From: an uncultured Verrucomicrobiae bacterium
Lineage (GTDB): Bacteria > Verrucomicrobiota > Verrucomicrobiia > Limisphaerales > Palsa-1400
Length of the DNA stretch: 64,000 nucleotides
Reading direction: 5' to 3'
NCBI GenBank assembly: GCA_963764165.1
Contig: CAVXRD010000002.1
Location: 1,152,001-1,216,000 of the forward strand
Made by a program: the position numbers and the translations under genes. How positions within the stretch are numbered: the stretch's first letter is position 1; every line of letters begins with the position of its first letter. Below, piece after piece: positions 1-64,000 of the stretch. The notes under the pieces were generated by a model that did not search any database, had not been told where the DNA came from, and saw only the letters and a program-made list of their open reading frames with translations.

Positions 1-1
1 C

Positions 2-3000
2 GGCCGCGTGATTGGCGGAAAAGACGCGCATCCAATTCTCCATGTTGGCGATGTTTTCCAGGTTGGCCTCGTAATTGGGGGCGCCGGAGGAGCTGGCGGC
101 ATCGACCAGCGAGAACACATCCGTAAAATCGCTGTCCGAATCCGGCGTGCGGCGAATCTCAAAGTTGTAACGGTAGCGCGCCGTTTTTTTGACACCCCCG
201 GTCGTGGTGTAGGGCAGGAGAGTGAGAAAAGACTGGTTGTCGAAGGCCATGGTGGCGCCGGAAGGGAATGGCGCCATTTCAAACCAAGGCTGCATTTTGA
301 AAAGGAAGCCGTCGCTGTCATTGGGAAAATGCTCCTTGACGACATCGCTGCCGGGAACCTGGGTGTCCTCCATGAGCAGCCCGCGGCGGATTCCGTTGAC
401 GTATACCGCGACCAGCCGCTTGTAAAGCCACGGGACGCCCACCGCGCGCAGGAACGTGTTGGCCAGCTCTTCGCGCTGGAGGCTTGCATCATCGCCGGGC
501 GAATTGCCGGGCTGATGGATTTTATTGAAATCCGTGGCCCCGAGAAATTTGTCGTCGTCATTGAACTCCCACTTGTAGTGGCAGAGGTTTCCTGTCGGCG
601 TGTCAAATTCCTGGTGGTACGGGCTGCCCGCGAAGCGGCCCTGCATATTGTAAATGACGCGGCTATTGTTGACAAACGTGCAATCGTTGCCTTCGTTGCT
701 CAAGTCGGAAAGATTGGCCCAGCGGGTGGCGTTGGTTTGGGTCAGCCACAAATGATAAACGCCAAAGCTGCCCGCGGGCGCGCTGTCACCGAACATCACG
801 ACGCATTCCGGCGTGGGAATATTGTCGTTGGTGCGCAGGCTCGGGAAGCGGGTCGTGTTGCCGTAGTTATCCGTCGCCGTGATGTAAAACGCGGCAATCT
901 GTCCCGCGGCCTGGCCCGGAATGGTCGCGCTGAAAACGCCGTCGCCGGGAATTGCGTCACCGATGGTGCCCTTGTCGCTCATGGCCACGATCGAGTAACT
1001 GGTGGAAGGATCAAGACGGTAATAAAGATCCATCGCCCGCACGCCATCGGGATCGTGAACTTTTGCGGAGACGACCACCGGAGAACCTGCGGGTGGAACC
1101 GTCGGCAAATGAGTCACGCTGTAAATGGCGGGTCCGGCGTTGGTGACGTAGCGGCTGTTGGGCGCGCCCGGCGTGCCGAGGTTTGACGGGACGGGCATGG
1201 CGCCGGCCGCCTCAAGCCAGTTTCCATTGACTCGCAGCAGTGCCTCGGGCCAGCCGTGCAGCCACCGCGCTTTGAATCGGAGAGTGGCGGTCTGTCCGGC
1301 GCCAAGCGTGTTGGTCAGGAGCGCAACCTGGCAGGAATTGTCCCCGGTCCAAATTCTGTCGCTGCACCGGATGTGGAGCGAATGCCCGCTCTGGTAGCCC
1401 GTGTTCTCCAAGGTGGACCGCACCATGCAACCCTGAAACGACCAATTCATCCCAAATCCATTTTCAAACGTTCCGTTGGAGACGTAATTGACCCCGTTGT
1501 AATCAAATTCAATGTTATCCACCAGGCACTCGCCGGAATCCAGCAGGCCGATTTGAGCGTAGTCAATGCTCGGGTCATAGTTGGCGCCGTTGTCAAGCAC
1601 ACCCGTGGTTTCGATATCGACCCATGAAGACTTTTGCGTCTCGTCGCTGTCGGCCCAATTCGCGGCCAGGCGGTGATTTGAATGCGGATCGATCAATTCC
1701 AGGCTGCTTCCCCCGCCGCCGGACCATTCGCCCCACCGCCCGCCCGTGCCATAGGTCACTTCATCCTCCTCGACGTAAATTGTGTTTGTGCCGAAATAGC
1801 TCATCGGCTGGGCCAGCACCACGAGTTCGCCGTCATGCGATAATTTGCCAGTGAAATTTCCAAACGTATTTGCGGAATTCAGATTGGTGTAGTGCGCAAA
1901 AAGATTTGCGGTATTTTTCCCGATCACCACATAACCGTTAGGCCCAATGCTCGCGCCGGCGGGAAACGTGAAGGTGACGCCTGCTGTGAATTGCCAGCCT
2001 GCGAGACTAATCTCGTTCGTTCCCTGGTTGTAAAGCTCTATATATTGGTCGTCATCATTTTCACTGATTGGGTCGTACATCAGCTCGTTGATGACAATGC
2101 TGCCGATCAAAATCGGGCTGTTGTTGGTGCCCGGCGTGTTCGTGGTGAACGCATAGAAGTCATTGGCGCCGTCCGGCCAGCGTCCGTAGGAAACGCCGTC
2201 CGCCTGCGGGCCAAATTGGACGGCATCGAGCACGCGGCTGCCGTCGGATTTGATGAAATATAGCGTTTCGCCCTGGCCATTCAACGCAAAACCAAGCTGC
2301 GACTCCGTGAAGCTGACAAATCCAACGCGTCCAATGGTCGTCCCCGCCGGAATGACAAATTTATTGGTCGTCGGATCGTCCGTCAGGATGCAGCCCGAAA
2401 CATCCACCGCCGTCGTGCTGTGATTGTAAAGCTCCACGAACTGCGGCACGGCGGGATTCTCGCTGTGCGGAAGAATTTCGTTGATGACGACATTGCGAAG
2501 AGGGGTGGGCCGGAACGGATCCGCCTGCCCTGGAGAACCTCCGACGGCGTCGCTGATGTCCCATGCGCGGGGATCGCCTTCGCCGTAAGACGGATTGGCG
2601 AGAATCAGCGAATGGCCGGTGGCGCCGGTGGCGACCGGCCATGGATACACATCCGCATACGGCACTGTCAACAGAACATTGCTTTGCTCATCCAGCATTT
2701 GCAGCGTTTCAGAATGCTTGAGGCTGCCGTTGTAAGGGCCAAAGACGTTGGAGGTCAGCCCGTAAACATTGGCGATGCCGGAAGGCGAAGCCGCCAAAAC
2801 GTAATACGCGCCGCCCGGAATCAGCGTGTTGGCCGGGAAGGTGAAATTCATATCCGCGCACGTGACCTGGTAATGGCTGATGTCCTGAAAGAACGGGCAG
2901 GAATTATAAATCTCCAAAAACTCGACGTTGTTTCCATCCGAGCGCGCAGCCGGTTTCCACATAATCTCCGAGAAGACAATTCCGGTCTTGCGGCTGCTGG

Positions 3001-5377
3001 GGCCAATCGGTTCATGCGGATAGGCAGTGGTGGCAACCACGGCGCTGGCGAGAGTATTTTCGAAGCTGGCAAATTGCGCGATAGTGGCCTGGGCGCTATT
3101 GTGGCTCTGCGCCGCAAGGCCGAGATAAATCTGGCTCGGCATGGGGATGGTCGCCGAGCCGAGCACTGTCCAATTCGTGCCATCATAGCTGGCGTAACCC
3201 GTAAAGACACTGCCCACGCGAGCCAGGCGCAGCCACGTATTCGGATAATTGGCGGGAAAATTTCCCGCGGTGCTGGCCGTGGCGTTGGTGGTGAGCCGCG
3301 ACGAGAAAAAGCTGCCGTTCATGCCCGGCGTCGCGAGCGAGGCAGCAAAGGGCGCGGACGGATTGAAACTCGGCCGGGCCATCAACCCCGCCTCGGCCCA
3401 AAGATCCGACAAGCCAAGCGAAGCCACGCGGACGCTGACATCAAAATTTCCGGTCACAATTTGGTAATCGAAATTAAATTGGTCACTCGCGCCCCCAATG
3501 CTGTTTCCCGCGCTTGTCATCGAAATCGTTCCGGCGGAATAAGCGTCAGCGGAGGCCATGGCCGGATTTCCGATATCCTCCGGCGCGAGCGGCGACGCGA
3601 CGAAGCTGGCGGTGGAATTCGGCGCGATCACGTTCGGTGTGCTGGCGAGATCTTTGATGTTATTGACAACCAATGTGTAGTTGCTGCCATACACCACCGA
3701 AGCGCAAGTAAGCGTTACGGTCGCGCCGCCGACACCGAGTGCGGCGCGGGTGATTGCCAGACCGTTCGTAAAACTATAATTGGCGATGTTGGTTGCGCTT
3801 GCGGCCGCCACGGGCTTGGAGAATGTCACTTGCACACTCGTCAGCCCAATGTTGAAAACGCTGGCGACCGTTGGCGGAACGGTGTCCGCAAGAACGGTCA
3901 AGGCAATCGGCTGGGAAGTCACGGAGCCGATGCTGTTGGTGACGACGCAGGTGAGAATCTGCCCGTTGTTTGTCAGGAGGCTGGCAAAAGGGAGCGAGTA
4001 GGCAGGCAGGTTTGCTCCCGGAATCTTCGCGCTTCCGTTGAACCATTGATAACCGACTGCGGCTTGGTTTGTGACCAGCACAGAAATCGCAAGAGGTGTG
4101 TTCTCCACCACAGTGGTGCTGCCGGATTGCGAGTAAATTCCGGGCGGCGCATTCGAGCCGGTGTAGGGGATCATTCGCGTGCCGGACGTGCTTGCAGCGG
4201 GCAGCGGCTGCTCAAATTTCTGGTTAGGCAATTGCCACTGCACAGCCAGGTTATCTCCGCCGCCCCCCTGTTGCATGAGCGCCTCGATGTAATAGCGGCA
4301 GCCGCCCGTCAAGTAGAATTGCGCGGATTGCTGGTTCGTGTAAGCTGTCCACTGCTCCGATGCCGTATAGCCCGGCACCGAGGCGATCATCGTGGCGCCG
4401 GCGGGATTCTCGTTGGTGCTCAACAGCAATTCGGACGTGTCGTCGCTGGAAATCCAAAACGTGTAAAGCCCATTGGTTGGCGGAACGATGTAAGCCCGCA
4501 GCATCTGCCCGTAGTTGTTCATCCCCGTGTTAATCTCTGTTTGAAAATTTGTAAAAACGTGGGTGTAAAATGCCGAAGGGCGGTTTGGCCAGTTCGTGTT
4601 GTAGAAGGCGTTGGTGAGAACCTCGAGAGTATTGCCCAGGCTGGAATTAAGATTGGTCCATAATTCACGGCTGACGCCAAATATCTCCTGGCTCAGCGCG
4701 ACGTTCGTGAATGCCGAGGTGTTGAGATCCGAATTGTTGTGCGAAGTCACCGCCAGCCCAGCGAGCGCTGTGCCCGCCAATTGAAGAGTGGTCGTGCCCG
4801 CCAGCCACCAATTGGTTCCATCCACACTATAATATCCGCTGAAATTGCCGTCCGAGCGCACCAGTTGAAGCCAAACAGGAGCCGAGATCCCGCTGATGGC
4901 CGTGCTTGTGCCCGCGCCGCCGGGGGTGGCGCGGTATTGGAACACGACACCGTCGGTCGCCGACACCGCCATCAAGACGTTGGCGGCTCCGGCCGAAGAA
5001 TCGTTGCGAAACATGACTCCCGCCTTCGACCAGCCTGTCGTTGGATCGCTGTTCTGAATGCTCGTGACTTCAGCGATGATGGAGCCGTCGCAAGGAAAAA
5101 CAGCGCTGGCAAAATTGAATTGGTCGGCCGCGTTCCAAATATCGCTGCCGCCTCCCGTGATCGTCCACGCGCCATTGGTGTAAGCGGCGGAGCCAGCTTC
5201 TCCCGGGCTGCCAACGTCCGAATCCATCCATCCCGGTGGCAGGCTCGCCTGCGCATTTGCCAGAGTGGTTCGGAAGATAACGAGGATCAGGATAGCGATC
5301 GCGAGCGCAAACCTTCCGATGACTCGGCTAGGTTCGATGGATAATCCGGGTTCGCCGCCTCCCAGCGGCACGATCAT
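2..5377 (-). CDS. Large secreted multidomain protein (carbohydrate-binding-like N-domain, PA14, Ig-like, lamin-tail domains, CotH-kinase-like region); 3'-partial
   Basis: Not in the ORF track, presumably because it has no stop in the window. Manual translation from ATG 5377: MIVPLGG..RFALAIAILILVIFRTTLANAQASLPPGWMDSDVGSPGEAGSA. It contains PA14-like YGQMLRAYIVPPTNGLYTFWISSDD and LTD-like VINEILPH/VINELMY, and ends NIANMENWMRVFSANHAA in the same frame at base 2. Not every internal codon was checked. Confidence 0.8.
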   Translation of the reverse strand, partial: MIVPLGGGEPGLSIEPSRVIGRFALAIAILILVIFRTTLANAQASLPPGWMDSDVGSPGEAGSAAYTNGAWTITGGGSDIWNAADQFNFASAVFPCDGSIIAEVTSIQNSDPTTGWSKAGVMFRNDSSAGAANVLMAVSATDGVVFQYRATPGGAGTSTAISGISAPVWLQLVRSDGNFSGYYSVDGTNWWLAGTTTLQLAGTALAGLAVTSHNNSDLNTSAFTNVALSQEIFGVSRELWTNLNSSLGNTLEVLTNAFYNTNWPNRPSAFYTHVFTNFQTEINTGMNNYGQMLRAYIVPPTNGLYTFWISSDDTSELLLSTNENPAGATMIASVPGYTASEQWTAYTNQQSAQFYLTGGCRYYIEALMQQGGGGDNLAVQWQLPNQKFEQPLPAASTSGTRMIPYTGSNAPPGIYSQSGSTTVVENTPLAISVLVTNQAAVGYQWFNGSAKIPGANLPAYSLPFASLLTNNGQILTCVVTNSIGSVTSQPIALTVLADTVPPTVASVFNIGLTSVQVTFSKPVAAASATNIANYSFTNGLAITRAALGVGGATVTLTCASVVYGSNYTLVVNNIKDLASTPNVIAPNSTASFVASPLAPEDIGNPAMASADAYSAGTISMTSAGNSIGGASDQFNFDYQIVTGNFDVSVRVASLGLSDLWAEAGLMARPSFNPSAPFAASLATPGMNGSFFSSRLTTNATASTAGNFPANYPNTWLRLARVGSVFTGYASYDGTNWTVLGSATIPMPSQIYLGLAAQSHNSAQATIAQFASFENTLASAVVATTAYPHEPIGPSSRKTGIVFSEIMWKPAARSDGNNVEFLEIYNSCPFFQDISHYQVTCADMNFTFPANTLIPGGAYYVLAASPSGIANVYGLTSNVFGPYNGSLKHSETLQMLDEQSNVLLTVPYADVYPWPVATGATGHSLILANPSYGEGDPRAWDISDAVGGSPGQADPFRPTPLRNVVINEILPHSENPAVPQFVELYNHSTTAVDVSGCILTDDPTTNKFVIPAGTTIGRVGFVSFTESQLGFALNGQGETLYFIKSDGSRVLDAVQFGPQADGVSYGRWPDGANDFYAFTTNTPGTNNSPILIGSIVINELMYDPISENDDDQYIELYNQGTNEISLAGWQFTAGVTFTFPAGASIGPNGYVVIGKNTANLFAHYTNLNSANTFGNFTGKLSHDGELVVLAQPMSYFGTNTIYVEEDEVTYGTGGRWGEWSGGGGSSLELIDPHSNHRLAANWADSDETQKSSWVDIETTGVLDNGANYDPSIDYAQIGLLDSGECLVDNIEFDYNGVNYVSNGTFENGFGMNWSFQGCMVRSTLENTGYQSGHSLHIRCSDRIWTGDNSCQVALLTNTLGAGQTATLRFKARWLHGWPEALLRVNGNWLEAAGAMPVPSNLGTPGAPNSRYVTNAGPAIYSVTHLPTVPPAGSPVVVSAKVHDPDGVRAMDLYYRLDPSTSYSIVAMSDKGTIGDAIPGDGVFSATIPGQAAGQIAAFYITATDNYGNTTRFPSLRTNDNIPTPECVVMFGDSAPAGSFGVYHLWLTQTNATRWANLSDLSNEGNDCTFVNNSRVIYNMQGRFAGSPYHQEFDTPTGNLCHYKWEFNDDDKFLGATDFNKIHQPGNSPGDDASLQREELANTFLRAVGVPWLYKRLVAVYVNGIRRGLLMEDTQVPGSDVVKEHFPNDSDGFLFKMQPWFEMAPFPSGATMAFDNQSFLTLLPYTTTGGVKKTARYRYNFEIRRTPDSDSDFTDVFSLVDAASSSGAPNYEANLENIANMENWMRVFSANHAA

Positions 5378-5550
5378 AAAATTTTTCACGGTGTCGCCAG
5401 AGATTGTCTCAGAACTTCCTGGGGGCAGCAATTAAATTTGCTGACAGTGCAGTCCCCTCCCCCTTGCGACGGAACGCTTTGGCCAAGGGCATCGTTTCCG
5501 ACGGCCCGGCCAAAGCGTCCAGCTCCTCACGAGCGATTCCGCCCAAACGC

Positions 5551-8500
5551 CTACTGTGCGAGTCGGAAAAACTGGGACGCGCCATCCGTTGGCAGCGTGA
5601 CCGAATTGGTTCCGTTGGCGCTGGTCACTGAATTTGTCACGTTGACCCAGTTTCCAAGACTTAAGTCCGCGCTGGATTGCAGGGTATAGCCGCTTGCAGT
5701 CCAGCTTAGGCTGACGCTTCCTTTTGCCTGGGCGATGTTCAGTTGCGCGCCAGGAAATACGCCAAAGAGCCGGAGTTCGCCAAGCTGCACGACAGTTCCA
5801 CTCTGGGGTGCGCCGATCGTGATGCGATAGGACGTGCAGGCGACGGTGTTCGTTTCCGCGGAAAACTGTTGGATTTCCAGGTTGCTTGTCGCCGCTTTTG
5901 GAGCCGCCGACAGCAGCGTTGCGTAATGGAATCCATCGACCGTTCCTTCGATCGTCAGGCTCGATGGCACCCGGCCCGGGTAGGAGGTGTCATCACTTCC
6001 ACCGATCATTTCGATGCCTTTCAATACGGATGATCCCAAGGCGGGCGTTAAATCGACCTGGCACGAGTTGGTGCCTGACATCAATACGAATTTATTTGTC
6101 AGTTGACCGACCTGCCGGTCAAACAAGCCGCTCAAGGTATACCCCGAGGGAAACGACGCGCCCTCTCGGAGGGTCACGCTCACGTCGTCGCTGCTGGAGG
6201 TAATTTCGCCGAATGGCAGAAATTCCACCTCCGCCACTTGCATGGCGGTCGCCGCCGCGGAGTTGGACACGGTGGGAAACGTCAGTTGATATTCGGAATA
6301 GGCCGTCGTGTTGGCAAAACGGACGGACTGGATGGAATCGCGAGCTATGAAAGGCGGAATGCCATTGCTGGCAATCGTCACAAAGTTCGAACCATCGTCC
6401 GATCCAGCCAGGACGAACGACGAGGGATCATCTTCAGGATGATCTGGGGCGCTGATAAAGGTCAGGGCTGTCACGACTTGCCGGCCGGAAGGAAACACGG
6501 TGAACCCGGTGTTGAATATGTCATCATTCGCGTAGACGGTTTGAATGACTCCATCAATGGCATTATTGACACCTTGGCCAGCGGGGCTGTTGGTGGAGGT
6601 GGCGGTAATCCAATCCCCGGGCGAAGTGACTCCAAAAACGGTGGCGTCAGCGGTGGTGGTAAAGGTGGCGTCCGCGCCGAGGATCGTGCCACCAGACCAG
6701 GTCAGAGCCACACGATAATGATAGGTGGTCGTTGGCAACAGGCCGCCGATGACGGTGGCGAGAGTGGCCAACTTTGGATTGGCGGGGATTGTTTGCACTT
6801 CGGTAGTCTGGCCATAACTTGTGTTGGTGCCATATTGGATGGTCAATTGAATCGGGTTGACAGCGGTATTGACGGACGTTTCCACCACGGCGGAGCGCGC
6901 ATTCGTTTCCGCGCCTGTTACTCCGATAATAACCGGGGTGAAGTTCGGGACGAATACCAGTTGCAATTGATGCGGCACGTTCGCCGACACGTAAAAGTGG
7001 CCCGCGTAGGTTTCACTGGCGAAGCTTGAAACGTCGATCACAAACAGGTTTGAGCTAAACCCAGTCAAGTTGCCGGTGTAAGTGGCGATAGTCCACGACG
7101 CGCTGTTCGAGGCGTTGAAGCCAGTGGTCACGCCGGGCAATGTATGCGGAGAAATGCGAATGGGAGCGGCATTGGAGGCGTTGATGGCAAGATCGCCACT
7201 GATTTGCAGCAGTCCCCAGTTAGTCCCGGCAACTCCCTGCGCCAACCCGAGGTTCCAGTTAAAATCCATGCCGCTGGACCATGTTTCCGATCCAGAGCTG
7301 AGCGTGCCCATCGGAAAGCCGGGCGAAATTCCGCCGCCATTTCCGACGGCCACTGTTCCAGTGACGGTTCCCGCGCCTGAGAGAATTCCGCCGTTGACCG
7401 CGACCGCCGCGCCGCCGTTGAGCAAACCGTTAATGGCCAGCGTCCCGCCATTGACCGTGGTGACACCTGAATACGTGTTGGTCGCAAGGAGTGCCGTGGT
7501 CCCGGAATTCTGCGTAACGCTCAGATTGCCGAACAGCGGAACAGCCGCGCCGCCGCTGGTGCCGTCCTGAGTCAAATAATAGTTCGTGCTGGCGTGGTTG
7601 AAAATGACATTGCCGGTTCCTTGCCCCGCAACGATCTCGGGCACATCCAAAATTCCCGGCGCGCCGCCGTTGCCGATTTGCAAGGTCCCAGATGCGGCAG
7701 CGCTATTTTGCCCAAGGAAAATGGGGGCTCCGTTTGCGAATACCATGGCGCCGCCTTCGACGGTCAAGAAGCCGGTATTATTGTAGCCAACGTTGATGGC
7801 GTTTAAAGAGATCCACTGCGAGCCGGCATCTTTCACGATCACGGTTCCTGAAGCCCCCGTATTGTAGGCCAAATAGGCAGCTTGATGAATAACCTTCGCA
7901 CCGCCTGCGACGACCAGCGTGGCGGCGGACGAATTGCCAACATAAAGAGCGGAAGATGGAGAAGTGATGGAGGCGCCGCTATTCGATACCACCAATGTTC
8001 CGCCGTCGAGCAGGGTCTGTCCCTCGTAGGTGTTCGCGCCGGTAAGAATCACTGTCCCGGAGCCAAGGTTTTGCAGTGATCCAGTTCCACCGATGGATTG
8101 CGGGACAGTGGAGACATCGGAGCGATTGAACTGCAAAATGCCGTTATTCACCGTGGTCGCAAAGCCGAGGTTGCCGCCGTTCGTCACTTCCAGGTAACTT
8201 CCGTTGATATAAGTCGTGTTGGAGCCAGGAAGAGTCATATCCAGCCCCCAGGTTCCGCCCCCTTGCACAATGACATCGCCGCTCATGGTGACGCCGCCGC
8301 TGACGGCGGAAGCCATGCTGGGCGCGCCAGCTCCACCGAAGATCAATTGCGACGAGGTGGAATTTCCGAGGTTGACGCCTCCAGAAATGGCGCTGCCGGG
8401 GAGAACCGTAAGCTGATTGGGATAATTTCCCATGGAAATTCCATTTTTGATCGTGCCCGCGTTGATCACCGTCGCCGCAGCACCGCGTGTGACAACGCCA

Positions 8501-10362
8501 GTGCCAGCCGGACTGGCTGGATTAAGGATCCCCGCCGCCGCCACGAACGGTCCACCCTGGATCAAGGAAGTGTTATACAATACGCCGCCGCCATTCATTT
8601 GGATGCCCGCGCCTCCGACAGCGCTCCCGCCGCTGGCGCCAGACAGAGTTCCGCTATTGGTGACAAAGCAGTTGGTGGAAAAAGAAAGTCCTGCCCCCCC
8701 TTCACCGCCATAACCGAAGCCGGACCCGGAATAATTGAGGGACCCAGTGCCGCCAGAGATGGTGCCGCTATTGATGACGGTCGCAACGGATGAAAACGCG
8801 GCTCCCGGGCCACCGCTGCTGGCTGATCCGCCGCCGCCTCCTTTGATGGAGCCTTCGTTGACCAGAATCCCATTCGTGTGGAATAACAGGCCTGTTCCTC
8901 CACCAGCGCCTACGTCAGAAATGCCTGAGGAACCGCCGCTGGCTGAGATAACGCCCGTGGCAAGGTTTGTCGCCAGGGCGAAGCCGGAAAAGCTGACACC
9001 GGAGCTGCCTGCCGCGCCTCCCGCAGAGCCGCCCGCAGAGATTTGTCCAGCGTTCACGAGTGTTCCGTTGGTCCTGTAGGAAACGCCAGTTCCTCCCGCT
9101 CCTTGCGCCCCCAAACCGGTCGAATTTCCTCCACCCCCCTGAATGATGCCCGATGCGTTGTTGTTTAATGTGCCGGAGCCGTTGAACGTCACAGCGTCGC
9201 CGGCGGATGCATTGCACCCGTTTCCTCCGGTAACCTGTCCCGAATTATCGAGCGTCCCGTTGGTGCTGTAGGAGACTCCCGTTCCTCCTGCGCCCGCCGC
9301 AGTCCCGCTGGCGTTCCCCGCTCCTGCAGCAATGATGCCGGAAGCCGTGTTGGTCAGGGTGCCGGCGCCGTGGAACGATACAGCGCTCCCTCCGTTGCCA
9401 TTGTTCCCCGCGCCGCCCTTAATGGAACCATCGTTCACAAAGTCGGCGTCGGACTGCGCATTAACTCCCCCTCCGCCGCCAGCGCCCGAAAGAAACGCGT
9501 CTCCACTGGCAGCGCCGCCCCCGGTGATCGTGCCAGCGTTATAGAATGCGCCCGCGTTCAAGTCCAACCCGTCGGCCCCGGGTCCAGGATTAGAAACAAT
9601 ATCATTGGTTCCAACTCCGCCCGTAATGTCGCTGCCTGCGGAATTGATAACCTCTCCGCCGTTATTGATCACGCCTGCCATTCCCGGATTGCCGTTGAGG
9701 GCACTGGCACTCCCCAGCCCGCCCAATTGCAATAGTCCGCCGTCGAGCGTGACCGATCCAAGATTATTTAGCCCTCCAAGCTGCAAGTCGCCCCCGACCA
9801 CCGTCAAAGGGCCGCCGGAGATAGGATTCGTGCAAACTACGGAGTAGCCGGTGCCTTCGAAGGTTAATCCATTAGCCGTGATCGTGACTGCGGAACCGCT
9901 AACGTCCCTGAAAAAATTTTGGCTGCTCTCGGTCGGGAAAAGGGTCGCGCCGTCAAAAGTCGCGGTGCCCAAGCCGCCTAAATCGAGGTAGCTGGCGAAC
10001 AGCGTTCCGCCGTTGCTCACAACTATAAAATTCGTTATTCCCGCCCCGGTCGAGTAGATCGCGCCGGTATAGAGCGACCCACCGTTGATGACGATTCCGC
10101 TGCCGGATCCCAAGCCGACAGAATTTGCCAGGCCTGAAACGTTTGTCGGCACGAATACCTGGTTGCCGTTTAGAATCAGGGCGGTATCCGACAGTGTCGG
10201 GACAAACGGATTCCAATTTGCCGCCGTGTTCCAATTGCCGTTTGGACTGACAAAGGAGTCGATGCCTGCCTTGGCAGACGCCACACCTGTGGCGACGATG
10301 GCAAAGGAAAGTAAAAAACGGGCGCGCTCAAGTTTTAAGGTCATGCCGGTTACGTGTTTCAT
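5551..10362 (-). CDS. Giant Gly-rich beta-helix surface protein with autotransporter-associated beta-strand repeats, FN3-like and discoidin-like domains (paralog A)
   Basis: Signal peptide FLLSFAIVATGVASAKA; repeats GSGTVILTGANTYEGQTLLDGGTL; C-terminus ...SQFFRLAQ. Start set at MKHV (10362) by alignment with paralog B. Confidence 0.85.
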   Translation of the reverse strand: MKHVTGMTLKLERARFLLSFAIVATGVASAKAGIDSFVSPNGNWNTAANWNPFVPTLSDTALILNGNQVFVPTNVSGLANSVGLGSGSGIVINGGSLYTGAIYSTGAGITNFIVVSNGGTLFASYLDLGGLGTATFDGATLFPTESSQNFFRDVSGSAVTITANGLTFEGTGYSVVCTNPISGGPLTVVGGDLQLGGLNNLGSVTLDGGLLQLGGLGSASALNGNPGMAGVINNGGEVINSAGSDITGGVGTNDIVSNPGPGADGLDLNAGAFYNAGTITGGGAASGDAFLSGAGGGGGVNAQSDADFVNDGSIKGGAGNNGNGGSAVSFHGAGTLTNTASGIIAAGAGNASGTAAGAGGTGVSYSTNGTLDNSGQVTGGNGCNASAGDAVTFNGSGTLNNNASGIIQGGGGNSTGLGAQGAGGTGVSYRTNGTLVNAGQISAGGSAGGAAGSSGVSFSGFALATNLATGVISASGGSSGISDVGAGGGTGLLFHTNGILVNEGSIKGGGGGSASSGGPGAAFSSVATVINSGTISGGTGSLNYSGSGFGYGGEGGAGLSFSTNCFVTNSGTLSGASGGSAVGGAGIQMNGGGVLYNTSLIQGGPFVAAAGILNPASPAGTGVVTRGAAATVINAGTIKNGISMGNYPNQLTVLPGSAISGGVNLGNSTSSQLIFGGAGAPSMASAVSGGVTMSGDVIVQGGGTWGLDMTLPGSNTTYINGSYLEVTNGGNLGFATTVNNGILQFNRSDVSTVPQSIGGTGSLQNLGSGTVILTGANTYEGQTLLDGGTLVVSNSGASITSPSSALYVGNSSAATLVVAGGAKVIHQAAYLAYNTGASGTVIVKDAGSQWISLNAINVGYNNTGFLTVEGGAMVFANGAPIFLGQNSAAASGTLQIGNGGAPGILDVPEIVAGQGTGNVIFNHASTNYYLTQDGTSGGAAVPLFGNLSVTQNSGTTALLATNTYSGVTTVNGGTLAINGLLNGGAAVAVNGGILSGAGTVTGTVAVGNGGGISPGFPMGTLSSGSETWSSGMDFNWNLGLAQGVAGTNWGLLQISGDLAINASNAAPIRISPHTLPGVTTGFNASNSASWTIATYTGNLTGFSSNLFVIDVSSFASETYAGHFYVSANVPHQLQLVFVPNFTPVIIGVTGAETNARSAVVETSVNTAVNPIQLTIQYGTNTSYGQTTEVQTIPANPKLATLATVIGGLLPTTTYHYRVALTWSGGTILGADATFTTTADATVFGVTSPGDWITATSTNSPAGQGVNNAIDGVIQTVYANDDIFNTGFTVFPSGRQVVTALTFISAPDHPEDDPSSFVLAGSDDGSNFVTIASNGIPPFIARDSIQSVRFANTTAYSEYQLTFPTVSNSAAATAMQVAEVEFLPFGEITSSSDDVSVTLREGASFPSGYTLSGLFDRQVGQLTNKFVLMSGTNSCQVDLTPALGSSVLKGIEMIGGSDDTSYPGRVPSSLTIEGTVDGFHYATLLSAAPKAATSNLEIQQFSAETNTVACTSYRITIGAPQSGTVVQLGELRLFGVFPGAQLNIAQAKGSVSLSWTASGYTLQSSADLSLGNWVNVTNSVTSANGTNSVTLPTDGASQFFRLAQ

Positions 10363-10431
10363 AAGCTGTAATTTTATTTGGATGCTGGTCACAGTCGGAT
10401 CACAACGATTAGTTCTCCGATTCACCTCATA

Positions 10432-10458
10432 CAGAGCTCTTTGAAAACCGAAGTTTCA
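10432..10458 (-). promoter_or_regulatory. Putative ECF sigma promoter P1
   Basis: Minus strand TGAAAC-ttcggttttcaaagag-CTCTG (16-nt spacer); same architecture at 15104 and 19368. Confidence 0.65.
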
Positions 10459-10649
10459 GAAAATCGAAAATAAATGAGCCCTGGCTGGCCGGAGGAAAAG
10501 CCGGTTCCCAAGACCCATTGCCGAAAGGGCCACGTGAATTTTCGAGTGGGGGATTGGTTTACCAAAGGTGTAGCGCAGCTTCGGAGGCCGCGCCGCGAAA
10601 TCCGGAACCCCGGCAGCCCAGTCCCGCCGGAGTTCGCTGACCAAGCCGC

Positions 10650-13600
10650 CTATTGCGCCAATCGGAAAAACTTGGCCGCGCTATCCATCGAAAGCGTGAC
10701 GGAATTGCTTCCGTTGGCGCTGCTGACGGAATTTGTGACCGCGATCCAGTTCGCGGACTCGAGATCGGCATTGGATTGCAGTGTAAAACCGGTGCCCGTC
10801 CAGCTTAAGTTCACACTTTGATTCATCAGCGCTATGTTCAACTGCGGTCCCACGGTCAGCCCGAAGAATCGCAGCTCGCCGACTTGCAAAACGCTCGAAT
10901 TCTGCGGCTTGCCCAGCGTGATTCGATAAGACGAATAGACGCTGGAATTTGTTTCGACGGAGAATTGCTGGATTTGAAAATCGTTCGTCGGCGCAACAGG
11001 ATTCACCGACAGCACTCTGAGATAATTGGAACCGTCGACAGTTCCGTCAACCGTTAGCGTGGAAGGGGCGCGGCCCGGATATTTAACATCATCATCGCCA
11101 GCAATCATTTCGACCCCTTTCAGCACCGACGTTCCTGCCGCTGGAGTCAGGTACACTTCACACGCGCCATTGTCCGACACCAAGTTAAACTTATTCGTGT
11201 CTTGAGCCAGTTGCCGGTCGAACAATGCGCTCACGCTGTATCCCGAAGGCACGCTCGCTCCGCCCGGCAGCGTCAGGCTGACGGCATCATTGCTGGACGT
11301 GATCTCGCCAAAGGGCATGAATTCCACCTCGGCAATCTGCATGGCGGCCGCGGTCGCGGGATTGGCCACCGTCGGAAATGTCAGCCGATATTCATTGTAT
11401 GCGGTTGAATTAGGAAATGTAACTGATTGGATGGAGTTGGGCGCCGGAAATGGCGGAATGGCATTGCTCGCAATCGTGACAAAGTTCGTTCCATCGAAAG
11501 AACCAGCCAGCACGAAAGACGTTGGATCATCTTCCGGGTGGCTGGCCGCGCTGATAAATGTTAGCGCGGTCACAACGCTGTCGCCGGCGGGGAATACTGA
11601 AAATCCAGTGTTAAAAACATCATCATTTGCATAGACCGTTCCAATGTTTCCATCAATCGCGTTGTTCGCTCCTTCACCCGCCGGGCTGTTGGTGGAGGTC
11701 GCCTGCAAGAAATCGCCGGCCCTGGTGATTCCAAAAACTGTCGCGTCCGCCGTGGTGGAGAAGGTTTCATCGGCTCCTTCAATCGTTCCACCGGACCAGG
11801 TTAGAACCGTCCGATAATGATAGGTTGTCTTTGGCTGGAGATCCAGGATAACGGTTTCCGGGCTTGCCAGCTTCGGCAAGCTATTGATTGACTGGACAGA
11901 CGTCGACTGACCATAGCTTGCGTTAGTTCCGTATTGGATGGTCAATTGAATGGGACTGGCGGCGGTGTTGATCGCTGTTTTGACGACCGCGTAGCGCGCG
12001 TTTGTTTCCACCACGGCTTCTCCCGTAATGGACGGAGTGAAGTTCGGGACAAACACTAATTGCAATTGATGCGGGACGTCCGCCGAAACATGGAACTGGC
12101 CGGCATAGGTCTCATTCAGAAAATTCGTCGCATCGATGACAAACAGATTTGAATTGAATCCAGTTAAATTCCCGGTGTAGGTGGCAATTGTCCATGCGCC
12201 GCTGTTGGAGCCATTGAATCCACTGGCCAATCCCGGCAGGCTTCCGTTAAAGGTGCGCAGAGAAACGCGCATCGACCCGGCGTTTGAAGCATTGATTGCC
12301 AGGTCTCCAGTGATTTGCAGCAGGCCCCAGTTGGTTCCGGCAAGCCCGGTGGAGGACGCAAGATTCCAATAGAAAGCAGTGCCAGGCCCCCATGTTTCCG
12401 AAGGGGTGTTTAGCGTGCCCACCGGCGACCCCGGCGAAACTCCGCCCCCATTTCCGATGGCCACCGTTCCTGTGACCGTGCCGGCGCCGGCAAGGGTGCC
12501 TCCATTGGCTGTAATCGCCGGGCTTCCATTCAGCAAGCCGTCAATCGCCAGTGTTCCCCCGTTGATCGTGGTTGGACCCGAATAGGAATTTGTCCCGAGA
12601 AGCGTCGTCATTCCAGAATTGTTGGTGACACTCAGGTTGCCGCTCAATGGGACAGCCAAGCCGCCAGCGGTGCCATCCTGGGTCAAATAATAATTGGAGT
12701 TGGTATGATCGAAAATCACGACGCCTGTCCCGGCGCCCACGGTCACCGCAGATATATTCAAAAGGCCGGCAGAATCTCCATTCCCGATCTGCAATGTTCC
12801 CACTGCAGGATGAAGCCCGAAAGAATTCTTCTCTCCCAGCACAATTTGCCCGCTGCCACCGTTCACGGTCACCTTGGCGCCGCCTTCAACAGTTAAACTG
12901 CCAGCGTTGAAATAGCCCACCGTAAGGCTGTTGATGTTATTCCATTCCGAGCCCGCACCTTTCACCGTCACCGTGCTGCCCGAAGCAAAAAGCGTTTCAG
13001 CCAGGGTGGCATTGTTGTCGGTGAAAGCAGCTCCACCTGAAACCACCAAAGAGGCCGCGCTGTTATTGCCGACGATGAGATCCGCGCCAGGAGAGTATAT
13101 GGCGGCCCCGTTGCTCGATACTTGCAATGTCCCGCCCTCAAGGATGGTGCCGCCCGCAAACGTATTTGAGCCTGTTAACGTAACAGTTCCAGAGCCGGTG
13201 TTCTGGAACGATCCCGAACCGCTGATGGACGCTGCGAATGTGGAAGAATCGGATCGATTGAATTCCAAAACGCCGTCGTTTACCAAGGAAATTGAACCAA
13301 GGCTGCCGCCGTTGACGACTTGAAGAGAGCTTCCATTCAAGTAAGTCGTGCCAGTGGTGGGAATCGCCATGTCCAAATTCCAAGTGCCGCCCCCCTCCAC
13401 CACAACCTGGCCATTAAAGGTCAAACCGCCGCTGATGGTGGAAGACATATTTGTTACCCCGTCTCCATCAAAAATCAATTGCGAGTCTGTTGAATTTCCC
13501 AAGTTGGCGCCGCCAGAAATGTGGCTGCCGGGAAAAACGGAAAGCTGGTTGCCAAAGTTGCTGCCCATGGTGATGCCGTTATTGATGGTGCCTTCATTGA

Positions 13601-15032
13601 TGACTGTCCCTGGTCCGCCCTGGATAACAACGCCAGTGCCCGAAGAACTGCCGGAGGAACCAAAACTGCCCCCAACTCCAGAGCCGCCTTGAACCAACGC
13701 GGCGTTGAACAACACTCCGCCGTCATTCATTTGAATGCCCGTGCCGCCACCGCCAGCACTCGCGAAGCCTGAAGAACCTCCACCGCCAGAGATCATGCCC
13801 CCGGAAAGATTTGTCACAGTCGCGAAAGCTGAAAAGGACACGCCTGTGGCGCCGCCACCGCCAGAGCTGCCATTGCCGCCGCTAATTTGACCCGAGTTGA
13901 TCAAGATCCCCGCCTCTTTGTAGGATAGGCCGGTGCCCCCTCCGCCGCCGTTGAAAAAGGTACCGCCGCTGCCCGGGCCGCCAGTAATTGACCCCGTGGC
14001 GCCATTGGTTAGTGTCCCCGTCCCCGCAAAGGCGACTGCCGTTCCGCCACCTCCTCCATCCGAGCCGCCGCCGCCTTGGATCGAGCCAAGATTCGTGAAC
14101 GAGGTTCCTGAGGCGGCCGAAACTCCAGTCCCGCCACTGGCGCCGCCGGTAAGAGCCCCAGACCCGGCCCCAGCCCCGTTGATCGTGCCGCTGTTCAACA
14201 GGCCGCCGCCGAGCTTCAGGTCTAAACCGTCGCCGCCTGTGCCATCGCCGCTGGAAAATCCGCCCCCCGCTCCGGAACCGCCGGTAATGACACTGCTGGC
14301 GGCATTGACCAGCATGCCGCCGCTGTTGATCACCGCGCCCGGATTCCCCGAACTTCCCGCGCCCGCGACAGAGCTGGGGACATTGAGTCCTCCCAATTGG
14401 AGAGTGCCGCCGTTAACGGTGACCAACCCAAAATTATTGCTGCCTGCAAGCTCGACCGCGCCACCGGCCACTGTAAGCGGCCCGCCGTTAAACGCGTTCG
14501 TAAACACGACGCTGTATATGCTGCTATTGAAAGTCACGCCGCCGCTGTTGATGGTCACGCCGGAAGGGCCCAGGTTGCGAAAGAATCCAGTGATATTGGC
14601 CGTTGGCTGGATGGTTGCCCCATTGAGCGTCACCGTGCCGAGGCCGCCTAGATCGACTTCGCCAGCCGCCAGCGTTCCGCCACCCGAGACAACGACAAAA
14701 TTGGAAGTTCCGGGCGCCGCTGGAGCAATGTTTGGGGCAACGACCTTTCCACCATTGATCGTGAGTGTGCTGCCGATCCCAAGGCCAAGAGCCTGGGCAA
14801 CACCTGTTACTCCAGAGGGAACCGATACTTTGTTGCTATTCGAGATAATGGCAACATCCGTGGCGCTGGGAACGGCTGCATTCCAATTTGAAGCAACATT
14901 CCAATTTCCGTTTGAATTGATGAAATATTGCGTGTCCGCTCTCAGTGACGTCAAACCTGTGGCGACGATGGCAAAGGAGAGTAAAAAACGGGCGCGCTCA
15001 AGTTTTAACGTCAGGCCGGGTGCGTGTTTCAT
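10650..15032 (-). CDS. Giant Gly-rich beta-helix surface protein (paralog B)
   Basis: Colinear with paralog A from MKHAPGLTLKLERARFLLSFAIVATG to AKFFRLAQ. Confidence 0.85.
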   Translation of the reverse strand: MKHAPGLTLKLERARFLLSFAIVATGLTSLRADTQYFINSNGNWNVASNWNAAVPSATDVAIISNSNKVSVPSGVTGVAQALGLGIGSTLTINGGKVVAPNIAPAAPGTSNFVVVSGGGTLAAGEVDLGGLGTVTLNGATIQPTANITGFFRNLGPSGVTINSGGVTFNSSIYSVVFTNAFNGGPLTVAGGAVELAGSNNFGLVTVNGGTLQLGGLNVPSSVAGAGSSGNPGAVINSGGMLVNAASSVITGGSGAGGGFSSGDGTGGDGLDLKLGGGLLNSGTINGAGAGSGALTGGASGGTGVSAASGTSFTNLGSIQGGGGSDGGGGGTAVAFAGTGTLTNGATGSITGGPGSGGTFFNGGGGGTGLSYKEAGILINSGQISGGNGSSGGGGATGVSFSAFATVTNLSGGMISGGGGSSGFASAGGGGTGIQMNDGGVLFNAALVQGGSGVGGSFGSSGSSSGTGVVIQGGPGTVINEGTINNGITMGSNFGNQLSVFPGSHISGGANLGNSTDSQLIFDGDGVTNMSSTISGGLTFNGQVVVEGGGTWNLDMAIPTTGTTYLNGSSLQVVNGGSLGSISLVNDGVLEFNRSDSSTFAASISGSGSFQNTGSGTVTLTGSNTFAGGTILEGGTLQVSSNGAAIYSPGADLIVGNNSAASLVVSGGAAFTDNNATLAETLFASGSTVTVKGAGSEWNNINSLTVGYFNAGSLTVEGGAKVTVNGGSGQIVLGEKNSFGLHPAVGTLQIGNGDSAGLLNISAVTVGAGTGVVIFDHTNSNYYLTQDGTAGGLAVPLSGNLSVTNNSGMTTLLGTNSYSGPTTINGGTLAIDGLLNGSPAITANGGTLAGAGTVTGTVAIGNGGGVSPGSPVGTLNTPSETWGPGTAFYWNLASSTGLAGTNWGLLQITGDLAINASNAGSMRVSLRTFNGSLPGLASGFNGSNSGAWTIATYTGNLTGFNSNLFVIDATNFLNETYAGQFHVSADVPHQLQLVFVPNFTPSITGEAVVETNARYAVVKTAINTAASPIQLTIQYGTNASYGQSTSVQSINSLPKLASPETVILDLQPKTTYHYRTVLTWSGGTIEGADETFSTTADATVFGITRAGDFLQATSTNSPAGEGANNAIDGNIGTVYANDDVFNTGFSVFPAGDSVVTALTFISAASHPEDDPTSFVLAGSFDGTNFVTIASNAIPPFPAPNSIQSVTFPNSTAYNEYRLTFPTVANPATAAAMQIAEVEFMPFGEITSSNDAVSLTLPGGASVPSGYSVSALFDRQLAQDTNKFNLVSDNGACEVYLTPAAGTSVLKGVEMIAGDDDVKYPGRAPSTLTVDGTVDGSNYLRVLSVNPVAPTNDFQIQQFSVETNSSVYSSYRITLGKPQNSSVLQVGELRFFGLTVGPQLNIALMNQSVNLSWTGTGFTLQSNADLESANWIAVTNSVSSANGSNSVTLSMDSAAKFFRLAQ

Positions 15033-15103
15033 AGGCTGTAATTTTATTGTGAATGCTGCTTTCGGTCGGATCACCAAGATCAAGTTCTCCGATCCACCTC
15101 ATA

Positions 15104-15130
15104 CATAGCTGTTTGAAAACCGAAGTTTCA
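15104..15130 (-). promoter_or_regulatory. Putative ECF sigma promoter P2
   Basis: Minus strand TGAAAC-ttcggttttcaaacag-CTATG (16-nt spacer). Confidence 0.65.
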
Positions 15131-15472
15131 GAAAATCGAAAATAAACGAAAGCCCTGACTGGCCGGAGGTCACTCCGGTTCCGAAGGTTCCTCGACGATG
15201 TCGGTGGAATAGCGGTGTCAAATTTGATTCGTTTCGGCGAAGAAACTCTGCGTTCTCCGCGCCTCTGCGCGCGATTGAGTTTAATGCCACGATGAAACCA
15301 AATGGGACCACCACACCGTTCGTCGATGCCGCTTGCCGCGTCCACCGCGCATCGTCAATGGCCTGCAGGAGGGGAAAGAATCTTCGCGCAGAGAAGATGA
15401 GTGCGCAGAGAAACACAAAGACAAATCCGCACTCCGCCGAAAACAGTGAGGAACCGCTCCGAAGCCTTTCAT

Positions 15473-15560
15473 AACAGAAGGTAACGAAGTGAACGAAAGG
15501 GTGCATACCGACTGCCCAACGCAGCTCACCCCCCCTTCGTGTCCTTCGTTTCCTTCTGTT
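15473..15560. repeat. Inverted repeat with 9-bp periodic arms (AACAGAAGG family)
   Basis: aacagaagg-taacgaagt-gaacgaaag ... cttcgtgtccttcgtttccttctgtt; related copy at 21414-21492. Confidence 0.65.
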
Positions 15561-15594
15561 GGCAATTCTGCCCCCAACCTTGCAGTATTGAAGG

Positions 15595-18500
15595 CTAGCG
15601 TGAGGATGCAAAGTTGCGTCGGGCCGCGCTCAGGCGAGTCAAAATTGACGGGTCGCCAGGCGTCCCCATTGCCAGCCGATCGAGATGAAAAACGGCGGAA
15701 AACCAATCGCCGCGGAGTTCTGCCATCACAGCTTGCTGATTATGCCACGGTCGAAGATCTTGCGGCCATTCCGGGCCGGCCTGGCCGCCATTCAGGGAGG
15801 CGAAAGTGCCAGCCAGCTCTTGAGCTGTCATAGGCATGCCCACCCGCATTCCTGTCATCGCTTCCACCATTAATTCAAGTTGCCGGTTGCTTGGTGGCTC
15901 GGACGGCAGGTCAATCACCCAGACAGCGGCGGATGCGCCGCCTGTGCTCACGTAAAGGCGGCGGCCGTTCCTCGAAAAAACCAGCGAGGAAACGCTGCCG
16001 TTGAAATGCATGGGCGGCATGAGGGCGTCACCGCGCACGGTTTCCCAAATATTCACCGCGCCATCGGCTGCGCCGGAGGCCAGCACCCGGCCATCCGCCC
16101 GGAACGCAAGAGCGCTCACAACGCGGCGATGCCGAAGTTCGCCGGTTGCCGGGCTTCCGTCTGCCGCGCGCCAGAGGTGAACGACATTATCCTCACCTCC
16201 TGTGGCAATGAGAGCGCCGTCTGGAGAAAATCTCATCGAGGAAACACCGTCGCCGTGCCGGAGGGGCGCGGCCGTCGGCTGCAATCCAGGCAGCGCATAA
16301 ATCCGCGCGGCGGACGGTTCGATGTCGCTGTTGCCGAAAGCAATCGCAATTCGGTCAGCCGCGGGATCGAACTGCGCCTCGCTAAATGTGTCGAGAGGGC
16401 CGCCGACAATGGGTTTCCCGCAAGACAGACCCGATTTGGCGTCCCAGACTTCCGCGGAACGGCCGCCTGCTGTACAGATCCACCGGCCGTTCGGACTCCA
16501 GCAAATCGTCTTTGCCGGCTCGCGCAAGTCGATGCTTGAGCCAAGCGGCTGGCCGTCCGATGTCCGCCAGAGTTGCAGCAGCCCCCGGCTCGTCGCGGTG
16601 GCAAATTCGCTTCCATCGGGCCGGAAGGCGACCCGGCTGATATCTTCCAGCGCCGGATTGTCGCCTGCCTGCAATTTCAAAAGCATTTTTCCAGTGGAGA
16701 AATCGTTGATTTGCAGGCCGCGTTTTCCCAGCGCCAGCGCAATGTGGCCGGGCCCCGCATCGAGCGAAATTTGCTGAACCCCACCCGGAACTGTAACCGG
16801 CTGGCCTTGCAGCTCGCCGGTTTCCAAATTGAAAATATGGCAGGTGCCATGGCGGTCGGCCAGGATCATCCAGCGGCCATCGGGCGTGTTTGCCATTCGC
16901 GTCATCGCCTCACCGTTCACCAGCAACGGCTGTGCGCCGAAGGACAAGTCCCATACTTGCACGCAGCCTGCGGCGTCGCCCGCCGCCAGAAACCGGCTGT
17001 CGTCGCTAAACGCGATTTCCTGGATCAGAGTTGTCCGGTGAACCGTTGGCATGGCGGGTTTTTGGCTGTCCGTGTGTACAAGCCGCAACTGATAATCGAA
17101 GCCAGCGGTCGCCAGCCACGCGCCATCCGGGCTGAACACGATTTTGTTGACACCACCTTCGTGAATCACCGTCTGGCCATGCGGTTCGCTGGTGGAGGTG
17201 TCCCAGATGCGCGCTGGCTCTTGAAATCCGCCCGTTGCGAATTGCCGCCCGTCAGGTTTCATTTCAATGACCTGCCAGTTCTCCGGCGACGGGACGGAGG
17301 CCATGGTTTCCCCCGTGCGCCAACGCAGGACCTTTATGCGGTTAGTCGAATAGCAAAGCAGCCGTTCACCTTCCTGGTCCAACTTCGGCGGAACCCATGG
17401 AAAGACAGGCGACTCTTCCTGCTTCACGAGGGCGCCAGTGGCCACGCTCCAGGCATAAGCGCGATCCCCCTCATGCACTGTCAGCAATGTTTTTCCATCC
17501 CGGGAAAAACACATCCAAAACGCCGGGCTGTTGTTGGTTGTTGCAACGGAAAGCCGCTCACCGGTCTCTGTGCTCCAAAATTGGATCGGCACGCCCCCGG
17601 TCGCCACAATTTTGCCGTCCGGGCTGAATGCAGCCATAACGGGTTGGTTGGACTCCATCGCGAGGGAAACGACCGCGTTATCGGTTAAACGACGTATGGA
17701 CGCGTAGGGTAGTCGGTTGAAAAACTCGAGGACTTGGGAGCCATTGGGATCGAGAATCGTGTCGTGCGCGCCTGGGCGCGGAGTGGCCAGTTTTCGAGAA
17801 TTTTGCGTGGTCAGGTTCCACACACATGTTTCTCCATCTTGCAAAATCGCAATCAGGCGGCGGCCATCCTTGGAAAATTGAAGTTTGCCCGGAATTCCGC
17901 CAGCGTCCCAGACGCGCATGAGCCTGGGCGAGTTCTGGAGAGTGCCTGCGACTCTTTCGGCGACGGAATGCTGCACGTCCGGCTCGTCGCGGCAAAGCCG
18001 CGCGGCGTCGATCAGTGGAGCAAGCCCCGCGAAACCTTCATTGGCCGAATTTAGCCGCCCACTCTCGCGCAAATCCTGTGTCAGCAGCGCGTGGCGGCTG
18101 GCAGCTTCGTTCGCATTCGCGATGGCTCGGGCGCGGTTCAGGCGCACGTTGAAAGCAAGCGAGCCGATGGTGATAACAACGAGAGCAAGAAGAGAAATCA
18201 GAATGAGTCCGCTCTGGGCAGGATGGCGGCGCACCCATTTGTGCATGCGCTGCGTGGCCGTGCTGGGCCGCGCTTGAATCGGCTCGCCGCGCAAAGCATT
18301 TTCAACGTCCTCAATTAATTCCGCCGCGCTGCGGTAACGGCGCTCCGGTTCTTTCTCAAGGCACTTGAGGCAGATGGCCTCCAGATCCGCGTGCAAGGCG
18401 GACGCCGGCAACGCAGTTTCCATGCGGCGCAGCGGGGTCGGCTCTTCCTCGGCAATCTTTCGCAGCAGCGCATGCGGATTTGGCCCTTCAAACGGCGGCC

Positions 18501-19287
18501 GCCCCGCCAGCATTTCGTAGAGCACGGCTCCCAGCCCGTAAACGTCTGCCGTCACTGTAAGATCGCGCGCGCCTCCGGCGATTTGTTCCGGCGGCATGTA
18601 AGCCGGAGTGCCTAGGATGCTGTTGCTGGCAGTCATTTCGACGCTGCCTTCCAGAATCTTGGCCAGCCCGAAGTCGGTCAAGTGTGGCTCCCCCAGCGGA
18701 TCGAGCAGGACATTATTCGGCTTGAGGTCGCGATGCAGCACGCCGCGCTCATGCGCGTGTTGAACGGCGCGGGCAAGTTTGACAATCAATCGCGCCGCCT
18801 CCTCGGGTGGCAATCCGCGCCCGTGGGATTTTTTCTCAAGAGTTCCGCCCTCGATGAACCGCATGGAAAAGAAATGCCAGCCATCGTGGTGACCGACCTC
18901 GTAAATGGGCACAATATTCGGGTGGTCGAGCCGCGCGGCGGCTCCCGCCTCAGTGCGAAACCGCTCCACCATGCGAGGCGAGGCGAGCTCGCCTGCGGCG
19001 ATCACTTTCAGGGCCACGACGCGATCGGGTTTCTTTTGGCGGGCGCGGAAAACCACTCCCATTCCGCCACGGGCAATCTCCTCAATGATTTCATATCCGG
19101 CGAATTTGCGGGCGGCCAGCAGGCCGGCGGGTGATTGCAAGTTCGCGAATTCATCATCCTCGGGCGGCGGGGCAAGCGCGCCGATCAGCAGGCAGCGCGC
19201 GCACAAGCCATCGGGCGCGCCGCCCATCAAGGGCGCGGCGCAACGATCGCATCGCGCGTCGCTTTCAGGCAGACCTGTTATGTTCAT
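15595..19287 (-). CDS. Membrane Ser/Thr protein kinase with N-terminal Cys pairs and C-terminal WD40 repeats
   Basis: IARGGMGVV, VALK, HRDLKPNN, DFG, GTPAYMPPE; TM segment LILISLLALVVITIGSLAF; many FSPDG..LAT..D...W repeats. Confidence 0.92.
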   Translation of the reverse strand: MNITGLPESDARCDRCAAPLMGGAPDGLCARCLLIGALAPPPEDDEFANLQSPAGLLAARKFAGYEIIEEIARGGMGVVFRARQKKPDRVVALKVIAAGELASPRMVERFRTEAGAAARLDHPNIVPIYEVGHHDGWHFFSMRFIEGGTLEKKSHGRGLPPEEAARLIVKLARAVQHAHERGVLHRDLKPNNVLLDPLGEPHLTDFGLAKILEGSVEMTASNSILGTPAYMPPEQIAGGARDLTVTADVYGLGAVLYEMLAGRPPFEGPNPHALLRKIAEEEPTPLRRMETALPASALHADLEAICLKCLEKEPERRYRSAAELIEDVENALRGEPIQARPSTATQRMHKWVRRHPAQSGLILISLLALVVITIGSLAFNVRLNRARAIANANEAASRHALLTQDLRESGRLNSANEGFAGLAPLIDAARLCRDEPDVQHSVAERVAGTLQNSPRLMRVWDAGGIPGKLQFSKDGRRLIAILQDGETCVWNLTTQNSRKLATPRPGAHDTILDPNGSQVLEFFNRLPYASIRRLTDNAVVSLAMESNQPVMAAFSPDGKIVATGGVPIQFWSTETGERLSVATTNNSPAFWMCFSRDGKTLLTVHEGDRAYAWSVATGALVKQEESPVFPWVPPKLDQEGERLLCYSTNRIKVLRWRTGETMASVPSPENWQVIEMKPDGRQFATGGFQEPARIWDTSTSEPHGQTVIHEGGVNKIVFSPDGAWLATAGFDYQLRLVHTDSQKPAMPTVHRTTLIQEIAFSDDSRFLAAGDAAGCVQVWDLSFGAQPLLVNGEAMTRMANTPDGRWMILADRHGTCHIFNLETGELQGQPVTVPGGVQQISLDAGPGHIALALGKRGLQINDFSTGKMLLKLQAGDNPALEDISRVAFRPDGSEFATATSRGLLQLWRTSDGQPLGSSIDLREPAKTICWSPNGRWICTAGGRSAEVWDAKSGLSCGKPIVGGPLDTFSEAQFDPAADRIAIAFGNSDIEPSAARIYALPGLQPTAAPLRHGDGVSSMRFSPDGALIATGGEDNVVHLWRAADGSPATGELRHRRVVSALAFRADGRVLASGAADGAVNIWETVRGDALMPPMHFNGSVSSLVFSRNGRRLYVSTGGASAAVWVIDLPSEPPSNRQLELMVEAMTGMRVGMPMTAQELAGTFASLNGGQAGPEWPQDLRPWHNQQAVMAELRGDWFSAVFHLDRLAMGTPGDPSILTRLSAARRNFASSR

Positions 19288-19367
19288 TCTTTGACGGACC
19301 GAGTTGGCTGAAGTGATGGCGGTTGCTCATCGGTGCGTCTTTGGCCACTGCGGCTACTGCATCATAC

Positions 19368-19394
19368 CAGAGCCCTTTTCAGGCGAAGGTTTCA
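19368..19394 (-). promoter_or_regulatory. Putative ECF sigma promoter P3, between sigma and kinase genes
   Basis: Minus strand TGAAAC-cttcgcctgaaaaggg-CTCTG (16-nt spacer). Confidence 0.6.
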
Positions 19395-19446
19395 AGAAAT
19401 CTGAAAAATACTTCACCGTTCGCCAATTCAAGCGCCTCTTCGACCG

Positions 19447-20205
19447 CTAGGCCGCGAGCACCGCGATGAGGTGCTGAATTTCCTCCTCGACATCCTCTTC
19501 CGATCCAACGGTCGAAGCCACTTCCTCGCGGATGATCTCACCGTAACGCCGTCTCATTCGGAAGATGGCAGTCTTGGTGGCCGGTTCTGAAAGGCCGGAT
19601 CGTTGCGCGGCCTCCGCATAAGATTGTCCCCCGCCGTCGCCTTGCAGAAAGGCCTTGAGAACATCAAATCGGGATTTCAAGCCGTCGTTTTCCATTTCGT
19701 CGCCCAACCGGTGCAGCGCCGTTTTTACCACCGTTTGGGCCCAGCGCAGATCAAACCACTTTTCCGCCGCGGCTGGATTTCCCGGTTCCATTAAGAACTG
19801 TTGCTCGGGGTCGAGGCCATCCAAGGATATAATGGTTGTTCCGCCGCCGCGTTTCAGCCGCTGGGAGTCGCGCCACGCGCTGGCGAGAAAATTCTTGAGC
19901 GCAGCGAGCAAGAAACTTCGAAAGCGCCCCTTATCCGGGGAGACAGCCTGCAAGGAATCGCTCGAAAGAAGCCGCGCAAAGAATTCCTGGGTCAAATCCT
20001 TGGCCTCCTCATCGCCGTATCCCTGACCGCGGACAAATCCGTAAAGAGGATACCAATAGGCGCGGCACAACGTCTCCAGCGCGGGAGCGGTTTCCGAAGA
20101 TGCGCGGCCCGCCTTTAGAATGACGCTCCAATGCGTCGTGCGAAAGTTGCGTGGCGACGAGTCCGATGTTCTGGATGGCGAGGCAGGTTCATCCATTTTG
20201 CTCAA
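19447..20205 (-). CDS. ECF RNA polymerase sigma factor (kinase-associated PVC type)
   Basis: FRTTHWSVI, ALETLCRAYWYPLYGF, EAKDLTQEFF, GRFRSFL, region-4 SYAEAAQRSGLSEPATKTAIFRMRRRY. Start may be ATG 20196. Confidence 0.88.
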   Translation of the reverse strand: MSKMDEPASPSRTSDSSPRNFRTTHWSVILKAGRASSETAPALETLCRAYWYPLYGFVRGQGYGDEEAKDLTQEFFARLLSSDSLQAVSPDKGRFRSFLLAALKNFLASAWRDSQRLKRGGGTTIISLDGLDPEQQFLMEPGNPAAAEKWFDLRWAQTVVKTALHRLGDEMENDGLKSRFDVLKAFLQGDGGGQSYAEAAQRSGLSEPATKTAIFRMRRRYGEIIREEVASTVGSEEDVEEEIQHLIAVLAA

Positions 20206-20337
20206 CTACAACGGTAGCAGAACCATAGGAGTGTTTCCAGTAAAAAGATGTGCGGACGGACCTTGGCGGTTGCGGGTCACTTCAGCAACGCTAGAAGCGA
20301 AATATTTGTACATCAGCCAATGCAAGGACAAGGGGCG

Positions 20338-20404
20338 GCCACAGATTCACACAGATCAACACAGATTTTTAATTTATCTGTGTTGATCTGTGTCCATCTG
20401 TGGC
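20338..20404. repeat. Palindromic element with 10-bp periodic ACAGAT units, copy 1
   Basis: gcc-acagattcac-acagatcaac-acagat..atctgtgttg-atctgtgtcc-atctgtggc. Confidence 0.85.
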
Positions 20405-20480
20405 TCTCTTGTCTGGCGGGATTTGCCTTCTGCGGCTGTGACGAAAAAGGGACCAAGTTGTCCCTGTGATTTTCTCATAT

Positions 20481-20888
20481 TTAATCCAAGAGTGAAAACA
20501 AGGAAACAATCCTGATTTCCTTCACTCGGAACATAGGTTTTCCCGGCTTTTCTGAAGTATAAAACTCTTCCACGCCTTGGCGAATGGCGGCGGCAATCTG
20601 CAGTGCATCCGGGCCCGCCAAACCGTGGCGGGCGGCAAGATTTTCAGCCTCTAATCCGAGATCCGGAGTCAAGGCTTGGCTGCCGGCACAATCGGCAAAG
20701 TGCGATTCATAAAACGCCACCTCTCTTGGCCGTTTTTCAAAACGCGGCTTGGGCAGAAGTTCCAACCGGACCAGTTGGGACGTGAAAAACTCGCGCGTGT
20801 CATCATCCATTATCCTCATGGCAGCGCCTGACAGCGTCTCTCCGCGCCAGGCGTGCAATAAGACGCCGCTGTCCAAAAATGTTCTCAA
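20481..20888 (-). CDS. PIN-domain (VapC-like) toxin
   Basis: FLDSGVL, VRLELL, GPDALQIAAA; overlaps the upstream antitoxin by TTGA. Confidence 0.8.
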   Translation of the reverse strand: MRTFLDSGVLLHAWRGETLSGAAMRIMDDDTREFFTSQLVRLELLPKPRFEKRPREVAFYESHFADCAGSQALTPDLGLEAENLAARHGLAGPDALQIAAAIRQGVEEFYTSEKPGKPMFRVKEIRIVSLFSLLD

Positions 20889-21151
20889 AAACTCCGCCCC
20901 CGGCGCTCCTTCAGCTCCTGCTCAGCTTGCGCATCAGAAAGCAACGGACTGCGTTCGGCTCGCCCCTTTTTACGCAATGCCTCCATTCGGCGTCCGCGTT
21001 CCGTTTTGGGTTTCCATTGCACCGGTTTGCGCTTGGCGATCTTTTCCTCAATTGCCTGCACAATGAAGCCGCTGCGTCCCTGACCCGCAGGCGGTATCTG
21101 TTCTAAAATCCGCGCCGGAATCTTTACGCTCACAAGAGTGGCATGCGTCAT
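20885..21151 (-). CDS. Antitoxin, RHH/CopG-like
   Basis: VSVKIPARILEQI..RSGFIVQAIEEKI, coupled to the PIN gene. Confidence 0.7.
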   Translation of the reverse strand: MTHATLVSVKIPARILEQIPPAGQGRSGFIVQAIEEKIAKRKPVQWKPKTERGRRMEALRKKGRAERSPLLSDAQAEQELKERRGRSF

Positions 21152-21188
21152 ACCAAAAAGTAATACCACGCGCCTGCAGGCGCGTCAA
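21152..21188 (-). promoter_or_regulatory. Sigma70-like promoter with palindromic operator for the TA pair
   Basis: TTGACG-17-TATTAC, with perfect palindrome ACGCGCCTGCAGGCGCGT (21168-21185), a few nt before the ATG. Confidence 0.5.
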
Positions 21189-21277
21189 TGTGGGCACGAC
21201 CTCCGTAAATATGCGAATATGTGGCACTGACAGAACGATGGGAGACGTTAAATGCAGCGGCGCAAGGACGAGGGCTC

Positions 21278-21344
21278 GCCACAGATTCACACAGATCAAC
21301 ACAGATTTTTGATTTATCTGTGTTGATCTGTGTCTGTCTGTGGC
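21278..21344. repeat. Palindromic ACAGAT element, copy 2
   Basis: Near-identical to copy 1, same orientation, 940 bp downstream. Confidence 0.85.
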
Positions 21345-21413
21345 TCTTTTGTCAGGCGCGCCTTGCCTTGCGGTTCGGATGCTCGATCCCCAGCGCCGGG
21401 TTAGGAAAAGCCC

Positions 21414-21492
21414 ACAGAAGGTAACAAAGGAAACAAAGGAGGTCCCACTGAACCAGACGATTGCCCCCTTCGTTCGCTTCGTTTCCTTCTGT
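21414..21492. repeat. Inverted repeat, AACAGAAGG family
   Basis: acagaagg-taacaaagg-aaacaaagg ... ccttcgttcgcttcgtttccttctgt. Confidence 0.65.
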
Positions 21493-21634
21493 TAAGCCTC
21501 AACTTCAGTCTCTTTTCCTTAGTTCGGTCGTTCCAGATTCAATTTTCATCAGAATTTGTCCTCACGCCCGCTCATGGCTATTCGCCAGATTCGGATTGCT
21601 ACAGACGGTCTTCCCATGCTCAATGGGGCGGGTT

Positions 21635-22387
21635 ATGTCTTCTGAACCCGGAGCCAGTTCCATTTTTCCGCGCACCAACTGGGATGAGTTGGCGCCCGCG
21701 ACCACTGCCGACACCGAACGGCTGGATCGACTCATCCGGCTCTATTGGTCGCCGCTCAAGATTTTCCTCCTCGCCTCCTTTCCATCTTTGAAGGATCAGG
21801 CGGAAGTGCTGCTGCAGGAATTTGCCGAGGACAAAATGCTCAAGGCCGGCTGGCTTCAGCGGGCGGATCGCGAGCGCGGCAAGTTTCGCGATTTCCTAAA
21901 AACCAGCCTCCGCAACTTCGTCCTCGACCGCCTCAGCCGCGCCGAAGTCAAACACGCGCCTCTCTCGCTGGATGAACTCGAAGTCGATTTGCCCGGGCCA
22001 GAGGCGACGGCGGAAGCGTTCGACTTGACTTGGGTGCGGACGGTCCTCGGCGAAACGCTGCGGCGGATGGAGGAGGATTGCAAAGATCCCGAAAATGGCC
22101 AGCCACGGCGCGGGCAAATTTGGGAAATGTTTCGCATCCGCCTGCTGGATCCGCTTTTGCATGACGCCCCGCAAGTGCCATATGACCAACTCATACAAAC
22201 CTTCGGCTTGAAATCCCCGACCGACGCCTCGAACATGCTGTTGAGCGCCAAGCGCATGTTCAAATCGCACCTCACCAAAGTCATCAAGGAATATGCGGAA
22301 GCGGACGCCGCGACCGCTGAGGAAATCCGCGCCTTGGAGGAGTTTGTCGCCCGATTGGCGCAAGAAAGCCCCAAACGCGGCGTATAG
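21635..22387 (+). CDS. Divergent ECF sigma factor
   Basis: FPRTNWDEL, LDRLIRLYWSPL, LLQEF, GKFRDFLKTSLRNF, FDLTWVRTVL; homologous in layout to the 19447 sigma. Confidence 0.75.
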   Translation: MSSEPGASSIFPRTNWDELAPATTADTERLDRLIRLYWSPLKIFLLASFPSLKDQAEVLLQEFAEDKMLKAGWLQRADRERGKFRDFLKTSLRNFVLDRLSRAEVKHAPLSLDELEVDLPGPEATAEAFDLTWVRTVLGETLRRMEEDCKDPENGQPRRGQIWEMFRIRLLDPLLHDAPQVPYDQLIQTFGLKSPTDASNMLLSAKRMFKSHLTKVIKEYAEADAATAEEIRALEEFVARLAQESPKRGV

Positions 22388-22398
22388 GAAACGAGTGT

Positions 22399-22932
22399 AT
22401 GTCGGAATTTGATCCCGCTGGGACTCTCTCCAAGAGTCCCCCGAAAAGTCTCGCCGCATTCCTGGCGGAAGGGGAGGAACGCGCCCGCCTCTGGCGGCCG
22501 GACGAATTGGCAGCGATTTTCCGCCACCAAATGTCCGCCCCCGTGCTGGTGGATCTCGGCGGCGCCGATCCGGTGACAGCGGCGCGCCTGAAAGCCTTGA
22601 GCAACGCGCAAGGTTTATTATTGACAAGTTTTCGCGATCTTTTTCTGCATCCTGTTCCTCCGATTGAATTGCTGGCCCTCACCAAGGATTTCGCCAAGGG
22701 CAACATGGATCAGCCGGACAGCGTCCTTCCAAATGACGTGGCGGCGGCCGTTTATTATTTGACCATCGCGGCGGGATTGGTTCGCCTGAACCAGCGCATC
22801 TCGCGACTCGGCGATTCCGAACTCAAACGCGGCCTGGAGTGGGCCAAGAGCAAGCCGTGGGTGGAATCGGCGCTTCAGGATTTGCTGGGCGAGGCCGTGC
22901 GCAAATTGGAGACTCCCGGCGGGAAATCATGA
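22399..22932 (+). CDS. Hypothetical helical protein between ECF sigma and kinase
   Basis: 11 nt after the sigma stop; ATGA overlap with the kinase start; no motif recognised. Confidence 0.75.
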   Translation: MSEFDPAGTLSKSPPKSLAAFLAEGEERARLWRPDELAAIFRHQMSAPVLVDLGGADPVTAARLKALSNAQGLLLTSFRDLFLHPVPPIELLALTKDFAKGNMDQPDSVLPNDVAAAVYYLTIAAGLVRLNQRISRLGDSELKRGLEWAKSKPWVESALQDLLGEAVRKLETPGGKS

Positions 22933-25034
22933 GCAACGATTCCTCCAAGCAGGAACAGGCGCCGTTTGTTCCGCAGGCTTCGGTATTTTCCGGGCCGATC
23001 GCGGAACTGGTCGGCCACCGACTGCTCTCGCCGCCCAATCGGCCCGGCCTGCTCGCAACTCTTTCGCGTTACGAAGTGCTTCGCGTATTGGGCAGCGGCG
23101 GCATGGGCGTGGTGTTGCTGGCGCGCGATGGCGAATCCGGGCGGGAAGTTGCGCTGAAAATGGTGCGTCCGGAATTGGTCAGCAACCAGCAGGTCGTGCA
23201 CCGTTTCGTCAAGGAAGCGGGGCACTTGCAGAAGCTCAAGCATCCGAACATCATTCCTGTTCTCGAAATTTCGGACCGGGCGGAAGGGCCTTACTTCGTC
23301 ATGCCTTACTTCGAGCAAGGCAGCATGGCCGCGCAAATCAAGCCAGGCCAGGGGTATGATTCATCGACCGTGCTGGAAATTGCCCTGCAAGTCGCACAAG
23401 GCCTTCAATTCGCCCATCGCCGCGGCATCATTCATCGCGACCTCAAGCCCGCCAACATTTTGCTCGGCGCGGGCAACAGCGCTTGCCTGGCCGACTTCGG
23501 ACTCGCCCGGACGATGTTCAATGACACGATACTTGATGTCGAAAGTGACCGCCTCGAAGGAACCGCGCCCTACATGTCACCCGGTGTGGCGGCGGGAAAT
23601 GCCGAGGATACGCGCTGCGATATTTACGCCTTCGGGGCGGTCCTTTATGAAATGTTGACCGGCGATCCGCCTTACGTCGGGCGCAACACGCAGGACGTCC
23701 GCAAGCAAATTCTGGCTGGGCCGCCGAAGCCCATTCGCCAGCGCAATCCCGAAGCGGACGCGTGTCTGGCGGCGGTCGCGGAAGGGGCGATGGGGCGCGA
23801 ATTGCGCAACCGCTACGCCGACATGACAGACGTGTTGAGCGATTTGGAGCGGGTCAAGCAGGGCCGCAAACCCACCGGTCCGCACGGAATGGCCAAGCGG
23901 GTGCGCCATGTTCCAATCGCGGCGTGGGTTGGGTTGGCGGCGATGGCAGCCGTCGCCGTTTGGTGGGCGGTGCGCCCGCCAGTCAAAGAAAAGGTGACAA
24001 TTTTCCCGCCGCCGGGCCCGGTTACCCAGACCAATGTTGTTGCGCACCCACCCGTCACTAATCCACCACCGCCATCGAATCCGCCGCCGATTCAAGTGGT
24101 CGCGCCTCCGAAGTGGTCGCCGCCAATTATCGTGGGAGGCATGGGAGAAATGGGAGCGATGGACGGGTTTGGCACTGCTGCCCGTTTTGCGTCGCCAGTA
24201 GCCATTGCGGCCAATGGCACGGGCTACGTTTTTGTGGCGGATATGGGCAACAATACCATCCGCAAGATTTCGCCCGGCGGCGACGTGATCACCTTGGCGG
24301 GTTCGGCGGGCAAGCCGGGGGAGATCGACAAGGCCGGATCGGAAGCCCGCTTCACGGCGCCTCGGGGCATTGCAGCCGGGCGGTCGGGAAACGTGTATGT
24401 CGCGGAATTTGTCTCGGGCACAGTTCGGAAAATTAGTCCTGAGGGCTTTGTTTCGCTGCTCGCGGGCTCGCCGGGCCATCCTGGCTGGAAGGATGCCCGC
24501 GGCGATAACGCCCACTTCCGCAATCCTTGGGCGCTGGCAGTGGATCGCGACGAGAATGTTTATGTCACCGACAAGGATAATTTCGTCATCCGCAAGATTT
24601 CGCCCGACGGCGACGTCACCACCATAGCGGGGAAACCGGGCGTGCGCGGTTTTGCCGATGGCACGGGCGAGGCGGCCCGATTTGATGACTGCCAGGGGAT
24701 CGCCGTGGATCGCGCTCTCAATGTTTATGTTGCGGATACTGGAAATCAGACCATTCGCAAAATTTCGCCAAAGGGGGAAGTGACCTCGCTGGCTTCGGGG
24801 CTTTTCCGGCCCGTTTGCGTCGTGGTGGATGGAAAGGGAGATGTCTATTCGAGCGATTCCATCGGCGTTCACAAGATCGCCGGCGGAAATGTCGAATTGC
24901 TGCCTCCGCTTCTGCTGACCGCCAACCCGGACGGCCCCGTGGCGCAGGCGGACGGCATCGCGCTGGGGCCCGGCGGAACGCTTTACATTGTGGATACCAG
25001 CAAGGGCATTGTCTGCTGGCAGCCGACGAAGTAG
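22929..25034 (+). CDS. Membrane Ser/Thr kinase with Pro-rich linker and NHL-repeat propeller
   Basis: LGSGGMGVV, HRDLKPAN, DFG, GTAPYMSPG; TM AWVGLAAMAAVAVWW; repeats ARF..P.GIA..GNVYVAD.GN..IRKI. Confidence 0.9.
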   Translation: MSNDSSKQEQAPFVPQASVFSGPIAELVGHRLLSPPNRPGLLATLSRYEVLRVLGSGGMGVVLLARDGESGREVALKMVRPELVSNQQVVHRFVKEAGHLQKLKHPNIIPVLEISDRAEGPYFVMPYFEQGSMAAQIKPGQGYDSSTVLEIALQVAQGLQFAHRRGIIHRDLKPANILLGAGNSACLADFGLARTMFNDTILDVESDRLEGTAPYMSPGVAAGNAEDTRCDIYAFGAVLYEMLTGDPPYVGRNTQDVRKQILAGPPKPIRQRNPEADACLAAVAEGAMGRELRNRYADMTDVLSDLERVKQGRKPTGPHGMAKRVRHVPIAAWVGLAAMAAVAVWWAVRPPVKEKVTIFPPPGPVTQTNVVAHPPVTNPPPPSNPPPIQVVAPPKWSPPIIVGGMGEMGAMDGFGTAARFASPVAIAANGTGYVFVADMGNNTIRKISPGGDVITLAGSAGKPGEIDKAGSEARFTAPRGIAAGRSGNVYVAEFVSGTVRKISPEGFVSLLAGSPGHPGWKDARGDNAHFRNPWALAVDRDENVYVTDKDNFVIRKISPDGDVTTIAGKPGVRGFADGTGEAARFDDCQGIAVDRALNVYVADTGNQTIRKISPKGEVTSLASGLFRPVCVVVDGKGDVYSSDSIGVHKIAGGNVELLPPLLLTANPDGPVAQADGIALGPGGTLYIVDTSKGIVCWQPTK

Positions 25035-25037
25035 CTT

Positions 25038-25113
25038 GGCAGGGCGAGACCGTCCAGCCGTGATTAATTCTCTCGCTTAAGTCAATCAGGGCTCGACAGA
25101 GTCTCGCCCTGCC
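25038..25113. repeat. REP-like inverted pair (GGCAGGGCGAG family)
   Basis: ggcagggcgagac ... gtctcgccctgcc; related single unit at 44734-44758. Confidence 0.6.
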
Positions 25114-25279
25114 GAATATTGGAAGAATTCGAGCGAATCTTGCAAGATATTGCGGTGTTCCCCGTAAAGAACTGTGAACACGGCAGGTGCCGGCCTCTCT
25201 TGCGCAAAGACCGCAGGAGGCGTACGTTGAATTGGGCAGTCAGATGCATTCGGACCCGACCCAGTTCGGAAAGAAGAAT

Positions 25280-26095
25280 ATGAAAGAGCATTCAATCGCA
25301 TTTCGGGCGGCCCTCGCCGCGGCAGCAGTCTCCTTGATTTCATTTGTCGGCGCCGGCACGGCCACCGCCCAGACGCAGGCTCCGCTTGCGGCTCCCGCCG
25401 GGGCACCGCCGCCGCCCCATTCGAGCCAGCCCATGCCCGGCTTGCCCTACGGCGCCGGGGAAGTGGTAAAGATGTACCAAGGCGGCATTGCCAAGGACGT
25501 CATCCTCAATTACATCAACAGCACGTCCCTGCCCTACCACTTGAGCGCGGACAACATTCTTTATTTGCAAAGTTTGGGCGTCCCGCAGGACGTTACCAAG
25601 TCAATGATCCAGCGCGACGGCCAATTGCAGCAAATGCAGCAATACCAGCAGCCGGGGCAGGGTTATCCGCCGCCGCAACAGATGCCGCCGCAAATGCAAC
25701 AGCCACCGCCGGGCTATTATGGAGACCAGTCTCAACAGCCCGTGCAAGTGGCCACGCCTTCCACACCAGCTCCGGCTGTGACTGTGATCGGGTCTGACTA
25801 TTCATCCTATCCATATCCGTATTACGGATATGATTATCCATATTGGTACGGCGGATATTACGGCCCGTATCTCGGCCTCGGCTGGGGACGCGGCTGGTAT
25901 GGCGGCTACCGTGGAGGGTGGGGTGGTTATCGCGGTGGTTATGGCGTCGGAGGTTTTCGCGGAGGTTTTGGAGGTGGGTTCCGGGGCGGGGTTGGCTTTG
26001 GCGGAGGCTTCCACGGCAGCGTTGGCGGCGGCGGAGGCCACGGTGGATTCAGCGCCGGCGGCCACGGTGGCGGCGGCGGTGGCGGGCACCGTTAA
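25280..26095 (+). CDS. Secreted protein with Q/P-, Y- and G/RGG-rich low-complexity tail
   Basis: Signal peptide MKEHSIAFRAALAAAAVSLISFVGAGTATA; helical core EVVKMYQGG..LSADNILYLQSLGV. Confidence 0.8.
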   Translation: MKEHSIAFRAALAAAAVSLISFVGAGTATAQTQAPLAAPAGAPPPPHSSQPMPGLPYGAGEVVKMYQGGIAKDVILNYINSTSLPYHLSADNILYLQSLGVPQDVTKSMIQRDGQLQQMQQYQQPGQGYPPPQQMPPQMQQPPPGYYGDQSQQPVQVATPSTPAPAVTVIGSDYSSYPYPYYGYDYPYWYGGYYGPYLGLGWGRGWYGGYRGGWGGYRGGYGVGGFRGGFGGGFRGGVGFGGGFHGSVGGGGGHGGFSAGGHGGGGGGGHR

Positions 26096-26120
26096 TCACT
26101 TTTTGTAGAATAAATTCTCA

Positions 26121-26155
26121 AACGACCGCAATTCACCTTGCGGTCGTTCTATTTT
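26121..26155 (+). terminator. Intrinsic terminator
   Basis: aacgaccgcaa-ttcacc-ttgcggtcgtt followed by ctatttt. Confidence 0.6.
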
Positions 26156-26270
26156 GAGAGGCGGGGACGCTTCGGCGAGTCGTCCGTGCCTTGGCGGGTC
26201 TTATCTTGACGTCTATCTTGCGGCCAACGGCGTTTAATGATATGGTGGGGCAAATTGAACAAGTGATTTC

Positions 26271-28331
<2,061 letters not shown>

Positions 28332-28362
28332 CCTCTGGACAGGCGCGAGGGGCAGCCTATTT

Positions 28363-29115
28363 ATGATTGACGCCACAACCAGGCAGATGATCATCGCGCC
28401 GTCTCTGCTCGCGGCCAAATTCTCGCGCCTGGCCACGGAAACCGCGCGCGCCAGCGAATCCGGCGCACCGTGGCTGCACCTCGACATCATGGACGGCCAT
28501 TTTGTGCCGAACATTTCGTTTGGCCCGGCGGTGGTCAAATCCATCCGGCCCTTCACGAAGATGGTTTTCGACGTCCACATCATGTGCTCCAAGCCGGACA
28601 TTCTTCTTGACCCATTTGCCAAAGCCGGCGCGGACCGGATGACGGTGCATGTCGAGCTTGGGCAGCAAGTGGACCCGCTTATCTGGAAAATCCGCTCGCT
28701 GGGAAAGCAAGTCGGCCTGGCCATCAATCCGCCGACCGCAATGGCGTCATTGGAGCCTTATTTGGAACGCGTGGATTCGCTTTTGATCATGACCGTCAAC
28801 CCCGGCTTTGGCGGCCAGGAATTTATTACTGAATGTTTGACAAAGATTCAACAGGCGGCGGCTTGGCGCGAGAAGCACGGATACAAATATCGAATTGGGG
28901 TGGATGGCGGCATCCATGACGCCACAGCCTCCAGTTGCGCGGCGGCGGGCGCGGACACATTCATCAGCGGCACCGGTCTCTTCGCCCATCGGAATCTTCC
29001 GGCGGCGGTCGCCAAAATGCAGAAGATCATCGAGAAATCCGCCGCCAACGGCACGCCGCTGCCGCGGGAACAGACTGACGTTGGCAGGGAGGCCTCGCCG
29101 AGGCGTCTGGAGTGA
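28363..29115 (+). CDS. rpe: Ribulose-phosphate 3-epimerase
   Basis: IAPSLL, HLDIMDGHFVPN, MTVNPGFGGQ, VDGGI. Confidence 0.95.
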   Translation: MIDATTRQMIIAPSLLAAKFSRLATETARASESGAPWLHLDIMDGHFVPNISFGPAVVKSIRPFTKMVFDVHIMCSKPDILLDPFAKAGADRMTVHVELGQQVDPLIWKIRSLGKQVGLAINPPTAMASLEPYLERVDSLLIMTVNPGFGGQEFITECLTKIQQAAAWREKHGYKYRIGVDGGIHDATASSCAAAGADTFISGTGLFAHRNLPAAVAKMQKIIEKSAANGTPLPREQTDVGREASPRRLE

Positions 29116-29186
29116 GGCTCTCTCAATTGACGCGTCTCGATAATTTCACGCGGTTGGCCCGGACGCCTCGGCGAGGCGTCCCTGCC
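29083..29186. repeat. REPIN-like inverted pair of GGACGCCTCG-G-CGAGGCGTCC REPs
   Basis: Same family at 35338-35439; degenerate copy at 26165-26190. The left unit overlaps the last codons of rpe. Confidence 0.75.
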
Positions 29187-29328
29187 TTGGATTCCTGCCA
29201 TCGCAGGCTTGCGCTCTTTCCGCGACAATTCTAGTGTTAGTCCACAGAAATTTCCAATGACTGCGGCAAGGACATTTTCAGACGAGGCGGCCGCCCGCGG
29301 CGCAGCCAAATAAATTCTTAATCACCAC

Positions 29329-29829
29329 ATGCTTTCATCACACGAACTCTTCGGCTTCATGAGTCCAGACTTGGCTTCGAGAATCATCGAATCCGCGCAC
29401 GACGAAAACAAGGAACTCTATCACAGCGCCATGAGCGCGGTGGCCGAGGCGAAGAAATTGCGGCCCTCATTTTTCGAGCGAACGCCCCGTGCCAGCCGCC
29501 ACAAGGAAATGGCGGTCGTCCTGTCGCGTCCGCGCCTGGAAATGATATCCGCCAATCTTTTGCGCGAATGGCTCATGCGCAAGCAAACGCCGATGCTCGT
29601 CGCGTTCCTGGACTCCCTCGGCGTGCCGAACAAGGACGGCGCCGTCGACGATCTCCCGGCGACCATGGAAGACGCTAAATTGAACACCGCTGTCGAGCTG
29701 CTGCTGTCGAAATTTCCCGCCGAGGAAGTGGCCGTGTATTTGAATGCGTTCTACACCATGAACGACGTCCGCTGGCCGAACTTGGAAACGATGCTGAAGA
29801 ACGATCCCCGCCTGCAATTTGGGGGATAG
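29329..29829 (+). CDS. Hypothetical protein
   Basis: 166-aa ORF with host-like codon usage filling the intergenic space. Confidence 0.7.
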   Translation: MLSSHELFGFMSPDLASRIIESAHDENKELYHSAMSAVAEAKKLRPSFFERTPRASRHKEMAVVLSRPRLEMISANLLREWLMRKQTPMLVAFLDSLGVPNKDGAVDDLPATMEDAKLNTAVELLLSKFPAEEVAVYLNAFYTMNDVRWPNLETMLKNDPRLQFGG

Positions 29830-29887
29830 ATTGCCTGCGGAAGATGCCGGAGGCATCACAGCTTTTAGCCGGTGGTTGAGCGAAGCG

Positions 29888-31187
29888 CATGCGTGTCCAG
29901 TTATAAGTGAAACAAAGGCAATGTGTTACGACTTTCCGAATCGTTTTCGGAAATGGCGTTTGTTGCAAGCAGCTCACCCAGAGGGGTTTGCTCAAACGCG
30001 CTGACGCTGAAAATTTGCAGGATTTCATACAGACTTTTCTCCAATTTCCAATGCTTTTTGGCGATGGCCACCAAGAGGTAAGTGCAAATGGCGCACCATA
30101 TCTGGCATTGAATGGCGTTGCGGGAATGGCCGATGAAGCGGCGGATCCGCAGGTGCTGCTTGATCCATTTGAAGAACAGCTCCACCCTCCATCGCTTTTT
30201 GTATAATTCACAAATGGTCAGAGGAGGCAGTTCGAAATCATTGGTCAGAAACACCAGCGTGCGCTCTTCCAGCGCGTCCCGAAAAACCACTCGCCTGAGC
30301 GGAACCGGATACCGGCCTTTGGAGTCTTCGCCAGTCAAGCGAATGGTTTGATCGCACCGCAAACCGCCATCCTTGTCAACGACGCGAGATGCCTTCACCC
30401 TGAATTTGATCTGCCGCTTGTTGCGCACGACGAATTTGGCCCCGGCGGTTTCCACATTCATCAGCCTGGCGAAATCCAAATAGGCCCGGTCCATCACATG
30501 GAAGGCGCCGCGCTCCAAGGGAATCTGGTCGAGCATTTTCACGTCGGGAACAGAGGCTTCCGTGAGCGCCGCCCACACCGGCAGGTCCCCCCGGAAGGAC
30601 AGCATCGTGTGGAGCTTCATCGCGCCGGCGCGGGACCGTCCCCAATAGGCCCAAGGAAAGATTTTGATGCTCAGATGAATGATGGAGCTGTCCAAAGCCA
30701 GCGCGACGGCGGGAAAATCCGGGTCTGCGTTTTCAGGCTGGTAAAGCGCGCGGGCGCGCCGCATCAGCACTTCGGCCACTCCGGCAAAGACCCGCCAATC
30801 CCGGTTTTCGTTGGAGTAAGCCAGATTGGTCCGTGTGATCCTTCCCCGAAAGCCCAAATGATACTGCATGCGTGGACGGGCCTGCAGGCAGGCAACAATG
30901 TCGCGCAGACTCTCACGGTAAGTCAATTGTCCGAAACACAGAGCCAGGAAATGGTCGTAGGCGCTGAACGAGCGCGAGGAGCGCTTCATGGGAAAGGCCT
31001 CAGCGCAACGCCGAAATTCGGACGGATAAAGGAGATCGGTTAATTGGGAAAACACGTTTTGGTGGGAAGGCATTTGCCCAGCAAACCCGCTTCCAAACTG
31101 GATATCGAGAACAAACCCCAAATTCCCCAACCCTGCGATAATCAACGACTTTGGGCGCGTTGGCAACGCCTTAACTGGACACGAGTG
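29888..31187 (-). mobile_element. IS4-family insertion sequence, 1300 bp, 16-bp TIRs, 9-bp target duplication
   Basis: TIRs catgcgtgtccagtta (29888-29903) and taactggacacgagtg (31172-31187); TSD agcgaagcg at 29879-29887 and 31188-31196. Confidence 0.92.
29901..31073 (-). CDS. IS4-family DDE transposase
   Basis: VFSQL..FGQLTYRESLRDI; ALDSS, MDRAY, YKKRWRVELFFKWIK (YREK motif). Confidence 0.93.
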   Translation of the reverse strand: MPSHQNVFSQLTDLLYPSEFRRCAEAFPMKRSSRSFSAYDHFLALCFGQLTYRESLRDIVACLQARPRMQYHLGFRGRITRTNLAYSNENRDWRVFAGVAEVLMRRARALYQPENADPDFPAVALALDSSIIHLSIKIFPWAYWGRSRAGAMKLHTMLSFRGDLPVWAALTEASVPDVKMLDQIPLERGAFHVMDRAYLDFARLMNVETAGAKFVVRNKRQIKFRVKASRVVDKDGGLRCDQTIRLTGEDSKGRYPVPLRRVVFRDALEERTLVFLTNDFELPPLTICELYKKRWRVELFFKWIKQHLRIRRFIGHSRNAIQCQIWCAICTYLLVAIAKKHWKLEKSLYEILQIFSVSAFEQTPLGELLATNAISENDSESRNTLPLFHL

Positions 31188-31310
31188 AGCGAAGCGACAC
31201 CACCGGACACAACGATGATTATGACTCATCCCGGCAGGGATGACAGCCGCATGGCGGTGCGCTAGTTCATGCTGGCATCCTTCCAGGATGCAGGTTTTTC
31301 TGACATTTTT

Positions 31311-31342
31311 CCGGTGGTGTCGCTTCGCTCAACCACCGGCTA
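31311..31342. repeat. REP hairpin; inverted partner of the IS-disrupted REP
   Basis: ccggtggtgtcgcttcgctcaaccaccggcta is the reverse complement of the reconstructed empty IS site. Confidence 0.8.
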
Positions 31343-31377
31343 CAAGTTTGCATCCCTGCCGGGATGCAGCCCACGGC

Positions 31378-32946
31378 TTACTGCACGTAAGCCGCCAAGC
31401 CCTGCACGCCGCCCTCGCGCCCGAACCCGCTTTCCTTGTAGCCGCCGAACGGGCTCGCCGGGTCAAATTTGTTGTAGCTGTTGGCCCAGACCACGCCCGC
31501 GCGCAGCTTGCTGACCATTTTGAAAATTTTGCTGCCCTTGTCCGTCCAAACGCCAGCGCTCAATCCGTAGGGCGTATTGTTGGCCCGCTCAATTGCTTCT
31601 TCCGGCGTGCGAAACGTCATCACGCTCAATACCGGGCCAAAAATCTCCTCTCGCGCCACGCGATGGGACATGGTGACGTTTGTCAAAAACGTTGGCGCGA
31701 ACCAAAAACCTTTTGCGGGCAGGGCGCAGGCGGATTGCTCGATTTCCGCCCCTTCCTCCTCGCCGCTGCGGACAAGTTCGCGAATTTTGTCCAATTGCGA
31801 GCGCGAATTGATTGCGCCGATGTCCGTGTTCTTGTCCTGCGGATCCCCCACCCTCAACGTCTGGATGCGGTCGCGCAATTTCTTGATGACGGCGTTGTAA
31901 ATCCCCTCCTGCACAAACAGCCGCGAACCCGCGCAGCAAACGTGGCCCTGGTTGAAATAAATTCCGCCGATCACGCCTTCGACGGCCTGGTCAATCGGCG
32001 CGTCCTCCATGATGATGTTTGCCGCCTTGCCGCCGAGTTCGAGCGTCAATCTTTTGCCAGTGCCAGCGCACGCCTTCGCGATGATCTTGCCGACTTCCGT
32101 CGAACCGGTGAAAGCAATCTTGTTGACATCGCTGTGCCCATGCAGCGCGGCGCCGGTCGCTGCGCCGCCGGTGACGATGTTGACCACGCCGTCCGGCAAT
32201 CCCGCTTCCTGAAAAATCTGGGTCAATCGCAGCGCCGTGATGCTGGTTAATTCGGAAGGTTTCAGCACGACCGTATTGCCGCAAGCCAGCGCCGGAGCAA
32301 TCTTCCACGCCGCCATCAGCAGCGGAAAATTCCACGGGATGATTTGCGCCGCCACACCGAGCGGTCGAACAGTCCTGCCGGGAAAAGCGTAGGCCAATTT
32401 GTCAGCCCATCCCGCGTGATAGAAAAAGTGCGCCGCCACCATTGGCAAATCGAAATCCCGGCTTTCCTTAATCGGCTTTCCGCCGTCCATGGTTTCCAGC
32501 ACCGCCAATTCGCGCGCCTTTTCCTGAATGATCCGTGCGATCCGAAATAGATATTTCCCGCGCTCGCGCCCCGGCATTTTGCTCCACACATTTTCGTAAG
32601 CCCGCCGCGCCGCCTTGACCGCCGCGTCGACATCATGCTCATCGCCTTCCGCAATTTCGCAGAGCTTCGCTTCGGTGGCGGGATTGATGGAATCGAAATA
32701 TTTCCCCGAATGCGGCGCGACGCATTTGCCGTCAATAAACAATTCGCAGCGCGCCTCGATCTTGACGGGAACCGTTTCCGGCGCGGGCGCGTACTCCCAG
32801 CGATTTCCAAAGACCAATTTCCGATTCTTGACAGGAACGGGAGCATAAGTGGCCGCGACAGCGGCGGGCGGTGGAAATTTGGCGGCGAGCTTGGCCGTCT
32901 TGAGTCCGGCTTTCAATTCGACGCTTTGTTTTCTTTTGGCGCGCAT
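31378..32946 (-). CDS. NAD(P)-dependent aldehyde dehydrogenase
   Basis: IIPWNFPL, FTGSTEVG, LELGGK, FNQGHVCCAGSR, EEIFGP. Confidence 0.93.
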   Translation of the reverse strand: MRAKRKQSVELKAGLKTAKLAAKFPPPAAVAATYAPVPVKNRKLVFGNRWEYAPAPETVPVKIEARCELFIDGKCVAPHSGKYFDSINPATEAKLCEIAEGDEHDVDAAVKAARRAYENVWSKMPGRERGKYLFRIARIIQEKARELAVLETMDGGKPIKESRDFDLPMVAAHFFYHAGWADKLAYAFPGRTVRPLGVAAQIIPWNFPLLMAAWKIAPALACGNTVVLKPSELTSITALRLTQIFQEAGLPDGVVNIVTGGAATGAALHGHSDVNKIAFTGSTEVGKIIAKACAGTGKRLTLELGGKAANIIMEDAPIDQAVEGVIGGIYFNQGHVCCAGSRLFVQEGIYNAVIKKLRDRIQTLRVGDPQDKNTDIGAINSRSQLDKIRELVRSGEEEGAEIEQSACALPAKGFWFAPTFLTNVTMSHRVAREEIFGPVLSVMTFRTPEEAIERANNTPYGLSAGVWTDKGSKIFKMVSKLRAGVVWANSYNKFDPASPFGGYKESGFGREGGVQGLAAYVQ

Positions 32947-33051
32947 GAGCCGACAAATTGCCCGCAAAAACACGCCCTCGCAAGCTGGCTTTTTGGAATG
33001 AGATTGAATCGGGGCGCAATTGGAAGTGGGTGATGCGCGCACACATTCCGC

Positions 33052-33154
33052 CGGAGCGCGGCTGTGTCGAAGACCAGCCGCAGCACGTTGGGATCAGCAG
33101 GCGCGCCTTTCGGTTCAACGCGCTGCGGCTGGTCTTCGACACAGCCGCGCTCCG
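33052..33154. repeat. Long inverted repeat with perfect 33-bp arms
   Basis: cggagcgcggctgtgtcgaagaccagccgcagc and its exact reverse complement at 33122-33154. Confidence 0.85.
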
Positions 33155-33486
33155 CTAACGGGCGGCGTCCCTCACCGCTTCTAATCACACCCATTTAACC
33201 GGGTGACTTCGGAAGTTGGTGAGGCGCAGGGCAGCGCTGACGGACGCCAAATCCGGCGAGTGCCGTTAGGCACATATTTGTAGCAACCCCAAAGTAAAAG
33301 CCTCAAGCCCGGTAGGGAGCGACATACTCCTCCTCCAAAAGCCGCCGATGCCAAACGGTCGACGATGCCGCTCCTGGACGGAGCTTGGAATTAGTGGGTT
33401 GGTTCTTTTCTACAAAGATTCCGCCCCTAAACGGGGCTGCGGCCACGGCAACGGATAGTCAGCCAGCGCATCTTCAAGTGCGAATT

Positions 33487-35259
33487 TTAAGTGCCGCGCG
33501 GGTCCCGGATGACGCCCATGAAAAGAATCGCCTCAGTTGTCTCATCCCGGATGACCACAAAAAAAGGATGGTCGACGATCATGTGAAATGGTTTTCGAGT
33601 TTCAATACTTGAGATTAAGAATTTGATGCTCGTGGCTGCGGCCGCTTCGGTTCCTTCCTCGTTTACGTCAAGATAATTGTCCTGTTGAACGTCGCCCACT
33701 TGATCGGCAAATTCCGAAATGCCGTGAAGTTCAGCTTCAGGAGTGAAGGCGCGGCGGACGCCGAGCGTCTTCAAAGGTTCGACCAGTGTGCAACTGTTTT
33801 CCAGTTTGAACTTCGGCAGTTCCACAGTGCCTACTCGACCGTCGAATTTCGAAATCCATTTTTCCAAATGTTCTGAGCTGAGATTTCCTAAAAATCCAGA
33901 CATGGATGATTTTGGCAGAAATACGTACATCTTAGAGGCGATGGTATTTCCCGTCCGATAAGGCAGGGCGGCCAACTGAAAATCCCGGGCCTTGTAATAG
34001 CCGAAATGGTCTGTCTCCTTCATCCGTGGATGCGAGATGGTTCGGCCAGAAGCTAATTTGAACGGTTCATTATGAGTTTGCTCGAACGGAAATAGCCACC
34101 CGGCTTTGAAATGAATTGTGTTGATCAAAATGATCTTTTCGGCTTGGTTCAGATTTTTGATGTGCTTTGGAATTTTGCCGCGGGTTTGTTCGCTCACCCA
34201 CTCGTTTATAGTGGCAATCCCGGATTCCGTGTGCAGCGCGAGATTTTCGACATGCGCATCGTATGATTCTTGCATTTCCAAAACGAATGCAGGTTTGAGC
34301 GGTGCGATGACGTCCGCCCAGAGGCTGTTTTCAATATCCACATCGTTGTCGATCCCAGTCAGTATCAACGCATCCGCAAGCCTCTTGTTGGCGCGGTCGA
34401 TGTCATTCGTTCGAAGTCCAGACCGACGCAAGGTATTGAGGATTTCCGCTCTCGTAGCGCCCTGCGCGCCGTCCTCGAGCATCGAAAGCGCGAAGACCGC
34501 GCTAAGCGGACTGATAACTATATTCGCGTCAGGTTGTGATTTCTCAATTGCCCGCAACAAATCGAATCCGAAATCGTTGTAGCGCTCGGCGATGCTTTTC
34601 AAACTCGTGATTTCGTCCGGAGTTAGCGGTTTGGGCTTTGGTTTATCATTCTTGCCTCTTCTAAAATGTCCGTCTGGATTCCAAGATTCTCCATTGCCGA
34701 GCACTTTCACGGCATTGCTGCCCGATGCGTCAGCGGTCACTTCAATCGTGCCGCTGATGGATTCAAACAGGACCGCGAAGTCATTATTGGTGATGGGCTG
34801 GACGGAGATTCTAAGGTCAGTGCCGCGAACCGAAGCGAAGCCGTGAGGTGTCAGAATCTTGTACTCCGAACCGGCCGTAACTTTCTTCACCTGCAAGAGC
34901 AGCGTGCCCTGCTTCAAGTTCAGGATCGTCTTGGATTTCCGATTCATCCCCTGCCCCTGCGCCTCCATCGTTTGGAGTTCCAGCGACGAACTCGACTGCA
35001 AATTGGCCGCCGACGTTACGCCGTTGATCGATGCGTAAAGACTCGAATTCGGCCCCGTTGTGAGAATCGCTCCCTGCGGCAGCTTTTTCCCTATCGCGAG
35101 CGCATTCGTTTCCCCGCTCACACTGTAGGTCGCCGTGCCCGAAACCGTCCGAATCGTGGCAGTCGGCGAAGCGACCGCAGGCCCTTGCTGGGCGAAGCCG
35201 GCGTTGGAAAAACCCGTCAAAATGACCGCCAAGACGAGCGAAAAAATTCTCCCAGACAT
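33487..35259 (-). CDS. Secreted FecR-like domain fused to a serpin
   Basis: Signal peptide; FecR-like LNLKQGTLL..YKILTPHGFASVRGT; serpin NIVISPLS, INTIHFKAGW, LPKFKLE, VNEEGTEAAAAT, DHPFFVVIRD. Confidence 0.85.
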   Translation of the reverse strand: MSGRIFSLVLAVILTGFSNAGFAQQGPAVASPTATIRTVSGTATYSVSGETNALAIGKKLPQGAILTTGPNSSLYASINGVTSAANLQSSSSLELQTMEAQGQGMNRKSKTILNLKQGTLLLQVKKVTAGSEYKILTPHGFASVRGTDLRISVQPITNNDFAVLFESISGTIEVTADASGSNAVKVLGNGESWNPDGHFRRGKNDKPKPKPLTPDEITSLKSIAERYNDFGFDLLRAIEKSQPDANIVISPLSAVFALSMLEDGAQGATRAEILNTLRRSGLRTNDIDRANKRLADALILTGIDNDVDIENSLWADVIAPLKPAFVLEMQESYDAHVENLALHTESGIATINEWVSEQTRGKIPKHIKNLNQAEKIILINTIHFKAGWLFPFEQTHNEPFKLASGRTISHPRMKETDHFGYYKARDFQLAALPYRTGNTIASKMYVFLPKSSMSGFLGNLSSEHLEKWISKFDGRVGTVELPKFKLENSCTLVEPLKTLGVRRAFTPEAELHGISEFADQVGDVQQDNYLDVNEEGTEAAAATSIKFLISSIETRKPFHMIVDHPFFVVIRDETTEAILFMGVIRDPRGT

Positions 35260-35295
35260 AACCTTAGAATGGCACAAATCAGCAAAGCTTGTCAA
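35260..35295 (-). promoter_or_regulatory. Sigma70 promoter, probably leaderless transcript
   Basis: TTGACA-18-CATTCT with extended TG, 6 nt before the ATG. Confidence 0.5.
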
Positions 35296-35337
35296 ACATT
35301 CTTGGCGGGATTCAGGGCAGATGCATCTAAGTTCCAA

Positions 35338-35439
35338 GGCAGGGACGCCGCGGCGAGGCGTCCGGTTGCGTGCAATCAATTCCATAGTCTGCACACTGGC
35401 AACGCCTCACCCCGGACGCCTCGGCGAGGCGTCCCTACC
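35338..35439. repeat. REPIN-like pair, GTAG-type REP
   Basis: Right unit reads GGTAGGGACGCCTCGCCGAGGCGTCCG on the minus strand. Confidence 0.75.
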
Positions 35440-35658
35440 AATCAATGAGCTTGGCGCTCGTTGATTTTCAAAGAACTACACTCATTTTGATGCGTCTGCC
35501 CTGGATTCAAATCCAGGCAATTGGCGGGCACTGGCGGGGCGGATTTCCACTGCTTGGGCACGTCGAGCGCGAATTGCCATTGAGGGTTTTCGTAATGATG
35601 CATTTCTGTCGCGTTCATTTGACACATTTTCGATTCATCTCACAAAATCATCGAGTAA

Positions 35659-35880
35659 CTACCAAAGGCGCTCGGCAACCCACTCCCATGCCGAATCTCC
35701 CCAGCGACCGCAACAGAAAGCGAAACCAACTGCCGCCACTGCTGTCAGCGCAATGCACTCCCGGCGGCTGTCAAAAAGTCCCCAAGTGATCCGCGCCGCG
35801 AAACAGCCGCCAAAAACCAATCCACACCAGAAATGAATCCAAAAATGGTGCGGGCCTGAAACGTAGTCATCTTTTTTCAT
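35659..35880 (-). CDS. Small two-TM membrane protein
   Basis: 73 aa, two hydrophobic segments, Trp-rich. Confidence 0.5.
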   Translation of the reverse strand: MKKDDYVSGPHHFWIHFWCGLVFGGCFAARITWGLFDSRRECIALTAVAAVGFAFCCGRWGDSAWEWVAERLW

Positions 35881-36233
35881 GCTAGGCGCTGTCAGGCCAT
35901 ATGGTTTTGCTCCTCAAAACGGACTTTCAACATGGATGGCGAAAAGGTCGGCAATGTGGCCCAGCCGGGATGATGCAACTTCTGTCGCGGACGCGGGTCC
36001 GAGCTTTCGCCGTTCATCTTCAAGCTGTCCCTTATCAGCTTCATTCGATTGGATGGTGTGCCTCCCAATCCATTCATAGCAAACTCAAAATCGATTGATC
36101 GTGCATGGGGGCCGCATATCGCAGTTTAGCACCATATGCCCCGGGCAGCCCTTGCAGGGATTCTGGTGGAAATCACAATTTGGCAAATGCCGCTCGACAT
36201 CCCATCGGCAGCTTGCTACAAGCGGGCCGCAGA

Positions 36234-36818
36234 ATGATTCATCCAGACACTGAATTGCGCCACGTCAACGACGTTATCGGTTACGGAGTCTTCGCCACCG
36301 CCTTCATCCCGGCCGGAACCATCACCTGGGTTCAAGATGATCTCGATCAAACATTTACGGCGTCGGAGGCGGAAAAGCTGCCGGCGTGTTATCTTCCCAT
36401 TCTTGATAAATATTGTTTTACCAACGCCGCTGGCAGGCTTGTGCTGTGCTGGGATCACGCCCGATTCATGAATCACTCCTGCGAGGCGACATGCCTGAGC
36501 GCGGGGTATGATTTCGAGATTGCCGTGCGCGATCTCCACCCGGGCGAGGAATTGACGGACGACTACGGCACGTTGAATCTGAACGAGGACTTCGCCTGCG
36601 CCTGCGCTTCGCCCCATTGCCGCAAAATCATCCATCCCGACGACATCGAGCGATATGCGGCGGATTGGGATGGAATGGTGGAACCGCTTTTGCGCCAATT
36701 GCGCGGCGTGCCGCAGCCTCTGTGGCCTTTTCTGAAGGATCTTGGGGCGGTGGAGCGCGTTCTGGCCAAAACAGAGCCGTACCGCTCGATCCGCCGACAC
36801 TATCATCCTCCAACGTGA
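36234..36818 (+). CDS. SET-domain methyltransferase with post-SET cysteines
   Basis: GYGVFAT, ARFMNHSC, GEELTDDY, CACASPHCR. Confidence 0.9.
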   Translation: MIHPDTELRHVNDVIGYGVFATAFIPAGTITWVQDDLDQTFTASEAEKLPACYLPILDKYCFTNAAGRLVLCWDHARFMNHSCEATCLSAGYDFEIAVRDLHPGEELTDDYGTLNLNEDFACACASPHCRKIIHPDDIERYAADWDGMVEPLLRQLRGVPQPLWPFLKDLGAVERVLAKTEPYRSIRRHYHPPT

Positions 36819-39013
36819 CCGACGGCTCCGCAGACGATGCGAGGTCGCCGGCCCTTGGCAGTTTCATTCGCTGCCTGGCGGTTTACGCGCGGGCTTATCG
36901 CGGCCTGCTGGCGGTCATCTTCTTCTGTCTGCTCGTGGAAATGGCGTTTTACTCGTCGTTGCCAATCTGTTTCAAACTGGTCGTGGACGAGGTTTTGCTC
37001 AAGGGCAATGAGCGGCTGCTCTTTCGGCTGCTGGGACTATTGAGCTTCGGAGTGGCGCTGGTGACCGCAGTTGGTTTGGGACGCGATTACCTCGCCGCGC
37101 GAGTGTTCGCCGGGATGATCGGCGATCTGCGCGCTCGATTATTCGATCATTTGCAGAGGCTTTCGCTAAGTCACTACGCGCGCACCTCCACCGGCAAGAC
37201 TTTGACCCGTTTTTCAGGCGACATGGCAACGATTGAACATGCCCTCACGTCGGCCATTCCGTGGGCGATCCTGCCTGGGCTTGACGTAGTGGCTTCGACG
37301 TCGCTGCTGTTTGTGCTGGATTGGCGGCTGGCTCTCGTGGCCGTGCTGGTTTTTCCCCTGGCCCTGGCCGGTCCGCGTTTGATTGCGCCGCGCGCCACCC
37401 GTGCCAGTTACGCGCGCAATCTCGAAGAAGCCCGGGTTTTATCCCACGTCCAGGAGAATATTTCCGCGCAACCCGTAGTCAAAGCATTTGGCCTCCAGGA
37501 TCTGGCGCGGGGAGGCTTTCGCGAACGGAATTTGACTCTCATGCGGAGCGGCGTGCGGCTTGGCTTCGTGAATTCCCTTCTGGAACGCTCGGCTAACTTC
37601 GGCATTCACTTTCTGCAGGTGCTCGTGCTGGGTGCGGGAGGCTACCTGGCATGGCGCAAGCAAATCTCCATCGGCAGCCTGGCCGCCTTCCAGACCCTCT
37701 TTCTCAATCTGAGCTACTCCCTCAGCTACGCGACTCAATACGTCCCTCATTTCATCCATGGCGCAGGCGCGATGCAGCATATCAACGAATTGCTCGATGA
37801 AGACCCGCATGTGGAAGACGCGCCGGATGCGGTTTCGATGCCGCGATTGGCCCGCGAACTGGCCTTGCGCGAGGTCACTTTCAGCTATTCGGGCCAGCAA
37901 GCGAATCTGGAAAACGTGTCGTTGGTCATCCCGGCTGGCGCTTCAGTCGCCTTCGTAGGCCCGAGCGGGTCGGGCAAGAGCACAGTCATCAACCTTGTTC
38001 TGCGCTTCTACGACCCGGCTCGCGGCGCGGTGCTGCTTGACAACGCCGATTTGCGGCAAGGCACGCAGCAATCTTTGCGCGCGCAATGCGGCATTGTGTT
38101 CCAGGAGAGCTTTCTCTTCAACACGACGATCCGCGAGAACATCCGACTTGGACGCGCCGGGGCCACAAACGCGGAGGTCGAAGCCGCCGCCCGTGCGGCG
38201 GAAATTCACGACCTAATCACGTCCTGGCCTGAAGGCTATGACACCATGGTCGGGGAGCGTGGCGGGCGGCTCTCGGGCGGCCAGCGCCAGCGGGTTGCCA
38301 TTGCTCGCGCCATGGTGCGCAACCCCGCCATTCTGATCCTGGACGAGGCCACCTCGGCCTTGGACCCGGCCACCGAAGCCGCCCTCAACGCCACCCTCGC
38401 CCGCGTGAGCCGCGATCGCACCGTCCTGACCGTCACCCACCGGCTGGAAGCAGCGACCGGGTGCGACATCATTTTTGTTTTCGAGAAGGGGCGGTTGTTG
38501 GAACAGGGAAACCACACCAAACTGCTGGCGCGGCGCGGCCTTTACCACTCCCTCTGGCGAAAGCAATCCGGTTTCGAGGTGAGCGGGGATTTCGAGCATG
38601 TCGAACTGACGCCGGAAAAGGTGCGGGACTTGCCTTTCTTCCAGCAATTGCCCGCGGAGATGCAGGAGGAAATTGCGTCCCAATTTGTCGCCGAATCGGT
38701 GCCGCCGGAACGGGTGATTTTTTGCGAAGGTGATCCGGGCGACCGCTTTTACCTCATCGTGCGCGGCCGGCTGGCTGTGTTCAAGGCGGGGGCCGGCGGC
38801 GTCGAGCGCCAGGTCGCTGTCCTGGAAGACGGCGATTACTTCGGCGAAATTGCGCTGCTGGAAAACGTTCCGCGGACGGCGACGATACGGACGGTGCTGC
38901 CGGTCGTATTATTAACGTTGCGCCGCGAGCGGTTTCAGCAACTGCTGGCGCAAGTCCCTGAACTGCGTGAGTCGTTGCAGACCACAATCCGCCAAAGGCA
39001 GGCGCCGGCATGA
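36815..39013 (+). CDS. ABC exporter (TMD-NBD) with C-terminal cyclic-nucleotide-binding domain
   Basis: GPSGSGKS, LSGGQRQR, ILDEATS; EGDPGDRFYLIVRG..GDYFGEIALL..RTATI. GTGA overlap with the SET gene. Confidence 0.9.
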   Translation: MTDGSADDARSPALGSFIRCLAVYARAYRGLLAVIFFCLLVEMAFYSSLPICFKLVVDEVLLKGNERLLFRLLGLLSFGVALVTAVGLGRDYLAARVFAGMIGDLRARLFDHLQRLSLSHYARTSTGKTLTRFSGDMATIEHALTSAIPWAILPGLDVVASTSLLFVLDWRLALVAVLVFPLALAGPRLIAPRATRASYARNLEEARVLSHVQENISAQPVVKAFGLQDLARGGFRERNLTLMRSGVRLGFVNSLLERSANFGIHFLQVLVLGAGGYLAWRKQISIGSLAAFQTLFLNLSYSLSYATQYVPHFIHGAGAMQHINELLDEDPHVEDAPDAVSMPRLARELALREVTFSYSGQQANLENVSLVIPAGASVAFVGPSGSGKSTVINLVLRFYDPARGAVLLDNADLRQGTQQSLRAQCGIVFQESFLFNTTIRENIRLGRAGATNAEVEAAARAAEIHDLITSWPEGYDTMVGERGGRLSGGQRQRVAIARAMVRNPAILILDEATSALDPATEAALNATLARVSRDRTVLTVTHRLEAATGCDIIFVFEKGRLLEQGNHTKLLARRGLYHSLWRKQSGFEVSGDFEHVELTPEKVRDLPFFQQLPAEMQEEIASQFVAESVPPERVIFCEGDPGDRFYLIVRGRLAVFKAGAGGVERQVAVLEDGDYFGEIALLENVPRTATIRTVLPVVLLTLRRERFQQLLAQVPELRESLQTTIRQRQAPA

Positions 39014-39088
39014 GCTGGAATGTAAAACGTTGCGCCTGCGGAGCAAGATGGGGTTTGACTTACACGCAAAAACGTAAGACGGTAAGTC

Positions 39089-39343
39089 ATGACGGCGACG
39101 TTATCCAGCAAAGGCCAGATTGTCTTGCCCAAACAGGCTCGGGCGCGCCTGCAGTTGCGCCCCGGCGCCAAATTTGTCTGCACAGTCGACGGGAACTCCG
39201 TCATCCTGACGCTTGAACGGCGTGGCCGTGAACGTCCGAAGCTTATCCTTGACCCCGCGACAGGATTGAGGATCACCAAATCTCCTCCTGAGGTGAAGGT
39301 CTCAAGTGAAGACGTGCGCGCAGCGCTGGCGGATTTCCCGTGA
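39089..39343 (+). CDS. AbrB/MazE-type antitoxin
   Basis: TLSSKGQIVLPKQARARLQLRPG; operator-like GACTTAC/GTAAGAC/GTAAGTC repeats just upstream. Confidence 0.85.
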   Translation: MTATLSSKGQIVLPKQARARLQLRPGAKFVCTVDGNSVILTLERRGRERPKLILDPATGLRITKSPPEVKVSSEDVRAALADFP

Positions 39344-39735
39344 GATACCTTCTGGACGTCAATGCGTTAATTGCGCTGGCCCATACGGGACACGTGTTTC
39401 ACACCAAGGCCCGCCACTGGTTCCTTTCAGTTGCAGCCACTGCCCGCGGCTTTCACACCTGCTCCTTCACGGAAATTGGATTTGTAAGAGTCTCGGTGGT
39501 CACCGGTCTGCAACCCGATATCATAACGGCCAAACAAGCCCTCGATGCGCTAAAGTCCTCTTCCAAGATTCGATTTGAGTTGATTTCAGATGATGTCGGC
39601 GTGGCACAACTTCCAGCCTTCGTTAAGAGACCGCAAGCCATCACAGACGGTCATCTGTTCGAATTGGCTCGGAAAAATTCAATGCAATTGGTCACCTTTG
39701 ACCAAGGAATTCCAAAGGCGCTGCATATCGGATAA
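39340..39735 (+). CDS. PIN-domain (VapC-like) toxin
   Basis: YLLDVNALIAL, TEIGFVR, TDGHL, VTFD. Confidence 0.85.
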   Translation: MRYLLDVNALIALAHTGHVFHTKARHWFLSVAATARGFHTCSFTEIGFVRVSVVTGLQPDIITAKQALDALKSSSKIRFELISDDVGVAQLPAFVKRPQAITDGHLFELARKNSMQLVTFDQGIPKALHIG

Positions 39736-39820
39736 TTCCTCACTGGCGAGAAATTGGGAAACTTTTGCAGTACCGCGACCTCGTTTTCATTATTCACGAT
39801 CGACCTCTTTTTCACGATTT

Positions 39821-39870
39821 TCACCTGCTTTTACCTGCTTTTACCTTTGTTTACCTAGTTTTGCCTACCT
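39821..39870. repeat. Five degenerate 10-bp tandem repeats
   Basis: tcacctgctt ttacctgctt ttacctttgt ttacctagtt ttgcctacct. Confidence 0.7.
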
Positions 39871-40459
39871 ATTCGGTTCCTAGAATCTGGCGGATGCGGG
39901 CCTGTTTCTCGTTGGCGGTCCGTTCCGGTTTTGGGGCGTCCTCCTGACGGCGCTTTTCGGCGGCTTGCTTGAGATCTGCCAGCTTTTGCCGAATCAAATT
40001 CGACTTGCCGCCATCAAGCTCGGCACCGCGCCACTGGACAAAAGCGTCAAGCGCCGCCGTCAGCGTCTTCATGCGTTCGTCGCCGTCGTCGATGGCATCA
40101 AGCCGATCGCATTCCATGGCCAGGCTCACGGAAAGCAAAAGGGCGAGGTCGTTTCCCAGGTCTTGCGTGGGCATGCGTTTAAGCTCGTTGATTCTGTTCA
40201 ATAACGCGGCGAGACCAGATCGCCCAAGCGAAGCCCCGGACGCCCGTTTCCAATCCAGAAACCCGCCGCCCTTCCAAGCGTATACGTTGGCGCTGCTGAT
40301 CGGTTCGCCGGCAAAACGGCCATCCAGCACAGTCTTGACCTGCGGCAATTCGTTAAGCCAAGCGGCGATATCCGCGCCGGTGTGGCCGTCATCGAGTCTT
40401 TTGTTTACGATTTCGCGGATGTCCTTGGGCAAACGCGCAATTTTTCCAGTATGAGCCAT
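39869..40459 (-). CDS. DUF3486/phage Mu gp27-like HTH protein
   Basis: N-terminus GKIARLPKDIREIVNKRLDDG..IAAWLN..ISSANVYAW resembles that family (recognised by eye). Confidence 0.55.
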   Translation of the reverse strand: MAHTGKIARLPKDIREIVNKRLDDGHTGADIAAWLNELPQVKTVLDGRFAGEPISSANVYAWKGGGFLDWKRASGASLGRSGLAALLNRINELKRMPTQDLGNDLALLLSVSLAMECDRLDAIDDGDERMKTLTAALDAFVQWRGAELDGGKSNLIRQKLADLKQAAEKRRQEDAPKPERTANEKQARIRQILGTE

Positions 40460-40781
40460 AAGTGAAGTCCTTTAGTAAGTTTGTTTGGTTGGTTGCATGG
40501 TCGGCACGGGCGATTCAGTGCGATAGAGAATCTGGCGGATCCCGTCGCCCCGCCCCGTCCCGTCCCGCCTTGGCGGGAGAGAGCAGACGGCTTGGGTGAG
40601 GGGTGCTGATCTCAAATTGAGACCTCGCCGCCCCCGTTGCTCCGAAGTCGCTCTGCGTCGCATTGCCATGAGTTTCGTTACTCATGCGGCGACTTTTGCA
40701 AATCCAATTGAAAACAGAAAACCTACCAGAGGTTTTTTGGCACGATTTTTGAAGAAATATTGCGAAAATTGAATCTGGAAC

Positions 40782-41522
40782 TCAGGAAATCAGGAAAGGG
40801 CCAACCTCCGCAATGAGATGGAAATTGCACTCTCCGAAATAGCCCTCATGTGCTAGTTTTTCCAGCTCAACAAATTCCTCGGCTTTCAGGCTCGCCTGAA
40901 AGCCGTGGCCTTTTACAAATGGGTCACGTAAAAGCAAGATCGCCCGCGCCAAGCGTCTTATTTCACCCTTGCCCCACGGAGTCGGCAGATGAGAAATAAT
41001 AATTTCCGTTCCGGAACTCGTGCCCATCGGCACGTTCTCCCGTGTCACAACAAGTTCCACATCCTCAACCACCTTAGCGTCCTCGAAGGCAGCCCAGTCA
41101 ATCTCCATTCGATATTGAGTCCCGGACTCTGATTTGGGCCGTGTAGTCAACTCAACTCTTCGGCCAAGTCGCAATGCGCCGAGGCGGCCCAAGCCTTTGC
41201 TGCCAACGAGAAGGCGGCCAGACGGGCTGGTTTCACTTCGACTTTTCATCGAGTCACCAACAATCAGCCAACCATTGCGAATCTCTTCGGAGGTCATCCC
41301 AACGCCGTCATCCTTAAGAATAATCGAACCGCCTTTGATATGTACGCCTTTCAACTCAACGGTGCATCGCGTGGCGTCGGCATCGTAGGAGTTCTTTATA
41401 AGCTCGAGAATGCCCTGATCTGGCGAAGGATTCAGTTCCTCGCCCAGCAATCGCAAAATCGCCGTTGAGAAACGAAGGCGCTCCGAACTTGGCGGCTGTG
41501 GAATTAAGACCGGTTTCGGCAT
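40782..41522 (-). pseudogene. GHKL (HATPase_c_3/MORC-like) ATPase, apparently C-terminally truncated
   Basis: ELIKNSYDADA, DDGVGM, GSKGLGRLG; only 246 aa, ending inside a repeat-like sequence. Confidence 0.65.
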
Positions 41523-42841
41523 GTTTGGATCTTGACCGGGATTGACTCGACTGCTCCGACCGTCAGGTGTCGGCAGCGGATGCGTTGATCAAGGAATTCG
41601 TTCACCCGCTGACTGTGGAGTTGTTCCATCAGCGCTCGGCAAGAATCGGCAGATTTGTCGTGCGGTTCACAGACAATGAGATGGTTTTCGACGGCAACGG
41701 GCTTTGATCCGAGAATAACCGTCGCGGCAGCGCGGTACGGGTGGCCCGGGCGGGAAGTGCGCCGAAGCACTACGAAAGGGGGCTGGTAGGTAAGTCCTTC
41801 GTGTCGGCGCTTTTCGGAGATGCGTCTCACCTCCACCCAGGTTCCGATATTTCGCGGGTGAATGTACCGACGGAGCGGCCCGGCTTCTTTGTCGCGATGC
41901 GGGACGACACGGCCTACATGCACATCGAAGAAGTCAGCCACGGTTGACGCACGCGGGAGAGCGGGGGTTGTCCAAACATGCGGTGCCGGGTTCTGAGCCT
42001 CGACACGGCGGACAAGGCGCAATAAGAATACATCCACGTCGGCGCTATCGTCAAAGATTCCGTACGGTTGCACGAGTTGAATGTCTGCAAGTTGGCTGAC
42101 GCGCATCCGCCACCGTTCTGAGAATGAACCGGAGCGGAGAACTTCGGGCAAAATCGCAAGCATTTCTGCGCCATGGTTTGCACGTTCGAGCGCCGCAATC
42201 ACGAACGCTGCGGCCCCTGTGATGCGCCCTCCAGACCAAGTGCATTCTATGGGGGCGCACACTTGGCCGAAGGGGGGGTTGAGCAACATGTGTGTGGCGC
42301 GGTTGAACATTGCTTTTTGTTTGAGACCGTCCGCAACGCGGATGTTCGGGAAACATCCAGAACTGGAATTCAGCAATGCTTCGTCGGTCTTGTGTCGCTG
42401 ACGAGCCAAAAGAATGAGGCGTGTTTTTGCGCCCTCGACGAACTCATGGTGGAGGTCAGTTCCGGTGAGCTGCAGTCCCCACTGGCGTAACGTATCCAGC
42501 AGTGTTTCGCGAATCGGAAGTTTTTTGGCCGCCGCTATAAGCAGGTCGCCCATGCCGCAGGTTGGATCGTAAAAGACACTTGTCGAACCAAATTCCGTAC
42601 CGCAATCAATCAATTGTGAACCGAGATTGGTCCCCGTGAAAAACGCGCCGAATTTACGACGCGTTTCCACTGGAGCAACGCGTCGGAGTTCAATACTCGC
42701 CTGACCATTTAGAGCGGCGTCAACCCGTGTGTTCCAGTCAGGAGCGCGGTACGATTCCACCGCCAAACGTTTCAAACGGGAAACGTAAACGGAGTAATCG
42801 CTAAACGGGCTGCATTCGGCTTTTTTCAGCACGGCTGTCAA
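41504..42841 (-). CDS. N6-adenine DNA methyltransferase
   Basis: GAFFT, DPTCGMGDLL (motif I), NPPF (motif IV), followed by a TRD-like C-terminal region. Confidence 0.85.
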   Translation of the reverse strand: MTAVLKKAECSPFSDYSVYVSRLKRLAVESYRAPDWNTRVDAALNGQASIELRRVAPVETRRKFGAFFTGTNLGSQLIDCGTEFGSTSVFYDPTCGMGDLLIAAAKKLPIRETLLDTLRQWGLQLTGTDLHHEFVEGAKTRLILLARQRHKTDEALLNSSSGCFPNIRVADGLKQKAMFNRATHMLLNPPFGQVCAPIECTWSGGRITGAAAFVIAALERANHGAEMLAILPEVLRSGSFSERWRMRVSQLADIQLVQPYGIFDDSADVDVFLLRLVRRVEAQNPAPHVWTTPALPRASTVADFFDVHVGRVVPHRDKEAGPLRRYIHPRNIGTWVEVRRISEKRRHEGLTYQPPFVVLRRTSRPGHPYRAAATVILGSKPVAVENHLIVCEPHDKSADSCRALMEQLHSQRVNEFLDQRIRCRHLTVGAVESIPVKIQTCRNRS

Positions 42842-42956
42842 CGGGGATTCATTATCTCAGTAATCCCCTCTTAGTTCAATTCATCGTTTTCGCGCTATCG
42901 ATTAGCCAATCAGAAACTGCGCGTTCGAAATTCGCCGCCACGTAAGCGCCGTTACG

Positions 42957-43949
42957 TCAAAACTGCCGCAGGAACCGAATGTCGTTTTCGTAGAAGAGGC
43001 GGATGTCGTTGATGCCGTAGCGGATCATGGCGATGCGCTCTATCCCGAAACCGAAGGCCCAGCCGGTCCATTCTTCGGGGTCGTAGCCAACTTGCTCGAA
43101 TACTTTCGGATGCACCATGCCGCAGCCGGCAATTTCCAGCCAGTCTTTGCCCATCTTCTTGACTAACGGGCTGGAGAAATCGATTTCGAAGCTCGGCTCG
43201 GTGTAGGAGAAATAGTGCGGGCGGAAACGGATTTTGGTTTCGCTGCCGAGCAGTTCTCGAAAGACAAATTCGACGGTGCCTTTCAAATCGCTGACGGTGA
43301 CTTTGCGGTCCACGTAGAGGCCTTCGATTTGCTGGAAGGTTGGGTTGTGGGTGGCGTCGGGATTGTCGCGGCGGTAGACGCGGCCCGGCACGATGATGCG
43401 CACGGGAGGCGGCTGCTTTTCCATCACGCGGATTTGCACGGATGACGTGTGCGTGCGGAGCAATACCCGTTCGCTGGACTGCAAGTAAAAGGTGTCCTGC
43501 AAATCCCGCGCTGGATGATCGTCGGGGGTGTTCAGGGCGTCGAAGCAATGGTATTCGTCTTCGACCTCGGGGCCGTCGGCCACGGCGAAACCGATTTTGC
43601 GGAAACTGCGGACGATGTCTTCGGTGACCTGCGTGAGCGGGTGCAATTTGCCAAGCGGGCGGCGGCGGCCGGGAAGCGTGAAATCGGTGGGTTCCTTCGG
43701 CAGCGAGGCTTTGAGTTCCAATTCGGAACGGCGCTCGGTGAAGGCGGCGTCGAGTTCCCCTTTGGCTTGGTTGATGAGTTTGCCGGCGGCGGGGCGTTCC
43801 TCTTTCGGGAGCGCGCCCAATTGCTTCATCAGCGCGGTGAATTTGCCGTTGGGGCCGATCCATGCGCCTTTGGATTGATCCAAGGCGGCAAGATCGGCGG
43901 CGGCCTTGAAGTCGGCCAGCGCGGCTTGCTTAAGAGGTTCGATGTCCAT
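42957..43949 (-). CDS. pheS: Phenylalanine-tRNA ligase alpha subunit
   Basis: HPARDLQDTFY, LLRTHTS, FSYTEPS, AFGFGIERIAM. Confidence 0.97.
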   Translation of the reverse strand: MDIEPLKQAALADFKAAADLAALDQSKGAWIGPNGKFTALMKQLGALPKEERPAAGKLINQAKGELDAAFTERRSELELKASLPKEPTDFTLPGRRRPLGKLHPLTQVTEDIVRSFRKIGFAVADGPEVEDEYHCFDALNTPDDHPARDLQDTFYLQSSERVLLRTHTSSVQIRVMEKQPPPVRIIVPGRVYRRDNPDATHNPTFQQIEGLYVDRKVTVSDLKGTVEFVFRELLGSETKIRFRPHYFSYTEPSFEIDFSSPLVKKMGKDWLEIAGCGMVHPKVFEQVGYDPEEWTGWAFGFGIERIAMIRYGINDIRLFYENDIRFLRQF

Positions 43950-44014
43950 TGCGATTCGATCCGATGGACAGAAAATCGGAACGGCGGGAGGGCCGTTCCG
44001 ATATCAATCAGAAA

Positions 44015-44404
44015 TTACTTCGCGGCGGCGGCGGGAGCGGCTTTGGCCTTGGCCACGAGCGCACTCTTGGAGACTTCGACCAACGCGCTGAATGCGGCGG
44101 CGTCCGTCGCGGCCAAGTCAGCCAGAATCTTGCGATCCAAGGTGCATTGGGCGGCTTTCAGGCCTTCCATGAAGCGGCTGTAAGTGGTGCCGGCGGCCCG
44201 GGCGGCGGCGTTAATGCGCACCTGCCAGAGAGCGCGGTAATTGCGCTTCTTGGTCTTGCGATCGCGGAAGGCATACTGCATGCCGTGATCGAGGGCGTCG
44301 GAGGCGTAACGGTAAAGTTTGGAACGCTTGAGCCGAAAGCCTTTGGCGGCTTTGATTGTGCGGATGCGGCGTTTGCGGGAGGCTGGCGAATTTGTTACAC
44401 GCAT
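44015..44404 (-). CDS. rplT: 50S ribosomal protein L20
   Basis: YAFRDRKTKKRNYRALWQVRINAA, LDRKILADLA. Confidence 0.97.
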   Translation of the reverse strand: MRVTNSPASRKRRIRTIKAAKGFRLKRSKLYRYASDALDHGMQYAFRDRKTKKRNYRALWQVRINAAARAAGTTYSRFMEGLKAAQCTLDRKILADLAATDAAAFSALVEVSKSALVAKAKAAPAAAAK

Positions 44405-44427
44405 ATAAGTAAGTGGCGGCGGCCGGT

Positions 44428-44637
44428 TTAGTGGCTGAAGGGCAAATTCTGAAGGATGCGATAGGCATCCGTCTTATCGACCACTTTGGAAGTGCCGAGG
44501 CTGCGGCGCCGCTTCGAATTTTTGGTTTGAAGCAAGTGCCGCTTGCCTGCGCGTGAACGCAAAACTTTGCCCCGCGCGGTGATTTTAAACCGCTTGGCAA
44601 CTGCTTTTCTGGTCTTGATACCTTTAGGACGTCGCAT
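44428..44637 (-). CDS. rpmI: 50S ribosomal protein L35
   Basis: KTRKAVAKRFKITARGK..KRHLL. Confidence 0.95.
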   Translation of the reverse strand: MRRPKGIKTRKAVAKRFKITARGKVLRSRAGKRHLLQTKNSKRRRSLGTSKVVDKTDAYRILQNLPFSH

Positions 44638-44840
44638 AATAATCCTTTCCTTACAAAAGGACGCGCAATATAGATGGCTCGCTCGATGCACGCAAGATGT
44701 TTTTTTCAGATTTGTCACAATACCCACCTTGGCGGCAGGGCGAGCCTCGTGCCGAGCCTTCCCATTTGGCCCATTCCTGGCGGGAAGATAGGACGAATAG
44801 GCCCTATGGGACTTATAGGAGACGCCCTAACTTAAAGCCA

Positions 44841-45713
44841 ATGGACGATTTTTCTAACGCCGCGCTGGTGCTGATCGGCCATGGTTCGACTCTGAACGCC
44901 GATTCCGCCAACCCCACCTGGCAGCACACGGACGCTTTGCGCGGGCGCAACATTTTTTCCCAGGTGCAAGAGGCGCTTTGGAAGCAGGAACCTTACGTGT
45001 GGCAGGTTTTGCGCGGCGTTTTCGCGCCGCGCGTGTTTATTGTGCCACTGTTTATCAGCGAAGGTTATTTCACGGAAGAAGTTCTGCCGCGTGAATTGGG
45101 TTTTTGCGCGCCGGGCGAGACGAATTTTTCCCGCATTCAACAACGCGGCGAACAGACACTCTATTATTGCGGCCCAGTCGGAACGCATCCGAGCATGACG
45201 GAAGTGTTGCTGGCGCGAGCGCGGGATGTCGCGCAGAAGTTTCCGTTTCCGCGCGAGCCGAAACCAGCGGATACCGCCCTGTTTATCGCCGGGCACGGCA
45301 CTGGGAATAACGAGAATTCGCGCAAAGCCATCGAGCAGCAATCCGAACTGATTCGCCAGCGCGGCTTGTATGCGGAGGTGCATTCGGTGTTCATGGAGGA
45401 GGAGCCGCGCATTGCCGATTGCTGCAAGATCGCTGCCGTCAAAAATATTGTCATGGTGCCGTTTTTTATCAGCGACGGGCTGCATTCGTTTGAGGACATC
45501 CCGGTGATGCTGGGCGCGCCAGCAAACGTCGTGCGCGAACGGTTGGCGCAAGGCCAGCCGACTTGGCGGAATCCGACCGAGCGCGACGGAAAACGCATCT
45601 GGTATTCGGCCAGCATCGGCAACGAGCCGCATCTGCCGGATGTGATTTTGCAGCGCGTTCGCGAAGCGGCTGCCTCTGGCGCAAAGATCATCGCGCCAGC
45701 CGCCACTCGATGA
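44841..45713 (+). CDS. CbiX/SirB-type chelatase-like protein
   Basis: Two GHG motifs (LIGHGS, IAGHGT), VPLFISEG, VPFFISDGLH. Confidence 0.8.
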   Translation: MDDFSNAALVLIGHGSTLNADSANPTWQHTDALRGRNIFSQVQEALWKQEPYVWQVLRGVFAPRVFIVPLFISEGYFTEEVLPRELGFCAPGETNFSRIQQRGEQTLYYCGPVGTHPSMTEVLLARARDVAQKFPFPREPKPADTALFIAGHGTGNNENSRKAIEQQSELIRQRGLYAEVHSVFMEEEPRIADCCKIAAVKNIVMVPFFISDGLHSFEDIPVMLGAPANVVRERLAQGQPTWRNPTERDGKRIWYSASIGNEPHLPDVILQRVREAAASGAKIIAPAATR

Positions 45714-47350
45714 GCGCGGCGGCGTGGCAGGAACCGGCTCCCGCGCGCGCACGATGGTGGCTGGCCGCTTGCACGCTCGCCTGCCTGCTGCCGTTCCTGG
45801 GCAAGGCGTTCCACATGGACGATCCGCTGTTCATTTGGACGGCACGGCATATTCAATCGCGTCCGCTCGATTTCTACGGATTCAGCGTGAATTGGGGTTA
45901 CGCGGAAATGCCGATGACGACTAACATGCAAAATCCCCCGCTCTCTTCCTATTATCTCGCGCTGGTGGGAACGCTTCTCGGCTGGAGTGAAAACGCGCTG
46001 CATTTTGGTTTTCTTGCGCCGGCACTCGCGCTGATTTTGGGGACATACGAATTGGCGCGGAAGCTGTGTGCGCGACCGTTTTTCGCCGCCCTTGCCACAC
46101 TCGCCACGCCCGTGTTCCTGCTCTCCAGCACGAGCGTCATGTGCGATACGATGATGGCCGCATTCTGGGTTTGGGCGGTTTATTTGTGGGTGAGCGGGTT
46201 GGAGAATCGAATGCACGGACGCTTGCTGCTGGCGGTGGTTTTCGTCAGCGCGAGTGGATTGACGAAATACTTTGGTTTTGCGCTGGTTCCGTTGCTCGCG
46301 GCACATTCGCTTTTCATGGTGCGCAAATTGGGATGGTGGCTGGCATACTTGGCCGTTCCGCTCCTTGTCATGGGAGTTTTCGAATGGTGGACGGCGCGGC
46401 TTTATGGAAACGGCTTGCTGTCGAACGCCGCCAATTACGTTGCGAATCTGAGCGTATCATCAGGCGCTTATGCGAAAACCGTAACCACGCTCTCGTTTTG
46501 CGGCGGATGCCTCATCATTGCGCTGGCGGCGCTGCCGTGGCTTTGGGGCAGGCGCGGTTTGGTTATTGCGCTGACGGGAATCGTCTTGACAGCGGGAATT
46601 CTGGTTCTCAAAGGGCGCCTGGGAGAATTCGCAATTGTCGACGGCGGGCATGTTCGGTGGCCGTGTCTCGTACAATTGGCCGTTTTTGTGGTCGGCGGCA
46701 TCGCTGTCGCGTGGCTGGCCGTTGTCGGCGAACTTCAAAATCGGAGCGCGGATTCAATGCTGCTGCTGTTGTGGATTGCAGGGGTGATGACGTTCGTTGG
46801 CGCGCTGAATTGGACAGTGGCAGGACGCAACATTCTCCCGATGGCGCCCGCCGTTGCTATTCTGGTGGTACGGCAGTTGGAGCGGCGCGGAATTTCCCCG
46901 CGAAGTTACGCATGGCCATTGGGAATCTCGGCAGCGCTAGCGCTGTTGGTGACTTGGGCTGACGCGCAAGCCGCCGGGACGCAACGTGATGCCGCCAATT
47001 CCTTAACGACGCAGCTAAAGCCGAAGTTCGCCACGGTCTCCTTTGAAGGCCATTGGGGTTTTCAGTATTACATGGAGCAACTCGGCGCGAAATCGCTGTC
47101 CCGTTACCCATTGGTTCTGGAAACCAACCAAGTGGTGGTCATTCCGATGGAAAACACATGCATTTTCCGATTGCCGCAGACACAGGTCGAGCCCTTCGCC
47201 ACATTGCAAGTGACTCCAGTAAAGTGGCTTACCTTGCAGAGCCTCAGCTTGGGAGCGGGATACTATTCAGACGCTTGGGGACCTGCGCCGTTTTTATTCG
47301 GCAAGACGGCTGCGGAAACGTATTGGGTGATTCGCACAACCCAACATTGA
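45710..47350 (+). CDS. Polytopic GT-C glycosyltransferase (ArnT/PMT-like)
   Basis: MDDPLF, NPPL, many TM helices, LTKY. Confidence 0.75.
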   Translation: MSAAAWQEPAPARARWWLAACTLACLLPFLGKAFHMDDPLFIWTARHIQSRPLDFYGFSVNWGYAEMPMTTNMQNPPLSSYYLALVGTLLGWSENALHFGFLAPALALILGTYELARKLCARPFFAALATLATPVFLLSSTSVMCDTMMAAFWVWAVYLWVSGLENRMHGRLLLAVVFVSASGLTKYFGFALVPLLAAHSLFMVRKLGWWLAYLAVPLLVMGVFEWWTARLYGNGLLSNAANYVANLSVSSGAYAKTVTTLSFCGGCLIIALAALPWLWGRRGLVIALTGIVLTAGILVLKGRLGEFAIVDGGHVRWPCLVQLAVFVVGGIAVAWLAVVGELQNRSADSMLLLLWIAGVMTFVGALNWTVAGRNILPMAPAVAILVVRQLERRGISPRSYAWPLGISAALALLVTWADAQAAGTQRDAANSLTTQLKPKFATVSFEGHWGFQYYMEQLGAKSLSRYPLVLETNQVVVIPMENTCIFRLPQTQVEPFATLQVTPVKWLTLQSLSLGAGYYSDAWGPAPFLFGKTAAETYWVIRTTQH

Positions 47351-47380
47351 CCCGACCCATAAATATGGTAGGCTCCGCTT

Positions 47381-47644
47381 GTGAAGACAACGATTGAAGT
47401 CCCAGGCGCAACGTTGCGTCGCGCTAAGAATGCCGCCACCTCACGCGGAATCAGTCTCAAGCAGTTTTTCACGGAAGCCTTGGAGGACAAGCTCAAGGGA
47501 ACGTCTATGTCAGTCTCGGAGCCAGCCTGGTTGAAACTGGCGGGCGCGTTCGGGAAAACCGCCTCCGAACGCGCGGAGACGCGCAGCATTCAGGATCGCA
47601 TTGATGCGGAGTTCGAGATATTGGAATCCGAGGACGCGCTGTGA
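47381..47644 (+). CDS. Antitoxin (VapB-like)
   Basis: MKTTIEVPGATLRRAK..GISLKQFFTEALE; preceded by TTGACC-16-TAGGCT 6 nt upstream. Confidence 0.8.
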   Translation: MKTTIEVPGATLRRAKNAATSRGISLKQFFTEALEDKLKGTSMSVSEPAWLKLAGAFGKTASERAETRSIQDRIDAEFEILESEDAL

Positions 47645-48018
47645 TTGTGGACACGAACGCCATTTCCGCTTTCGCGGTGGGCGACCCATCCGTTCGTGAG
47701 AAGATCGCTGCCGGACCAGGGCCGTACCTTCCGGTTATCGTCCTTGGGGAATATTGTTTCGGCCTGCTGGAATCCCGCGAACGCGACCGCCGCCTTGCTT
47801 GGCTGAAAGAATTGACCCGGCACTGGACCGTGCTGGAAGTCTCCGCGGAAACCGCCGCGACCTACGCCGAGCTTCGTCAAGCCCTTAAACAACGAGCCAC
47901 ACCCATCCCCTCCAACGATGTCTGGATTGCTGCCTTGGCACGGCAACATAATTTATCTGTCCTGAGCGCCGATTCTCATTTCGACAGCGTTCCTGGCGTT
48001 CGCCGGATCAGATGGTGA
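47641..48018 (+). CDS. vapC: VapC PIN toxin
   Basis: VDTNA, VLGEY, PIPSNDVWIAA, SADSHF. Confidence 0.9.
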   Translation: MIVDTNAISAFAVGDPSVREKIAAGPGPYLPVIVLGEYCFGLLESRERDRRLAWLKELTRHWTVLEVSAETAATYAELRQALKQRATPIPSNDVWIAALARQHNLSVLSADSHFDSVPGVRRIRW

Positions 48019-48157
48019 CTGGAAGAATGAATGTTCCCGAGGATTTGATTCGCTTTGTCCACTCGTAAAGCAGAGTGATAAATTTGCGAAATAGTAAATA
48101 ATCGCTTGCGCAGGGAGAGGATGGCCCGTAAGGTGTCGTCCGCAGGCAAAACTGGAT

Positions 48158-48234
<77 letters not shown>

Positions 48235-48788
48235 ATTTCAGCCCTAAAGCATCCGTTTTTAGGGCCCATTTTTCAAGCACTTGCAACTTCCCCACGCTTT
48301 TGAGTTCATTCTGTGAAACATAGGGGTACATCCTGAAAAACGCCGAATAAAAACCACACATCCGCCCACACAGAGATAGCCTTGCGGCTCCTTCTATTTA
48401 CGAGGACCGTTTCTGCGGTGGCTGAAACACTCCTCAGAGCCCAGATGTTGACGAGTTGAATTTTTCGGCTGACCGGATGGCGTAACGAATCAATCCCCTG
48501 ATGGCGGTCCCTTCGCGAGCCCCGAATTACGAGCCTTTGTGGCAGGAGCTGTCACTCAACGCTGCGTGTGGGTGGATTGCTTATGGCGTCGCGGGGTAGA
48601 ATATCCAATATCCTCGCGGCCTCATGGCGGTCATGCTTGATTGATTCCAACCCTGGCAGAACAAAAACCGTGAAAAGCGCTAAAGCGTTTGACGACAATT
48701 ATAATTTTCCGAAAATAATAATTGCGTTGATCAATAGCGGGTTTGGAACCCGGGATGCAGCAGACTTGGAAGTCTGCTCTGCCATTCG

Positions 48789-49820
48789 TCACAGGCCAAG
48801 CTGAACGGCCTTTTGAAACACGGCGCCGGGCTTCACGGCGTGCAGGCACGCCAGCGGTTCAGAATTGGCGCAGCGGCCTTTCATGCATGGGACGCACGAT
48901 AATTCCGTCGCTTGGAAGACATTATGGAGCTGGCCATATGGACCCGTGTTCCACGGTGCCGTTGGGCCAAAAACCGCGACCACCGGACGCCGCAAGGCCG
49001 CCGCCACGTGCATCGGGCCGGTGTCATTCGTAATCGTCAATCTGCCAAGGCGAATCCACTCGATCATTTCGTCCAGCGTGGTGGATCCCGCCAGGTTCAA
49101 ACAACGGCCCGGCGCGGCTTTGGCGATTTCCTCGCCCAGCGGACGCTCATCAGGACTGCCGAGCACCACCATTTTCACATCCGGCAATGCGCTGAATTTT
49201 TTGGTGAGTTCAACAAAATTATTGACAGGCCATCGCTTGTTATCCCATCGCCCGCCGGGCAGCATCACAACCCAGCGGGCGTTTTGCGCGCCACCCCCCC
49301 AGGCATCGCTGATGCGTCCGGCCGCTGCCGCGCACATTGGCAGCCACTCGAAATCCCAATGGATTGGAACATTGAGCAACGGCAGAACAGACATGTAGCG
49401 GTCCACCGCATGCACACCGTCCAGCGCCCGCGGCGGAGTCAGGTCGTACATCGCCCTCGCTCCTTCGCGCCCGCCTTCGCGCAGATTATCAAGCCCCAGG
49501 GTCGTCGTGGCATTGGACAGCCAGGCGAACATGCTGCTGCGGGCCAGTCCCTGCAAATCGATGGCCAAATCGAAATGCTCGTCGCGCATCGATTTCACGA
49601 TCGAATAAATTTCCCGCCAATGACGCGGGGCGGCCCAGCGTTTGCGGTTGAAGGCGTAAATGCCGGTGAGGTCGGGATCGTTCTGCAGGAGCGGAACCAG
49701 CTTCTCATCCAGCCACCAATGAATGCGGCTGTCGGGCCAATGTCGTTTGAGCAGGCGCAGAACAGGCAGCGCGTGGATGACATCGCCCAGCGAACTAGGC
49801 TTGAGAATCAGTATTTTCAA
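48789..49820 (-). CDS. GT9 LPS heptosyltransferase
   Basis: KPSSLGDVIH, DLQGL, KRWP, NDTGPMHVAAA, FGPT. Confidence 0.9.
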   Translation of the reverse strand: MKILILKPSSLGDVIHALPVLRLLKRHWPDSRIHWWLDEKLVPLLQNDPDLTGIYAFNRKRWAAPRHWREIYSIVKSMRDEHFDLAIDLQGLARSSMFAWLSNATTTLGLDNLREGGREGARAMYDLTPPRALDGVHAVDRYMSVLPLLNVPIHWDFEWLPMCAAAAGRISDAWGGGAQNARWVVMLPGGRWDNKRWPVNNFVELTKKFSALPDVKMVVLGSPDERPLGEEIAKAAPGRCLNLAGSTTLDEMIEWIRLGRLTITNDTGPMHVAAALRRPVVAVFGPTAPWNTGPYGQLHNVFQATELSCVPCMKGRCANSEPLACLHAVKPGAVFQKAVQLGL

Positions 49821-49865
49821 AGCCCGATGGCTTTTTTCAGACTGTGTTGGTTGCGGCGGACGGGA

Positions 49866-50588
49866 CTACTTTCCGACGGCCAGGCGCTCCGCCAGACGCG
49901 GCGGCAGGCCCGCGTCCAAAATCTTTTTCTGGGCTGTGGGAATGTCGTAATCGAGGCGGCGCAGTTCAATTGAGCCTTCGTCCATGTCGTAAACAACATA
50001 AGCCGCCTTCGGATTGCCGTCGCGGGGCTGGCCCACGGCGCCGACGTTGACAAAATATTTCCGGCCCGGTTCCACGCGGAATTTCGAGTAGGTGCCCCCG
50101 CGAATGACGTTCTCGCGAATAAACGCCACCGGCACATGCGTGTGGCCAAAAAAACAAACGGGCGTGTTCTGGTAAGTGAAGCTGGCGGCGGCGGCCAGTT
50201 TCTCGAAGACGTAACCCCATCGCTGCGGGCCATCCAGCGTCGCGTGGACGATGGTGAAACTCGTGACGAGCCGCACGTATTTCAAATCGGCCAGCCATTT
50301 TTTATCGTCATCGGTGAGTTGTTTGCGCGTCCAATTGACGGCTTCGGCGGCGTGGGGATTGAAGCCTTCAGTGGCTTCGCTGCTGGAGCAATATTCGTCG
50401 TGGTTGCCTTTAACTGTGGGGATATTCATGGCCCGGATGGTGTCCAGGCATTCTTTGGGATTGGCGTTATAACCGACGACATCGCCGAGGCAGGCGACGT
50501 GCGTGCATTTCTGCTTCTCGATGTCGTTCAGAACGACCTGAAAAGCCTCCAGGTTGCCGTGGATATCTGCAATAATGGCGTACTTCAT
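49866..50588 (-). CDS. Metallophosphoesterase
   Basis: DIHGN, GDVVGY, GNHD, GHTH. Confidence 0.92.
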   Translation of the reverse strand: MKYAIIADIHGNLEAFQVVLNDIEKQKCTHVACLGDVVGYNANPKECLDTIRAMNIPTVKGNHDEYCSSSEATEGFNPHAAEAVNWTRKQLTDDDKKWLADLKYVRLVTSFTIVHATLDGPQRWGYVFEKLAAAASFTYQNTPVCFFGHTHVPVAFIRENVIRGGTYSKFRVEPGRKYFVNVGAVGQPRDGNPKAAYVVYDMDEGSIELRRLDYDIPTAQKKILDAGLPPRLAERLAVGK

Positions 50589-50612
50589 TTTGCCCCAGCT
50601 AATCTACCGCAC

Positions 50613-50891
50613 TCAATGCGTGATTTCAAAACCGCGAAATTCATTAATTGCCTCCGACCAAACGGTCTGTTCCTGCCGAATGAAACGGCCGACTTCGGAT
50701 TTCCGAACGGCCTCCAGAAACGCGTCCAATTCCTCTTTTGCCCCTTCCGCCATCAATTCGACCCGGCCGTCCTCCAGATTGCGGACGGTGCCGGTGACCT
50801 CAAACCCTGTGGTCAGAGACTTGACGGTATAACGAAACCCGACCCCCTGGACCCGCCCTGAGTATAGATTTTTCACTCTATGTCGCTTCAT
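50613..50891 (-). CDS. acyP: Acylphosphatase
   Basis: [21 protein letters not shown]. Confidence 0.9.
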
Positions 50892-51121
50892 CCACCATGA
50901 ACCGTCAATAAGCCAGAGCAAGTGCCCTCGCGCAACTGAATTATCGCGAATTGTGACGATTCCGTGCAGCGTGAGTGGCGCATCGTGCGGGGCAGTACGC
51001 GGCTGCTTGGGCGGCATTCGTTGTTGGCAGAAGATGATAGGAACAATAGGACGAATGGGACCTATGGGCCTTATTTCTTGCTGGCCCTTGCTCAATTTTG
51101 CGGCTAACCATTGGCCGGGGA

Positions 51122-52591
51122 ATGCGCTTCGCCACCGGTCAATTTTCCGCGACAACCACTTGGCCGCTGGTGGTTCGGGAATTGCGCATGGAATCGCGGA
51201 GGGGCATCAACTACGGGCTCCGTGTCCTGACGGCTTCGGTGCTGGTGGCCGGCCTCGCGGGATTTCTGGCCACGACGCTGCTCGATCCTTCGCAACTGGG
51301 CGGGGCGCTTTTCAATGTCCTGTACACCTCGCTGCTGCTCGCCATGTGGATCGTGGTGCCGATGATGACGGCCGATTGTGTCAGCCGGGAAAAACGGGAA
51401 GGAACATTGGGGTTGCTCTTTTTGACGCCATTGACTGTAACCGACGTGCTGGTGGGTAAAGCCGCGACCCATGTTTTGCGTGCAGTCACCTTGCTCCTGG
51501 CGTCGATGCCAATGTTGGTGCTGCCCTTTATTTTGGGCGGCGTAGACTGGCAGCAGGGTGTGATAGGCGTTGTCATGCTGGCCAACGCGCTGTTGCTGGG
51601 GATGGCTGCGGGACTTTACGCCTCCGCGAAAGGCGGCAGCGCAATCCAGGTGATGGTAATGGCGGAAGTCTATGCGCTGGCGCCGGCTGTAATCACCGCC
51701 ATTTTTGCAAGCCTTTCCGGTGCGACAGCGGCCCCGGGTGTAATAGGTTTGGCTTGGGTAGTTGTCACGACACTCTATTTCACGCTTCTGGTATTCGCGC
51801 TGATGATCTCGGCCAGCGTGCGCGTATTGCGCGAGACATGGGATCAGGATCCAGCGGCGCCTGAAAAACCTCGATGGGTTGTCCTGTTTTCCGATTCCGA
51901 ATATTGGCGCGAGCTATTCCATTGGGAGCATAGCCGCACACTCGATAATAATCCGATGTCCTGGCTGCAGGAATACTCCTGGACTGCGCGCCTCACGAAA
52001 TGGGGATGGTTCCTCTCAATGCTGGTTGCTGAATTTTTTGAGATCTTCGGTTTCCCCGGTTATCAGCAGCAACTGATCATCATTGTCTCGCTCGGTCTGG
52101 CGTTCAGCGCCACTGGAAGTTTTCGGCGCGAAAGGCAGACCGGACTGCTGGAAGTCCTCCTCGTGACGCCGTTGTCAGCGCGGCAACTCATGATCGGAAG
52201 GTTGTGGGGCATCTTCTGCCATTTTTCGCCTGCTTTGGTGTTGCTGATGGTGTGCTGGGATGGAGACCGGCAATTGAATTACAAGCAATTTGACAGTAAT
52301 CCCTTCTCGGCGGTGGTGCCCAACCCAATAGCTTTTGGCTCGTTGATGGTGACCGGTCTCTACCTTTCGCTCTGGCGCCTGAATTTTCTGGTGGTGTGGC
52401 TGCTGGCGTGGGCGCTGGCTTTTTTCCTGCCGGCAGTTGCCACCATCACCCTCATGCGCATGGGTGGTTTTCCTCTGGCATCGAGCGTTGGCTTCGTCTC
52501 TTTTTACCAACTTATACTGGGCGTCATCTGCTGGTTTCTCATGCACCGCAACCTTGAGGAACGCAGGTTTGTCAACAAGGATGCGGCGTGA
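51122..52591 (+). CDS. ABC-2-type permease with duplicated domain
   Basis: [15 protein letters not shown] and [15 protein letters not shown]. Confidence 0.8.
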
Positions 52592-52750
52592 GGCGCGTGC
52601 GGACTGCGGAATCCATGGGAAACGAGCGCGGCTACTCCCCACGAGGTCCATGTCCTCAATCATCATTCTATCTATACACCCACACAGATGCTAAAAAGTA
52701 ACTCCTCTTTTCCTGTGGAGTCTCCCGCGCGACTGGTCTTGCAAAACAAT

Positions 52751-52782
52751 TGCGCCTTTGCCGGTTTCCCAGCAAAGGCGCA
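52751..52782 (-). terminator. Terminator hairpin after rpoC
   Basis: tgcgcctttgc..gcaaaggcgca followed by a T-rich tail on the minus strand. Confidence 0.65.
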
Positions 52783-52803
52783 GCGTGTAATTCTTTGGTT
52801 CGG

Positions 52804-60780
<7,977 letters not shown>

Positions 60781-60936
60781 TTTAACCTTTGGTCAAATTC
60801 TGGCACAAGCCAGGTTCTTGTTAGGCACAAACGACGACAGGACGCGCTCCCGGGCTACCGAAAGCGTGCCTGTTCAAAATTCCTTTATTTGGGACGACGA
60901 TGCTCGTTTTAGAAACCGCTCTCTTTAAAACGGTAA

Positions 60937-60973
60937 GTTAGAGCGGCGAGAGATCAACCCTCGCCGCTCTAAC
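60937..60973 (-). terminator. Attenuator/terminator hairpin between rplL and rpoB
   Basis: gttagagcggcgag..ctcgccgctctaac, 14-bp stem. Confidence 0.6.
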
Positions 60974-60985
60974 ATTAAACCATGT

Positions 60986-61381
60986 TTACTTAATTTCAAC
61001 TTTGGCGCCGGCTTCCTCCAATTTTTTCTTGGCGGCGTCGGCATCTGCCTTGTTCGCGCCTTCCAAAATCGGTTTCGGCGCGCCTTCAACCAACGCCTTC
61101 GCGTCAGCCAGGCCCAGTCCGGCTTTGACTTCGCGCACCACTTTAATGGCGGCGATCTTCTTGTCGGCCGGAACAGAAACCAGGATCACGTCGAAAGCCG
61201 TTTTGGCTTCGGCGGCGGGGGCGGCGGCTCCGCCAGCGGCGGCGCCTCCAGCAGGAGCGGCGGCAGCGGCGGGCGCTGCGGCGGTCACGCCCCAGGTGGT
61301 TTCAAGTTGTTTGACCAAGTCGGCGGCTTCGATAACCGTTAACTTGCCCAATTGTTCTACTAATGCTGCGATATCTGCCAT
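60986..61381 (-). CDS. rplL: 50S ribosomal protein L7/L12
   Basis: Ala-rich hinge, [20 protein letters not shown]. Confidence 0.97.
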
Positions 61382-61523
61382 ACTTTCCTTTCAGTCTCGT
61401 TGCCATCCGCAGCCGCGGATGAGTTACGCTCACGAGCACGCGAGCCGACGATTTACTTTGCTTTTGCTTTGCTTGTTTTTGTTGAATCCATCCCTGTGAA
61501 ACAGGGATGAAAGTATTTTCCGA

Positions 61524-62036
61524 TTACTCCGCCTTTTCAGACTTCGCCTGGATGACACGCACCAATTGCGTCGCCGGCGTATTGATGATGGCCGCCAATT
61601 TCGTGGCCGGCGCCATGATCACACCGAGAAGCTTCGAGCGCAGGACTTCGATGGAAGGCAAATCTGCCAGCGCAATCACATCCGCGGACTCAAGGCGCTG
61701 ATTCTTCAGATAGCCAAAACGGATTTTCGGCTTGTCGAATTCCGCCGAGAAGGTCTTGACGATCTTGGCGGCGGACGAGACGTCCTTCTGGCCGGTCACG
61801 ACAGCCAATTGGCCAGCCATGGAATTGCCGAGATCGGCCAAACCGGCTTCTTTGACGGCGACGCGGAAAATCGAGTTCTTGACCACGTGCATTTCCGCTC
61901 CCGCCTTGCTCAGGCGTTTGCGCAGCTCGGTGATCGGTCCGACTTTCAAACCGCGGTAATCAACGACGATGAAATACGGCGAGGCGTTGAGCCGGGCGGC
62001 ATATTCCTGATTAATAAATTTTTTCTCTTCGCGCAT
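61524..62036 (-). CDS. rplJ: 50S ribosomal protein L10
   Basis: VDYRGL, VVKNSI, LADLPS. Confidence 0.95.
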   Translation of the reverse strand: MREEKKFINQEYAARLNASPYFIVVDYRGLKVGPITELRKRLSKAGAEMHVVKNSIFRVAVKEAGLADLGNSMAGQLAVVTGQKDVSSAAKIVKTFSAEFDKPKIRFGYLKNQRLESADVIALADLPSIEVLRSKLLGVIMAPATKLAAIINTPATQLVRVIQAKSEKAE

Positions 62037-62052
62037 GGTAATTTCCTTTGGT

Positions 62053-62751
62053 TTAAGCGGCGGCCAGGAATTCGCGGACGTCAACCCGCACCGGCGGGCT
62101 CATCGTGGCGGAAATCGTGCAGGTGTGAATGAAAATGCCCTTGGCGCTGCTCGGCTTGGCCTTGGCCACAGCTTCGATGACCGCCCGCGCATTTTCTTCG
62201 ATCTGCTGCGGCGGGAAGGAAACTTTGCCAATGGCGACGTGGACGTTTCCGCCCTTGTCGACCTTGAATTCAACGCGGCCCGCTTTGACTTCCTTGATCG
62301 CTTTCGCGGTGTCGTCGGTGACGGTGCCAGTTTTCGGATTTGGCATCAAGCCGCGCGGTCCCAGCGCTTTACCGAGTTTGCGGACTTCAGACATGGCTTC
62401 GGGAGTCGCGATGGCGACATCGAAATCAGTCCAGCCAGCATTGCACTTCGCGATCAAATCGTCGAACCCAACGTATTCCGCGCCAGCGGTGCGGGCAGCT
62501 TCGGCTGCGGCGCCGGGCTTGGCGAAGACGAGGACGCGGACGGTTTTTCCGCTGCCGTGAGGCAACGGAACCGTGCCGCGAACCATCTGGTCGGATTGCT
62601 TTGGATCGACTCCCAATTTGAACGCCATATCAACGGTCTCGTTGAACTTGGCTTTGGGAAACTTGGCGAGAACTTCAACCGCCGATTTCAGGGGATAGGC
62701 TTTCTGCCCGGTCACCTGTTCCAGCGCCTTCTTGTATCTTTTGCTAGGCAT
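62053..62751 (-). CDS. rplA: 50S ribosomal protein L1
   Basis: RGTVPLPHG, LGPRGLMPNPKTGTV. Confidence 0.98.
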   Translation of the reverse strand: MPSKRYKKALEQVTGQKAYPLKSAVEVLAKFPKAKFNETVDMAFKLGVDPKQSDQMVRGTVPLPHGSGKTVRVLVFAKPGAAAEAARTAGAEYVGFDDLIAKCNAGWTDFDVAIATPEAMSEVRKLGKALGPRGLMPNPKTGTVTDDTAKAIKEVKAGRVEFKVDKGGNVHVAIGKVSFPPQQIEENARAVIEAVAKAKPSSAKGIFIHTCTISATMSPPVRVDVREFLAAA

Positions 62752-62808
62752 AGTATTAAGCGGTACATGCGAGATCCACCATAGGTGGAAACTCTCCCGC
62801 GTTTGTTG

Positions 62809-63235
62809 TTATTCGACGACTTCGATTCCCATGCTGCGGGCTGTTCCCGCAATCACCCGGAAAGCCGCTTCGTCGGAGGCGGCATTCAAATCCTTGGTCT
62901 TGATCTTGACGATGTCAAAAACCTGCTTCTTGGTCACCTTGCCGACTTTGTCCTTGTTTGGGACTTTGGAGCCGGATGCGATTCCAGCGGCTTTTTTCAG
63001 CAGCACGGAAGCGGGAGGCGACTTGGTAATGAAAGTAAACGATTTATCCTGCAAAAACCGTGATAACCACCGGGATGACCATTCCGGCCTGGTCTTTGGT
63101 CGCGGCATTAAATTCTTTGCAGAACGCCATGATGTTGACGCCTTGCTGGCCCAACGCGGGGCCGACAGGCGGCGCGGGGTTGGCCTGTCCGGCCGGAATC
63201 TGCAATTTGATCTGTCCTGTAATCTTCTTCGCCAT
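62809..63235 (-). CDS. rplK: 50S ribosomal protein L11, with one apparent +1 frameshift near 63053
   Basis: [13 protein letters not shown] in one [24 protein letters not shown] in the next frame. Confidence 0.95.
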
Positions 63236-63256
63236 AAAAATTCGCGCTTGTTAGCT

Positions 63257-63808
63257 TTAAGCTTTCTCCACCTGCCAATACTCCAGTTCAACCGGCGTAT
63301 TGCGTCCGAAAATGTTGACCGTGACTTTGAGCTTGCCCCGCTCCGGCTCGATTTCCTCGATAACGCCGCTGAAATTCAAAAACGGGCCATCGTTGATCTT
63401 GACCGTTTCGCCGACATCGAAATGAACCTTTGGCTTTTCGGTGTCTTCGCTTTCGGAAATCTGCGCCTTGATGGTCGCAATCTCGTCCGGCGTCACCGCA
63501 ATGGGGCGATCTCCGCCCACGATTCCGATCTTGCCCGGCGTATCTTGAATGAAATACCAGGGCTTCTCCAAAATCCGCTTGTCGTCGTCCAACAGCACCA
63601 TGTCAATATAGACATATCCCGGATGCAGCTTGCGGTTGGTCACGGTTTTTTTGCCACCCCTGACATCGACCACTTTTTCCACCGGAACCAGCACCTCTTT
63701 GATGTATTCCGACATCTCTTCGGCTTTGACCCGTTTTTCGATGTTCTCCTTTACCTTGCCCTCCTGCCCGGACAGAGTATGTATGACAAACCACTGGCTT
63801 TTTGGCAT
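63257..63808 (-). CDS. nusG: Transcription factor NusG
   Basis: [19 protein letters not shown] motif [18 protein letters not shown]. Confidence 0.98.
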
Positions 63809-63818
63809 CGCAATATCC

Positions 63819-64000
63819 TCAGACGATCATTTTAATGACCGATGTCACCACGACATCGACAGCGGCGGTGAAGGCTCCCAGAAAAATGACGGAGATAATG
63901 ACCGCGATGGTGGAGCCTTGAAGCTCTTCCCAAGTCGGCCAGGTGCATTTTTTCAATTCCTCGACCATCTCGTTCCAATACGCAGACAGCCGGAGGAAGG
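63819..64000 (-). CDS. secE: Preprotein translocase SecE (5'-partial)
   Basis: Manual translation ..EMVEELKKCTWPTWEELQGSTIAVIISVIFLGAF..; position upstream of nusG. Confidence 0.92.
   Translation of the reverse strand, partial: FLRLSAYWNEMVEELKKCTWPTWEELQGSTIAVIISVIFLGAFTAAVDVVVTSVIKMIV

Follow-up and report, generated by a model that had tools for sequence, protein, structure and literature searches.

Within the window, a stretch of 64,000 nucleotides from an uncultured Verrucomicrobiae bacterium, an ECF sigma factor very probably reads three copies of one promoter element (P1, P2 and P3; Table 1), as judged by comparative sequence analysis. It likely switches on the neighboring kinase and the two secreted proteins G1 and G2, because the motif changes together with the predicted DNA-reading residues of the sigma in more than 100 relatives. 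In the reading that we prefer, to which we assign a probability of roughly 0.6, the sigma would itself bind P1, P2 and P3 and so drive a small regulon confined to this locus, namely the membrane kinase next to it and the paralogous surface proteins G1 and G2, which are secreted. In this reading the kinase would activate the sigma by phosphorylating it at a site other than the one used in EcfP. It is reasonably likely that the WD40 propellers of the kinase would sense a periplasmic signal and turn the kinase on, upon which a weakly active sigma would be modified.

Table 1. Features of the sigma-kinase locus, in window coordinates
Feature	Position	Strand	Basis or description
ECF sigma factor, 249 aa	19447..20196	minus	ATG at 20196; PF04542, 25.2 bits (cut-off 24)
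Codons of K208 and T209, sigma4 recognition helix	19570..19575	minus	Top mutual-information columns of 231; held-out test
Hanks-type Ser/Thr kinase, 1230 aa	15595..19287	minus	Pfam, catalytic motifs, hydropathy
G2, secreted Gly/Asn-rich protein, 1460 aa	10650..15032	minus	ATG at 15032; signal-peptide-like N-terminus, PATR repeats
G1, secreted protein, 1603 aa	5551..10362	minus	ATG at 10362; PATR repeats; F5/8 match (E 4e-5) below cut-off
P1	10430..10458	minus	TGAAAC-N16-CTCTGTA; predicted start site G10423
P2	15102..15130	minus	TGAAAC-N16-CTATGTA; predicted start site G15095
P3	19365..19394	minus	TGAAAC-N16-CTCTGGT(A); predicted start site about 19358

The four genes are read in the order sigma, kinase, G2, G1. 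The original prediction's description of them as a sigma, a WD40 kinase and two giant surface proteins was borne out, the products being an ECF sigma, a kinase with WD40 repeats and two PATR-repeat proteins. The sigma is an ECF (group 4) factor with sigma2 and sigma4 domains and without sigma3. Matches to PF08281 (E 0.002) and TIGR02937 (34.2 bits, cut-off 42.9) fell below their cut-offs, the best PDB sequence match was SigE (E 9e-6), the AlphaFold model has a pLDDT of 80.9, and every one of the best matches by sequence or by fold is an ECF, the fold E-values being above 0.001. The protein is distinguished by an N-terminal FxTTHWS motif, by EAKD in place of DAED and by an extra C-terminal helix (residues 233-248). 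As had been claimed, no anti-sigma gene was seen beside it; upstream lie a PIN gene and its small partner.

The kinase has an N-terminal CxxC-x12-CxxC motif, followed by a kinase domain (residues 65-322) in which all catalytic motifs are kept, a single hydrophobic segment at about residues 356-381, where all of the top hydropathy windows fall, and WD40 repeats (PF00400, E 8.5e-41) that are predicted to be periplasmic. The WD40-type repeats of Planctomycetota kinases are described as mostly periplasmic by prediction as well (PMC11032199). The cysteine motif is present in 89 of 91 sigma-linked kinases, and an alignment of 56 kinases selected because they contain it shows all four cysteines to be invariant. 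The two secreted proteins are paralogous, with 56% identity over 1420 aa and 67% DNA identity between gene bodies. G2 ends in FFRL and has an F5/8-type-C-like C-terminal region (E 2.6e-4, below cut-off), and its Atlas look-alikes point to F5/8 at 0.87, which serves as a lead only. The label “adhesin-like” given to both proteins draws on the PATR repeats and on F5/8 type C matches, all of them sub-threshold, so that “adhesin or glycan binder” is a guess.

Three minus-strand sites with a shared motif had been claimed, and TGAAAC-N16-CT(C/A)TG is indeed present three times in the window, always on that strand (10432-10458, 15104-15130 and 19368-19394), against 0.01 expected from 100 shuffles. With TATGA added to the pattern, P1, P2 and P3 are the only matches in the 7.0 Mb genome. 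Set against background frequency, a check that had been proposed for the motif, the sites are clustered in the window and the bare two-box pattern is unenriched genome-wide, with five occurrences at a spacer of 16 compared to 0-5 (mean 2.4) at 13 other spacers (10-23); the signal is a local cluster without global enrichment. P1 and P2 reside in a duplicated 5' block that runs from the promoter through the leader into the signal peptide and is 85% identical (219 of 259 bases), in agreement with the earlier suggestion that they could be shared by duplication, and because this block belongs to paralogous genes they count as one observation and not as independent ones. P3, in the 159-nt gap between the sigma and kinase genes, has the largely different spacer that had been described, with 8 of 16 positions in common with P1 and 7 of 16 with P2, and it overlaps a sigma70-type extended -10 (TG-G-TATGAT). 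When 14.0 million genome positions were scored with a family matrix trained without this genome, P2 ranked 21st, P1 31st and P3 4981st, the score of P3 (7.3) being weak. A dispersed regulon was rejected, as only 4 of 13 genome matches (at most one mismatch in a 13-position pattern) precede a gene and two of the four are P1 and P2. The match at C4:67332 falls at the 3' end of a gene on the other strand, and no gene on its own strand follows.

The element extends well beyond this locus. Relatives of the sigma were found in 50 of the 61 genomes searched, its own genome included, and 120 regions were retrieved around 150 of the 238 matches; these regions and the genome's own paralogs together gave 128 distinct family sigmas, 91 of which have a kinase gene at most 1.5 kb downstream. 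An unsupervised motif search of 86 sigma-kinase gaps from other genomes recovered YGTAAC-N16-YTWWGTA de novo, with a log-likelihood of 1052 compared to 145 and 154 in shuffles, and P1, P2 and P3 are one variant of this family-wide element. A box score of at least 7 was obtained at 76 of the 86 kinase-linked loci, a circular count on the training loci, and at 3 of 32 unlinked loci. Held-out loci, taken from the best 80 of at least 568 relatives in a metagenome scan plus two loci from a contig scan, reached the same score in 46 of 57 kinase-linked cases versus 109 of 1140 shuffles, so the scan of relatives that had been proposed as a check recovered a family-wide version of the motif. Of 201 genomes in a Planctomycetota sample, 96 also contain members of the sigma family; among the best 30 loci there, 16 were kinase-linked and 7 passed the site score. 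Seven bases past the conserved A, 55 of 79 sites have a pyrimidine/purine step, versus 2-28 at shifted positions; taking this step as -1/+1, transcription starts are predicted at the guanines listed for P1 and P2 in Table 1. A sigma70-type extended -10 upstream of the sigma genes was discarded as a family trait, being too weak at 9 of 63 compared to 2-3 of 63 in controls.

Boxes of this kind, with a TG(T/A)AAC-like -35 and a 16-nt spacer, are also those of the Bacillus SigW/SigX type. The family element shares both traits with the general ECF promoter code as published, along with its contact positions, namely the equivalents of RpoE Arg171, Ser172 and Asn84 and the specificity loop (bioRxiv 2020.06.23.168245, 534826). 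In order to relate promoter bases to sigma residues, 79 loci with a confident site were used, after 12 of the 91, two of them paralogs from this genome, had been left out. Among 231 columns, co-variation with the -35 box was strongest at 209 and 208 and co-variation with the -10 box at 106, 102 and 85, and the same columns came out on top in 63 sequences of less than 70% identity. Residue rules were fixed on the training set before held-out prediction and were correct in 37 of 44 cases for residue 209 (permuted mean 17.4, max 28), 37 of 43 for residue 106 (15.8, max 27) and 34 of 41 for residue 85 (20.4, max 32). The rule for residue 208 scored 46 of 46 and is uninformative, since permutation gave 42.2; that for residue 102 is weak (31 of 46, permuted max 33). 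At the Arg171, Ser172 and Asn84 positions of RpoE, the mutational data of Todor et al. associate Arg with C, Tyr with G and Asp with -13C (bioRxiv 2020.06.23.168245), and by our reading the co-varying columns are the equivalents of these three residues and the family rules are the same. Residue 102 varies among N, H and R, as SigH N88 does (bioRxiv 534826). On a quick tree, in which 33 of 76 inner branches are weakly supported, promoter variants arise more than once, as in locus L102, where M209 occurs with GTTAC within a well-supported V209/GTAAC clade.

For the sigma studied here, the code predicts the boxes only in part. K208 is predicted to read position 6 of the -35 box and T209 positions 3-4, and the rules K208 to C (45 of 45) and V85 to T (18 of 21) fit its sites. 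By contrast, the rule for N102 calls for T (11 of 14) and the sites show C or A, the prediction from S106 is ambiguous, and a rule of T209 to AA, which had held in one of two training cases, was dropped on failing in the held-out set (0 of 4).

The wiring is repeated across the family. At 28 of the 79 loci, a count that includes three loci of this genome and four matches before the sigma gene itself, the locus's own variant recurs before a neighbor gene with at most one mismatch in 10, compared to 5.3 (max 15) with permuted variants. Leaving out this genome, sigma genes and close relatives gave 17 of 60 loci versus 3.4 (max 11), and the held-out loci gave 10 of 46 versus 3.05 (max 11); relatedness somewhat inflates these tests. 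Of the 28 target genes, 24 encode an N-terminal hydrophobic stretch and 6 an FFR-like end, compared to 206 and 40, respectively, of 595 other neighbors. For the present sigma, its nearest relatives make a stronger case than the code does. L153, singled out together with L154 after the scan, is the closest relative with DNA context, its sigma being 57% identical with V85, N102, S106 and TSAIFR. Its sigma gene is followed by a WD40 kinase (1249 aa) and a secreted protein (1177 aa), both preceded by YGAAAG-N16-CTCTGGT with a P3-type -10 box at a site score of 3.6, below threshold. Since L153 also has the extra G of P3, this base is not a product of decay. In L154, whose sigma is 54% identical, CGAAAC-N16-TTCTG precedes the kinase gene and the next gene. 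The motif, the co-variation and the variant repeats thus give strong comparative support to the claim that places the kinase and both surface proteins under this sigma. A locus's own site stands before the sigma gene itself in only 4 of 58 relatives, which is likely why surveys confined to upstream regions report no conserved motif. Autoregulation of the present sigma was likewise rejected, the best match upstream of it having 3 mismatches of 10; with the sigma gene lacking a site, the loop would therefore raise the sensor and the outputs and not the sigma.

Activation of the sigma by the kinase is argued from gene context and precedent and appears the better bet, and the residue involved would differ from the known one. 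EcfP is described as lacking DAED and as phosphorylated on the Thr of STTA, and the DAED-keeping groups may differ (PMC8999054). An analogy to EcfP/PknT had been drawn in the original prediction, and at the residue level it failed, as the sigma has EAKD instead of STTA and Ser/Thr was found at the EcfP phospho-site (position 66) in 0 of 187 family members, the residue always being Q, E, K, A or R. The Thr of EAKDLTQE, which had been put forward for phospho-MS, fared no better: this stretch aligns with DAEDLTQE of M. tuberculosis SigE, so that T69 falls on the SigE Thr, a residue ordinary in ECFs, and is ruled out as an EcfP-like site. The candidate residues T21 (148 of 148), T69 and T229 are conserved in kinase-linked members and equally in unlinked ones; the model puts T21 and T229 at the ends of helices, so that their conservation would have a structural explanation. 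S94 gave the best Ser/Thr contrast between linked and unlinked members (143 of 148 versus 19 of 39). Ser/Thr is common in ECFs in the helix of this region. Further phosphorylation sites lie in the linker of EcfK (PMC13147305). At position 66, which corresponds to the third, acidic residue in DAED, Glu occurs in 25 of 148 linked versus 23 of 39 unlinked members, a contrast that does not represent many independent events because the unlinked members are largely one subgroup. The loss of Glu would fit a sigma that is weakened at the same surface and has the charge supplied elsewhere.

As to the positive sign of the feedback, a kinase that restrained the sigma would give the same wiring. In that case, which we regard as unlikely, the sigma would read P1-P3 and be held back by membrane docking through the four-cysteine domain or by an inhibitory phosphate, and P3 would provide negative feedback as in sigma/anti-sigma operons. 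Such restraint would suit a sigma whose DAED-like motif keeps an invariant D67 (148 of 148 linked members), and which may thus bind core polymerase unaided, as well as the near-universal four-Cys domain of the linked kinases and the tendency of the sigma to drive its kinase but rarely itself. It sits poorly with both characterized sigma-kinase pairs, EcfP/PknT and EcfK/PknS, which are activating (PMC8999054, PMC13147305), with the intact catalytic motifs of the kinase and with the lack of the acidic third DAED residue in most linked members.

Less probable still is that the sigma reads the sites and is not a substrate of the kinase, the kinase being one output that acts on other proteins. It is common for a bacterial Hanks kinase to act on many substrates (PMC13147305), and no kinase-specific Ser/Thr was found in the sigma, the best contrast, S94, being in the helix mentioned above. 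An output of this kind would leave unexplained the kinase linkage of most family sigmas, the lack of any other regulator seen beside this sigma and the site that follows a sigma only when a kinase does (76 of 86 versus 3 of 32). The last alternative assigns P1/P2, as one duplicated promoter, to a different sigma, which could be a paralog, the divergent one at 21626 or some other ECF, and takes P3 for chiefly a sigma70-type extended -10 promoter. It draws on the P1/P2 duplication, the low score and TG-G-TATGAT of P3 and a genome with 9 members of the sigma family and 12 ECF43-like sigmas, and is very improbable given that T209/F212 occur in this sigma only among six tabulated paralogs, that four paralog loci of this genome bear their own variants before the kinase and a neighbor gene, that L153 and L154 repeat GAAA-type boxes before the kinase and the next gene, and that a sigma70 consensus promoter was not found before G1 or G2.

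Returning to an activating kinase, the module is, on sequence grounds, like ECF43 in layout and not a member of that group. Both EcfP/PknT of Vibrio parahaemolyticus and EcfK/PknS of Xanthomonas citri pair a sigma with an adjacent membrane Hanks kinase that carries an extracytoplasmic repeat domain, with no anti-sigma and with envelope or secretion outputs. ECF43 differs in replacing DAED with Thr at the third position, compared to EAKD here, and the sigma has Ala (residue 143) at the linker T/S-P-E position of its family. The QPTALVHE-type sigmas of this genome, which we take to be ECF43, gave a BLAST E of 0.049 for one of the 12, and out of register. The kinase architecture matches the published description of ECF62, in which the +1 kinase carries a single membrane helix, together with WD40 repeats and a zinc finger at its N-terminus (subgroups s1, s2), and no anti-sigma is present (PMC7826278). 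In that description ECF62 is 100% Planctomycetes and its target promoter “not conserved”, whereas the named homologs of this sigma are mostly from Verrucomicrobiota, with the family occurring in the Planctomycetota sample as well, and the promoter was found downstream of the sigma gene; regulation of ECF62 by the kinase is presented there as a hypothesis (Casas-Pastor et al. 2021, PMC7826278). ECF59 and ECF217 of Planctomycetes also have a membrane kinase at +1 and a long sigma2-sigma4 linker, with kinases that, unlike this one, have six membrane helices or TPR repeats and a predicted motif given as “TC in -35” or not conserved (PMC7826278). The survey of Todor et al. is described as covering the regions that precede the sigma gene, the operon containing it and divergent genes (bioRxiv 2020.06.23.168245), a search space that leaves out sites located downstream of a sigma gene.

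For kinase-linked ECF groups of the PVC superphylum, control by phosphorylation has been proposed since 2012. In the openly available literature searched, no published target promoter for this PVC sigma family was found. In the 2021 classification, the entries for ECF61, ECF62 and ECF217 list no target promoter as conserved (PMC7826278), and a 2022 review treats the mechanism of the DAED-keeping groups as an open question (PMC8999054). What is new here is a promoter consensus and a residue code for a kinase-linked ECF system, and the mechanism would probably differ from the known Vibrio one. The consensus and code provide a reporter for a direct test of kinase dependence, and the code predicts the secreted proteins under each module in poorly studied soil and water bacteria. 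Paralogous modules of this genome carry different box variants and are predicted to be largely insulated from one another; such modules would represent a natural set of orthogonal sigma-promoter pairs. More tentatively, and with the odds against it as a whole, the PVC bacteria may hold a family of modules of one sigma, one kinase and one surface protein (at most 29 per genome), separated by a promoter code of few residues, with each sigma wired to its sensor and not to itself and switched by a phospho-mechanism other than that of EcfP, acting on the TTHWS motif or the extra C-terminal helix. The window also contains a second sigma-like gene, divergent and accompanied by an NHL kinase (21626-25034), which the original prediction had overlooked.

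The sigma-kinase arrangement is found a second time in the window, in a module divergent from the main one (see table). Its sigma is a distant member of the main sigma's family (about 30% identity), the gap downstream of the sigma gene is only 12 nt, and the 177-aa gene matches no known family. Between the two sigma genes lies a PIN-domain gene with a small upstream partner, likely a toxin-antitoxin pair, which is flanked on either side by the copies of a direct repeat. Each copy contains a 29-bp palindrome, and the repeat may be a REP-like element or the mark of an insertion.

At the far end of the main module, another large secreted-protein gene comes immediately downstream of the secreted-protein gene G1. 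No copy of the promoter motif was seen upstream of it, and it may be transcribed by read-through from P1, the motif copy before G1.

Features in the window and distant promoter-like sites in the source genome (G000)
Feature	Position	Strand	Details
Large secreted protein	2-5431	-	LTD, PA14, DUF1349, weak CotH; extends past window edge
Direct repeat, 108 nt, two copies	20322-20429 and 21262-21369		copies 89% identical
PIN-domain gene and 88-aa partner upstream	20481-21151	-	between the two sigma genes
Second module	21626-25034	+	divergent from main one; sigma, 177-aa gene, Ser/Thr kinase with NHL repeats
DDE transposase	29901-31229	-	DUF4372
Site fitting a paralog variant, before another gene	G000 C2:289879	-	TGTAAC..GTCAGTA
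Same	G000 C4:512863	-	..GTCTGTA
Same	G000 C2:2422554	+	TGTAAT..TTCTTAA

Among related loci, four (L055, L119, L136 and L150) have their own version of the family promoter element before the sigma gene too, from which autoregulation of some family members is predicted. In the subgroup of L018, L022 and related loci, the sigma carries ATTRWT with DAED intact, and neither a kinase nor a promoter site is present downstream of it.

Elsewhere in the source genome, a truncated family sigma (C4:509016-509552) lies close to the C4 site. The genome also encodes 12 QPTALVHE-type sigmas (G000:C1:1515606-1516184 and 11 further loci), which we take to be a second set resembling EcfP of Vibrio parahaemolyticus; several of these adjoin a kinase.
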